A DNA stretch of 64,000 nucleotides from Macrostomum lignano. Its lineage: Eukaryota. The notes under the pieces are model-generated. The model was not told the DNA's origin. It made no database searches and was given only the letters and a program-made list of their open reading frames with translations. Positions 1 through 64,000 of the stretch are shown here, one piece after another (the stretch's first letter is position 1; each line of letters begins with the position of its first letter). Location of the stretch: positions 434,001 through 498,000 of the forward strand of contig NIVC01000713.1 of the NCBI GenBank assembly GCA_002269645.1, read 5' to 3'. Made by a program: the position numbers and the translations under genes.

Positions 1-420
1 CTTTCCTCCCCTGACCCTGGCTTCTCTCTGCCTGGCCCTGGCTTTTCTCCTTACTGACCCCTGGCTTCTCTCCCCCTGACCCTGGCTTCCTTCCCCTGAC
101 CGTGGCTTCTCTCCCCCTGACCCCTGGCTTCCCTCCTCCTGACCTGTGGCTTCCCTCCCTCCTGACCCCTGGCTTCCCTCCTCCTGACCCGTGGCTTCCC
201 TCCCTCCTGACCCCTGGCTTCCCTCCTCCTGACCCGTGGCTTCCCTCCCTCCTGACCCGTGGCTTCCCTCCCTCCTGACCCGTGGCTTCCCTCCCTCCTG
301 ACCCCTGGCTTCCCTCCTCCTGACCCGTGGCTTCCCTCCCTCCTGACCCGTGGCTTCCCTCCCTCCTGACCCGTGGCTTCCCTCCCTCCTGACCCCTGGA
401 TTCCCTCCCTCCTGACCCCA
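1..420. repeat. Tandem array, ~20-22 bp unit (CCTGACCCGTGGCTTCCCTCCCT-like); runs off the window start
   Basis: Direct reading; it is the reverse complement of the GGGAAGCCAGGGTCAGG-type array at 6760-8400. Confidence 0.9.
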
Positions 421-3296
421 TGTTTCCTTCCCTCTTGACCCATGGCTCCATCTCTCCTTACCCGTATCTTCTGCCCTGCTCTGCCCTCTTGCTCTGACGT
501 CTGCTGTCTGCTCTACCTTGCTCCTTTGCCCCCTGCTCTTCTGTCCTCTGGTTTTCTGCCCCCTGCTCTGCCCCCGCTGCTTTGCTCCCTGCTGTCTACT
601 CTACCCTGCTTCTCCGCCCTCTGCTAAAGTATTAGTACCAAGCAGCACAGCTTTTTTAATAAAAAAATCAAATTTTTTTTGTCAATTTATTGAAAGCACA
701 TTCTTCCTTCAGAAAAAGCTACCGGTGAAGCCCAGCTGCTGTCCCATTGGCACCTTTGCTTTTGCCTCTGGTGCGATTGGCCTAGCAACAAACAAGCAGC
801 TGTTCACCCACAAAAGCTATCCAAGCGCGAGCTTTCTTACTATATATGTACACACTGAGCTGAAATTAGTTTGTACGTACCGCCACTATGAGTTCTGATA
901 CACTGACATCTGGTGCAACCGTTACGGCCGGGTCTGCCGCTGGTTCCACTTAAGCAGCCGCCTCAAACATCGCTGCTGCAGCCGAAACTGAAGCTGGCTC
1001 CGCCAAAGCTATTTTTTAATTCTTTAATATATGTCGACAATCCCTTTAACATTTAGATCACCGAATTCTGTTAATACATGTTCAGATCTTGTAAAGCTCA
1101 ACAAAAGCACCCATTTGTCATCGCCCTTTTCCAATATTGCTACTCGCATTACTCCCTGTGCAATGGGAGCCACACTCGACGTTTTTGGTGTCGTGTTTTT
1201 AGGTTGTTTATGGGTGGATTTTCCATTTGTAAAAGCATTTTTCGAATCAATGCAGTTTGTAACATCGGAGCTTCATATATTAAATTGCTGTGATTTCTGG
1301 GAGACATTTTTTCGAGACGATACTGCTCTGTGACAGGGCGGTGTTCAACGTGTGCCATTTTAATTCAATACTTGATCACAAAGCTTGGAGCAAGTGCCAC
1401 TAGACTTCAGTGTCAGGCTTTCAGTTTAAGCAAATAATCCAAAATAATTTTGGCTGTACCATTTTGGACAAACAATGACCAACCCTGTCGAAATCCTGTT
1501 GTTTTTACAGGTTCTTATATATCTACAAGAAACTGACAGGTGTTTTTTGTTGTTACCGCCAGTTAATTTTTTAAACTACTGCTCTTCATGAAGACGCGTG
1601 CAAAAAATACAGATATAAACTTTCATGTTACATACAATTATGACCAGGAGCTTTCCGATTTTAGTTGGTCATATAATTTTGTCGAATACTTGGTTTTGTG
1701 TTTCTGGAGTTATTTCTTAAATAGCATGCGCTCCGCAAAATTTTGTTGATTTAGCTTTACACTCCAGAAGTAAATTTTTCTCAGTGAACTCACATTTTAG
1801 TTCGCTCTTAGTGGTGCAGCTTAAGCATGTTTCGAATGCTCCCAGCAAGCTGCCGAGAGTTCCTGCACTGGCAAGAAAGGACGCTGCCTTGGTGTAGGGC
1901 GCTGAAGTGAACAAAAGTGCGCTCGATCGTCAGCGGTGCACATTTGCTGCATGGGCATTCCGTTTTGTGCTGAGCGGTGACGTACGCTTTTTTGAGGGGT
2001 CTGCAGTCCAGGCGGCGTCATGAAGGAGGGAGTGGGTGCTCCTGCTTCTGAGAAGCCCTCAGAGTACTCTGGAGTGAGAGTTCTGCTTCTCACGTTCGAT
2101 GTAGTTGAAAAGTCCCCGAATGCTAGAATATGCACTGTGCCCTTTGACAACCATTGTTATATAAGGTCTTGGTTGCAAGCTTGGTGCTCCTGAATATAGA
2201 CCAGGAAATGTCTGTTAATGGTGTCTTGGTAAAAGTGCTCAAGAGAGAAATCTTCATGCGATTCTGATGAGCGCTCACCAGCTGGTGGGCCATGGGTATT
2301 CCGGCTATAGTGGTTGCATGGAGCAAACCTGAGGCAGGGGTCTAGCAAGGAAGACTCACTTATTGTGGATAAAAATTTACGCATATTCATACATGTAGGG
2401 TCTAATTGGGCTTTCAGCAACGCAGGGGAAGCGGCAAAATAAGGGCGGGGGCTCGCAGCAGTCTACTGATTCAGTCGGACTGCTAGTCTGGGGAGCTGTC
2501 AAAACAGCCGATGCGCGGTGCACCAGCTGCCGATGCTGCTTCAACCGCCTACCAACCTGTTCGCGCTGCCAGGAGCGAACTACAAATTAAGTTTTTCCGC
2601 TCGATTCAAGTCATGTGACGAAACCCGGGGGCTGCCTGAGAATATCTGTGTAAACCTCCGGGCTCTAGCGCTGAAAATTACCAGCCGCCATGCATGCCTC
2701 ACAAGCACTTTTCCACCTCTGGATGCTGTTTTGTAGCTGACGTTGCGGTCAAGTTTCAATTATCTCGACAGCGCGGGCCCGGGTTTTTGTTTGTTTGCCG
2801 AAGGGCGTGGCCGCCTCTGCAGTCACCTGTGCAGGAGTACAACCGAAAAACTCCCACACTACTAGAAATGGCACGTACATGTAACACTCTAATGGGCTCT
2901 ATGCGAGGAGGCATACAAGGGACGGTTTACTTGTAGTCAGTGCTGGAAATGAGGAATGTAAAGACTTTAGCATAAGGGGGATCTTTAGTTGGTGGGCGAC
3001 TCTATAGGAAATGAAGGGGTTCCCGGCGGGGACCGGTGGTTCGGCCTCTCGGGAAAACAAACAATAATAAAACAAAGCAACACGCGTTCAAAAACGGGTT
3101 CCTTTTTATAATTCTCTGAGACACGCGATCACGTGAGCGTGTGATGTGTGACATTGAAGGCCGTGACCTGTCCTTGACCTCCGGTACCAAGCAATCCTGA
3201 TGAACCCTCCTGGTGAACTTATCGCAGGTGCCTGTATGGTACGTGAGGAAATAAGGCGAGGCGAAGGCGACCTATGGTAAGATATCAACGAGTGGA

Positions 3297-3665
3297 CTGG
3301 CGTGTATCACCGCGCCGGCCTACTGGTGCGTCCAAGCGACCTGTTGCGCTGTCGGCGACTCCAGCTGGCAGGTCATATCATCCGTGCTGAATCGTACTGG
3401 CCATAGCCGGTGCAGGAGGTCCTGCTGCTGATGCTGCAGGCACCGGCCCTACCGGCGGGGACAGGCGCGCACTCGGCGTTTCGTCGACTGCCTGCTGGCT
3501 GACGCCGGCGCCCCGGACTCTGCCGCCGGAGCGGCCTATGTTCGCACTCTGGCCTTGAGACGCGCCCTGTGACACTAGAGACTATCCAGTGTACTTTTGT
3601 TGTTTGTTGTTGTTGGCCTTGAGGCGCGCCGTGTGACGCTAACTGCGTATTCTGTTGTTGTTGTT
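3297..3665 (+). mobile_element. 5'-truncated non-LTR retrotransposon (RTE-like LINE) 3' end with (TTG)n tail
   Basis: Degenerate translation ..[39 protein letters not shown]; similar to 30615-30945, whose LLY-AETWTL motif is typical of the post-RT region of RTE elements; ends in ttgttg runs. Confidence 0.7.
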
Positions 3666-5109
3666 CTGGTTATGCTATCTGTTATCTGGTTCTGGCTATG
3701 CCGTTTGGCGTGTACCTATAAAAAACCCGGATCAGCCGCTAGTTTTGTTCAGGGGAGCTCGACCATGCACTAATCAAGCATACACTATCAACAGCCGAGA
3801 GTGTTCAGCTAAATTACAGCAGGATGCATACTATAGAGAGCGAGTTCTAGGGAGTCTTCACTGGAATCTGTTGTTTATAGTATATAGCTCGTACTTTTAG
3901 TACTTTATATAGTAATTGTCAGATACATAATATTGATTAATATTGTTAATGCAAACAGCTGTGCGTATCCCTTTCTAGAGAGTTCAATAAATATCCAATA
4001 CAGTATCGTACCGATATATCTATGGTTGTTAGTTCATATCGCAAATACGCTAAAACTTTAAGTGCCCCCCAAACTGCTCAATTTTTCATATTGTGTATTT
4101 CTTTTTGTTCAAACTGATAAAATATACTTAATTAAAAGAAGCAAATTTCAACAGAATGAATGTGTAATCGCTTGTACTTCGTACGTACGTATGGTCAAGT
4201 CACTTGGCTATATCCTGTTACATGTAATTTCTAGCTCATGTAACTGTAATATGATGTATGGGATGTACGTATATGATAAATGTGTAGATCACAGTTTGTG
4301 AGTTCCACAAGTCATAAATAATGTTACCAAATATGGCATGATAAACATGGCAATGTACATGTATGCGCCTTATTGTAGGTAGAAACTGTGTTCAGGTATA
4401 TTCTATTGTATGTCAATACATTTTGCACTTACATGTATAGTCGGAGTTCACGTCCTGGAAAGCAATTACTCGTAGCACATGTGCATGAAGCTGTGATTCT
4501 TATTTTAAAGAAGATTCTTAACCAAATTTCTAAACAGTCCAGAGGTGCACGCACTAAATTCAGGGAACGGCAGGAGTCGCATGCGGACGTCCGTTCTGTC
4601 TTCCGTGTACTTCTACATGTACGATTAATATAAGAAATTCCATTGAAGCCATTCAGAATCGCTTCCGTACTTTATTGGTGCCCTCTCAAGTGCTAATGAC
4701 CCCTCCTCGCTACGCCCCAACATTGGCACCTACACAGAACACACTAACACCTAACCTCATCTTTTAATGAGTTGCATAGCGCTATGCGTGATGAAGTACT
4801 GTACGAGTAACGCAGGTTACTATCGAAAATAATCTCAAAATTCTATCCCTTTTCTAACAGCCCGAAATACATTAACTCGATCCACGTATCGATCCACGTA
4901 CTCGATATACGTAATTGTATGTGGCGCTTTCATCAATAAGGCTTTTTAGCTTGTCCTAGTTTTTTTAACAAACGAACTAAATTAAGTTTATTAGAACATA
5001 CTTAAGGTCTTAAAAATAGCGTTATACAGCTATATTCCCCTAGTACAGGAAGTTTCCAAAGCACTTCTCTGGCTAGAGTTGGCGCCAGAGGAACTCGCTA
5101 AGATGAGAC

Positions 5110-5500
5110 TCAAAAAAGGTCGTCACTAGCGCCATGCTGGCTGCAAAACTTCGCCTTCACGAGTGCCCAGGTGCCTTCGATGTTGTTTGTGGGCACAGTT
5201 GGATCGTTTGGATCAACGAAATGCAGACGGTGATTGACAAACACCTGGGGAAGCGCACTATATACATGCCAGCCGTCAGTTAAAATGCGTGTCCCAGGCA
5301 ACACATCTGCTGAATAATCTGACTCAGCAGACCGGTTGGGTACTTGTACCATCATGCATTTGCGTGTACCTTGCTCGACCATCCCAAGCACCCAGTGGCC
5401 CTCGCGGTAAGCTCCCTGGTAATATTTGCGATGAAAAAATTGGACTCATCCACTTCAACTTCTCTTCCTTTTATTGGCTTTTTTATTGCAAACAAAAAAG
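5110..5500 (-). pseudogene. Merlin / IS1595 (ISXO2)-like DDE transposase remnant
   Basis: Two frames give GREVEVDESNF.. and LGMVEQGTRKCMMVQVPNRSA..VLPGTRILTDGW..VNHRLHFVDP..TNNIEGTWALVK, matching the ISXO2/Merlin catalytic core (VEIDES, SDxW, HTxxIE); frameshifted and truncated. Confidence 0.75.
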
Positions 5501-5861
5501 AACAATTATTTCTGTTTTCGTACAACATATCCTTTATTTTTTTCTCGCTCATCGCACATTCCATTGTCAGCTGCTAGTATTTTCTATTTGTCGTTCTTTT
5601 TAAAAAAAATGGCACAATTCAGGTACACTAAATGGCACACTATAATAAAAAACGAGAAAAGAACACGGACAATTCGATTTAACAATTCCACAAGACTTAG
5701 CAACAGCCGCAAAAACGAACGTACCACGACGTGAACACCTACAAGTCAACTTATGATTTTTTGACCAAAATATAAAATATGCAGAAGGTACAAGTGGTCA
5801 GTTCAGCCACACTGTTAGAGCGCGACGACAGTCCTTTGGTCAAACCTCTCAGCTCTCAACT

Positions 5862-6050
5862 TCCACCACCTTCCCGCTCTCAGCTCCCGCCACCTTCCCG
5901 CTCTCAGCTCCCGCCACCTTCCCGCTCTCAGCTCCCGCCACCTTCCCGCTCTCAGCTCATGCCACCTTCCCGCTCTCAGCTCCCGCCACCTTCCCGCTCT
6001 CAGCTCCCGCCACCTTCCCGCTCTCAGCTCCCGCCACCTTACCGCTCTCC
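5862..6050. repeat. 24-bp tandem repeat (CCGCCACCTTCCCGCTCTCAGCTC), ~8 copies
   Basis: Direct reading; explains the SQLPPPSR ORF. Confidence 0.9.
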
Positions 6051-6759
6051 TCGCCTCTGCCAAAATTAGATATGGCTTGTCAATGCATGGCTTTTGTGTT
6101 ATGGCTATTGGTGACTTGTGAAACCTCACTAACGGTGATCGGAAGTACTAATGCGTGTATATGTGCATGCATAGAGTACATGAGCAAGAAACTAACAAGT
6201 TATGGATAAAAGTAGAGCAAGGGTAAAAGGTACGGATAAACAAAGTTAAAAAATTGACTGTAAATAAAGCTAACAGGAACTGTCAATGATACGAATTTCC
6301 ATTTGCTGACAGCTCAAGACAAAATCCTTTCAACGACCGTTCCATTCTGAGCTAACTTTGATACGATCACCGCATTGCTGAAGGTTATGGTACGCTTTGC
6401 ACCGACTGTAGCGTTGTTCGAGGCGGCTGCTTAGGCAGAACCAGCGGCAGTCCCGGCCGCAGCAGCGTTCTTCGAGGCGGAGACCAAAGCAAAGGTGCCA
6501 ATAGGACAGCAGCTGGGCTTCACCGGTAGCTTTTTCTGAAGGAAGAATGTGCTTTCAATAAGCTGTGCTGCTTGGTACTAATACGAGACTAGTTTTAGCA
6601 GAGGGCGGAGAAGCAGGGTACAGCAGATAGCAGAGAGGGCAGAGCAGGAAGCAAAGCCGTGCGGACAGAGCAGAAGGCAGAAAACCAGGAGGCAGAGCAG
6701 GAGAGAAAGAGCAAGGAGGCAGAGCCACTGGTCAAGAGTGAGGGAAGCCATGGGTCAGT

Positions 6760-8400
6760 AGAGGAAGCCATGGGTCAGGAGAGAGGGAAACAAGGGTCAG
6801 GAGTGAGGGAATCCAGGGTTCAGGAGAGAGGGAGCCATGGGTCAGGAGGGAGGGAAGCCAGGGGGTCAGGAGGGAGGGAAACAAGGGTCAGGAGGGAGAG
6901 AAGCCAGGGTCAGGGGAGGGAAGCCAGGGTCAGGGGGAGAGAAGCCAGGGTCAGGGGAAGGAAGCCAGAGTCAGGGGAAGGAAGCCAGGGTCAGGACAGG
7001 GAAGCCAGGGTCGGGGGAGAGAAGCCAGGGTCAGGGGAGAGAAGCCAGGGTCGGGGGAGAGAAGCTAGGGTCAGGGGAGGGAAGCCAAGGTCTGGGGAAG
7101 GAAGCCAGGGTCAGGGCAGGGAAGCTAGGGTCAGGGGAAGAAAGAAGCCAGGGTCAAGGGAGGGAAGCCAGGATCAGGGGAGGGAAGCCAGGGTCAGGGG
7201 GAGGGAAGCCAGGGTCAGGGGGAGAGAAGCCAGAGTCAGGGGAAGGAAGCCAGGGTCAGGACAGGGAAGCCAGGGTCAGGGGGAGAGAAGCCAGGGGTTA
7301 GTAAGGAGAAAAGCCAGGCCAGGCAGAGAGAAGCCAGGGTCAGGGGAGAGAAGCCAGGGTCAGGGGAGGAGAGAAGCCAGGGTCAAGGGAGGGAAGCCAG
7401 GGTCAGGGGAGAGAAGCCAGGATCAGGGAAGGGAAGCCAGGGTCAGGGGGAGAGAAGCTAGGGCCAAGTGGAGAGAAGCCAGGGTCAGGGGAGGGAAGCC
7501 AGGGTCAGGGGGAGAGAAGCCAGGGCCAAGTGGAGAGAAGCCAGGGTCAGGGGATAGAAGCCAGGGTCAGGGGAAGGAAGCCAGGGTCATGGGAGGGAAG
7601 CTAGGGTCAGGGGAAGGAAGCCAGGGTCAGGGGGAGGGAAGCCAGGGGTCAGTAAGGAGAAAAGCCAGGGCCAGGGGGAGAGAAGCCAGGGTCAGGGGGA
7701 GAGAAGCCAGGGTCAGGGGAGAGAAGCTAGGGTCAAGGGAGGGAAGCCAGGGTCAGGGGAGGAGAAGCCAGGGTCAGGGGATGGAAGCCAGGGTCAGGGG
7801 GGAGAAGCCAGGGTCAGGGGAGGGAAGCCAGGGTCAAGGGAGGGAAGCCAGGGTCAGGGGAGGGAAGCCAGGGTCAGGGGAGGGAAGCCAGGGTCAGGGG
7901 GAGAGAAGTTAGGGTCAAGGGAGGGAAGCCAGGGTCAGGGGGGAGAAGCCAGGGTCAGGGGAGGGAAGCCAGGGTCGAGGGAGGGAAGCCAGGGTCAGGG
8001 GAGGGAAGCCAGGGTCAGGGGGAGAGAAGCCAGGGCCAAGTGGAGGGAAGCCAGGGTCGAGGAGGGAAGCCAGGGTCAGGGGAAGGAAGCCAGGGTCAGA
8101 GAGGAGAGAAGCCAGGGTCAGGGGAGGAGAAAAGCCAGGGTCAGGGAAGGGAAGCCAGGGTCAGGGGAAGGAAGCCAGGGTCAGGGGAAGGAAGCCAGGG
8201 TCAGGGGAGGGAAGCCAGGGTCAGGGGAAGGAAGCCAGGGTCAGGGAGGAGAGAAGCCAGGGGTCAGGGGAGGAGAAAAGCCAGGGTCAGGGAAGGGAAG
8301 CCAGGGTCAGGGGAGTGAAGCCAGGGTCAGGGAGGAGAGAAGCCAGGGGTCAGTAAGGAGAGAAGCTAGGGTTAGAGGGAGGAAATCCAAGGTTAGGGGA
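6760..8400. repeat. Tandem array, ~20-22 bp unit (GGGAAGCCAGGGTCAGGGGA-like); right arm of the foldback-like structure
   Basis: Direct reading; the G/R/E-rich ORFs at 6659-8318 are its translation. Confidence 0.9.
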
Positions 8401-11322
8401 GAGGGGAACTAAGGAAAGGAAAATAAGTCAAACATCAGGTATTTGATATAAAATATTGTAGGCTTAGTTTTATAGTTTGTTATTTAGTCAAAGGCCTATT
8501 GGTATACATAAAGATTAAAGTAGATAGATAAAAAAAACAAAATTTTAAGGCTCTTATCTAGTAAGTTAGCTAAATCTATTCATTAAGGCCAAGTCAATAA
8601 GCTAGGCCTAGGCTTAGTGCTCAATAGGCTTTCGTACACATAGGGCTATAGCTAAATAATAGAATTTAATTGAATTGAAGCCTTTTTATAATTGAATAAA
8701 AGCTGCTTATAAGTTACTTCTCATAATATTAGACCTACATTTATATTTCAAATGCCTGTATTATTAATTAACTGACACGTGACAGGCTTTAAAACTATAG
8801 AAAAAAATTACTCAAGCAATCACATAATAATGTACAAGAAATTTAAGAAAAGCTCCTTTTATTTATCTTGTACACGAAGCCTTGACTTGTTTAGTCTAGT
8901 GCATAGGCCAGCACAGCAATGCACAGTAGCACAACAAATACGCCTTAAAAGCTTTTGTTGAACGTTGAACATGTGGCAGTCGAGTGCCACTGTTGAACAC
9001 TTGATCAAATGATTACGCTAAGTTGCATGCCCAAGAAACAGTAATTTTTTATCCATCCAGTGAATTTCTGGCGTATCTTTTTCCGTTAAGTGGCCGTCCA
9101 GCCACTGTTTTAGTTTCCACTGGGTGCTAAAACGCGCTCCCTTGCGGTGGATTTTGTTAAAATTTTTCTCCCTTTTCCTTTGCGGCAAGCCGTCCACCCA
9201 AAGTTTCCACGCTTTGAAACTTTGCTCCATCGGCCTGTCCAATGTAACTTCCAAACGTTGTGCATGCAATTCTCTCTCTTTATTTATAATCTGCGCATGA
9301 TGAGTTGATTTCTAACCCCTTTTCTCCCCCACCCTTTTGGTTTGCGACCCCCTATTGCCTTAATCTAATTTTCTTTTAAGTTTATTTAGCGCACCGGCGC
9401 CCGTGAACATCTCAGTCGTCTAAAAATCAATATTACTAATCATAAGCCTGCGTTATTCTTAATAAACCAGGCCCATAAACCAATATTACGAATCATATTT
9501 AATCTGCTGACATAAGCCATAGCATTTATTGAGTCATTTGCCCGTGGGGCGTAAAATAACCAAGTTCTCATCTCAAAGAAAGCTCTGAGACTTATCCGTT
9601 CCGTAATACGTAAATTACGGTGGTGGCAGCAACTACCCTACTGAAAGTAACCAGTTCAACACATCGACGCATTACTTTACGGAGCCAGAAATCTCCGGTG
9701 TTTCATCCCTTTGAACGACCCGAGCCGCTAAACGACCGCTCTGCTACGATTACGACTACCCTCCCCCCGGACTTGAGAACCCGGCAGTCGGAGAAAAGGA
9801 GAAGAAATTCCGTTGTGATTCATCTGCGCGATTTTTTTTCGGTTTTATTCGTGCGAACGCAACGCCACCGGTTTCGAAGAATTTCGGCCGACCTTCAACC
9901 CAGGAGTTTAAATTTTCTCCACCCCCACCTCACTGGTGTCAACAAATTTTCAAAACTCAGAACTTCCAAAAAATTCTTCTCCGCCCCACCTCAAACACAG
10001 GAACCATAGCTCATTCCTGTAAATTTTGTTTTCAAATTACATGCAAGCGAATTAATATTAACAAACGTCGATTTTTCTACTGCAAATTGTTATTAAACAC
10101 CCGTGAAAGCTTTCAATTGATACACTCCCATTTGATTGTATGGGAGCGCGCTTTGGGCCCGTCTAGCCGGGAAAAGCGAGAGCTCGAGAGCGCGCTTTCC
10201 TGCCGGTTAGCCCGATGATTTTGTAAGCTTTTGGCCCGGCTAGCCGGTTGTCGTCGGGTGGTCAGGTAGAGTAAAATTTTTGTTTGAACCAACAGGGCAA
10301 GAGGGATGCAAAATATAAATTAGAGCATGGTGTACAGATTCTCAATAAACATAATGTTTGCGCAATTGTAGCTTAGACCCTATCCAGTGAAGTGAACTCA
10401 CTACCTCAGTAAGCTCACACAGTGCTTACTCAGCTCGATCGATAGATGTTTAAAATTCAGCTCAGATATTAAAATTTAATTTATTTATGGATATAGAAAC
10501 GGTTTAAACAATTTTTACATGCTAAAAAGGAAACTCAAATCTATTGAAGTCTAAGAAAAACTAACAGAATACATTTTTTCTGTTTTAATTTCTCCTTACT
10601 CTTAATTAGCTTTAGAATTAATGGGATAATTTCTACTTTACATACAGGCCTGCTCCGTGGGCTTCAGTGCAAAGTGTGTTAAGCCCATTCGGACCCTCCC
10701 TTCGCCCTCCACTCCTCCACCCTCCGCCGTGTGCCGGGGATTTTTAAACCCCGTATTTCAGGCTTGGCCGTCTGTGTACATGCTCTGATTTTAACCATGT
10801 ATTGTTGCAAAATTTCAAGTGAGCTGCAGCTGGTCAGCATGCAGGCTTTTGTGGAATAAATTGAATACAAACATACATATAATTAAAGCTTCATAAAGCT
10901 ATAAATGCAGTAAATACAATCTAATAGTTGACATTTTAAAACAAATGTTAGAGGCATATCATTCCCCACTTCGTTCTTTGCTTTTGGCTGTAATAATTTT
11001 ATTACATTGTGTATTGTAGGGGGGGCCTACAATGGATGAAGCAATCAATGTACCAGCAAGTTGTCTTGTATGCACATCTGCAAAACTGAATCGTAGCTGT
11101 ATAGATGAAAATGAGTCCGTTACAATCGAAACTGTAAAGTCGGCTATATATTGTAAGTACCTCTGCTGGACTACTACCCAAGCAGAGCTATAGTACTACT
11201 AGTACCACAGTATATAACACGATAGTCTCTTAACCCACCTACACACATACATGTATATACTCGCAGTCGCAGATATATTTACATGCAAGCAATTAATTAA
11301 GTTTATATTTATAAATTGACAG

Positions 11323-11480
11323 CAGTGGCGCAGCCAGCAGGAAAATTACTTGGGGTAGCCATTCTCAGCACCCCCGGTGGAGGGGTGTTTTAAGGGGGGT
11401 TCTCTGGAATTTCGGTGGAGGGGGTAATTTCGGGGGGATACAATTTCAGGGGCAGCAGGCCCCCACTGGCTGCGCCAGTG
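11323..11480. mobile_element. hAT-type MITE, 158 bp
   Basis: 15-bp TIR CAGTGGCGCAGCCAG / CTGGCTGCGCCAGTG (1 mismatch); perfect 8-bp TSD ATTGACAG at 11315-11322 and 11481-11488. Confidence 0.85.
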
Positions 11481-11994
11481 ATTGACAGCATAACGTTTGA
11501 GTTAATATGAACTAAGATGATGATACGAGAAGTTTTGAATTCAAGACGGCTTTCTAAATAAACCATATATGCATTACAGTATTGCACTTTGAAGATGCTG
11601 TGAGGGGAGTGATGACTGGAAGGGAAAGGTATTAGCTAAAAAGAATTCTGAACAATATTAAAGCTAAAAGCCTCAACCAGTGAAACAAATTGGTTCATCT
11701 TCATCTCCTTCATCTCACGCCTACTTGCAACTTTCAGAGCACTCCCAGGCATTCAACCAATTCCGTGTACCTCTTGCAGCAATTTGCATGTACATGTACA
11801 AATGCAATAGATGTTAAAAAAACGGAGGCACATCTCCCTTCAGCCTTACTTGAGTCAGTGATGGTGCGCTTGCATTCAACTGAGCATACGTGTACAGTAG
11901 AGCTGGACTCTGGCCAGAACTGGATGTAGTTCTTTTCTGCTAGGTGCTGCAGACTCTCCCATCCGCGCACGGTATATTCCATCTTTTAGTTGAG

Positions 11995-14900
11995 AATCAC
12001 TCCACACTGCCACAGACAATCACTCCTCACTGCCACAGACAATCACTCCTCACTGCCACAGACAATCACTCCACACTGCCACAGACACTGCCACAGACAG
12101 TCACTCCACACTGCCACAGACAATCACTCCTCACTGCCACAGACAGTCACTCCTCACTGCCACAGACAATCACTCCTCACTGCCACAGACAATCACTCCA
12201 CACTGCCACAGACACTGCCACAGACAGTCACTCCACACTGCCACAGACAATCACTCCTCACTGCCACAGACAGTCACTCCTCACTGCCACAGACAATCAC
12301 TCCTCACTGCCACAGACAGTTACTCATCACTGCCATAGACAATCACTCCTCATTGTCACAGTCACTCCTCACTGCCACAGACAGTTACTCATCACTGCCA
12401 TAGACAATCACTCCTCATTGTCACAGTCACTCCTCACTGCCACAGACAGTCACTCCTCACTGCCACAGACAGTCACTCCTCACTGCCACAGACAATCACT
12501 CCACACTGCCACAGACACTGCCACAGACAGTCACTCCACACTGCCACAGACAATCACTCCACACTGCCACAGACACTGCCACAGACAGTCACTCCACACT
12601 GCAACAGACAATCACTCCTCACTGCCACAGATAGTCACTCCTCACTGCCACAGACAATCACTCCTCACTGCCACAGACAGTCACTCCTCACTGCCACAGA
12701 CAATCACTCCTCACTGCCACAGACAGTCACTCCACACTGCCACAGACACTGCCACAGACAGTCACTCCACACTGCCACAGACAATCACTCCACACTGCCA
12801 CAGACACTGCCACAGACAGTCACTCCACACTGCCACAGACAATCACTCCTCACTGCCACAGACAGTCACTCCTCACTGCCACAGACAATCACTCCTCACT
12901 GCCACAGACAGTCACTCCTCACTGCCACAGACAATCACTCCTCACTGCCACAGACAGTTACTCATCACTGCCATAGACAATCACTCCTCATTGTCACAGT
13001 CACTCCTCACTGCCACAGACAGTCACTCCTCACTGCCACAGACAATCACTCCTCACTGCCACAGACACTGCCACAGACAGTCACTCCACACTGCCACAGA
13101 CAATCACTCCACACTGCCACAGACACTGCCACAGACAGTCACTCCACACTGCCACAGACAATCACTCCTCACTGCCACAGACAGTCACTCCTCACTGCCA
13201 CAGACAATCACTCCTCACTGCCACAGACAGTTACTCATCACTGCCATAGACAATCACTCCTCATTGTCACAGTCACTCCTCACTGCCACAGACAGTCACT
13301 CCTCACTGCCACAGACAGTCACTCCTCACTGCCACAGACAATCACTCCACACTGCCACAGACACTGCCACAGACAGTCACTCCACACTGCCACAGACAAT
13401 CACTCCTCACTGCCACAGACAGTCACTCCTCACTGCCACAGACAATCACTCCTCACTGCCACAGACAGTCACTCCTCACTGCCACAGACAATCACTCCTC
13501 ACTGCCACAGACAGTCACTCCACACTGCCACAGACACTGCCACAGACAGTCACTCCACACTGCCACAGACAATCACTCCACACTGCCACAGACACTGCCA
13601 CAGACAGTCACTCCACACTGCCACAGACAATCACTCCTCACTGCCACAGACAGTCACTCCTCACTGCCACAGACAATCACTCCTCACTGCCACAGACAGT
13701 CACTCCTCACTGCCACAGACAATCACTCCTCACTGCCACAGACAGTTACTCATCACTGCCATAGACAATCACTCCTCATTGTCACAGTCACTCCTCACTG
13801 CCACAGACAGTCACTCCTCACTGCCACAGACACTCACTCCTCACTGCCACAGACAGTCACTCCTCACTGCCACAGACAGTCACTCCTCACTGCCACAGAC
13901 AATCACTCCACACTGCCACAGACACTGCCACAGACAGTCACTCCACACTGCCACAGACAATCACTCCTCACTGCCACAGACAGTCACTCCTCACTGCCAC
14001 AGACAATCACTCCTCACTGCCACAGACAGTCACTCCTCACTGCCACAGACAATCACTCCTCACTGCCACAGACAGTTACTCATCACTGCCATAGACAATC
14101 ACTCCTCATTGTCACAGTCACTCCTCACTGCCACAGACAGTCACTCCTCACTGCCACAACAGTCACTCCTCACTGCCACAGACAATCACTCCACACTGCC
14201 ACAGACACTGCCACAGACAGTCACTCCACACTGCCACAGACAATCACTCCACACTGCCACAGACACTGCCACAGACAGTCACTCCACACTGCCACAGACA
14301 ATCACTCCTCACTGCCACAGACAGTCACTCCTCACTGCCACAGACAATCACTCCTCACTGCCACAGACAGTCACTCCTCACTGCCACAGACAATCACTCC
14401 TCACTGCCACAGACAGTTACTCATCACTGCCATAGACAATCACTCCTCATTGTCACAGTCACTCCTCACTGCCACAGACAGTCACTCCTCACTGCCACAA
14501 CAGTCACTCCTCACTGCCACAGACAGTCACTCCTCACTGCCACAGACAGTCACTCCTCACTGCCACAGACAGTCACTCCTCACTGCCACAGACAATCACT
14601 CCACACTGCCACAGACACTGCCACAGACAGTCACTCCACACTGCCACAGACAATCACTCCACACTGCCACAGACACTGCCACAGACAGTCACTCCACACT
14701 GCCACAGACAATCACTCCTCACTGCCACAGACAGTCACTCCTCACTGCCACAGACAATCACTCCTCACTGCCACAGACAGTTACTCATCACTGCCATAGA
14801 CAATCACTCCTCACTGCCACAGACAGTTACTCATCACTGCCATAGACAATCACTCCTCATTGTCACAGTCACTCCTCACTGCCACAGACAGTCACTCCTC

Positions 14901-15620
14901 ACTGCCACAGACAGTCACTCCTCACTGCCACAGACAATCACTCCACACTGCCACAGACACTGCCACAGACAGTCACTCCACACTGCCACAGACAATCACT
15001 CCACACTGCCACAGACACTGCCACAGACAGTCACTCCACACTGCCACAGACAATCACTCCTCACTGCCACAGATAGTCACTCCTCACTGCCACAGACAAT
15101 CACTCCTCACTGCCACAGACAGTCACTCCTCACTGCCACAGACAATCACTCCTCACTGCCACAGACAGTTACTCATCACTGCCATAGACAATCACTCCTC
15201 ATTGTCACAGTCACTCCTCACTGCCACAGACAGTCACTCCTCACTGCCACAGACAGTCACTCCTCACTGCCACAGACAGTCACTCCTCACTGCCACAGAC
15301 AATCACTTCACACTGCCACAGACACTGCCACAGACAGTCACTCCACACTGCCACAGACAATCACTCCACACTGCCACAGACACTGCCACAGACAGTCACT
15401 CCTCACTGCCACAGACAGTCACTCTTCATCGACACAGACAGTCACTCCACACTGCCACAGACAATCACTCCACACTGCCACAGACAATCACTCCTCACTG
15501 CCACAGACAATCACTCCACACTGCCACAGACACTGCCACAGACAATTACTCCACACTGCCACAGACAATCCTCCACACTACCACAGAGACAATATCACTC
15601 CACACTGCCACAGACAATGA
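11995..15620. repeat. 23-bp minisatellite (CCACAGACA[A/G]TCACTCC[T/A]CACTG) with 12-bp short units, ~3.6 kb
   Basis: Direct reading; the ORFs at 11944-15798 are repeat translations. Confidence 0.95.
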
Positions 15621-16105
15621 CTCGAAGTTATATTCCGAAAGTATAAACTCGAAATTCAGTTTTTGCTCTCCAATTCAATGCTTTGATGACAGCTGCGCCC
15701 AAGGTTTTGTTTATTTCAAAAAGTCGCTTTTCCATCCCATTTTGCTAAGGAATTCGGAGAAAGATGTTGACAACTATGAGAAAATAGAAATCAGCTGAAA
15801 TGCTACTGCAAACTACCAGATTGTTTTCGAGCATCAGGGGCTATCCATGCATTTTTTATGTTGTTCAGAAAGTAGCATGATAAAAAACCACGGCGTAGAA
15901 AAGGAGATTGATTTGTTGCAAAATCTAAGTTTATCGTTGGAAACAAAAAAGTGAGTATTTTACACTAACAAGCTAACAAACTGTAAAGAAGATTAAAATA
16001 TGATAAGCATTGTATTAAGTTTCGGTAAAGAATGTTTAAGTTTATAATGTTTTTTCATCCGTTGAAGCTCTTCAAACTCGTCAAGGTCGTCATTGTTTGC
16101 TCCTT

Positions 16106-16724
16106 TTAGAAGCAGCGGAGAGTGGCGGCAATGACGAGAGGCAGAGCCAGGCTCAGAGGCGCAACGGAGCGCACAGCGGCAAAGGCGGAGTTACACTGGT
16201 CGGTGTTGCAGGTGTTGCAGTCGGTCCAGGCAGAGTTGCAGCCACCGCAGCTGCCACGGTAACTCTGCCATTGTCAGGGGGGGGGCGAGAATCAGGCTGT
16301 GCTGGCCGCAAAAAGTCTAACGCGGACTCTGCTTAACTTACAGTGAGAGTCAGGCTGTTCTTGAACATCGAACTCGAAGCAGGCGTAGTTGTTGTAGTTT
16401 GGTACTTGTAGCAGGTGGTAACGGCGCTGCCGCACTCCGTCGCTGTCGGAGTTCCTCCCGTGATGCCGGAGTATTGGTACGTCAGGAAGGTGATTGCGTG
16501 GCCCGCACCTGAGGATTGAGAAGTATTGGTTACATAACCACAGACCACCAGTTTGAAAATGGATGCGTACACTTCCTGACGATAATGAGAAAGTAATATG
16601 CCGCCTGTACACTGTTTTCAGGAGGTCAGCGGAGTAGGCGTGGAAGTTCCCAAATCAGCAACTTACCAAACAAGGCGACCACAATAAGAAAAGCCAGACA
16701 AATAGAGTTAGTTTTGTAAAGCAT
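16106..16724 (-). CDS. Ly6/uPAR (three-finger/LU-domain)-like protein, signal peptide plus GPI-anchor-like tail, 127 aa; exons 16724-16667, 16508-16342, 16264-16106
   Basis: GT-AG introns (both donors gtaagt), phases 1 and 0, join into MLYKTNSICLAFLIVVALFGAGHA-ITFLTYQ..TECGSAVTTCYKYQ..SYRGSCGGCNSAWTDCNTCNTDQCNSAFAAVRSVAPLSLALPLVIAATLRCF*; the C-x-T-D-x-C-N motif and hydrophobic C-terminus are typical of the family. Confidence 0.8.
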
Positions 16725-16820
16725 TTTTGTTTTCTGCTAAGGCTAATTCTGTAAGTTGGGCGGACTAAAAAGTTGCGATTGAGCTGCAAAAAATCCCAGA
16801 AACACAGATGCGGGGATGGC

Positions 16821-16826
16821 TTTATA
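16821..16826 (-). promoter_or_regulatory. Candidate TATA box (TATAAA) of the Ly6-like gene
   Basis: About 100 bp upstream of the ATG at 16724 on the coding strand. Confidence 0.35.
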
Positions 16827-17279
16827 GGCCAAGCTAAGTGGCCCGTTGCCATGGGAAACCTGGGAAGAGCTTCTTGGGGTGGCCTCTTAGGAAGGCCGAC
16901 AGCTTGGATACCCACGCTCTTAACCCGCTCAGTTGCTGAGATTCACAGCCGTCCCAGGTACCCGTTGCCACGAACGCCTGATTCAGCGCGTAGCAACTAC
17001 GACAAGCCCCCTTAGAACTCCATGGCTAAACCAAAAATGAGGGCTTTAACAAGTAGGAAAGTTGCTTCTCCGTAATCAGTAGGTCCTGCACGGGGTTTGA
17101 GGAGGGACAAAAAGAGAGCAGAAAAGTCTACACAATGCAGCGAGAGAATCGATGAGTCGGTAGAATGCTCCTCTGTACAGGATATCGATTTTGGTGTTGA
17201 AATACAGAAAGGAGCTGGAAAACTTGAGGCCATGGAAGTTTCTGATCCGTTAGCAAGTGATGGAGGGCTTGGCGAATCC

Positions 17280-18350
17280 AAGAATCTCCCCAGACTGACT
17301 CTGAGAATCTCCCCAGACTGACTCTGAGAATCTCCCCAGACTGACTCTGAGAATCTCCCCAGACTGACTCTGAGAATCTCCCCAGACTGACTCTGAGAAT
17401 CTCCCCAGACTGACTCTGAGAATCTCCCCAGACTGACTCTGAGAATCTCCCCAGACTGACTCTGAGAATCTCCCCAGACTGACTCTGAGAATCTCCCCAG
17501 ACTGACTCTGAGAATCTCCCCAGACTGACTCTGAGAATCTCCCCAGACTGACTCTGAGAATCTCCCCAGACTGACTCTGAGAATCTCCCCAGACTGCCAG
17601 AATCTCTCCGAACTGACTCTGAGAATCTCCCCAGACTGACTCTGAGAATCTCCCCAGACTGCCAGAATCTCTCCGAACTGACTCTGAGAATCTCCCCAGA
17701 CTGACTCTGAGAATCTCTCCAGACTGACTCTGAGAATCTCCCCAGACTGACTCTGAGAATCTCCCTAAACTGACTTTGAGAATCTCTCCAGACTGACTCT
17801 GAGAATCTCTCCAAGCTGACTCTGAGAATCTTTCCAGACTGACTCTGAGAATCTCTCCAGACTGACTCTGAGAATCTCTCCAGACTGACTCTGAGAATCT
17901 CCCCAGACTGACTCCGAGAATCTCCCCAGACTGACTCTGAGAATCTCCCCAGACTGACTCTGAGAATCTCCCCAGACTGACTCTGAGAATCTCCCCAGAC
18001 TGACTCTGAGAATCTCCCCAGACTGACTCTGAGAATCTCCCTAAACTGACTTTGAGAATCTCTCCAGACTGACTCTGAGAATCTCTCCAAGCTGACTCTG
18101 AGAATCTCTCCAGACTGACTCTGAGAATCTCTCCAAGCTGACTCTGAGAATCTTTCCAGACTGACTCTGAGAATCTCCCCAGACTGACTCTGAGAATCTC
18201 TCCAGACTGACTCTGAGAATCTCTCCAAGCTGACTCTAAGAATATCCCCAAATTGACTCTAAGAATATCCCCAAACTGACTCTAAGAATATCCTCAAACT
18301 GACTCTAAGAATATATCCAAACTGACCCTAAGAATATCCCCAAACTGACT
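17280..18350. repeat. 23-bp minisatellite (GAGAATCTCCCCAGACTGACTCT)
   Basis: Direct reading, period 23; degenerates toward the right end. Confidence 0.95.
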
Positions 18351-18689
18351 CGCCCCGTAAAATGACCGTGACAATGAGTATTCCGAGCAGGATTACAAAT
18401 GGACACAAAAGCGTGTATTTTACTTCCTTAGCTACTTAGTTAGTAGTATGAAAGGACAAAAGGAAGAAAAGCATCGCGAGAAAGATACGAAAACTTTGAT
18501 TTTTCAGGCTTTTGTCAGGTTCAGTTCAGTTCAGTACGAGCGTGCTTGATGAGAAATGTATTTACTGAAACAGCCCCACAGTAGTATCTTTCTTATAAGG
18601 AAGGCTATCTTCTTTTAAGGACAACTTAAATGCAAATGTAGATTGACGCTATATACTTGGCTTTCTTAAAAATCGCGTGTAGTGTTCCA

Positions 18690-19555
18690 CCTATAGACCT
18701 TTCTCTCGGGTAGTTTACCTATAAGACCTTTCCCTCAGGACCTTTCCTTCAGGTAGTTTACCTATAAGACCTTTCCCTCAGGACCTTTCCCTCGGGTAGT
18801 TTACCTATAAGAACTTTCCCTTCAGGACCTTTCCCTCGGGTAGTTTACCTATAAGACCTTTTCCTTCAGGACCTTTCCCTCGGGTAGTTTACCTATAAGA
18901 CCTTTTCCTTCAGGACCTTTCCCTCGGGTAGTTTACCTATAAGACCTTTTCCTTCAGGACCTTTCCCTCGGGTAGTTTACCTATAAGACCTTTCCCTTCA
19001 GGACCTTTTTCTCAGGTAGTTTACCTATAAGACCTTTCCCTTCAGGACCTTTTTCTCAGGTAGTTTACCTATAAGACCTTTCCCTTCAGGACCTTTTTCT
19101 CAGGTAGTTTACCTATAAGACCTTTTCCTTCAGTACCTTTCCTTCGGGTAGTTTACCTATAAGACCTTTTCCGTCAGTACCTTTCCTTCAGGTAGTTTAC
19201 CTATAAGACCTTTTCCTTCAGTACCTTTCCTTCAGGTAGTTTACCTATAAGACCTTTTCCTTCAGTACCTTTCCTTCAGGTAGTTTACCTATAAGACCTT
19301 TTCCTTCAGTACCTTTCCTTCAGGTAGTTTACCTATAAGACCTTTTCCTTCAGTACCTTTCCTTCAGGTAGTTTACCTATAAGACCTTTTCCTTCAGTAC
19401 CTTTCCTTCAGGTAGTTTACCTATAAGACCTTTTCCTTCAGTACCTTTCCTTCAGGTAGTTTACCTATAAGACCTTTTCCTTCAGTACCTTTCCTTCAGG
19501 TAGTTTACCTATAAGACCTTTTCCTTCAGTACCTTTCCTTCAGGTAGTTTACCTC
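18690..19555. repeat. 44-bp minisatellite (CCTATAAGACCTTTTCCTTCAGTACCTTTCCTTCAGGTAGTTTA)
   Basis: Direct reading, period 44 (19201 to 19245). Confidence 0.95.
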
Positions 19556-20025
19556 AAGGACTACTTAAGGCATTCACTTCATGTCATTCTGCCACAAAAT
19601 CATGAAACACCAAACGTATTGTATTACTCAGTTTGCACTCAAGAAACTCATTCCAGCTCAATAAGTAGTTATAAACACCAGAAAAGTAATTTGAATGGTA
19701 AAAACTAATGTTTTTCTGTCAAATTACCCTCGATTATTCAATTATGTCATGTGGAGTCGCTATCATATGACAGAATCGCTATAAGCATGGTATCGTGAAA
19801 TTTGGCCTTCAAAAAATTATCCACGATTCCGGAATGTTACGTCCTGTTTAACGAAGTGACTTCAGTGGTCCTTGGTTTACCTATAAGACAGTTGCCTCAA
19901 AACCTCAAAACTTTTATAAATAATTTAAAGCAACGCGTATTTGCCTTAAATAATTGATTCAACATTTCAGCAGGTTTTTTCATTGTCGCCATCATAAGCG
20001 AAGTTTTCAATCGTCATTTAACAAT

Positions 20026-22155
20026 CTATTTAAGTATAATTCTCATCTGGTCGGCAAACTCCACAGACTCGTCGTAGACCTTGTTCTCCTTGGCGTAGTA
20101 CAGAATGGGAAAATCTCCTTTGGCTCGCTTGGCCCAACTGCACGGCTGGTCATCTCTCTCAATGACCCCCATCAGGCCGCTGTCACTGCTGCAGCCCTGG
20201 TGCCTGTTGTGTATGTAGAAACTGCGATGCAGTTCTGCCGTTCTGTTTCGGTAACCTTCGATGCTAAAGTCGACAAATGGGCCTCGTTTGTCAATTGTGA
20301 ATGGAGTCGAATCAATCAGACGCTCAATCGAGAACCAATTGGAAGTGTTGAGTTTGACTCTGTCTGTCACATCGAAGCTTGCGGACGCCATTACCGTCTG
20401 GCGGAGCAGCATTTGCACCACGATTCGCTGCGCGTCAAATTCTTTTAGATAGGTTTTGAAGAATCTGTCGTCTAAGATTGACGATCGATACACCAGGTAA
20501 TAATTGGGGTTCACGTTTCTGAATCCGTGATAGGTTTGCTTGCCAGTGAGAAACTCATCCAGGGCTGAGTGGCCCGAGCCTGCTCGAATCGAGAACAGCA
20601 CCTCTGAAAAACATATTTGGTTCGGAACCCAGGACTGATCTCAAAAACTTTTAATTCTCTCTGCTGCCATCTCTATTCATCTTTCTTGCCATCTCTAATC
20701 ACCTCTCCTGCCATCTCTAATCACCTCTCCTGCCATCTCTATTCACTTCTCCTGCCATCTCTATTCACATCTCCTGCCATCTCTATTCACCTCTCCTGAC
20801 ATCTCTATTCACATCTCCTGCCATCTCTAATCACCTCTCCTGCCATCTCTAATCACCTCTCCTGCCATCTCTAATCACCTCTCCTGCCATCTCTATTCAC
20901 TTCTCCTGCCATCTCTAATCACCTCTCCAGCCATCTCTATTCACCTCTCCTGCCATCTCTAATCACCTCTCCAGCCATCTCTAATCACCTCTCCTGCCAT
21001 CTCTATTCACCTCTCCAGCCATCTCTATTCACCTCTCCAGCCATCTCTAATCACCTCTCCTGCCATCTCTATTCACCTCTCCAGCCATCTCTATTCACCT
21101 CTCCTGCCATCTCTAATCACCTCTCCTGCCATCTCTAATCACCTCACCTGTCATCTCTATTCACATCTCCTGCCATCTCTATTCACCTCTTCTGCCATCT
21201 CTAATCACCTCACCTGTCATCTCTAATCACCTCTCCTGCCATCTCTAATCACCTCTCCTGCCATCTCTAATCACCTCACCTGTCATCTCTATTCACATCT
21301 CCTGCCATCTCTATTCACCTCTCCTGCCATCTCTAATCACCTCTCCTGCCATCTCTAATCACCTCTCCAGCCATCTCTATTCACCTCTCCAGCCATCTCT
21401 AATCACCTCTCCTGCCATCTCTAATCACCTCTCCTGCCATCTCTAATCACCTCTCCAGCCATCTCTATTCACCTCTTCTGCCATCTCTAATCACCTCTCC
21501 TGCCATCTCTAATCACCTCACCTGTCATCTCTATTCACATCTCCTGCCATCTCTATTCACCTCTTCTGCCATCTCTAATCACCTCTCCTGCCATCTCTAA
21601 TCACCTCTCCAGCCATCTCTATTCACCTCTTCTGCCATCTCTAATCACCTCTCCTGCCATCTCTAATCACCTCACCTGTCATCTCTATTCACCTCTTCTG
21701 CCATCTCTATTCACCTCTCCTGCCATCTCTATTCACCTCTCCTGCCATCTCTAATCACCTCTCCTGCCATCTCTAATCACCTCTCCAGCCATCTCTATTC
21801 ACCTCTCCAGCCATCTCTAATCACCTCTCCTGCCATCTCTAATCACCTCACCTGCCATCTCTATTCACCTCTCCTGCCATCTCTAATCACCCCTCCTGAC
21901 ATCTCCAATCACCCCTTCTGACATCTCCAATCACCTCTCCAGCCATCTTTATTCACATCTCCTGCCATCTCTAATCACCTCTCCTGTCATCTCTAATTAC
22001 TTCTCCAGCCATCTGCATTCAGCTCTCATGAAAGGTGAGCAAAGGCAAATAAATAAATAAAAGGAATTCCAACAAGGCTCACTTTCCGACCCAAACTCGT
22101 TGAATGCAAAGCAAGCTGAGAACAGAAAAAACAGCAGCAGCCAAGCGCTCGTCAT
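20026..22155 (-). CDS. Secreted protein of unknown family, paralog A, 216 aa; exons 22155-22083 and 20603-20026
   Basis: Signal-peptide-like exon MTSAWLLLFFLFSACFAFNEFGSE, donor gtgagc, acceptor ttttcag, phase 1; second exon open to its stop; homologous to the ORF at 22938-23505 (SNWF, F-IEG, RSFYIH..C..D.GL.GV.E..CSW, YYAK, ADQ). Confidence 0.8.
20660..22020. repeat. 22-bp minisatellite (CCATCTCTAATCACCTCTCCTG) filling the intron of paralog A
   Basis: Direct reading. Confidence 0.95.
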
Positions 22156-22550
22156 GCTTCTCTGGTTGAGCAAATTTGTAAAACTGAGTTCAAAGTTAGA
22201 ACTGTTTTGCTATTTGGTATTTCTGCTCTGGGTTGAAGTGAAATTTTCAATAGAAATAGTTGAAAATTGTTTCTATTTAAACAACATATCGAAAAATGTA
22301 AAAAATGTATGGATCGCATTTTTGATTGGTAAAATTGAGCTTGGGTAATTTTTTACGTTTTGTAAAAACGAATGTCTGTTGAAGAATAATATCGCTTAAA
22401 AAACTTTTGTAGCCCTTTATCTTTGAATTTAAATCTACTGCTGGATTTGGGTCATAGAGTTTTATGGCTATAAAAATATGAAAGGGTGAGGCAAGTAATG
22501 ACAAGATATTAACAGGATTAATAATCTTTGATTGTATCGAGAACAGAAAA
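22156..22550. promoter_or_regulatory. Short AT-rich intergenic spacer, probable bidirectional promoter
   Basis: 395 bp between divergent ATGs (22155 minus, 22551 plus); TATAAAA at 22469-22475 on the plus strand. Confidence 0.5.
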
Positions 22551-23505
22551 ATGAGTCTATTGATTGTACTTTTGTTGAGCTGCACCCATGGTGTAATGGC
22601 GAATTTTGGACAATTTTGGCCAGGTGAGTTAGTGGCAGTGTCAGTTAGTGACAGTGTCAGTTAGTGGCAGTGTCAGTTAGTGGCAGTGTCAGTTAGTGGC
22701 AGTGTCAGTTAGTGGCAGTGTCAGTTAGTGGCAGTGTCAGTTAGTGACAGTGTCAGTTAGTGGCAGTGTCAGTTAGTGCCAGTCAGTGCCAGTCAGTGCC
22801 AGTCAGTGCCAGTCAGTGCCAGTCAGTGCCAGTCAGTGCCAGTCAGTGCCAGTCAGTGCCAGTCAGTGCCAGTCAGTGCCAGTCAGTGCCAGTCAGTGCC
22901 AGTCAGTGCCAGTCAGTGCCAGTCGTTGCCTTTCCAGACCAGCCGAGATTCGTGCTGCTGTCGGTCAGGAAGAGCGCCAGCACCCAGTTGCCAGGCGAAC
23001 TGTATCTCCGCGGCCGAAGCACGGGCCACTGGGATCTGAGCTACAAAGACCTGCCAGGGGAATTCAGATCCCCCATGCTAGACAGAATCAATTCGTACGT
23101 GCAAAAGTTTCAAATTAGTAAATTTGTGGTCAAATGCGATCCGACGGCAGGCGTGTGGCTGCGGCGGAGTTTCGAGTGCCAGACAATTTGATCACCATAA
23201 GCAACTGGTTTGCGTCAGAATGGCTGCTGTCAACTTATCCGTTCGAGATGCGTGATATGAATATTTCAAATTTTGGAATCGAAGGCCTTAAGACAACAAG
23301 TCGTACTAGAAGTTTCTACATTCATGGTCCGCACGGCTTGTGCGTGAATGACTACGGCCTCTTGGGTGTCGCGGAGTCCCCGTTGGACAAGTGCAGTTGG
23401 GTGCGCCGCGGCTTTCCATCTCCAGTGTTTTATTACGCAAAATGGAACGGCACTTTCCAGAGTTCGGTTGGCTACGCTGACCAGCTTCTTGTTTACATGG
23501 AGTAG
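22551..23505 (+). CDS. Secreted protein of unknown family, paralog B (~213 aa if restored); exons 22551-22623 and 22938-23505; apparent 1-nt deletion at 23132-23134
   Basis: MSLLIVLLLSCTHGVMANFGQFWP, donor gtgagt, acceptor tttccag, phase 1. Alignment to paralog A continues only if gtc aaa tgc reads gtc aaa atg cga (FVVK-MRSDG). Could be a pseudogene or an assembly error. Confidence 0.7.
22627..22924. repeat. Compound array: 16-bp unit (AGTTAGTGGCAGTGTC) switching to a 10-bp unit (AGTCAGTGCC); occupies almost the whole intron of paralog B
   Basis: Direct reading. Confidence 0.9.
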
Positions 23506-23514
23506 CAAATATGA

Positions 23515-25150
23515 TCAACAACCGGTGCACCAACATCAGCTACTGATCAACAACCGGTGCACCAATATCAGCTACTGATCAACAACCGATGCACAAGCAT
23601 CAGCTACTGATCAACAACCGATGCACCAACATCAGCTACTGATCAACAACCGATGCACCAACATCAGCTACTGATCAACAACCGATGCACCAACATCAGC
23701 TACTGATCAACAACCGATGCACCAACATCAGCTACTGATCAACAACCGATGCATCAACATCAGCTACTGATCAACAACCGATGCACAAGCATCAGCTACT
23801 GATCAACAACCGATGCACCAACATCAGCTACTGATCAACAACCGATGCACCAACATCAGCTACTGATCAACAACCGATGCACAAGCATCAGCTACTGATC
23901 AACAACCGATGCACCAACATCAGCTACTGATCAACAACCGATGCACCAACATCAGCTACTGATCAACAACCGATGCACCAACATCAGCTACTGATCAACA
24001 ACCGATGCACCAACATCAGCTACTGATCAACAACCGATGCATCAACATCAGCTACTGATCAACAACCGGTGCACCAACATCAGCTACTGATCAACAACCG
24101 ATGCACCAACATCAGCTACTGATCAACAACCGGTGCACCAACATCAGGCACTGATCAACAACCGGTGCACCAACATCAGCTACTGATCAACAACCGATGC
24201 ACCAACATCAGCTACTGATCAACAACCGATGCACCAACATCAGCTACTGATCAACAACCGATGCACCAACATCAGCTACTGATCAACAACCGATGCATCA
24301 ACATCAGCTACTGATCAACAACCGGTGCACCAACATCAGCTACTGATCAACAACCGATGCACCAACATCAGCTACTGATCAACAACCGATGCACCAACAT
24401 CAGCTACTGATCAACAGCCGGTGCACCAACATCAGGCACTGATCAACAACCGGTGCACCAACATCAGCTACTGATCAACAACCGATGCACCAAAATCAGC
24501 TACTGATCAACAACCGATGCATCAACATCAGCTACTGATCAACAACCGGTGCACCAACATCAGCTACTGATCAACAACCGATGCATCAACATCAGCTACT
24601 GATCAACAACCGATGCACCAACATCAGCTACTGATCAACAACCGATGCATCAACATCAGCTACTGATCAACAACCGGTGCACCAACATCAGCTACTGATC
24701 AACAGCCGGTGCACCAACATCAGGCACTGATCAACAACCGGTGCACCAACATCAGCTACTGATCAACAACCGATGCATCAACATCAGCTACTGATCAACA
24801 ACCGGTGCACCAACATCAGCTACTGATCAACAACCGATGCATCAACATCAGCTACTGATCAACAACCGGTGCACCAACATCAGCTACTGATCAACAGCCG
24901 GTGCACCAACATCAGGCACTGATCAACAACCGGTGCACCAACATCAGGCACTGATCAACAACCGGTGCACCAAAATCAGCTACTGATCAACAACCGATGC
25001 ATCAACATCAGCTACTGATCAACAACCGGTGCACCAACATCAGCTACTGATCAACAACCGATGCACCAACATCAGCTACTGATCAACAACCGATGCACCA
25101 ACATCAGCTACTGATCAGCAACCAATGCGCAAGCATCAGCTACTGAACAA
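23515..25150. repeat. 32-bp minisatellite (ACTGATCAACAACCGATGCACCAACATCAGCT)
   Basis: Direct reading, period 32, contiguous units without spacers. Confidence 0.95.
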
Positions 25151-26240
25151 CCGATGCAAACACAACAACAATGTGCAAAACAAGCAATGTCTTCAGACCC
25201 CAACAGTTGCAAAGTATAATATCAGCAATTACTATTAGTTTCCGTAAACGTTTTCCCGAAAAATGTAATTAATTTTACTAACTTTGCACTGCAGTGTAAT
25301 GCTCACCCATAAATGCTTACAAATGCGTTTGTAGCAGCTGTGAACTTGGATTTCAATTAATCCAATCCAAATAATACGGGGCTCGTACGCGTACGAGTAA
25401 CGGTGAATAACTATTTACTTTTGAATAAAGGGGTATTATAGCAGCATAAAAATTTGGTGTTTGGTATATTTGGTATATTTGGTATATTTGGTAATAATTT
25501 AACTTGTAACTTTCAAAAATTATTTGAGTTCGTGTTTTATTGGCACATATAATTTCTTTTCGCGGTACTTGTTACAGCTAGTAGGCATGAATGAAATTTT
25601 TAATTTTAAATTAGTTTTCATGGAAAATTAGAGACATAAAATCCTAGTAGCGTGAGTTGAAAAATGAGCGTAGCTGTCTACATGCATCTGTCAGCGGTCT
25701 TATACGTGGTTGCTCCGTTCGAGTACTCCCATAATCCATAGCGAATTCCCATAGGCAACGATATAATTAGTCAAATTAACGCTAATCGACCAAAGCCGGC
25801 GAAAAAACGTGCATAAAAACGCTGCGTATGATATAGCTACAGTGATACGTCGCTCGAGTAAAAGGCGAGTACGTGCGTAAAAATAAGTGTACGCTCGTAC
25901 ACTTGAATGGCCTTTTAGCTGGCTACTGACTGCGCCTCGCCTCGCCGTTCCTATTTTCTGATTAACTAGCCGTGTTTTGTCTCCCATTCAGTCGCACAGC
26001 TTCTTCTCTCTGTTCGCTCTGTCTTCTGTCTCTCTACCCCCCACTCTGTCACCTCTCAGTCTCCAGGGTACTTGTTGACAACACAGCGCGGCGCGCTTAT
26101 GTAGAAAATATAGAAATGAGCTTTCAGCAGCCTGTAAAAATGAGCAGCAGTAGCTTCATTCATACTATCCAGAGAATTTGGACTTGGGCAAATAAACGCC
26201 TCTTCCGAGCCGAAACCCCTACACAGATTTCCATTCGCGA

Positions 26241-26809
26241 ATGGCTTACGAGGAGGCCAACGAGCAGCTGGCCCGCCAGCTCATCAAGCGAGGCTACGCG
26301 CTCTACCACCGCTGCCGGTCTGGCCCGATCCCCGTCTCGACTCCGTCGAGGCGTTCGTCGAACGATTGAAAAGTCGCGTGCTGAAGTTGGTGGACGTGTT
26401 TCACTACCGACTGCCGCTCGGCCTTCGACTCTGCCGGGTTGGCATCGACCCATTCGCTGGTGGGCGATTTTACATCGATCGGCCGGCCACTTGGTGCCAG
26501 GACAATCTGGCCGCCAGCTACAGGGCTCACCTTGCCGATAACTACGCCGTACTCATCGCTATCGGAGTCCTGTCCCGCAGCTACCTGCCCGGCGATCTGC
26601 TCTACCTGGCCGATGGCGACGTTGAATGGGCGGCTGTCGAAGTGCAGCGTCGCTTGGCTCGCGAGTGCCAACGGTGCCCCCGCTGCGGCCCGCTGGTCGA
26701 TTCTGTCTGGCACGGTGATCCCGCCGATGTTGGCCCGTTCGACGATCCACCGGCCAGGGCCTACCTGGTCTGTCTGGCGCTTAAACTGTCCAGGGATGGC
26801 GGCTGGTAG
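26241..26809 (+). CDS. Unknown protein (~189 aa if restored); apparent 1-nt deletion at 26317-26318; may have upstream exons
   Basis: A GC3-rich frame MAYEEANEQLARQLIKRGYALYHRCR continues as VWPDPRLDSVEAFVERLKSRVLKLVDVFHY..LSRDGGW* after a one-base shift; no family recognised. Confidence 0.45.
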
Positions 26810-26911
26810 AGTCCGGAACTCAGGTGCACTGCCAGCTGCTGCTTGGAGTCAGGAATTTTTATTACTGTATCTTCGACTAATGTAAATTTGTTGTGATAGT
26901 GACCACACCAC

Positions 26912-27146
<235 letters not shown>

Positions 27147-28685
27147 TTCAATAATTATTGCGCTGAAGACTTTCATTTTTTATATATTATTATGGTTTAA
27201 ATGACTTATTTTTGCGGCCTATTTTTATTGTAGTGTTGGTTGTACTCTTAGAGTCAAGACAAAATCACAAGTAATATATAAACTAGTGCAGCGATTAATC
27301 ATAATTTTAGAATTAGAATATCTTCAAATTTAGCATATTTTCAAATACTATCACGCGTCCATATCATAATTATAAGAATTAGTTTTGAATTCTTTCGCCG
27401 AAGTCCGTGAATTCATATTTTCAAATATTTTCCGTTTAACTTTCGTAAAAACCACAGCTAGTAAAAACTAGCGATTTCGTTTTGTAAAACGGCTCAGATT
27501 TTATTTGAAACATGGTTCATTAATAAAAGTTGAGAAAGATTATTTACACTATTTCTAAAAGCATTAAAAAGAATTGTTTAACACATGTTAGTAATTAAAA
27601 ATTTGAAATATTGTATTTTACAATAAAAATGAAAGTGATAAAAACTATTGCTCCCGTGCAAGTTTCATCACGAGTTCTTGTAACTTGAAATTCTTGTTAA
27701 GAAACATTCTAAAACTGTGAAAACATATAAATTACTTTATTAAGTTCTGAAATAGGAATAAAAAATCATTGAACAGCTCAGTCAGCATGCACTGGCACTG
27801 GATACACACTATACTATGAATTCGACAATGAAGTGACACTAGCTATATACATTTTGCTAAGAACATGATTATTTTGTTATAAATAATGCTAACTACTCGT
27901 TAAAACGGAAAAAACATTTTCTAGCCAAAATCCTTGTCCAAACCTTGTCCAAAGCTAATTTCTACAGCTAATTTACTCAGCAAATAGCTACTAATAATTT
28001 ATAAATATAAAAAAATGATATATTAGTGCTATTGTGTCAAATGGTACACTTTCATGAAACTATTTACATGCAATCATTCTCTACTCCGAAATTCGTCCTG
28101 CAAATAGTGTAATCAAAGCATGCGTGATCATAGAAGATACATATAGATATCTATTTAAAATTCTGGACAAAAACTGGCTATCTATATATACATAAACAAT
28201 ACATAAACAATATTAAAGTAATAACAGCGAAAACTACGCAATGTTTACGTAAAGTCGACAGTAAAACAAAAACACGACACACTCGTATTTGTACTCGCAT
28301 TGCAGTCCGAGAATATTGAAAACCTGTTTTTAGAAAGAGGATAAGGGCGTATAGTCACCGATTACACCCAGTGTAAGCATGTGTAAGTCTGTGCGTCTTC
28401 AAGTTGATAGAGGAAAAGGCATGACTGCTTGCCTTCTCGCAAGGCTCACAAGGCTTACAAAATCACCTTATAATAATCAGAGCATCATATCAACACTGCC
28501 GCTCAATCGGGTCAGTTTCGTGCAACTCATCTCCCTCCTCGTTCAGCCCGGATCCCTGGCCAAGCCGATGTCCAACAACAGTGGCACTTTCTTGACGGTC
28601 GTCAGCTTGCGACAGGTCACCATCGGAATCGTCTCCGTCAGCATCCTTGGCAGCATCACCGGCGCCGGTTCCATGCTTAGCTCAC

Positions 28686-29100
28686 CCTAGCTGCTTTAGT
28701 CTGCAGCACCCGCAGTATTAGTAGTCATATCGGTCTCCAGCTTGACCTCCAGCAGAGTCAGGTGGCTCTCCAGCTGCTGCACCCGGCTGGTCAGCGCGTC
28801 CAGGCAGCCGGCAGAGCAACAGCTGCTGCCACCACCGCCGCCTGGTGGTGCCAAGCCGAACCCGACACCACCGTTGCCTGAGTCTCCTGACTGATCAGGC
28901 TGCCGAGCGGCCCTCGGTTGAGAAATGTTGCGACCTGCCGGAGGCGCCCAGGCCACCAGAAGCTGCGCCAAGTGCGCCACCGTTGGGGTCCGCGGCGCCT
29001 GCGGCAGCAGCAGCGCCGGTCGCGTCCGTCGCCGCGTCGCTGCAGATGCCGCTGTGCCCGCCTCGCCTCCGCCGTTGCTCTGCAGTTGCTGATGATGCAC
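28686..29100 (-). CDS. KCNH2: ERG channel exon 12 (C-terminal coiled coil), frame-disrupted near 28718
   Basis: Acceptor ctgcag; [28 protein letters not shown] then ILRVLQ in another frame (hERG RLETRLSADMATVLQLL); true end may extend to about 28480. Confidence 0.6.
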
Positions 29101-32100
29101 CTGCAGTGTTTGGGATAGGGTCATCTAGGAGGAGCATCTCAGTGGATGGGCTTATCTAGGTAGGGTTAATATTTCGCGTTCTTCAGGTCGGTTCATTAGG
29201 ACGGAATGACAGAAGAGATTGTACCTGGTTGAGACAATCGTTGTGAGGGTAATCTTGATAAGTAGGCGGAGGCCACGTCTGTGTGCGTTAAAATTATTTC
29301 AGTTTAGGTCATACTTTTAAACTTTCTTTCCTTTAAGGGCACTTTAACAAAATAGCTTTCACTTGGGCACTTACCTGCCCGAACACCTGCTGCAAGGTGC
29401 TGACGCCGCCCGCTGCGCGAATCCGCCAGAATTTTGCGCGTCGCTAAAATCGAAATTCGCCGGCGTCACGTCGCGCCCGGCTTGTCGGGCGAGAATTCGA
29501 GAATTCCGGCTCCGGAGACGAAGGCCGCGACGGCGGAGGCGGCGGCGGCCGCGGCGTTGGTGGTAGGGGCGGTCAGGGCGGCGGCTCCCGCGGGCTGCGA
29601 CTCCGTCCAGCTTCGATGCCGGGAGCCGCCGCCTCCGTGATGCTGCGGGCCTGCGCCGGTTGAGTCGGGCACGCCCAGTCGGTTGCGATGGAGACGAGGC
29701 GTCGCGGACGATTTACCGCCAACGACGGGCGATTGCGGGTTTGATTTGCGCGACGAACTGCGTGAGGAGCTGCGATCGAGCTGGTGCTGATGATGCGGCT
29801 GATGGTGGGACTGAGAGGCCGCTTGCCCGGAAACTGCCGAGTGATCTACCGAGTGATCTGCGGATCGGTTGAGATTCAAAATTGACAAAGTGAGACTTAA
29901 GTGAGACAGCTGTGAAGTTCGAATCGCAGTTCGATTTCCCGAAAGCGAGACATTCGAAAGTTGATTATGACTCAAGAGGGAGAGATTCGAAGCTCCCAAG
30001 TGACCACTGTAACACTCCAGAGTGATAGTTTACTTTAAATCTACGGAGGGAGATTGAGCTAAGCAGCAAACTGAAGGGATACCTCTCGATATCAGCGGCA
30101 CATTAAACGACAGCTCTTCGTCTCTGAGGTCGAATGTAATCTCTAGATTTTTCACGAAGTATTCCGAGAATCCCGGATACATCTCGAGCGTTTCCAGCAG
30201 GTCGTCGCGTTGAATCTTGTGCAGATCGCAGTAGGTCAAGGCGCGGACATTGCACTTTGACTTGCCCACCGTCTCGTGGACGCAGGGAATCTCTCCGAAT
30301 GTGTCGTCCTTGCCTAGGATGGCCAGAACCGTGTCCTCTTTCAGGATTTCTATGCTGCCTCTGTTGGTGCGTTAGGGGGGGGGGTGTTGGTGTAGCTTGG
30401 CGCGTTATCGTGTTGTCCTTGAGTGCTGAAGGGCCCAGGTTCGAATCCTAATGTGGCCAGGTAAATTTCGGGTTCAGTTGTAGCCATGAGTCCCAAAACC
30501 GACTGTATCCATTAGTAGTTTTTAATAGCAGTTATCTACGCTTATCTGCCAAGTTTCAGCAATTGGCTTATACATGTACTATTGCCTAGCTATGAGCCAA
30601 GAACTTAGGAATCGTCGAAACCGTCCTGCTCTACTAGGCCGAGACGTGGACGCTGACGGCTACGCTGGAGCGGCAGCTGGACTCGGCGCACTCAGGGCTG
30701 CGCCGTGCGGCATTTCGAGCTGACGAGAGCGTCGGGACCGAGGCCCTGTACAATCGGGCCAAGCTGCAGCGCCCGCCCACCATCCTGCGCCGGCGGCGAC
30801 TTCAACTGGCGGGCCACGTGATCCGGGCCGAGGGCTACTGCCCCCAATCTGTTCAGGACGTCCTGCTGCTCACCTTGCGCCATCTGACGCGCCCTGCTCT
30901 AACTGTGACGTTGCATGCGGGGCCGCGTACTTTGTTGTTGTTGTCAGGAATCTTCTCAGGACATTGAAATAGGCCTAAAGGGCTGGTTCGATCCTTCGAT
31001 CATTTTAAATTTGAGTGTACTTTTGCTCGTATTAATGGAATTCTTTCAACCTTGAAGCTGACCAGACAGTAGCTTCTCCACTCTCTCTTTCCCACCTTGA
31101 CACCTCAGTTCTCACCTGGCCACAAAGTACAGCGCACTGAGAATATCCCTCGATGCACCAGGATGTCCCCAGGTGGCACATGGGTGGACTTGAACTTCAT
31201 CGAAAGGGTTCGCAGGCAGCCGGGGCTGGCCTCCTTGAACGCCGGGCAGTTTCTCAGCAGGTTGCGGTTCAGGTGCAGGCAGATGTCGGCCTGCAGGCAC
31301 TCGGGGAAGCCCTTGAGCACCAGGTTCATGTCTATGCCGTTGGTGTAGGACCAGGCGTGCTGGAAGTACTCTTCTAGGCGCTGGCGGAGCGGGTTGGGGA
31401 TCTGGTGGAAGCGGATGAACTCTCGGACCCGCAGCATCTGGGTGTGGTAGCGCGCGGTGCCGCTGTACAGCCTCTGGATGATGGCGGAGACGTTGCCGAA
31501 GATGCTGGCGTACATCAGGCTGCCGATGAGCATCACGCAGATGCTGAACACTTTCTCCATATTGGTTGTTGGGGCTACATTGCCAAAACCCACCGAGGTC
31601 AGGCTTGAGAAGGTGAAGTACAGCGCCGTGATGTACTTTGACTTGATCGATGGTCCCGATAGTGAGTCGTTTCTTTTGTAGTGCTGCTCAGTCTGGAATT
31701 GAGACGATCGAGCATTTAGAGAACATAAGGAAAATGTGAGAAAATGTGTCTTCTTGAGCAAAATAACAACAGTACAAATTGATAAAAGGACTTCAAGAAA
31801 GGTCTTTCGAGGTGCCAATCTACATTTTGCTACCATTTTAGACCAAAAACTCCATTTGTAGACAAACCAACTACTAAAGTCTAGACAACCCACTCCATTT
31901 CTACACCCCTTCCCATATCCAGACTACCAACTACCTCCGTCCTTGAATCACCCATCCCAGGTCCCTACTCGCCTGATCCGCCAGCTGGTCCAGCCATCCG
32001 ATCGGCTGCGGCAAAATTGGTCTCTCCAGATTGCCAATCGCGTACCAGACGCAGGCCAGCCAATGAGCAATCAGGGCAAAGGTGGCCATTAGCAACATGA

Positions 32101-35100
32101 GAACGGCAGCACCGTACTCAGAGTACTTGCCCAGCTTTCGAGCTACTCGAACCAATCGAAGCAGTCGAGCAGTTTTGAGCAGTCCGATTAGAGTTACTGG
32201 CTGAAATTGTTTCATGTTCGGTTGAAGCTTACTGACCGTAGCTTACTGACCGTAGCTTACTGACCGTAGCTTACTGACCGTAGCTTACTGACCGTAGCTT
32301 ACTGACCATAGCTTACTGACCATAGCTTACTGACCGTAGCTTACTGACCGTAGCTTACTGACCGTAGCTTACTGACCGTAGCTTACTGACCGTAGCTTAC
32401 TGACCGTAGCTTACTGACCATAGCTTACTGACCATAGCTTACTGACCGTAGCTTACTGACCGTAGCTTACTGACCGTAGCTTACTGACCGTAGCTTACTG
32501 ACCGTAGCTTACTGACCGTAGCTTACTGACCGTAGCTTACTGACCGTAGCTTATTGACCGTAGCTTACTGACCGTAGCTTACTGACCGTAGCTTACTGAC
32601 CGTAGCTTACTGACCGTAGCTTACTGACCATAGCTTACTGACCGTAGCTTACTGACCATAGCTTACTGACCGTAGCTTACTGACCATAGCTTACTGACCA
32701 TAGCTTACTGACCGTAGCTTACTGACCGTAGCTTACTGACCGTAGCTTACTGACCGTAGCTTACTGACCGTAGCTTACTGACCGTAGCTTACTGACCGTA
32801 GCTTACTGACCATAGCTTACTGACCGTAGCTTACTGACCGTAGCTTACTGACCGTAGCTTACTGACCATAGCTTACTGACCATAGCTTACTGACCGTAGC
32901 TTACTGACCATAGCTTACTGACCGTAGCTTACTGACCATAGCTTACTGACCGTAACTTAGCCTACATAAATACATTACCTGTCTTAGTTATCCTAGCCAT
33001 CAATTTAATTATCAAATCGCATGAGTGATATGCAAAGCAATGGGAGAAGTTCTTTACAGATCGTTGGATCACAATGAGATGAGTCCAATTTGATGGACGT
33101 GTGAGCAAGCCCACCATAAATCTAAGCCTCATTTGATCCACAGCTACCAGCTAACTTTTAAGCTTGACTTGAAACCAAATAAAATCAGCCAGGGCAAAGA
33201 AAAGCTGAGTCACAAACCTCTTCTGTCTCGGCGCCCCAGAGCAGTAGGTCGAAAGGAATTGCCGATACGACGTCGATAAGAAACCAGCCTTTAAAATAGT
33301 GCACCGCAATCCGGCCCGGGTGCGTGACCACCTCATCATTTTTGTTAACGTACGTGGTGCGAAAATTGATTATTATATCAATGATAAACATGATGTCAAT
33401 GATGATGTCAATGCCTGTCACTGGGTCGATGTTCAGTTCGTACTGCTGCCTCTGTAAATGCCACGGTGGATTGTTTGGAAAGTAAATTTGCGAGTCATTT
33501 CTGTAATGTTGATGATGATGCTCACAATACATGTATTACCCATTGTACTTTAAAATTCATCTATAAAGCCCTAAAATGAGCAGAAACATACCATACATGT
33601 ACATGAATTAAATGGCACGGATAACATGTATAGCATCAACCAACATGACCTAAGCAACAACCAACATGATCTAAGCATCAACCAACATGATCTAAGCAAC
33701 AACCAACATGATCTAAGCAACAACCAACACGATCTAAGCCTCAACCAACACGATCTAAGCATCAACCAACATGATCTAAGCATCAACCAACACGATCTAA
33801 GCATCAACCAACACGATCTAAGCATCAACCAACATGATCTAAGCCTCAACCAACATGATCTAAGCAACAACCAACATGATCTAAGCCTCAACCAACACGA
33901 TCTAAGCAACAACCAACACGATCTAAGCAACAACCAACACGATCTAAGCATCAACCAACACAATCTAAGCATCAACCAACATGATCTAAGCATCAACCAA
34001 CATGATCTAAGCAACAACCAACACGATCTAAGCCTCAACCAACACGATCTAAGCATCAACCAACATGATCTAAGCCTCAACCAACATGATCTAAGCAACA
34101 ACCAACATGATCTAAGCCTCAACCAACACGATCTAAGCAACAACCAACACGATCTAAGCAACAACCAACACGATCTAAGCATCAACCAACACAATCTAAG
34201 CATCAACCAACATGATCTAAGCATCAACCAACATGATCTAAGCATCAACCAACACGATCTAAGCATCAACCAACACGATCTAAGCAACAACCAACACGAT
34301 CTAAGCAACAACCAACACAATCTAAGCATCACCCAACATGACCTAAGCAACAACCAACATGATCTAAGCATCAACCAACACGATCTAAGCAACAACCAAC
34401 ATGATCTAAGCAACAACCAACACGATCTAAGCCTCAACCAACACGATCTAAGCATCAACCAACATGATCTAAGCATCAACCAACACGATCTAAGCATCAA
34501 CCAACACGATCTAAGCATCAACCAACATGATCTAAGCCTCAACCAACATGATCTAAGCAACAACCAACATGATCTAAGCCTCAACCAACACGATCTAAGC
34601 AACAACCAACACGATCTAAGCAACAACCAACACGATCTAAGCATCAACCAACACAATCTAAGCATCAACCAACATGATCTAAGCATCAACCAACATGATC
34701 TAAGCAACAACCAACACGATCTAAGCCTCAACCAACACGATCTAAGCATCAACCAACATGATCTAAGCCTCAACCAACATGATCTAAGCAACAACCAACA
34801 TGATCTAAGCCTCAACCAACACGATCTAAGCAACAACCAACACGATCTAAGCAACAACCAACACGATCTAAGCATCAACCAACACAATCTAAGTATCAAC
34901 CAACACAACCTAAACATCAGCCAACACGATCTAAGCATCAACCAACATGATCTAAGCAACAACCAACATGATCTAACCCTCAACCAACACGATCTAAGCA
35001 ACAACCAACACGATCTAAGCAACAACCAACACGATCTAAGCATCAACCAACATGATCTAAGCCTCAACCAACATGATCTAAGCATCAACCAACACGATCT

Positions 35101-38100
35101 AAGCATCAACCAACACGATCTAAGCAACAACCAACACGATCTAAGCATCACCCAACATGATCTAAGCATCAACCAACACGATCTAAGCATCAACCAACAC
35201 GATCTAAGCAACAACCAACACGATCTAAGCATCAACCAACACGATCTAAGCAACAACCAACACGATCTAAGCATCAACCAACACGATCTAAGCAACAACC
35301 AACACGATCTAAGCATCACCCAACATGATCTAAGCATCAACCAACACGATCTAAGCATCAACCAACACGATCTAAGCAACAACCAACACGATCTAAGCAT
35401 CAACCAACACGATCTAAGCAACAACCAACACGATCTAAGCATCAACCAACACGATCTAAGCAACAACCAACATGATTTAAGCATCAACCAACACAATCTA
35501 AGCATCAACCAACACAATCTAAGCATCAACCAACACAATCTAAGCATCACCCAACATGATCTAGGCATCAACCAACACAATCTAAGCATCACCCAACATG
35601 ATCTAGGCATCAACCAACACAATCTAAGTATCAACCAACACAATCTAAGCATCAGCCAACATGATCTAAGCATCAACCAACACAATCTAAGCATCAACCA
35701 ACACAATCTAAGCATCACCCAACATGATCTAGGCATCAACCAACACAATCTAAGCATCACCCAACATGATCTAAGCATCAACCAACACGATCTAAGCATC
35801 AACCAACACGATCTAAGCATCAACCAACACGATCTAAGCATCAACCAACACGATCTAAGCATCAACCAACACGATCTAAGCATCAACCAACACGATCTAA
35901 GCATCAACCAACACGATCGAAGCACCAATAACACGATTTGAGCATCGACCATCACGATCTAAGCATCAACCAACACGATCGAAGCACCAATAACACGATC
36001 TAAGCACCAATAACACGATTTGAGCATCAACCAACACGATCTAAGCATCAACCAACACGATCGAAGCACCAATAACACGATCTAAGCACCAATAACACGA
36101 TCTAAGCATCAACCAACACGATCTAAGCATCAACCAACACGATCGAAGCACCAATAACACGATCTAAGCACCAATAACACGATTTGAGCATCAACCAACA
36201 CGATCTAAGCATCAACCAACACGATCGAAGCACCAATAACACGATCTAAGCCTCAACCAACACGATCTAAGCATCAACCAACATGATCTAAGCCTCAACC
36301 AACATGATCTAAGCAACAACCAACATGATCTAAGCCTCAACCAACACGATCTAAGCAACAACCAACACGATCTAAGCAACAACCAACACGATCTAAGCAT
36401 CAACCAACATGATCTAAGCAACAACCAACACGATCTAAGCCTCAACCAACACGATCTAAGCATCAACCAACATGATCTAAGCCTCAACCAACATGATCTA
36501 AGCAACAACCAACATGATCTAAGCCTCAACCAACACGATCTAAGCAACAACCAACACGATCTAAGCAACAACCAACACGATCTAAGCATCAACCAACACA
36601 ATCTAAGCATCAACCAACATGATCTAAGCATCAGCCAACACGATCTAAGCATCAACCAACACGATCTAAGCATCAACCAACACGATCTAAGTATCAACCA
36701 ACACAACCTAAACATCAGCCAACACGATCTAAGCATCAACCAACATGATCTAAGCAACAACCAACATGATCTAACCCTCAACCAACACGATCTAAGCAAC
36801 AACCAACACGATCTAAGCAACAACCAACACGATCTAAGCATCAACCAACATGATCTAAGCCTCAACCAACATGATCTAAGCATCAACCAACACGATCTAA
36901 GCATCAACCAACACGATCTAAGCAACAACCAACACGATCTAAGCATCACCCAACATGATCTAAGCATCAACCAACACGATCTAAGCATCAACCAACACGA
37001 TCTAAGCAACAACCAACACGATCTAAGCATCAACCAACACGATCTAAGCAACAACCAACACGATCTAAGCATCAACCAACACGATCTAAGCAACAACCAA
37101 CACGATCTAAGCATCACCCAACATGATCTAAGCATCAACCAACACGATCTAAGCATCAACCAACACGATCTAAGCAACAACCAACACGATCTAAGCATCA
37201 ACCAACACGATCTAAGCAACAACCAACACGATCTAAGCATCAACCAACACGATCTAAGCAACAACCAACATGATTTAAGCATCAACCAACACAATCTAAG
37301 CATCAACCAACACAATCTAAGCATCAACCAACACAATCTAAGCATCACCCAACATGATCTAGGCATCAACCAACACAATCTAAGCATCACCCAACATGAT
37401 CTAAGCATCAACCAACACGATCTAAGCATCAACCAACACGATCTAAGCATCAACCAACACGATCTAAGCATCAACCAACACGATCTAAGCATCAACCAAC
37501 ACGATCTAAGCATCAACCAACACGATCTAAGCATCAACCAACACGATCGAAGCACCAATAACACGATTTGAGCATCGACCATCACGATCTAAGCATCAAC
37601 CAACACGATCGAAGCACCAATAACACGATCTAAGCACCAATAACACGATTTGAGCATCAACCAACACGATCTAAGCATCAACCAACACGATCGAAGCACC
37701 AATAACACGATCTAAGCACCAATAACACGATCTAAGCATCAACCAACACGATCTAAGCATCAACCAACACGATCGAAGCACCAATAACACGATCTAAGCA
37801 CCAATAACACGATTTGAGCATCAACCAACACGATCTAAGCATCAACCAACACGATCGAAGCACCAATAACACGATCTAAGCACCAATAACACGATCTAAG
37901 CATCAACCAACACGATCTAAGCATCAACCAACACGATCTAAGCATCAACCAACACGATCTAAGCATCAACCAACATGATCTAAGCATCAATAAACATAAT
38001 CTAAGCATCAACCAACACGATCTAAGCATCAACCATCACGATCTAAGCATCAACCAACATGATCTAAGCATCAATAAACATAATCTAAGCATCAACCAAC

Positions 38101-41100
38101 ACGATCTAAGCATCAATCAACACGATCTAAGCATCAACCAACACGATCTAAGCTTCAACCAACATGATCTAAGCATCAATAAACATAATCTAAGCATCAA
38201 CCAACACGATCTAAGCATCAATCAACACGATCTAAGCATCAACCAACACTACGCTATCGATCTACGCCACATACATTGTACACCTAACACAATCAAGTCT
38301 TCGCAAATGAACCAAAGACCCAAATTTAATCCTCATGCTTGCATACCAATTTTCGCTTCTGATTATTGTCCAACAGAAATGCCGCCACGTAAGGCGTGGA
38401 AATTGAGGTGTAGATGACCAACACCAGGATGAACCAGTCCCACACCGACTTAAATGGCGAATAGTGCAGTATGATGCACCGATGCCCCTCCGGTGACTGC
38501 ATCTTGCTCTCCGGTGGCAGTTCGGTTCCAAATGTCAGCATCTACGAGTACAATACATCGAAAGATATCGATTCTGTATAGAATGGTAAATCAGCAGTCA
38601 CCGGTACCGGAAGCAGTTGTGGTAGAACCAACAACAGGAATGAGTTTGGTCAAAACTTTAAAAGGTCAAGCGACTTTACTTAGGTCAAATTAAGCTAAAC
38701 TGTTAGCTTAATAAATAGTGGAATTTCAAGGTAAGTATTTTATCCGAATATATAAAAGCTGAAAAATAAGGTTTTTTTTTTAGTAATAGGCTTAGTAATG
38801 GATAAACAGACAAAGGAAGTTTTACGATACAAAAGATACACCAAAGGAATTAAGATACACAATGTCACATGTAGTGTTTCATAAGTGACGAGAATTCTTT
38901 CATAACTTTTGAATAGGTTTTTGGCTCACTTTTGGATGGCTAGAGAGGTGTATGCCGAATGCCATTTGATACATATCCAGTCACAGAATATACGATTTCA
39001 GAGTTGGATGGACAAACCTGGCACCGATACGTCTCTTAATAAATATGAGCCGAATTCAAATGGTCAAACCTAGACTCAACTACAATTAACAATTTGTCCA
39101 TTATTTGCAAAATTTCTGTTGAAACTTTCCAGTTTTATCTATTCAAAAGTTATGACAGAATACTTGTTACTTTTGAAACACTCCTATTTGTTAATATAGT
39201 GGTTAGTTTTCATAAAAAACTCAAGCAGATCAGTTCTAAAAACGAATTTCTCGGTTAAAGGAACGAGAGAAAATAAACAAACAACAAATAAAACCAGACT
39301 GAACTTTCCGACATTAAGAGACTGTTATATGCTACTACCAAGTAGGCACCTACATCCAGCGTGTTATCATACTGAAATGGCGGTAGAATTTGGCGAAGTT
39401 TAGCATTTCGTCCAGATAGACTTTTACTAAATACTTTGAAACCTCAAACAGCTTTCCATCCTTGGCCTAATAATAAAGGAATATTCGTTAAAATATCCAC
39501 GTTTAACTCGTCATCTATCCTCAATCAAAATCCGGAAGCCCGTACTTTTGAGCTACCATATCAACCCTTAGCCAAATATTGCACCAAGCCTAAAACCTTC
39601 CAGTATTCACCCAACCATTCTTAAGTCATTTTTGTCAATTTTTTGCATCACCGAATCATTCACAAAGAACCGTTGCCAAGGGGGGGCTAGGGAGGGGCTC
39701 CAATATGCTCCACGAACTCCATGTCAGCTGAATAGGCGCCCATTTACAGCAGCTTCTGCGCCCCTGGTGCAGGCGCCCCTTGTGCTGGCGCCCCTTGTGC
39801 TGGCGCCCCTGGTGCTGGCGCCCCTGGTGCTGGCGCCCCTGGTGCTAAAGCCCCTTGTGCAGACGCCCCTGGTACTAAAGTCCCTGGTGCTAAAGCCCCT
39901 GGTGCTAAAGCCCCTGGTGCTAAAGCCCCTGGTGCTAAAGCCCCTGGTGCTAAAGTCCCTGGTGCTAAAGTCCCTGGTGCTAAAGCCCCTGGTGCTAAAG
40001 CCCCTGGTGCTAAAGTCCCTGGTGCTAAAGCCCCTGGTGCTAAAGTCCCTGGTGCTAAAGCCCCTGGTGCTAAAGCCCCTGGTGCTAAAGTCCCTGGTGC
40101 TAAAGCCCCTGGTGCTAAAGCCCCTGGTGCTAAAGTCCCTGGTGCTAAAGCCCCTGGTGCTAAAGCCCCTGGTGCTAAAGTCCCTGGTGCTAAAGCCCCT
40201 GGTGCTAAAGCCCCTGGTGCTAAAGTCCCTGGTGCTAAAGCCCCTGGTGCTAAAGCCCCTGGTGCTAAAGCCCCTGGTGCTAAAGCCCCTGGTGCTAAAG
40301 CCCCTGGTGCTAAAGCTCCCAAATAAAAAAAACTCTGGCTACGCCCATGCATTAACGGAAACCTTCACCCAAACTTCAGCCTAAGCGTGAAGTTCTCCCA
40401 AAACCATTTGCTTTTCAAACTAAGTATCAGCATCTTGCAGTTTCTCAAAACTCGATTCGAAGTCTTTCCTCACCTGGGCAACCTTCTCCGTCACATTCTG
40501 TCGCACCGAAGCCACCATAGGCGAGAAGCAGACGCTGTGCTGTCGACCCGCCTGCTCTCCAGCTTGCTGGTACTGGCCCGGCTGCAGCAGACTGGATCGC
40601 GGATGTCCGTAAATATCCCAGTCTTCTGGCACCCGATTGTCTAGGGAGTCCCTTCGACGATGTACTGAAAAAGAGTTTTTGATGATGAACTAAGCTAGTG
40701 CCATACTGAAAGAAATTAAGTAAAATATGTTCTGACTTATATTCCTACGACCAAGTTTGCATTCAACTTTGCCAAAAAGTGACTTCAAGTTTGAGAACAA
40801 CTGTTGCTCAGCTTCCAAGAAGGAGAAGAGGGACAAGAGACGGTTGGCGTTCGTGTTGCTTTTAGGATCGGAGGCGTGAGGACTGAGAGGTCTGAGGTCG
40901 TTCAGACGACCGGGTTCAGCTTTAAGATGCTCACACTGCACTGATTCAGCCACAGTTATCCATAGAGACCTGTTGCCGGGAGGGTCACGACTTTTCTATG
41001 GGCTTGCCAAAATTGAAGACACCTTCGCCAAAGTCGAGATTAAAATGGTATAGTTTAGCGCAAGACGAACGTTTGAGCAAGGACGCCACTCACACATCTC

Positions 41101-44100
41101 AGACGCCTCGCCAACGTTCACTCCTTCGAAGCTCGGGCTCAACGACAGCAGACTGTCGCCGCGAGGCAACTCTAAGCCGCCGCTGGCTTTGCGATCCCGC
41201 ACACCGGCCCCAGAGCCGAACGGGTCACTGTCCTCGGCGCTGAAGGAATCGTCGTTCTTGATCTTCAGGCCGACCAGAGCTGCTCGGAGAATCCCGCGAA
41301 GGCTGTCCTTCAGGCCCAGGCTGTCTGGAAGTTGTTTGAAATGCGACAGCATATGCAGTATGACAGAGGCGTTAGCCGGAGACTTCTGTCTACCAACTGG
41401 GTGTTCACGTGCCGAAAAACATTTGTTCACTGGTGACTAAAAGTTGGATGCTAAATGGTGTTTACGAGACGTAGTAGTTGCATGTTCACTCTTTAGGCGA
41501 CAGTTTGACGTTCAGATATTCACTAGTGTCTATCATTTACATGTAAACGTTACTTCTGGGTGCAATATAAGTATTAGTTACACTTACAGCATGTCAGTCA
41601 CGCTTCAATTTGCTTTGAAATTAGCTCGTAATTATTTTAAAAGGAATAATTATCGATTACCGAAAAACTCTTACTATAATACGCTTGTACATAACGTGTC
41701 TGACATGCACTGTGCGACACTTGGCTACGAAAATGTTAGTTGGAAAGTATAAACTGGTGCAGTCTAAAGCTATTGCGATGCAATGCAGAGGCAGATTTAT
41801 TGACCATAGAGTGACAGATTGAATGACCATAGTGTGACTGATTGAATGACCATAGAGTGGCAGATTGCATTACCATAGAGTGGCAGATTGAATGACCATA
41901 GAGTGGCAGATTGAATGACCATAGAGTGACAGATTGCATGACCATAGAGTGACAGATTGCATGACCATAGAGTGACAGATTGCATGACCATAGAGTGACA
42001 GATTGCATGACCATAGAGTGACAGATTGCATGACCATAGAGTGACATATTGAATGACCATATAGTGTGGTATCATTCACATTGATTTGCTTGAAGTTAGG
42101 AAAAATACTGACTTTCTATCTATACTGGTAAGATCTTATATTCTGCTGCAGCCTGCAAGGGTAAATACTATATTATATACTACTCTGCACAAGACTGTGT
42201 GGTCTGACCATCCAACTCTTATTCATCAACTTAAGTTATCCGCAGAGCCTAATGCAGCATATCCGTGCCTCCCCTTAATCCTTTGCTCAGCTTCTCCTAG
42301 TGGCAGCTTTTAGCGTTTTATTTTAAATCCCTCCCTCGTGCTTTGTCCTGATAATCCGCGGGATGCTCAGAAACAGGCCTCCCTCAAGTTTATCCCAGCT
42401 GCAAAGAAATTCTAAATATACACTCAGAGATTCAGAACCCCAAAATGCTGAGAAAGACTTGCTACATTAGCAATGACGCAAAATAACTTAATAACTCAAA
42501 CTAATACTCACTGCACTGCAGTATTGGTTGTGCGGAATTGTTTGATTGCTAAGTGTAAAAATGAATAGGGGCTGTGGATTGTCCAGCTTCTGTTACCATG
42601 GGACTCAGAGCTTCCGGTTGACTTTCTCGACGCTGAGGGGTGCGAGCGAATGAATTTTTAGTAAAGTAATAGTAAAATGGTATTGCATGATATCCTGCTC
42701 AGACAGACAGACAGGGAGTTGTAGCCTAGTGATCGGAGCGTCAGACTCACAACTTGAAGGTCGGAGGTTCGATTTCCGATCTCACTGGAACAATTTGTGT
42801 CCTTGAGCAAGACACAATTAACTCTGCATTGCGTCAGCTCACCCAGCTGTAAAATGAGTGCCATAATTAGCTGGGGTAATTGAGGGTCCATCTAGATGGG
42901 GAATCTGCCCATCATCATTTTTATTAATTATAATTATTAAGGGGTAGGCACAAGTTTGACTGTCAGGGGCTGGAACAGGATTGAGTGTCAGGGGCTGGCA
43001 TAATATTGAGTTGTCAGGGGCTGGAACAGGATTGAGTGTCAGGGGCTGGCATAATATTGAGTTGTCAGGGGCTGGAACAGGATTGAGTGTCAGGGGCTGG
43101 CACAGGATTGAGTGTCAGGGGCTGGCACAAGATTGGGTGTCAGGGGCTGGAACAGGATTGAGTGTCAGGGGCTGGCATAATATTGAGTTGTCAGGGGCTG
43201 GAACAGGATTGAGTGTCAGGGGCTTGTAAATGATTGAGTGTCAGGGGCTGGTAAAAGATTGAGTGTAAGGGGCTGGCACAACATTGAGTGTCAGGGGCTG
43301 GCACAGGATAGAGTGTCAGGGGCTGGCACAGGATTGAGTGTCAGGGGCTGGCACAGGATAGAGTGTCAGTGGCACAGGATTGAGTGTCAGGGGCTGGCAC
43401 AGGATTGAGTGTTCAGGGGCTGGCACAGGATTGAGTGTCAGGGGCTGGCACAGGATTGAGTGTCAGGGGCTGGCACAGGATTGAGTGTCAGGGGCTGGCA
43501 CAGGATTGAGTGTCAGGGGCTGGCACAGGATTGAGTGTCAGGGGCTGGCACAGGATAGAGTGTCAGTGGCACAGGATTGAGTGTCAGGGGCTGGCACAGG
43601 ATAGAGTGTCAGTGGCACTGGATTGAATGTCAGGGGCTGGCACAGGATTGAGTTTCAGGGGCTGATAAAAGATTGAGTGTCAGAAGGTACAGAAACGAGC
43701 GCACGTACACGCGCGGGTAAAATGCAAAGCAAATTCGAGAAAATGTGCCACCCAGTAGTCCGTTTGACAGACGCATTCGCTTAGCAACCTCGTTTCTGCG
43801 CACACGTGCTGATCATCTTTTGCGAGTCTACTTTTTAGTGACGAGCTGGACAGAAGGCAATCGCGCTAATCTGGGACTCAACCGGATGCTGCAGGCACGT
43901 GGGGAGCTGCTCGGACCGCCCGCTAACAAGAGAAGTCGGACAGTAGGACGGAACACGGCGGGGACGGTTCCTTCCTCTTTGCTAATTGGAATTCCTTATG
44001 GGGGTAGTTTTTGCTCAACGAGAGCTAGAGATGATGAGCCTTAGGCACTTGTAGCGATATGAGTCTATAGCTATGGCTGACTCCGCACAGCTCAGGCTGT

Positions 44101-44161
44101 CACTCTCACTACTGTCCTTGTATCTAGCTAAGAGCTGAAATTACCGGGGATGCCGGGGCGA

Positions 44162-44204
<43 letters not shown>

Positions 44205-44232
44205 GGCAGACAGAAAGACAGACAGGCAGACC

Positions 44233-44328
<96 letters not shown>

Positions 44329-47196
44329 GGCAGACAGACAGACAGGCAGACAGACAGACAGACAGACAGACACTAAGACCACTAAGACACTAAGACACTA
44401 AGACCACTAAGACACTAAGACCACTAAGACACTAAGACCACTAAGACACTAAGACCACTAAGACACTAAGACCACTAAGACCACTAAGACCACTAAGACA
44501 CTAAGACACTAAGACACTAAGACCACTAAGACACTAAGACACTAAGACCACTAAGACACTAAGACCACTAAGACACTAAGACCACTAAGACCACTAAGAC
44601 ACTAAGACACTAAGACACTAAGTAAGACACTAAGTAAGACACTAAAACACTAAGACACTAAGACACTAAGACCACTAAGACCACTAAGACACTAAGACCA
44701 CTAAGACACTAAGTAAGACACTAAGTAAGACACTAAGACACTAAGACACTAAGACACTAAGACCACTAAGACACTAAGACACTAAGACACTAAGACCACT
44801 AAGACCACTAAGACCACTAAGACACTAAGACCACTAAGACACTAAGACACTAAGACACTAAGTAAGACACTAAGTAAGACACTAAGTAAGACACTAAGAC
44901 ACTAAGACACTAAGACCACTAAGGCACTAAGACCACTAAGACCACTAAGACACTAAGACCACTAAGACCACTAAGACACTAAGACCACTAAGACACTAAG
45001 ACACTAAGACAGTAGTAACCCAGCTAAATACTCGTAAGTACCACGAAAGGGACGCCTAAGTGGCTCAAAATGAGCTCAACACCGAGAAAGTTTCGTGGGA
45101 AAACGGCATTAGCAAGCAGATGGAGGGGAGAGGAAGCTGGGGAAACTCGCTGTCCCCCCGACAGTTCGGTCAAGTGGGAACTCGGTACTCGGGCCTAGCA
45201 ACTAGCGTATGGGAAAATCGGCCTCGAGGCCAGAGCCGGACACTTCGATGGGTTTTCAGCGGCCGTAATGAGACCCGGGACCCGCCCATCCTGCATCCTT
45301 CTTCCCCCACTTCCCCTTCTTCCCGAATTCTCCCTTTCCCTGTTAAGCCTCACATTTAATCCCATGCCGCTGAATCTCCAGCCAGTCGGTCTCAAACTCT
45401 TGAGATCGAAAGTCGAACGCCTTGAGAAATCCACCCCTTAGCCAGCCATTTGGATTTCAACAGCAAATAATTTGGCCCTAAGGAAGTCGAGCGGCTAGGC
45501 ACTTATGTACTACTCCTAGTCGGGCGTATCTCTCACCCTGCGACAGATATGCATCGCTTAGAAGTGAGGAGGGGACGGGGGAGCAGTGCAGGATGCTGTG
45601 CAGGAACCTCAATAACCGACCGTGAGTAAGAAGGGAGTCGTCAGAAATTTGTCAAGTGTTTTGTTGTACGAGTATTAGATCTATTCACATATTCAATCAA
45701 ATCTATCATCCTTGGCCTTTAAAAGAACAAGCTGTTCTTTAACTTGGAAATTCTTAATCATCAAGGCAGCTAGTACGAGCGTACAGTAGAGTAAAATCAT
45801 CCAGCATCTGAGTCACGACAGCTCACTCTGCTTGGCAATTTTTATTTCTGTTTTCAACCTTCTCCTATCAAATTTCACCTATCCTGACGTAGCTTTTAAG
45901 CTTCTCAAATTTCACATTTTGCATTTCTATTCTCCTGTAGCTAATCGTGAAAACGTATAGAAAAACGATGAAATTGGGATGGTTTTCGGTTGTACGTAAG
46001 CCCGATCGACCGTCTATTATTCTATATATATGGCTATACGTGTTCGAGATGTCGAGGCTCATGGATGAGGGGGTTGCTCAGATGCCAGGGGTCAACTAAG
46101 AGTTGTTGGTAGGCCAAGGATCAAAGGGAGAGTAAGAGTCAGGATTAAGCCATCACTAAAAGGGAGGCTTTGATGCCAAAGTTCAAAGGGGATGCTGATA
46201 TCTTAGGCTTGATATATAGCAGATGGCAGAAACAACTAACGATAGAGACTGTAAAAGGTTAAAAAGCTACAATTGAGTAGCGTATGCAGTATTTCTCCTG
46301 AGCAGATTGAAGGTGGGCATCCGGAGAGCTCGCAGAGTCCGGTTCACATCGTCATCAGGAACTGCATGGGGACCGACAAAAGCTTACAGATGCCGGGTTA
46401 TCCCAAAGCAACGCTTATCTATTCAGCAATGAAACCTAATGTGAGAGGGAGCACTGCAAGCGGGTTAGTTAGTGTGCCACTCGCGTTAGCTGGTACTGAT
46501 TGTGAGTCCTAATTGCTAAGTTTAAACGATAATTATAAGCCTACTATTATGTAGGCCATCGTCCTGGGACTTTTTCCACTGTTCTACTTTGTTTCGCTTT
46601 GCGCGCACAAGTCTCCGTCTTCCGCTTGGCCATGCCGATCTGGAAACTTAAAACCCCGGCAGATGCAAACCAACATGTAGGTTGCGGAGACGGACATCTA
46701 CTGATCGATATTGAGGGGGCGACACAAAAAACTTTTGCTTCTCCTGTTCGTCTCGCTTTCCAGTTTTTTATCCTTCTGAGCTTTTCCCAAGCCGGCTACT
46801 GCTGGCTGCGTCTTAGGCCCGGTGCCCCGCCTGCCGGCCGCCAGAATCAATCGAATCAATGAGGCGGAGGGGCGGCCGAGGGGAACCCGCCGGTTTGTCG
46901 ACGCGACCGATTCGAATTCAGGATTTTCTCTCCTCCATCGTGCCACCTCTGGCCTCCCCTGCAGCATAGTTGCGTTGCTTTTTGAGCAGAGCTTTGCATA
47001 ATTTAATCTGCATTAAGTCTCTCGGCTGGGCGAACTTGGCCCGTTTGAGACTGGCGGCGAGCTGTGGATGCACGGTTGAGCTGACAGAGCACAGCTGGGG
47101 CGCCAACTTTACCTTTAATTCATGGCTCTCTGGGGAACGGGCGCAGCAGGGATTAGAGCTGCATCTATGTCTGTCTGTCTGTCTATCTATCTATCC

Positions 47197-47265
<69 letters not shown>

Positions 47266-49834
47266 ACTATCTGTAATCGAATACTTCTGTTCTGTTTGTC
47301 TGCCGTTTTCTTAGTCTCTTTCTTTATAAAAAAGAGCTCTGAGAAAACCAATAATAAGTCATGTGAATTCGACTTCTGTTTTAGCTTTTTATTCAAGAAA
47401 GGCCGCGACCTGAGTTTACCTGAGAAATGAAGAGAGAGGGAAAGAAAAGGTAAGCCGAGATGCAGCAGCACTGACCTCTTCCCCTCACTCCCTAGTCAAA
47501 ACCCACGCTCTCCAGTTCAGCACACACAAAATTCTCATGCTGTGCTCAGACGAGCCGCTATTGAAGTGCCAGGGATGGAGAGGGGCGAAGGAATCTGGGA
47601 TTCTCGTGTGTAAGGTCTTGAGAAACTTGGACGTCAGCAAAAGAAAGACGGAGAAGGAGAGATGAAGGGGAGGGCAGTGGAAGCGCGTGAGTTTGAGTTA
47701 ATCGATCCCAGCCATGTGTGCGCTGAGGCGGATGCTCAGGAAGCGGTTGAAAGGAGCCAAGCTTTGCTTGACGTGTAGAGGGAGGGGAGAAGAAGCTTAG
47801 AGTTGAGCTTAGAAAAGTTTGGTTAGGTCGGCGGATATGGGAGCAAGCTGGGGGATTAGGAGTTAAGTTAGCTCTTTAGTTAGCCGCGGAGTCTGGAATT
47901 TCAGGTTTCGTGTGTGGGAGAGCGAGTGACTGGCGAGTGCTTGGGGTGCAGTTTTTTTTGAAAGCCGAGACGCAGTTGGGCAGCTCGCGGCTCGCGGATA
48001 TGGATACTGGAAATCAAGGAAGAGAATGACATGGGGCCGCAATTATAATTATTGGCGTCCCCAAACCAAACCCTGGCGGGCTAAAGGTACCAATAGTATC
48101 TCTAGCCATCAATGTTGATTAATCTCGTGATGCTATTGATATAGGTAATTGCGTTAGTATGGCGGTTTATTGATGACGGAGATGAGCTCGTATTGTGTCC
48201 AGGGAATGGCACGGGACTCATTCTGTTTATGCAGCTCGGGGATTGATGGCTGGAGGGCCTGCTGTCCATAGGTAATATTGCAGCTTGGTCGAATATCTAC
48301 CCTATTTTTCGCCACAGGCGCTTTAAGCCCATCCAGTGGGCTCTTCCTCTCTCCATGTCTGCTTCGAATTCAATTCTCCGCTTCACTTGAGAATTTCATT
48401 AGCGCGCAGCTTCCTTCGAATAGGGCGGGATTAATTTCTTCAGGAAATTAAAAAAAGACAGGCATAAAGAGATTTATAGCTTTACCTCTGCGATCGCCGC
48501 GTGTCATCGCGGCAAATAGAGAGCTGAGCCCCTCCTGCGGGAAGGTGAGGATGTAGAACATCACCTCGGCTGCTTCATTGCGCACTGGGGCTATCATTGT
48601 GTTGGACACGAATCTTGTGCCTGGAGTGTTGGCAGCGGGCTGGGTTTCATTCATGCATGGCATTGTAAAAGTAATAATAATACGCTCGTATTAATGATGG
48701 CAAAGGTGCAACGCCTTCGGCGACATCGGTCCCGCAAACAGCTCTGACGGCAATTCTGCCCATTCCCGCTGAGTCACACACACGCTCACAACAGGGTGCA
48801 CAGCGGCACTGTGACTGTCTAATCGTCGGGCATGTACACACTCTGTGTTCCCTGCGGGTTGGCCCTCATGGTGGGAGTCACTGCGCGCTGATTCCTGCAG
48901 CTACAATAAGAATCTTAGAAATAGAATTTTGAGATACTCAGGTGGAGCTCAGCAATGTACGCCTGGATCTGCAGTTGCATGGCAGAAAAAATAAAAGCAG
49001 TCAGAGGGTTAGCCATTCTTTTTTAACGCAGATCTCTGTGACAGAGAGCAAGGCTAAGCGGTAAAACAAAGTGGAAACGCTAACCGTCTTTCTTGTAGAA
49101 GGTGATGCGCACTTGCTTTTCATCCCGGCTGTGCAGGGCGTCTCTTAGCTCGGCGATGGAGGCCACGCTGGTGAGGGGGCCGTGCAGGAACTCCATGCAG
49201 GCGCTGCGCTGCATGATGTCCGCCCGGCTGTAGCCAACAAGGTCGCAAAATTCGTCGTTGCAAAATATCACCGGCCGGCGTTCGAGGCGGGCATTGGCGA
49301 TGCAAAATTTCCTGTCTAAAAATATAAACTATTATTTTTATGCTCTCTGTCAAATTGCTAATATTGCAGTTTGAATTAAAACTTAGCATTTTGTTAGCAT
49401 AAGCTAATGCTTAGTATTTGAAATGCTTTCTAAAATAAATCAATTTTTATTAGTATTTTCATAATTATTCTAAAATTTTAATTTTTAAACATTTTGATAT
49501 TACAAACTAAGTCTTTTTAAGTATTTGATAAATATTTTGAGGTCATATATTGTTGATATCTGTTGAAAAGCTGAAGAAGAAGAAGTATCAACTGGATTTT
49601 TTTAGTCTTTTCCATTAGGAATTCCTGAATTACTACTTAGTAGATAATAATAAACTTATAAATAAAGAGAAATAACTTTAATATTTTGTTTAAAAGAAAA
49701 TTGTAAGAAGCTACTTAGTACTTAAATGTTGAATAATAACAGTTAAAACTTTTCTTACTCTGTCCATCAAATTTCCGAATAAGGGTGTCAAGAAAAGTAT
49801 TCTGCGGCGCTGAATTGCCACGGCGCACGGGCAT
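28686..49834 (-). CDS. KCNH2: ERG-family (KCNH2/6/7, seizure-like) voltage-gated potassium channel gene, at least 12 coding exons; the extreme 3' end is uncertain
   Basis: N-terminus [28 protein letters not shown] domain, NVTEKV, S1-S6 with SVGFGNV filter, C-linker/CNBHD nearly identical to hERG as recalled, C-terminal coiled coil; exon phases are compatible. The symbol denotes the orthology group, not a 1:1 ortholog. Confidence 0.92.
29375..29857 (-). CDS. KCNH2: ERG channel exon 11 (low-complexity C-terminus), frame-disrupted near 29400-29475
   Basis: Phase-1 acceptor ccgcag; S/H/A-rich; [10 protein letters not shown] then DVTPANFDF in another frame; strong donor cag|gtaagt. Confidence 0.6.
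30083..30360 (-). CDS. KCNH2: ERG channel exon 10 (CNBHD)
   Basis: [59 protein letters not shown]; caacag / gtatcc. Confidence 0.9.
30385..30510 (+). mobile_element. tRNA-derived SINE head or tRNA pseudogene fragment
   Basis: A-box-like TGGTGTAGCTTGG and B-box GGTTCGAATCC (30438-30448); no convincing cloverleaf. Confidence 0.5.
30615..30945 (+). mobile_element. 5'-truncated RTE-like LINE 3' end in ERG intron 9 (antisense to the host gene)
   Basis: [63 protein letters not shown], then a ttgttgttg tail. Confidence 0.75.
31116..31692 (-). CDS. KCNH2: ERG channel exon 9 (pore, S6, C-linker, start of CNBHD); apparent 1-nt deletion at 31147-31149
   Basis: [50 protein letters not shown], then [11 protein letters not shown] in another frame; donor gtgaga. 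Confidence 0.92.
31973..32200 (-). CDS. KCNH2: ERG channel exon 8 (S4-S5); probable GC donor
   Basis: [39 protein letters not shown]; donor CAG|GCGAGT (alternative GT at 31951). Confidence 0.9.
32228..32955. repeat. 14-bp minisatellite (AGCTTACTGACCGT), ~52 copies, ERG intron 7
   Basis: Direct reading. Confidence 0.95.
33218..33451 (-). CDS. KCNH2: ERG channel exon 7 (S2-S3)
   Basis: [39 protein letters not shown]; tacag / gtttgt. Confidence 0.92.
33630..38250. repeat. 21-bp minisatellite (AACCAACACGATCTAAGCATC), ~4.6 kb, ERG intron 6
   Basis: Direct reading; accounts for the 771, 794 and 457 aa ORFs. Confidence 0.97.
38347..38541 (-). CDS. KCNH2: ERG channel exon 6 (S1)
   Basis: [35 protein letters not shown]; cgtag / gtatgc. 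Confidence 0.92.
39670..40349. mobile_element. Partial hAT-type MITE enclosing a 15-bp array
   Basis: Right TIR-like CTGGCTACGCCCATG at 40335-40349; degenerate left end cgttgccaagggggggctagggagggg; no TSD found. Confidence 0.4.
39765..40318. repeat. 15-bp minisatellite (CCCCTGGTGCTAAAG)
   Basis: Direct reading; produces the GALAP / LVLKP ORFs. Confidence 0.95.
40474..40664 (-). CDS. KCNH2: ERG channel exon 5
   Basis: Ends [11 protein letters not shown] (hERG HNVTEKVTQ); ttttcag / gtgagg. Confidence 0.85.
41094..41324 (-). CDS. KCNH2: ERG channel exon 4 (proximal N-terminal linker)
   Basis: Open, GC3-rich, cttccag / gtgagt, phase 1-1 links exons 3 and 5. Confidence 0.7.
41795..42070. repeat. 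23-bp minisatellite (TGACCATAGAGTGACAGATTGCA)
   Basis: Direct reading. Confidence 0.9.
42713..42940 (+). mobile_element. tRNA-derived SINE with CORE-like central domain
   Basis: A box (TGTAGCCTAGTG), B box (GGTTCGATTTCC), then GTGTCCTTGAGCAAGACAC..CTGTAAAATGAG resembling the MIR CORE (GTGACCTTGGGCAAGTCAC..CTGTAAAATGGG, recalled); AT-rich tail. Confidence 0.65.
42958..43685. repeat. 25-bp minisatellite (GATTGAGTGTCAGGGGCTGGCACAG)
   Basis: Direct reading. Confidence 0.92.
44162..45010. repeat. Compound repeat: (GACA)n to ~44370, then mixed GACACTAA / GACCACTAA units
   Basis: Direct reading. Confidence 0.93.
47165..47270. repeat. (CTAT)n microsatellite
   Basis: Direct reading. Confidence 0.95.
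48486..48620 (-). CDS. KCNH2: ERG channel exon 3 (PAC end)
   Basis: [27 protein letters not shown]..; ccag / gtaaag; phase 1-1. Confidence 0.85.
49085..49315 (-). CDS. KCNH2: ERG channel exon 2 (231 nt, PAS)
   Basis: [42 protein letters not shown]; tttag / gttagc boundaries. Confidence 0.95.
49759..49834 (-). CDS. KCNH2: ERG channel exon 1 (76 nt, PAS cap)
   Basis: [25 protein letters not shown]; donor gtaaga; same coding length as human KCNH2 exon 1. Confidence 0.95.
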
Positions 49835-50869
49835 ATTCAGTCTAACGGGATTTTTTGCGTTTTTAACCTGAAATTATATATTTTTTCTGGTTCTTGCGTG
49901 CACTATCCGGGCGACTTAGCAGAGACGCGATAATTTAAATATACCTAAAACGTTCATTAGTTAGTAATTCGAACAAATTTCTATTTAATATGCAGAGAAA
50001 GTCTGGCATTATTATAGTACGTACAATTAAAACATGCCTGAAATATCAAAAGTTACATTATTTATATTAGCTTGTAAGTCTTTTTGCTAAATATTTTTGA
50101 TAAAAAACTTCGTGTAAATATTATTGACAATATCAGTATGATATATCCTTATTTCAAAAACACGAATAAAAGATTTGTTAAGCTTTGAAACATGATTAAT
50201 AGTATAAAATAATCACAATGATTACATTATTATTAAAAAATATAAAATAGAATATAAAAATGTATAAAACATTTGTTATATCCTATATACTAAAAATGAA
50301 ATGTCTGTAACTAACTAGCTATGCGATAGATTTCAGAAAAAGTGGCTCAACCGATTTTCTTCAAACTTGCACCATTTGATCAGAAATTTTCCTGGGACGG
50401 TACATGCATCTTGGCTAAGAAATTGCTCAATTTTAAAGGGATTAAATATTCGAAAAACATGCTTTTTTGCAAAGGTCAAGCAGCTCTTTCGACCTGAAAT
50501 GAATTGTAAAAATGCGAAAGAAAAAACTGACTGACTGAATTTCAATTGTGATAAAGATTGCATCACAACAAGATGAAAACAGTGTCGAAAAAATGCACAC
50601 AAGACTTGATTGTAATTGCGTAACCATATTGCTAACTTGAATTGAGACTGATACTGGCTGACTGAGAAATTGATTATGTCATAACTTTTTACTCTAACTG
50701 ACTTGCTATAAGAATTGAATTATAAGGGCCACAATACATGTTCTCCAATTGAAAAGAGATAGCCAAGATGCGAACAGACTGGACTGCTAATGTAGCGACC
50801 TGGGTTCGAATCTTAGTAGTGCAAAAACATTTTTTTATTAAAACACTTTAAAACACAAAATGCTAAACA

Positions 50870-52680
50870 TAAAAGAAGCGCAATGTCAAATATAAAAGAG
50901 CCACCATGCCAAACAAAAAAGTGCCACCATGTAGAACACAGAAGAGACACCATGTCAAACATAAAAGAGCCACCATTTCAAACATAAAAGAGCCACCATG
51001 TGAAACATATACGTGACTCAATGTCAAACATTAAAGAGCCACCATGTCAAACATTAAAGAGCCACCATGTCGAACATAACAGAGACAACATTTCAAACAT
51101 AAAAGAGCCATCATGTCAAACATAAAAGAGCCACCATGTCGAACATTAAAGAGCCACTATGTCAAACATAACAGAGACAACATTTCAAACATAAAAGAGC
51201 CATCATGTCAAACATTAAAGAGCCACCATGTCGAACATTAAAGAGCCACCATTTTGAACATTGAAGAGCCACCATGTCAAACATTAAAGAGCCACCAAGT
51301 AAAATATAAAAGAGCTACCATGTCAAAAATAAAAGAGCCACCATGTCGAACATAACAGAGACAACATTTCAAACATTTAAGAGCCACCATGTCAAACATA
51401 AAAGAGCGACCATGTCGAGCATAAAAGAGCCACCATGTCAAACATAAAAGAGCCACCATGTCAAACATTAAAGAGCCACCATGTCAAACATTCAAGAGAA
51501 ACCATGTCGAACATAACAGAGACAACATTTCAAACATTTAAGAGCCACCATGTCAAACATAAAAGAGCCACCATGTCGAGCATAAAATAGCCACCATGTT
51601 GAACATTAAAGAGCCACCATGTCAAACATTAAAGAGCCACCATGTCGAGCATAAAAGAGCCACCATGTCGAACATAAAAGAGCCACCATGTCAAACATTA
51701 AAGAGCCACCATGTCAAACATTCAAGAGACACCATGTCGAACATAACAGAGACAACATTTCAAACATTTAAGAGCCACCATGTCAAACATAAAAGATCTA
51801 CCATGTCAAACATAAAAGAGCCATCATGTCAAACATAAAAGAGCCACCATGTCGAACATTAAAGAGCCACCATGTTCAACATTAAGGAGCCACCATATCA
51901 AACATAAAAGAGCCACCATGTCAAACATTAAAGAGCCACCATGTCAAACATTAAAGAGCCACCATGTCAAACATTCAAGATCAGCCATGTCGAACATAAA
52001 AGAGCCACCATGTAAAATATAAAAGAGCTACCATGTCAAACATAAAAGAGCCATCATGTCAAACATAAAAGAGCCATCATGTGAAACATATACGTGACTC
52101 AATGTCAAACATTAAAGAGCCACCATGTCAAACATATACGTGACTCCATGTCAAACATTAAAGAGCCACCATGTCAAACATATATGACTCCATGTCAAAC
52201 ATATATGACTCCATGTCAAACATATATGACTCCATGTCAAACATTAAAAATAAAAAAGACACCATGTCACACATAAGGGAGCCACCATATCAAACATAAA
52301 AGAGCTACCATGTCAAAACATTATTGAGCCATTATGCCCAATATAAAAAGACACAATTTCAAATGTAAAAGGGCCGCCATGTCAAACATAGAAGAGCCAC
52401 CATGTCAAACATAGAAGAGCCACCATGTCAAACAACTAAGCCACCATGTCAAACATAACAGAGACACCATTTCAAACGTAAAAGGGCCGCCATGGCAAAC
52501 ATAGAAGAGCCACCATGTCAAACATTAAAGAGCTACCATGTCAAACACAAAAGGGCCACCACGTCCAACATTAAAGAGCTATCATGTCAAACACAAAAGA
52601 GCTACCATGTCAAACATTAAAAAGCCACTTTTTTAAACAAAAAAGAGACACCATTTCAAACATAAAAGAAGTGTCATGCC
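50870..52680. repeat. Diverged 23-bp minisatellite (CCACCATGTCAAACATAAAAGAG)
   Basis: Direct reading. Confidence 0.92.
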
Positions 52681-52734
52681 AAACAAAATGAAACCATTAT
52701 AAAGCTAAGGAAATTGTTGCACTAGCTACTTGTT

Positions 52735-53300
52735 CTCTGGTGGATGCTTGCTATTTAAGGATGGATACTTGCTATCAGGGGGATGCTTGCTCTTGGGGGT
52801 GGAGAGTACTTGCTATCTGAGAGGGGGTTGCTAGATATCTATAAGGTATCTTTGTATCCAGGTTATGCTTGCTATCAGGGGTTGCTTGCTGTCTGGGGGA
52901 TGCTTGCTATCTGGGGGGGGATGCTTGCTATCTGGGGATGCTTGCTATCTGCGGGATGCTTGCTATCTGGGGGATGCTTGCTATCTGCGGGATGCTTGCT
53001 ATCTGGGGACGCTTGCTATCTGGGGTCTGGGGGAATGCTTGCTATCTGGGGATGCTTGCGATCTGGGGGATGCTTGCTATCTGAGGAATGCTTGCTATCT
53101 GGGGGATGCTTGCTATCTGCGGGATGCTTGCTATCTGGGGGATGCTTGCTATCTGGGGTCTGGGGGAATGCTTGCTATCGGGGGATGCTTGCAGTCTGAG
53201 GGATGCTTGCTATCTGGGGATGCTTGCTATCTGGGGGATGCTTGCAGTCTGGGGGATGCTTGCTATTTGGGGATCAATGCTTGAATGTTGTCTGAGGATG
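52735..53300. repeat. ~18-20 bp minisatellite (GGGATGCTTGCTATCTG core, variable G run)
   Basis: Direct reading. Confidence 0.9.
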
Positions 53301-54546
53301 CTTGCTGTCTTGGGATGTTTTGTTTTTAAGAGGGAATGTCTGTTGTTTTTTCTGAAGGCTTTATTTCGCTGTCTATTTGTTATTTGTAAAAAACAAGGAT
53401 TCTATCCAGATGTCCCCCATCGGGGGGCAAAGATTGCTAGTAAGAAATCTAATAATAAATGACAGTTATAAAAGTAGAAAGCTTTGAATACGCAAGAAAT
53501 TTCATTCCATTATATTTTAATTAGTGTTGCGCAATGACTATGTAGTTAAATATATGTGACTATATAGTTTTACTGAAATTGAAAGTGAACAGCTGAAATG
53601 CAGGAATATAGCTAGCCATGCCATGTATAGATTTATTTCATTTTTATAGTGATGCATGTTGTGCCCTGGAACAACAGCAACAATAAGAAATTTCTGACTA
53701 TCCGGCAAGTAGGCCGCGGGCAATGCACTCTAACCCCTCCCCACCGCGTTTGCCTAACCGTCCCATTCTCCGGCCCTTGGCATGCCCAATTCTGATTGGC
53801 CTAGCCTATAGTATCATGTATTTTTTACCCTACGTTTGTTCTGATTGGCCAGCCGTGTTGAGACTATCAGTTATTGATTGGTTGGGTATCAGGTCTGCTG
53901 ATTAGAGTATTTTTGGCCAAATACCGGTATACATTTATGTAAGTGAGGGAGAGGGGCACACGCCTAATTCTGACAGCGCAGACCAACATCTGGAATTTAC
54001 TGGTATGACATTCCAATCATTATAACTATTTCAATAACAGCTAGCAGCTTTCTGTGACTCTACGCGCTCTCTCCCCTGCAAATTGATTGAAAAGTGAGTC
54101 GCCTTAATTCCCGTGTTATTCATTTTCGGTATTATGGCTCGGGAAGATACGGTTACGGGGACAAAATGACCTTTTGGTCACTCGACGGGGTTCCTCGTTG
54201 CGAAGTCAGTCAGGCAAGCAGGCTGATGCAATCGCAGGCTCGTCCGCTAGGAGAATTAGAGCTATGCATGTATCTGATAGTAGATGTTAGAATCACAACA
54301 GGTGCCAAGCGTTCGTAGATGTTTCAACCGCTGATGCCAACGTACGAACTACGAACTACTTGTACATTCATGAAATCTTGACTTTAGCATCCTCAAGTAG
54401 TTGAGCTTGAGCTGACATGCGCCCACCTAAGCACACGCTTACACATATTCATTGAGGGTGTGCAATTGACCTGACTTTCTCATTGACAGGCATATAATGT
54501 ATAAATGTGCACACTTCGCGACCTGGAAAATTTTCTTCGTGGGCCA

Positions 54547-54548
<2 letters not shown>

Positions 54549-54580
<32 letters not shown>
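54549..54580. repeat. (CA)n microsatellite
   Basis: Direct reading. Confidence 0.95.
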
Positions 54581-54583
<3 letters not shown>

Positions 54584-55474
54584 TCAATGTGTTCCGCCCC
54601 TCTGTGAGTACACCCAGTTTAAGTGCGTGCTCTCGCTTGCATGTACATGTGCAATTTAGATAATAGCTAGTTGGAATGTCACCGCCAAACCATTAACCTT
54701 TACACATGGTACATAATAATTGAGCTGCATGCTAACTCACCCAGCCTTCAACTGATCACTGCTCAAACGAGTCAGTTTGCTTGGACGAGGAACAAGATGG
54801 TTGCTCCCTGACAATGAGTTTATAGTATATATTTTGGCAGACGATCCACCAATAATTAAACAATTATACATCGGCCTAAGCAAAGCTGTAAGTCTGATCA
54901 TTTAGTCATGTGCATGTTCTATTCGAATTCAAGGAATATGATTTATAAACATTTTCTGCATTCGCTGGAACCAGGCGCTGCAATTCAGTCTCTCCATTCA
55001 TTCATTCATCGGAAAGAATTTAGCGTTTCAGCCCCTAACCGGGGCTCTTGGGCTAAGCAATCTACAAAGCCTTAACGAACCTATTTACAGACTTTATCGC
55101 AGCTTTAAACTACTATCAGTAGCGTAAAGCAAGTTCAGTATAAACTTACTATGCCCTACTGCAAAAGCAATACAAATGAACAGTTACGCGGTCAAGCCAC
55201 TACACTATTTATAGTCTGTTTCGCTCACGCAACCCCTCCCTCCAACCTAGTCAGCAGTTCTCAGACTTTGTAGGTTCCCAACCAGACTCCTTTTAATTAA
55301 TCGGAGTGGACTTGACAAAGCCCCGGTTGATGCCCTGCGGGCGCTTGGTTTTTACAAAGCACATGAATTCAAAAGGTTTCTGTTGATCGACAAAGAGACA
55401 GGGCAGGGACAGGGACACAGGGAATGGTGTGGTGTCCATCTTGGGCACACGCAATCGTGCACATGAGTCTAAGG

Positions 55475-56461
55475 CAGGAGTCGGCAAACTCCCCTGCCAT
55501 CTTCATCTTCAAGTCCGGCCCGCAGTACTCTTACTATCTAACAATGTATTCAATAAAAGTGGCCCGCGAACCAATTTTGTGTTGAAACATTCAACTTTAC
55601 AAGCAAAATTAGCTTTCACCCCGTCATTCCTGCGTCAATCTTAACTGGCGGGGTTGTTTGTTGTATTTGGTCTATCATCTAAAATTGTCGGCTATCCTAT
55701 AGAATCGTTCCTTGAATTATTTTTTCGCTTGAATTCGTTTCCTTTTTTTATTTTAGAGTCCAAAAATGTTAAACAAGTGAACGAATTAACAGTTTAACAT
55801 GTTCTGGCAGCTAAATTGCTTGTTATAGTCAATTGTCACATCACGACACGAGGGTACTACTTTAATGTTGGGTAATAGTGTGACTGGGTGGGTAATTTTA
55901 TCCACACATCTCTCCATATTTGAGTTTTTGCGCTGATTTCAAGAGTTATAAAAATAGTATCAGTTTTGTGCACGCAAAGCATGAAAATATGGTCTATGGT
56001 AAAAAAACTGTGACAGTGCGCGGGGAGTGACCTTAAAGGGAGATGCGTTTAAGATTGAAAAATTAGCTGCCGAGCTGCCAATACTGGGATTCAAGTCAAA
56101 CCATTGCTTAATTTTCTGATTTTGGACTACTACTCCCTGGATAGACGACCATGCAGCGGCCTCAGGTTGGATTGTGCCTGTTTAACTTTTAAGTAGTACC
56201 CTCGTGTCGCGATGTGGCGGTTGACTATAACAAACAATTTAGCTGCCAGTACATGTTAAACTGTTAATTCGTTCACTTGTTTCATATTTTTGGACTCTAA
56301 AAATAGAAAGGAATCAAACTCAAGCGAAAAAATAATTTAATGAATGATTCTACAGGATACCAAATGGTCATTTAGCCTCAATTTGTTGTGCATTTTTCTG
56401 GCCCGCCCCCTTCAACCAGTCTTCCAATCCGGCCCGCACTGGAAAAGTTTGCCGACCCCTG
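55475..56461. mobile_element. hAT (Charlie-like) MITE, 987 bp, containing a nested inverted-repeat element
   Basis: TIR CAGGAGTCGGCAAACT / AGTTTGCCGACCCCTG; perfect 8-bp TSD GTCTAAGG at 55467-55474 and 56462-56469; subterminal GGCCCGC motifs. Confidence 0.85.
55690..56362. mobile_element. Nested element with ~170-bp inverted arms (55690-55862 and 56188-56362)
   Basis: e.g. aagtgaacgaattaacagtttaacatg vs catgttaaactgttaattcgttcactt; acgacacgagggtactact vs agtagtaccctcgtgtcg. Confidence 0.7.
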
Positions 56462-57019
56462 GTCTAAGGGGTGAGCGCAGCAGGATCGACTGTTGTCGCC
56501 TTCTTGAAGTGCTGCAGTGACAAAGTCGCATTTAAATTTCATACCACAACTTGATCCCATGCATAATCAAGTAAATTGTTGCCGTAGGCTCCGAGTTACT
56601 AAACATTGTGGTGACTGCTCTAACCAGACTCTCGCAACATACCCTCCCTAGCCCTAACTTGAAAAATACGCGAAAGTTTTGATGAAAAGCGAAAAACATA
56701 TCAGCACTGAATCATCCAATTTTCATACTCCTTCCTGTCTCTTTGTGAATTAACAAAAGACTTGGAAATTAGAGTTGCATTGTAAAGGCAACGGCCCGCA
56801 GGCCCTCAGTAGGTTTTGTAAATTTCACTCCGATTAATTAAAAGAGAAGCTAATTTTAACAACCATCATCAACAAAATCAAAAGATATCATATGGGCCAG
56901 CTCATTTGAGTCTCTTAAACATCAGGGATAATTCGGTCTCTCATAGAATAAGCAAAGACGTTTATTGACGAAGAATACTTCAATATCAGAGCAGTTTTGA
57001 TTGACCCTCAGAAACATTG

Positions 57020-57380
57020 GAGTGAGATGGGTGTCTATGGAGGGAGGTGGGTGTGTATGGATTGACATGGGTGTCTATGGAGGGAGGTGGTGTGTATGGA
57101 TTGAGATGGGTGTCTATGGAGGGAGGTGGTGTGTATGGATTGAGATGGGTGTCTATGGAGGGAGGTGGTGTGTATGGATTGAGATGGGTGTCTATGGAGG
57201 GAGGTGGTGTGTATGGATTGAGATGGGTGTCTATGGAGGGAGGTGGTGTGTATGGATTGAGATGGGTGTCTATGGAGGGAGGTGGTGTGTATGGAGTAAG
57301 ATGGGTGTCTATGGAGGGAGGTGGTGTGTATGGAGTGAGATAGGGGTGTGTATGGAGTGAGATAGCGGTGTGTATGGAGT
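57020..57380. repeat. 39-bp minisatellite (GAGATGGGTGTCTATGGAGGGAGGTGGTGTGTATGGATT)
   Basis: Direct reading, period 39. Confidence 0.92.
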
Positions 57381-58879
57381 GTGGTGGGTGGGCCCTCAGC
57401 CCTCAGGCATGCCGACGTATCTCGTGATTTTTAAAAATACCTCTCTCAAAAGACACGTTTAATCTCACATAGCATCGACATAAAGATTTCACTGTATACT
57501 ATTGAATATTACTAAACAAAATCCCGGATTTCTAAATTTTTGTTTGAATTATTACAGAATGTAAATCATTCATCTGGATGTTTTCTTGCTCCTCGTAATA
57601 AGGGCTAATCAGTTGTGTCGGGAGACAAATCCCGCTGGGAAAAATCTTCGACAGTGATTAAAACAAATTTTATTAAAATCAAACGCGTGTTGAAACCGCG
57701 GTCCTATAGCGCTTTTCATTAATAATTCACGACACGGAGCAGAATTTAATCATGAGAACAAGAATTTCCCGCATATTTCCTACGTGAAAAGGAGTAATCA
57801 AAGAGAATGTCAGGTTGCCGATGCTTAACTGTTATATTTTCCCATGGCAGTGAAATTGTGCCAGAACTGACAATTTATAGAATGCTTTCGACAGGACACG
57901 CTGATAAATCTGAGTTACAAGGACAATACGAATTATTGCTTGAAACAGTTATGAAAAAACACGAATACTCATTTAATTTTGTTTTATTACCTGCTGCAGG
58001 TTTCACGGTTCCACCAACCAGACGGGCCGGATATAATAACCAATAGTGTAAGAAGGATTTTCTTACAAAAATAAAACGATTTTCTCTAATCTTCGGTAGG
58101 AAATACAAGTCAAAGGCTTTCTGAGCCTCTAAATGATAATTTCTGCACAGTCACGAGTGCATTGATGTCTTTCACGCACGAGTGAACGTGAAGGAATCCC
58201 ATTGTGGGATGAGTCATCGTGCAGGAATACATTTCTGCTCTTTTCAATGCTTTTTCAATGAGATTTTACCATTTGACATCCCATTCCTGCACGGAAAATC
58301 AGCTGACAATGTGCCAAGAATTCATCTTAGGGACTTTGATTGAATGAGAGGGAAACGCTACAGTAAAATAATCATGATTAGTTTTTAACATAAAAAATGA
58401 TTGCTGCAAAACATTCGTACTAAATTATATCGGACGAGAACTTTTTAAAATACTGCGTCGGTGCAAGTAAGTAGCAGTAATCTAGTGCGATTCTTATAAC
58501 GAGAAATTATAATGTGCTCAGAAAAAACATTTAATAGAAAGTTTTTCTCCACGATCTACACTAGAGTGCGAATACATCGATTTTAAATTTTCTGTCTACA
58601 TGTAGCATGGTGTCAGGACCATTATCATTAATTAATACGAGTACATATTGCGTTGTGGTGCGATTCTTTAACGGGTAATAATTATGTGCTCGGAATAAAC
58701 ATTCTTTTAAATATTTTAACCACGATCTATGCAAAGAGATCCAACTTTAACTTGCGCAAATACTCAAATTTTGAAGAATCTCGATAACACGGATTTAGGA
58801 CCATTCCGTCAGAGTATTTGCTTTTGTTTCTGTCAGAGTATTCTCGTTAAAGATCAAATCTATTGCTTTAAAGAAATTT

Positions 58880-59312
58880 CAAGGTCACACTGAAGTCACT
58901 TCAGCTTCTCAAGATAGTTCCAATTCTTTAAGGTCACTAACGTTTCTCAAGGTCATTCAAACGCTCCAAAAGTCACTCCAAAACTTCAAGGTTGCTTCAA
59001 ACGCTCCAAGGTCACTCAAAACTTCAAGGTCGCTTCAAACGCTCCAAAGGTCACTCAAAACTTCAAGGTCGCTTCAAACGCTCCAAAGGTCACTCCAAAA
59101 CTTCAACGTTGCTTTATAAGCTCCAAAGGTCACTCCAAAACTTCAAGGTCGCTTCAAAAGCTCCAAGGTCACTCCAAAACTTCAAGGTCGCTTCAAAAGC
59201 TCTAAAGGTCACTCCAAAACTTCAATGTTGCTCAAACGCTCCAATTAAGGTCACTCCAAAACTTCAAGGTTGCTTCAAACGCTCCAAGGTCACTCCAAAA
59301 CATCAAGGTTGC
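58880..59312. repeat. Diverged ~37-40 bp tandem repeat (AAGGTCACTCCAAAACTTCAAGGTCGCTTCAAACGCTCC)
   Basis: Direct reading; lies directly 3' of the GPCR stop codon. Confidence 0.85.
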
Positions 59313-59316
59313 ATCG

Positions 59317-62233
59317 TCAGTTAAACGTGGCGGAGGCCGTTGGACGGTTCGTCGTCTGCTGAGGCGGACCGGTGACGGTGCCCTCCATGCTCTGCATGCC
59401 GATGTCGTCAACTCTGGCCGGACCGAACTGGATCAAAGCGACGACCTGTCGATCATTGGGCAGGGTAGGTTTGGAAGAGTCAAATTCTATTCTGTTTCTG
59501 CTTGTAAAGAGATTGTTTCGATACAAAAGATGAATAGACACGTTAAAACAGAACTTAATTGCTGTCAAATCATTGCAGGTCGCTGCATTCGCAAATCTTG
59601 CAAATTTCGTTTTCGCTGCAAAATACATTGGCGAAATTAGATTTTAAAAAAAATATCTTATCTTTTGAATGCCAGAGTTACAAACGGAGAAATTATGTGT
59701 ATTGTTCAGAATAGTTTCACAAAATTTCAAGAAAAGTCAGAATCAAAAGAACCACAAGAAATGCTATGAAAGATCCGGCCTCCAAAAAAATCATGCAATA
59801 TTCGAGCCTAGCTTTCTTCTACTTTGGTTGTCAATGGGAAATTGAATGACCCATATATAGAAAATACTAAATAAAGCTATATAAACTGAGTTAAACTGAA
59901 TTAGTAGGAGAAAAGTGAGTGGGGCGCAGGGCCCAAACCAGTGATTTAAGGCATTTATTTAGGGTGGGGGTCGGCTAACTTTTTTACACCAGGCTCATGG
60001 CTGCGGGCCAGCTGAGAGAGGAAGGAGAGGGAATAGAAAATGAGAGAGGAGAGCAGAGAGGAGAGGAGAGGCGAGAGATGAGTTGAGAGAAGAGGTAAGA
60101 GCAGAGAAGAGGGGAGAGAGAGGGAAGATAAGAGGAGAGGAGAGGAGAGGAGAGGAGAGGAGAGGAGAGAGGAGAGGAGAGGAGAGGAGAGGAGAGGAGA
60201 AGAGAGGAGAGGAGAGGAGAGGAGAGGAGAGAGAGGAGAGAGGAGAGGAGAGGAGAGGAGAGGAGAGGAGAGGAGAGAGGAGAGGAGAGGAGAGGAGAGG
60301 AGAGGAGAGGAGAGAGGAGAGGAGAGAGGAGGTGAGGAGAGGAGAGGAGAGGAGAGGAGAGAGGAGAGAGGAGAGAGGAGAGGAGAGGAGAGGAGAGGAG
60401 AGGAGAGGAGAGGAGAGGAGAGGAGAGGAGAGGAGAGGAGAGGAGAGAGGAGAGGAGAGAGGAGAGGTGAGGAGAGGAGAAGAGAGGAGAAGAGAGGAGA
60501 GGAGAGGAGAAAGGAGAGAGGAGAGGGAAGAGAAGAGAGGGGAGAAGAGAAGAGATGAGAAGAGACACCAACCCTGAGCGGGCCGGATTGCTATCGTTAA
60601 GTTTCAAAGGACTCCAGTGCCGGATAGAGAGGAGTTTGCCGACCCCTGATTTAGGGGGTTTGATGATGAGTGCAATTAGATAAGACGATGAGGGGTGAAA
60701 TGCGCGACTGCTGAGGAAAGAGGCAAGAATGGAGAGCCAATCAGAAGGCAGCGAGGGAGAGAGAGAGATAAGAAAAACAAGATTGAACTAAGCAGAGGGA
60801 GAGAATACAGAGTAAATAGAGACGACGAGTGAAGGTGAAATAAGAAATGACTAAGAGAATCGCAGCAACCCAAAAGCGCGATTAAAGTACCAAGAATCGC
60901 AGCAACCCAAAAGCGCGATTAAAGTACCAAGAATCGCAGCAACCCAAAAGCGCGATTAAAGTACCAAGAATCGCAGCAACCCAAAAGCGCGATTAAAGCA
61001 CCAAGAATCGCAGCAACCCAAAAGCGCGATTAAAGTACCAAGAATCGCAGCAACCCAAAAGCGCGATTAAAGCACCAAGAATCGCAGCAACCCAAAAGCG
61101 CGATTAAAGTACCAAGAATCGCAGCAACCCAAAAGCGCGATTAAAGTACCAAGAATCGCAGCAACCCAAAAGCGCGATTAAAGTACCAAGAATCGCAGCA
61201 ACCCAAAAGCGCGATTAAAGTACCAAGAATCGCAGCAACCCAAAAGCGCGATTAAAGTACCAAGAATCGCAGCAACCCAAAAGCGCGATTAAAGTACCAA
61301 GAATCGCAGCAACCCAAAAGCGCGATTAAAGTACCAAGAATCGCAGCAACCCAAAAGCGCAATTAAAGCACCAAGAATCGCAGCAACCCAAAAGCGCGAT
61401 TAAAGTACCAAGAATCGCAGCAACCCAAAAGCGCAATTAAAGCACCAAGAATCGCAGCAACCCAAAAGCGCGATTAAAGTACCAAGAATCGCAGCAACCC
61501 AAAAGCGCGATTAAAGTACCAAGAATCGCAGCAACCCAAAAGCGCGATTAAAGTACCAAGAATCGCAGCAACCCAAAGCGCGATTAAAGTACCACAAAAG
61601 CATTTGAATCATCGCCAGTTTGTAGCTGAACACGGCGAATTTACCTCAAAACAAAATTTCTCAAAAATGGTCAATTTTACCTTGCTGCCAAACACCAGCA
61701 ACAGGGTGGCAGTCGAGCAGATGAAGATGCAGGCAAACACGAGCACGAACTGCATAGTCGCAGCAGAGTCCGGCAGCACGAAGGACAGGGCCACAGCGAT
61801 CGCGCCCATGATGGTGGTGTTGTACACGCAGATTCCAATCTGTTTGCTGTCGTTCAGAGCCTGCACGTACACGTGTCGGGTCTCCCAGGCGAAGAAGATC
61901 CCGAATATGAGCACTAGGCCTGCGGTTTATTATTGCAGAATGGTGAATATTGCAGCCGATAAAAATGCAAAACTGTTGCATGTGTAGCTAATAGTAGCAT
62001 TTCAATGGTTGTTTCCCCTAGTTTTCCTAACCAAAATCATGAAACTGTGTAGCTATACTCAGCAACATTGAAAAGTCGCCAGTCTATGCGCCAGTGAGCA
62101 ATTTCTCTTGGACTATTCTGAAATAAAAGATACGAGAAAACTCGAAGAAGATACGAAGAAGAGAGACTTTACCTGCACTCTCAAAAATGGCGACCACAGA
62201 CGGAATCGTCCGTGATGGCGATTTTCTATGTTG
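59317..62233 (-). CDS. 3' part of a GABA-B-receptor-like class C GPCR (TM5-TM7 and tail); exons 61919-61681 and 59445-59317, tentative exon 62233-62173; upstream exons not identified
   Basis: GLVLIFGIFFAWETRHVYVQALNDSKQIGICVYN..CSTATLLLVFGSK matches the GABA-B family motif FG.FLAWETR.V.IPALNDSK.IG.SVYN; ccgcag / gtaaaa and cgacag boundaries, phase 0. Confidence 0.82.
59965..60648. mobile_element. hAT (Charlie-like) MITE containing an (AGGAG)n satellite, in the GPCR intron
   Basis: Left TIR TGGGGGTCGGCTAACT (degenerate), right AGTTTGCCGACCCCTG; perfect 8-bp TSD ATTTAGGG at 59957-59964 and 60649-60656; same TIR family as 55475-56461. Confidence 0.8.
60010..60565. repeat. Polypurine (AGGAG)n / (GAGAG)n satellite
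   Basis: Direct reading. Confidence 0.95.
60860..61595. repeat. 37-bp highly homogeneous minisatellite (AAGAATCGCAGCAACCCAAAAGCGCGATTAAAGTACC), ~20 copies
   Basis: Direct reading, period 37. Confidence 0.95.
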
Positions 62234-62299
62234 CTGAGTATATGTTAATCTTTATAGAACTTTCTGTGCCAGAATAATGCGTGTATGCTTGTCCAAACC

Positions 62300-62340
62300 C
62301 AAGGACCACTGCATATAACTGTTATATACAGTGGTCCTTG
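62300..62340. other. 41-bp near-perfect palindrome
   Basis: CAAGGACCACTGCATATAAC-T-GTTATATACAGTGGTCCTTG: 20-bp arms, 1 mismatch. Confidence 0.85.
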
Positions 62341-62827
62341 TCAAAACCATCGCAAAGTCGGGCTAATTCGAACACAGAACGGTGAAAATGGATTCGCACA
62401 GGTAGTTTGCACAGGTATTCGATGTGTAGCAAGTGTAGAATTCGGAATCTTGGCTCCCAGGCGTTGGCTTTAATAATTTGAATCCGTAGGTTTCCAAACT
62501 CTAGCATGTAGAGTTAACACTGCAACAAGGTCGTGCCCCTATGATCTGTCATCAACGCAGTAAAACAACCAGCAAGCCAGGAAAAAACGGATGGGGAGTA
62601 CAGAAACTGATGGATAGTATCCTAGTTTTATAACCCTTCAGATGCTTCCAACCCTCTCCCTTTAGCGGGCCCCTTGCTTCCTGGAATCCATAGCTCTGAA
62701 TCGAACAGACGCGCATCATCAACAATCGAGGGCTACTTGCAGGGACATTTTATCTCGCGCCAATTGGGCCGCACCAACAGACTCCACCGCTTCGGCTAAA
62801 GTCGTGGTTTGGTCCGGCTGTCGAACA

Positions 62828-63362
62828 ACGGCCATTCCTGGTTGTTGTGGCCATTCCTGGTTGCTGTGGCCATTCCTGGTTGCTATGGCCATTCCTGGTT
62901 GCTATGGCCATTCCTGGTTGCTATATGGCCATTCCTGGTTGCTATATGGCCATTCCTGGTTGCTATATGGCCATTCCTGGTTGCCATTCCTGGTTGCTAT
63001 GGCCATTCCTGGTTGCTATGGCCATTCCTGGTTGCTATATGGCCATTCCTGGTTGCTATGGCCATTCCTGGTTGCTATGGCCATTCCTGGTTGCTATGGC
63101 CATTCCTGGTTGCTGTGGCCATTCCTGGTTGCTATGGCCATTCCTGGTTGCTATATGGCCATTCCTGGTTGCTATATGGCCATTCCTGGTTGCCATTCCT
63201 GGTTGCTATGGCCATTCCTGGTTGCTATGGCCATTCCTGGTTGCTATATGGCCATTCCTGGTTGCTATGGCCATTCCTGGTTGCTGTGGCCATTCCTGGT
63301 TGCTATGGCCATTCCTGGTTGCTGTGGCCATTCCTGGTTGCTATGGCCATTCCTGGTTGCTA
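62828..63362. repeat. 19/21-bp minisatellite (GGCCATTCCTGGTTGCTAT[AT])
   Basis: Direct reading. Confidence 0.93.
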
Positions 63363-64000
63363 ATACCCTCGTCGCAGGATACTACCAAGACAAGAGAGTT
63401 CCAGCCGGTCAGAGACAGGCTTTGCAGAGGTACTGCAGTCTTTCCTACTTTACAACTCGGATTTTTCTCAACCTATCTATGAGAAAACCCAAAATTAGAG
63501 TTTTCTAGAGCATCCTAAATGCACTGGCGATACAAAAAGCATTTCTTATTCAGCTCATTTCTAAGAAAATCAAGTTTAGAGCTGTCCCGAACATGTCAAA
63601 TGTTAGTCCCGCTGATTACAATTTTGCTAGCTTGACTTCGAAAAATTTTGAATCAGGGGCTTAACAGTAGAAAGATCATGGGGTGTATTTCAAATACACA
63701 CATTTTTTCTTTGCCTGGATCTCCAAAAATACTCAACCAATTGCCATGAAAATCCAGAACACGGGCTAAAATTTTCCGCTCTATTCGATGAAGAGACTTC
63801 GAGAATCACGAAAAATCGGCATCGTCGAGATATTCAACGATTCTCCTCAGGGTGTCTGGTGGCAAAAAACCACCAACATTGGCAAAAATTTTCTGCTCAC
63901 AAAATCTCATATTGAAACCACGTCGTCTCAACAAACTGTGCATATCAGTCGCAGTGACTTTTGATCTATCTCAGCATCACACGCACCAGGGTCCCCTTCA

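Follow-up and report, generated by a model that had tools for sequence, protein, structure and literature searches.

Does a head-to-head pair of small genes in the flatworm Macrostomum lignano encode secreted partners from an undescribed protein family? The window analysed here is a 64,000-nucleotide stretch of contig NIVC01000713.1. It contains two divergent genes, A on the reverse strand and B on the forward strand, both already in GenBank as 'hypothetical proteins'. An earlier note, made from the letters alone, had read them as paralogous secreted proteins of an unnamed family, arisen by an old inverted duplication and kept under one promoter. We asked what each gene encodes, to which family the encoded domain belongs, and whether the pair is likely to act as a unit.

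Organisation of the locus

The locus comprises the following features.

20603..20026, reverse strand: gene A exon 2, complete domain of about 190 aa with stop TAG at 20028-20026 (open reading frame and splice reconstruction)
22082..20604, reverse strand: gene A intron, phase 1, GT..AG
22155..22083, reverse strand: gene A exon 1, 73 nt, ending ...GGAAA before GTGAGC (splice reconstruction)
within exon 1 at 22083..22155, reverse strand: gene A putative signal peptide MTSAWLLLFFLFSACFA, followed by FNEFGSE
22156..22550, no strand: spacer between the two ATGs, 395 bp, AT-rich (30% GC)
22281-22274, reverse strand: TTTAAATA, 126 nt upstream of the A ATG (consensus match only)
22469-22475, forward strand: TATAAAA, 82 nt upstream of the B ATG (consensus match only)
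22551..22623, forward strand: gene B exon 1, 73 nt, ending ...GGCCAG before GTGAGT
within exon 1 at 22551..22623, forward strand: gene B putative signal peptide MSLLIVLLLSCTHGVMA, followed by NFGQFW
22624..22937, forward strand: gene B intron, phase 1, GT..AG
22938..23505, forward strand: gene B exon 2, domain and stop TAG at 23503-23505, frame broken in this window
23134..23505, forward strand: remnant open reading frame of B, 123 aa (MRSDGRRVAAAEF...), the sole B product that GenBank annotates on the contig

Exon reconstruction and BLASTP bear out a head-to-head paralogous pair with N-terminal signal peptides, including the 73-nt signal-peptide exon and phase-1 intron in both genes and an ATG-to-ATG gap of exactly 395 bp (the B ATG lies at 22551). 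The single exon encoding a domain of about 190 aa holds for A but not for B, whose exon 2 is frameshifted as assembled, a defect that the earlier note had missed. The A precursor has 216 aa and is identical to GenBank PAA77999.1 (BOX15_Mlig005059g3). The Mlig_3_7 gene models were derived from RNA-seq (PMC5730564), which speaks for transcription. The intron of A consists almost entirely of a 22-nt minisatellite (20659-22014, about 62 copies), and that of B is filled with 16-nt and 10-nt tandem repeats (22627-22924). Signal peptides were assigned by inspection and hydropathy only, the hydrophobic core of A having a mean Kyte-Doolittle value of 2.1. The mature proteins are about 23 kDa each, with a predicted pI of about 8-9, two N-glycosylation sequons apiece and exactly two cysteines (C162 and C179 in A; C160 and C177 in B), which agrees with the two conserved cysteines described previously. 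No additional family members were found elsewhere in the window.

The frameshift in gene B

Exon 2 of B lacks a G between 23142 and 23143 (GTGGTC-AAATG against GTGGTCGAAATG in the alignment to genomic copies L001 and L005). The frame as assembled therefore runs into a stop TGA at 23189-23191, with the conserved C-terminal 123 aa in another frame. The locus is present in three redundant copies (g1-g3, the window being g3), with A and B adjacent in each; between g3 and g2, gene A shows seven synonymous and four non-synonymous codon differences, a sign of constraint on A, and its 3' flank differs by about 2-5% between copies. In L001 and L005, B is intact and shows 0 substitutions over the 568-nt exon 2 relative to this window. 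Because these two copies are intact and free of substitutions in exon 2, an assembly indel is the likelier explanation, and we consider the frameshift to be probably an artefact, an uncorrected single-base error of the PacBio/Canu/Pilon assembly.

The alternative is that B in g3 has truly been lost, very recently, as a pseudogene or null allele, with decay setting in at one of the three redundant copies of a neopolyploid genome. The redundancy of the locus in M. lignano would allow this, the deleted base lies outside any homopolymer (GTCGAAA to GTCAAA), and GenBank annotates only the 123-aa remnant. Moreover, the Mlig_3_7 assembly, built from PacBio reads with Canu and Pilon, was already polished with Illumina and RNA-seq reads (PMC5730564). 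Against these points stand the complete lack of substitutions relative to both intact copies and another deletion of 1 nt, located in a C-run 3 kb away, which breaks the next gene within the same otherwise identical 5-kb block. Repeats that are nearly identical defeat short-read polishing, and the errors left in a long-read consensus typically look like this; we regard true pseudogenisation as the distinctly less probable course. A dead copy of B, which the earlier note took as counting against its reading of the pair, is formally what this window holds, although it probably reflects an assembly error. A 56-nt GT..AG mini-intron (23095-23150) that would restore the frame, implied by the UniProt model P0004, was rejected because it would cost the protein 19 residues, a conserved core strand among them, and because the intact copies do without it. 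As a practical lesson, indels of one base cut gene models short in the Mlig_3_7 assembly.

A and B among the Macrostomum paralogs

A and B share about 32-33% identity (BLASTP, E=7e-30), far beyond chance, and all the shared motifs listed in the earlier note are present in both proteins: RS..LD, SNWF, F.IEG, RSFYIH..H..C..D.GL.GV.E....CSW, YYAK and ADQ. They are, however, not sister copies, since A is nearer to Mlig024555 (47% identity) than to B (33%) and B is the first branch in a neighbour-joining tree. The dispersed paralogs Mlig024555/Mlig019716 and Mlig032070, likewise GenBank 'hypothetical proteins', resemble A and B in their two-exon structure (a signal-peptide exon of 64-73 nt, a phase-1 intron and a single domain exon), in their length of 222-228 aa, in both conserved cysteines and in an identity of 33-47% to A/B. 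Unlike A and B, they are solitary, without any divergent partner within 10 kb. The case for an old inverted duplication, drawn from the identical architecture, is weakened by this: solitary paralogs share the exon layout, and A and B are not sisters. M. lignano also has family proteins with two to four domains in tandem array; Macrostomum has expanded the domain both into single-domain secreted proteins (A, B, Mlig024555 and Mlig032070) and into arrays of two to four domains.

A widespread domain family without a name

The family was defined by alignment A4, with A and B in the profile seed. A word-indexed homolog search is nearly blind to it and returned only 2-6 matches, whereas exhaustive HMMER searching recovered 231 relatives (cluster representatives) at E<=1e-3, 30 of them at E<=1e-10. 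These come from five animal phyla, namely cnidarians, echinoderms, amphioxus, molluscs and flatworms, with taxa including Batillaria, Amphiura, Patiria, Anneissia, Branchiostoma, Acropora and Actinia, and from Myxococcota, in which the domain terminates large Cys-rich surface proteins. Flatworm members and bacterial units align along the full length of the domain. Fusion to other modules is frequent, and these partners (Lectin_C, PAN_1, TSP_1, EGF, Sushi, SUEL lectin, F5/8C, ZP and the adhesion-GPCR module 7tm_2) are all extracellular, and A and B themselves carry hydrophobic N-terminal signal sequences. The earlier note's comparison with a domain of molluscs and other invertebrates fused to lectin or PAN modules was correct, as Lectin_C and PAN_1 are among the partners and Batillaria among the taxa.

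Across 49 sequences, F76, W89, C137 and C154 are invariant and F90, F112, G116, R126, F128, D140, G142, P165 and A183 nearly so; every one of these residues is retained in A and B. In motif context the core comprises the invariant Trp of NWF and the near-invariant Arg of R-x-F-x-I, Asp and Gly of GGC-x2-D-x-G, and Ala-Asp (AD). AlphaFold2 run with the 49-sequence alignment returned a confident model (pLDDT 91.9, pTM 0.89), an earlier prediction from 4 sequences only having been unusable (pLDDT 44.7). Its predicted fold is compact, alpha/beta and rich in strands, and is held by one conserved putative disulfide.

Searches placed this module in no known family. A and B have no Pfam match at E<=1, and no family recurred consistently when A, fragments of B, 66 full-length relatives and 49 isolated domains were scanned with Pfam. 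PDB sequence searches with a 4-sequence profile, a 49-sequence profile and B returned nothing relevant, and Foldseek comparison of the pLDDT-92 model with PDB and BFVD, a check that the earlier note had proposed, returned nothing at E<=0.001. The best Foldseek matches, galectins, were rejected as noise (TM about 0.2, E>=0.1). We also found no literature on the domain. The family is unnamed, as had been supposed, and it is an old, mobile extracellular module. We are confident that A and B are secreted single-domain members of a real and widespread family of this kind.

B is named 'FBA domain-containing protein' in UniProt (A0A1I8JSG4). This automatic name is its only likeness to FBA / Fbs1 sugar-binding proteins and appears spurious, with no FBA match in Pfam at E<=1, in PDB sequences at E<=10 or in Foldseek.

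Relationship to fibrinogen-related and collagen-propeptide domains

The FReD (PF00147) and intelectin/X-type lectin domains are extracellular and of about 200-230 aa, as in the family described here, and the latter likewise accompanies modules of lectin and innate-immunity type. Bacterial and some coral members begin with the FReD/intelectin 'A' subdomain and first strand (C..G.Y.I.P...V.CDM.T.GGGWTvi..) and then continue, as intelectins do, into a different body. One rival reading makes the domain a fibrinogen-related domain that has diverged strongly, or else a relative of COLFI or intelectin; A and B would then be FReD-type lectins of the usual kind, minus the A subdomain. The prefix of the bacterial and Acropora members, 'C..G.Y.I.P....V.CDM.T.GGGWT', scores above the Pfam Fibrinogen_C cut-off (26-34 bits) and also matches COLFI. 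The FIBCD1 match in Acropora takes in the domain's first strand and helix; full units reach 94.7% probability against fibrinogen gamma in hhalign; and UniProt automatically names one Macrostomum paralog 'Fibrinogen C-terminal domain-containing'.

Against this reading, the Fibrinogen_C model covers only positions 4-53 of its 221 in the relatives, reaching 64 in Acropora, and the body without the prefix falls to 0.1-0.3% in hhalign against fibrinogen gamma, a weak test in that the template was a single hand-entered sequence. No FReD, intelectin or COLFI chain is among the best 50 Foldseek matches to PDB, where many such chains exist, and there is no similarity to the FReD B/P-subdomain fold, the best match of any kind having E=0.1 and a TM of about 0.2. 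Neither Pfam, PDB sequences, hhalign nor Foldseek links the 185-aa body to FReD B/P subdomains or to intelectins; unlike FReDs, it has a single disulfide with C-x16-C spacing and no P-domain motif.

Comparison with COLFI (PF01410), the C-propeptide domain of fibrillar collagens, gives a similar picture. The prefix of Acropora P0178 ('G.R.NPA..C.D......G.YWI......V.C.M.TG') matches over positions 20-101; its 28.3 bits narrowly clear the gathering cut-off, and it also matches PDB chains 5K31 and 4AE2. However, the match stops about 30 residues into the domain, and the body is unmatched in sequence and in Foldseek; COLFI matches lie in the prefix of Acropora and bacterial relatives only, at positions 20-101 or 32-70 of 233. 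The prefix itself is found in 3 of 152 listed relatives (Acropora P0065 and P0088, bacterial P0100) and in the bacterial loci. Neither A nor B carries it: their mature proteins begin directly at the body and, as noted, match nothing in Pfam at E<=1, PF00147 included. On balance, we think it unlikely that the domain is a disguised FReD.

The intergenic spacer and possible co-regulation

The earlier note proposed that A and B are kept under one promoter as co-regulated secreted partners that might form a heterodimer; in the strict form of this model the promoter would be bidirectional and the partnership obligate. The divergent starts lie less than 1 kb apart, and the 395-bp spacer is base-for-base identical in all three genomic copies. 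Because this layout and spacer are kept in 3/3 copies, shared regulation of A and B from the spacer is possible, and the retention of every family-conserved residue in both proteins is consistent with partnership. However, the identical block extends about 5 kb past the spacer, so its conservation is not promoter-specific. The spacer also contains a separate TATA-like element for each gene, TATAAAA and TTTAAATA, about 190 bp apart; these consensus matches suggest two core promoters and do not support the claim that the pair is kept under one. Furthermore, the other single-domain paralogs are solitary, which argues that the domain needs no paired partner, and A and B are not sisters. Overall, obligate partnership from a common promoter seems improbable. 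Expression records by gene ID were absent from the full texts and supplements of PMC5816591, PMC12896417, PMC5946080, PMC10786194, PMC6410801 and PMC5977470, as were A/B peptide or DNA strings from PMC6410801; accessions of the relatives in other species were not found in the literature.

What A and B may do

We favour the view that A and B, taken as a whole and without specifying a ligand class, are small secreted, disulfide-stabilised ligand-binding proteins. Each has one domain of about 185 aa behind a putative cleavable signal peptide; it would enter the ER, fold with one disulfide, possibly acquire N-glycans, and be secreted as a soluble protein that recognises a ligand outside the cell, plausibly a glycan or a component of the matrix. 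The cnidarian, echinoderm, amphioxus and mollusc members sit in mosaic matrix or cell-surface proteins, and A and B have lost the N-terminal prefix. That the two are lectin-like binders is a more tentative suggestion, by analogy with the domain's neighbours and with a prefix that A and B lack.

Macrostomum is rich in glandular secretions, and A and B could instead be structural parts of a secretion (mucus, rhabdites, adhesive, eggshell or seminal fluid) with no specific binding. Their small size, basic charge and secretion, in a lineage-expanded family that includes arrays of two to four domains, would suit such a role. Their composition, however, is neither low-complexity nor repetitive, and they are absent by ID or peptide string from the supplements of the adhesion (PMC6410801) and seminal-fluid (PMC5977470) screens, which is a weak negative because these papers use other ID systems. 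A purely structural role strikes us as the less convincing account, and ligand binding remains our preferred reading.

Implications

What is new here is the definition of the domain, which has no fewer than 231 cluster representatives, drawn from five animal phyla and from Myxococcota. A bolder proposal, which we put forward only as speculation, would be that the body of about 185 aa is an undescribed fold or superfamily shared by Metazoa and Myxococcota for ligand or glycan recognition, a fourth body type following the A subdomain besides those of FReD, intelectin and collagen C-propeptide, and that A and B are co-expressed from their 395-bp spacer and work together. Since the domain is widespread, has a confident predicted structure, and is without a Pfam model, a solved relative or any literature that we could find, it merits a family entry and an experimental structure. 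A and B offer a tractable entry to its function, because Macrostomum lignano has transgenesis and RNAi and the proteins are small and single-domain. Finally, the prefix that links the family to FReD, intelectin and collagen-propeptide domains suggests evolution by modules, in which one 'A' subdomain has been joined to alternative bodies, an idea of interest for the evolution of innate-immune lectins and of the extracellular matrix.

The A/B gene pair

A and B form a real head-to-head pair whose ATGs lie 395 bp apart, as the earlier note had described. The two genes are composed as follows:

22155..22083, minus strand: gene A exon 1, 73 nt, encoding MTSAWLLLFFLFSACFAFNEFGSE
22082..20604, minus strand: gene A intron, GT..AG, phase 1
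20603..20026, minus strand: gene A exon 2
22551..22623, plus strand: gene B exon 1, 73 nt, encoding MSLLIVLLLSCTHGVMANFGQFWP
22624..22937, plus strand: gene B intron, phase 1, with 16-nt and 10-nt repeats throughout
22938..23505, plus strand: gene B exon 2

Protein A (216 aa) is identical to GenBank PAA77999.1 (BOX15_Mlig005059g3) and shares 32% identity with B over the full length (BLASTP E=7e-30). The DNA belongs to Macrostomum lignano: 22 kb of the window agrees without a difference with contig NIVC01000713.1 (518,945 bp; assembly GCA_002269645.1, Mlig_3_7), which places the window at 412181-476180 on the reverse strand of the contig. Both N-termini are signal-peptide-like, mature A and mature B contain exactly two cysteines each, two N-glycosylation sequons are present in each protein, and all the motifs listed in the earlier note are common to both. 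Its structural description also stands, apart from the single open exon 2 assigned to B, where a frameshift was missed. No further family members were found in the 64-kb window beyond A and B.

A 22-nt minisatellite (20659-22014) makes up nearly all of the gene A intron. Long minisatellites pack the window (35 TRF rows at score >=300, units of 10-46 nt, up to ~220 copies; for example 11997-15623, 33632-38249, 23512-25158 and 50865-52669), occupying introns and intergenic DNA and resulting in spurious long ORFs such as 33571-35955 and 11944-13764. Further downstream, from ~30350 to beyond 32155 on the minus strand, lies a PAS, Ion_trans and cNMP-binding gene of EAG/KCNH-type channel architecture (L016 1-1806; L001 16398-21002), which has no relation to the pair.

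A frameshift in B and two intact genomic copies

In the window, B exon 2 lacks one G between 23142 and 23143 and its reading frame is not open: the as-assembled product stops at a TGA (23189-23191), which leaves the last 123 residues, a conserved part, out of frame. Because the frame is broken, the GenBank product of B is here only 123 aa long (P0176). The same assembly, Mlig_3_7, built with Canu from PacBio reads and polished with Pilon (PMC5730564), contains the locus twice more, as g2 on NIVC01000070.1 (PAA91863 and PAA91864) and g1 on NIVC01001301.1 (PAA69674 and PAA69673). Both keep the head-to-head layout, with a 395-bp spacer identical to that of the window, and both carry an intact B of 213 aa, modelled in GenBank as a 5'-partial protein of 225 aa. 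Between the window and these copies, B exon 2 shows 0 substitutions and only the single-base gap. The window and g2 are identical from ~22015 to 26910, bar this gap and a 1-nt deletion at 26308, and the sequence on either side of that stretch diverges by 2-3%. This ~5-kb zero-substitution block (22015-26910; compared with L001 and L005, which carry intact B) spans A exon 1, the spacer, B and the next gene, and its flanks differ by 2-5% between genomic copies. The block could stem from gene conversion (between homeologous copies), from haplotype sharing or from collapse in the assembly. Near-identical copies make short-read polishing unreliable; since B exon 2 also has no substitutions and a second deletion falls in the same block, the missing G is probably an assembly indel. 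On the same facts, a real and very young null allele seems rather unlikely.

The deletion at 26308 lies in a C-run (CCACCC to CCACC) and disrupts the gene downstream of B (~26144-26809, plus strand), whose 189-aa ORF ('MAYEEANEQLARQLIKRGY...') remains unbroken in g2 (L001 14153-14722). The GenBank product for this gene on the window's contig is different (221 aa), and the protein has no Pfam match on record.

A GT..AG-flanked piece (23095-23150), 56 nt in the window and 57 nt in the intact copies, spans the B gap. The frame is restored once the 56 nt are taken out, and the UniProt model A0A1I8IVM5 (P0004) skips exactly that piece. Removal of such a mini-intron would cost 19 residues, including a conserved core strand, and we therefore rejected it and regard the P0004 splice as a gene-prediction artefact. 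The model, named 'FBA_1 domain-containing', is a chimera in which the antisense translation of A exon 2 (19954-20448, plus strand) is joined to B. Pfam scans did not bear out the names that UniProt assigns automatically across the family (FBA, Fibrinogen C-terminal, Jacalin-type lectin, TSPc, CBM_X).

An undescribed extracellular domain family

The ~185-aa domain of A and B defines a real family with a wide distribution, for which no description was found in the resources searched. Neither A, B nor any of 49 isolated domains has a Pfam match at E<=1. A word-indexed homologue search returned Macrostomum proteins only, and exhaustive searching with HMMER across 1.84 billion cluster representatives returned 231 proteins at E<=1e-3, 30 of them at E<=1e-10. 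Members in M. lignano include the single-domain paralogs Mlig024555/Mlig019716 and Mlig032070 and tandem arrays of 2-4 domains; named members elsewhere come from Branchiostoma species, the echinoderms Amphiura, Patiria and Anneissia, the gastropod Batillaria and the cnidarians Acropora and Actinia, and all are 'uncharacterized' or called after a neighbouring domain. In mosaic relatives the partners are Lectin_C, TSP_1, EGF/cEGF, fn3, PAN_1, Sushi, Kringle, ZP, F5/8 type C, SUEL lectin, ILEI and 7tm_2+GPS, in agreement with the fusion to lectin/PAN modules in molluscs and other invertebrates that the earlier note had mentioned.

Across the 49-sequence alignment F76, W89, C137 and C154 are invariant (numbering of the A exon-2 translation), F90, F112, G116, R126, F128, D140, G142, P165 and A183 are nearly so, and all are present in A and B. 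With this alignment AlphaFold2 gave a compact, confident single-domain model (pLDDT 91.9, pTM 0.89; 44.7 from four sequences alone). Searched with Foldseek, the model matched nothing in the PDB (best E=0.1, TM ~0.2) or BFVD, and profile searches of PDB sequences for the domain were empty.

Bacterial members and the fibrinogen-like prefix

The domain extends to bacteria, where at least 10 MAGs carry it. A Myxococcota protein (P0100) contains three copies, and a scan of bacterial genomes gave 10 more loci, mostly in Myxococcota and Polyangiales MAGs together with some Gamma- and Alphaproteobacteria; one sits on a 1.08-Mb contig. At nine of the 10, a large Cys-rich (repeat) surface protein ends in the domain, with 'C..G.Y.IDP....V.CDM.T.GGGWTMVYK' as a prefix ahead of it; the tenth (Rhodobacteraceae) is made up of a signal peptide, this domain and a PEP-CTERM motif. 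The prefix passes the Pfam cut-off for Fibrinogen_C, although the match is confined to positions 4-53 of the 221 in the profile. COLFI is matched as well, as are, in the PDB, FIBCD1, angiopoietins, fibrinogen, intelectin/XEEL and procollagen C-propeptides, in each case over the first 50-60 residues only. Acropora members carry the prefix, and there the FIBCD1 alignment continues through the first strand and helix of the domain. In A and B, as in most members from animals, the domain body stands alone.

Prefix-plus-body units aligned to fibrinogen gamma with 94.7% probability (hhalign), and the body alone reached 0.1-0.3% against the gamma domain without its prefix. The template was a single sequence entered by hand, which makes this a weak test. 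Intelectins resemble these units in a common 'A' start followed by a different body. No membership test for FReD, COLFI or FBA placed A or B in these families. The body may be new or may derive from the B/P region of a FReD by strong divergence, and its presence in both animals and bacteria may reflect either ancient sharing or horizontal transfer.

Spacer and origin of the pair

In the AT-rich 395-bp spacer (30% GC), TATAAAA occurs 82 nt upstream of the B ATG and TTTAAATA on the other strand 126 nt upstream of the A ATG, both as consensus matches only; these separate TATA-like elements suggest two core promoters rather than the single shared one proposed earlier. That the three copies agree perfectly over the spacer says nothing specific to it, since the stretch of identity continues for ~5 kb further.

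Mlig024555 and Mlig032070 have the layout of A and B (a signal-peptide exon of 64 or 70 nt, a phase-1 intron and one domain exon), and no partner gene was found within 10 kb of either; this architecture is hence characteristic of the family. A neighbour-joining tree without bootstrap places the four single-domain Macrostomum proteins in a single clade, in which B branches first and A is nearest Mlig024555 (47% identity, versus 33% to B), so A and B are not sister copies of a recent inverted duplication. Identical architecture is thus weakened as a sign of an old inverted duplication. If born by duplication, the pair would be older than the dispersal of A's closer relatives. Between the g3 (window) and g2 copies, A shows 7 synonymous and 4 non-synonymous codon differences, small counts that are consistent with purifying selection.

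Function and significance

The Mlig_3_7 gene models are RNA-seq-derived, and A and B are therefore both transcribed. No expression pattern for either was found in the full texts and supplements of the Macrostomum papers searched. We infer that A and B would be secreted as soluble binding proteins stabilised by a disulfide, plausibly of a lectin-like or matrix-binding kind; their co-regulation and heterodimerisation are speculation. The head-to-head layout itself adds little. The value lies in the definition of an unnamed extracellular domain with a modular link to fibrinogen-related, intelectin and collagen-propeptide domains, for which Macrostomum is a tractable organism for testing.
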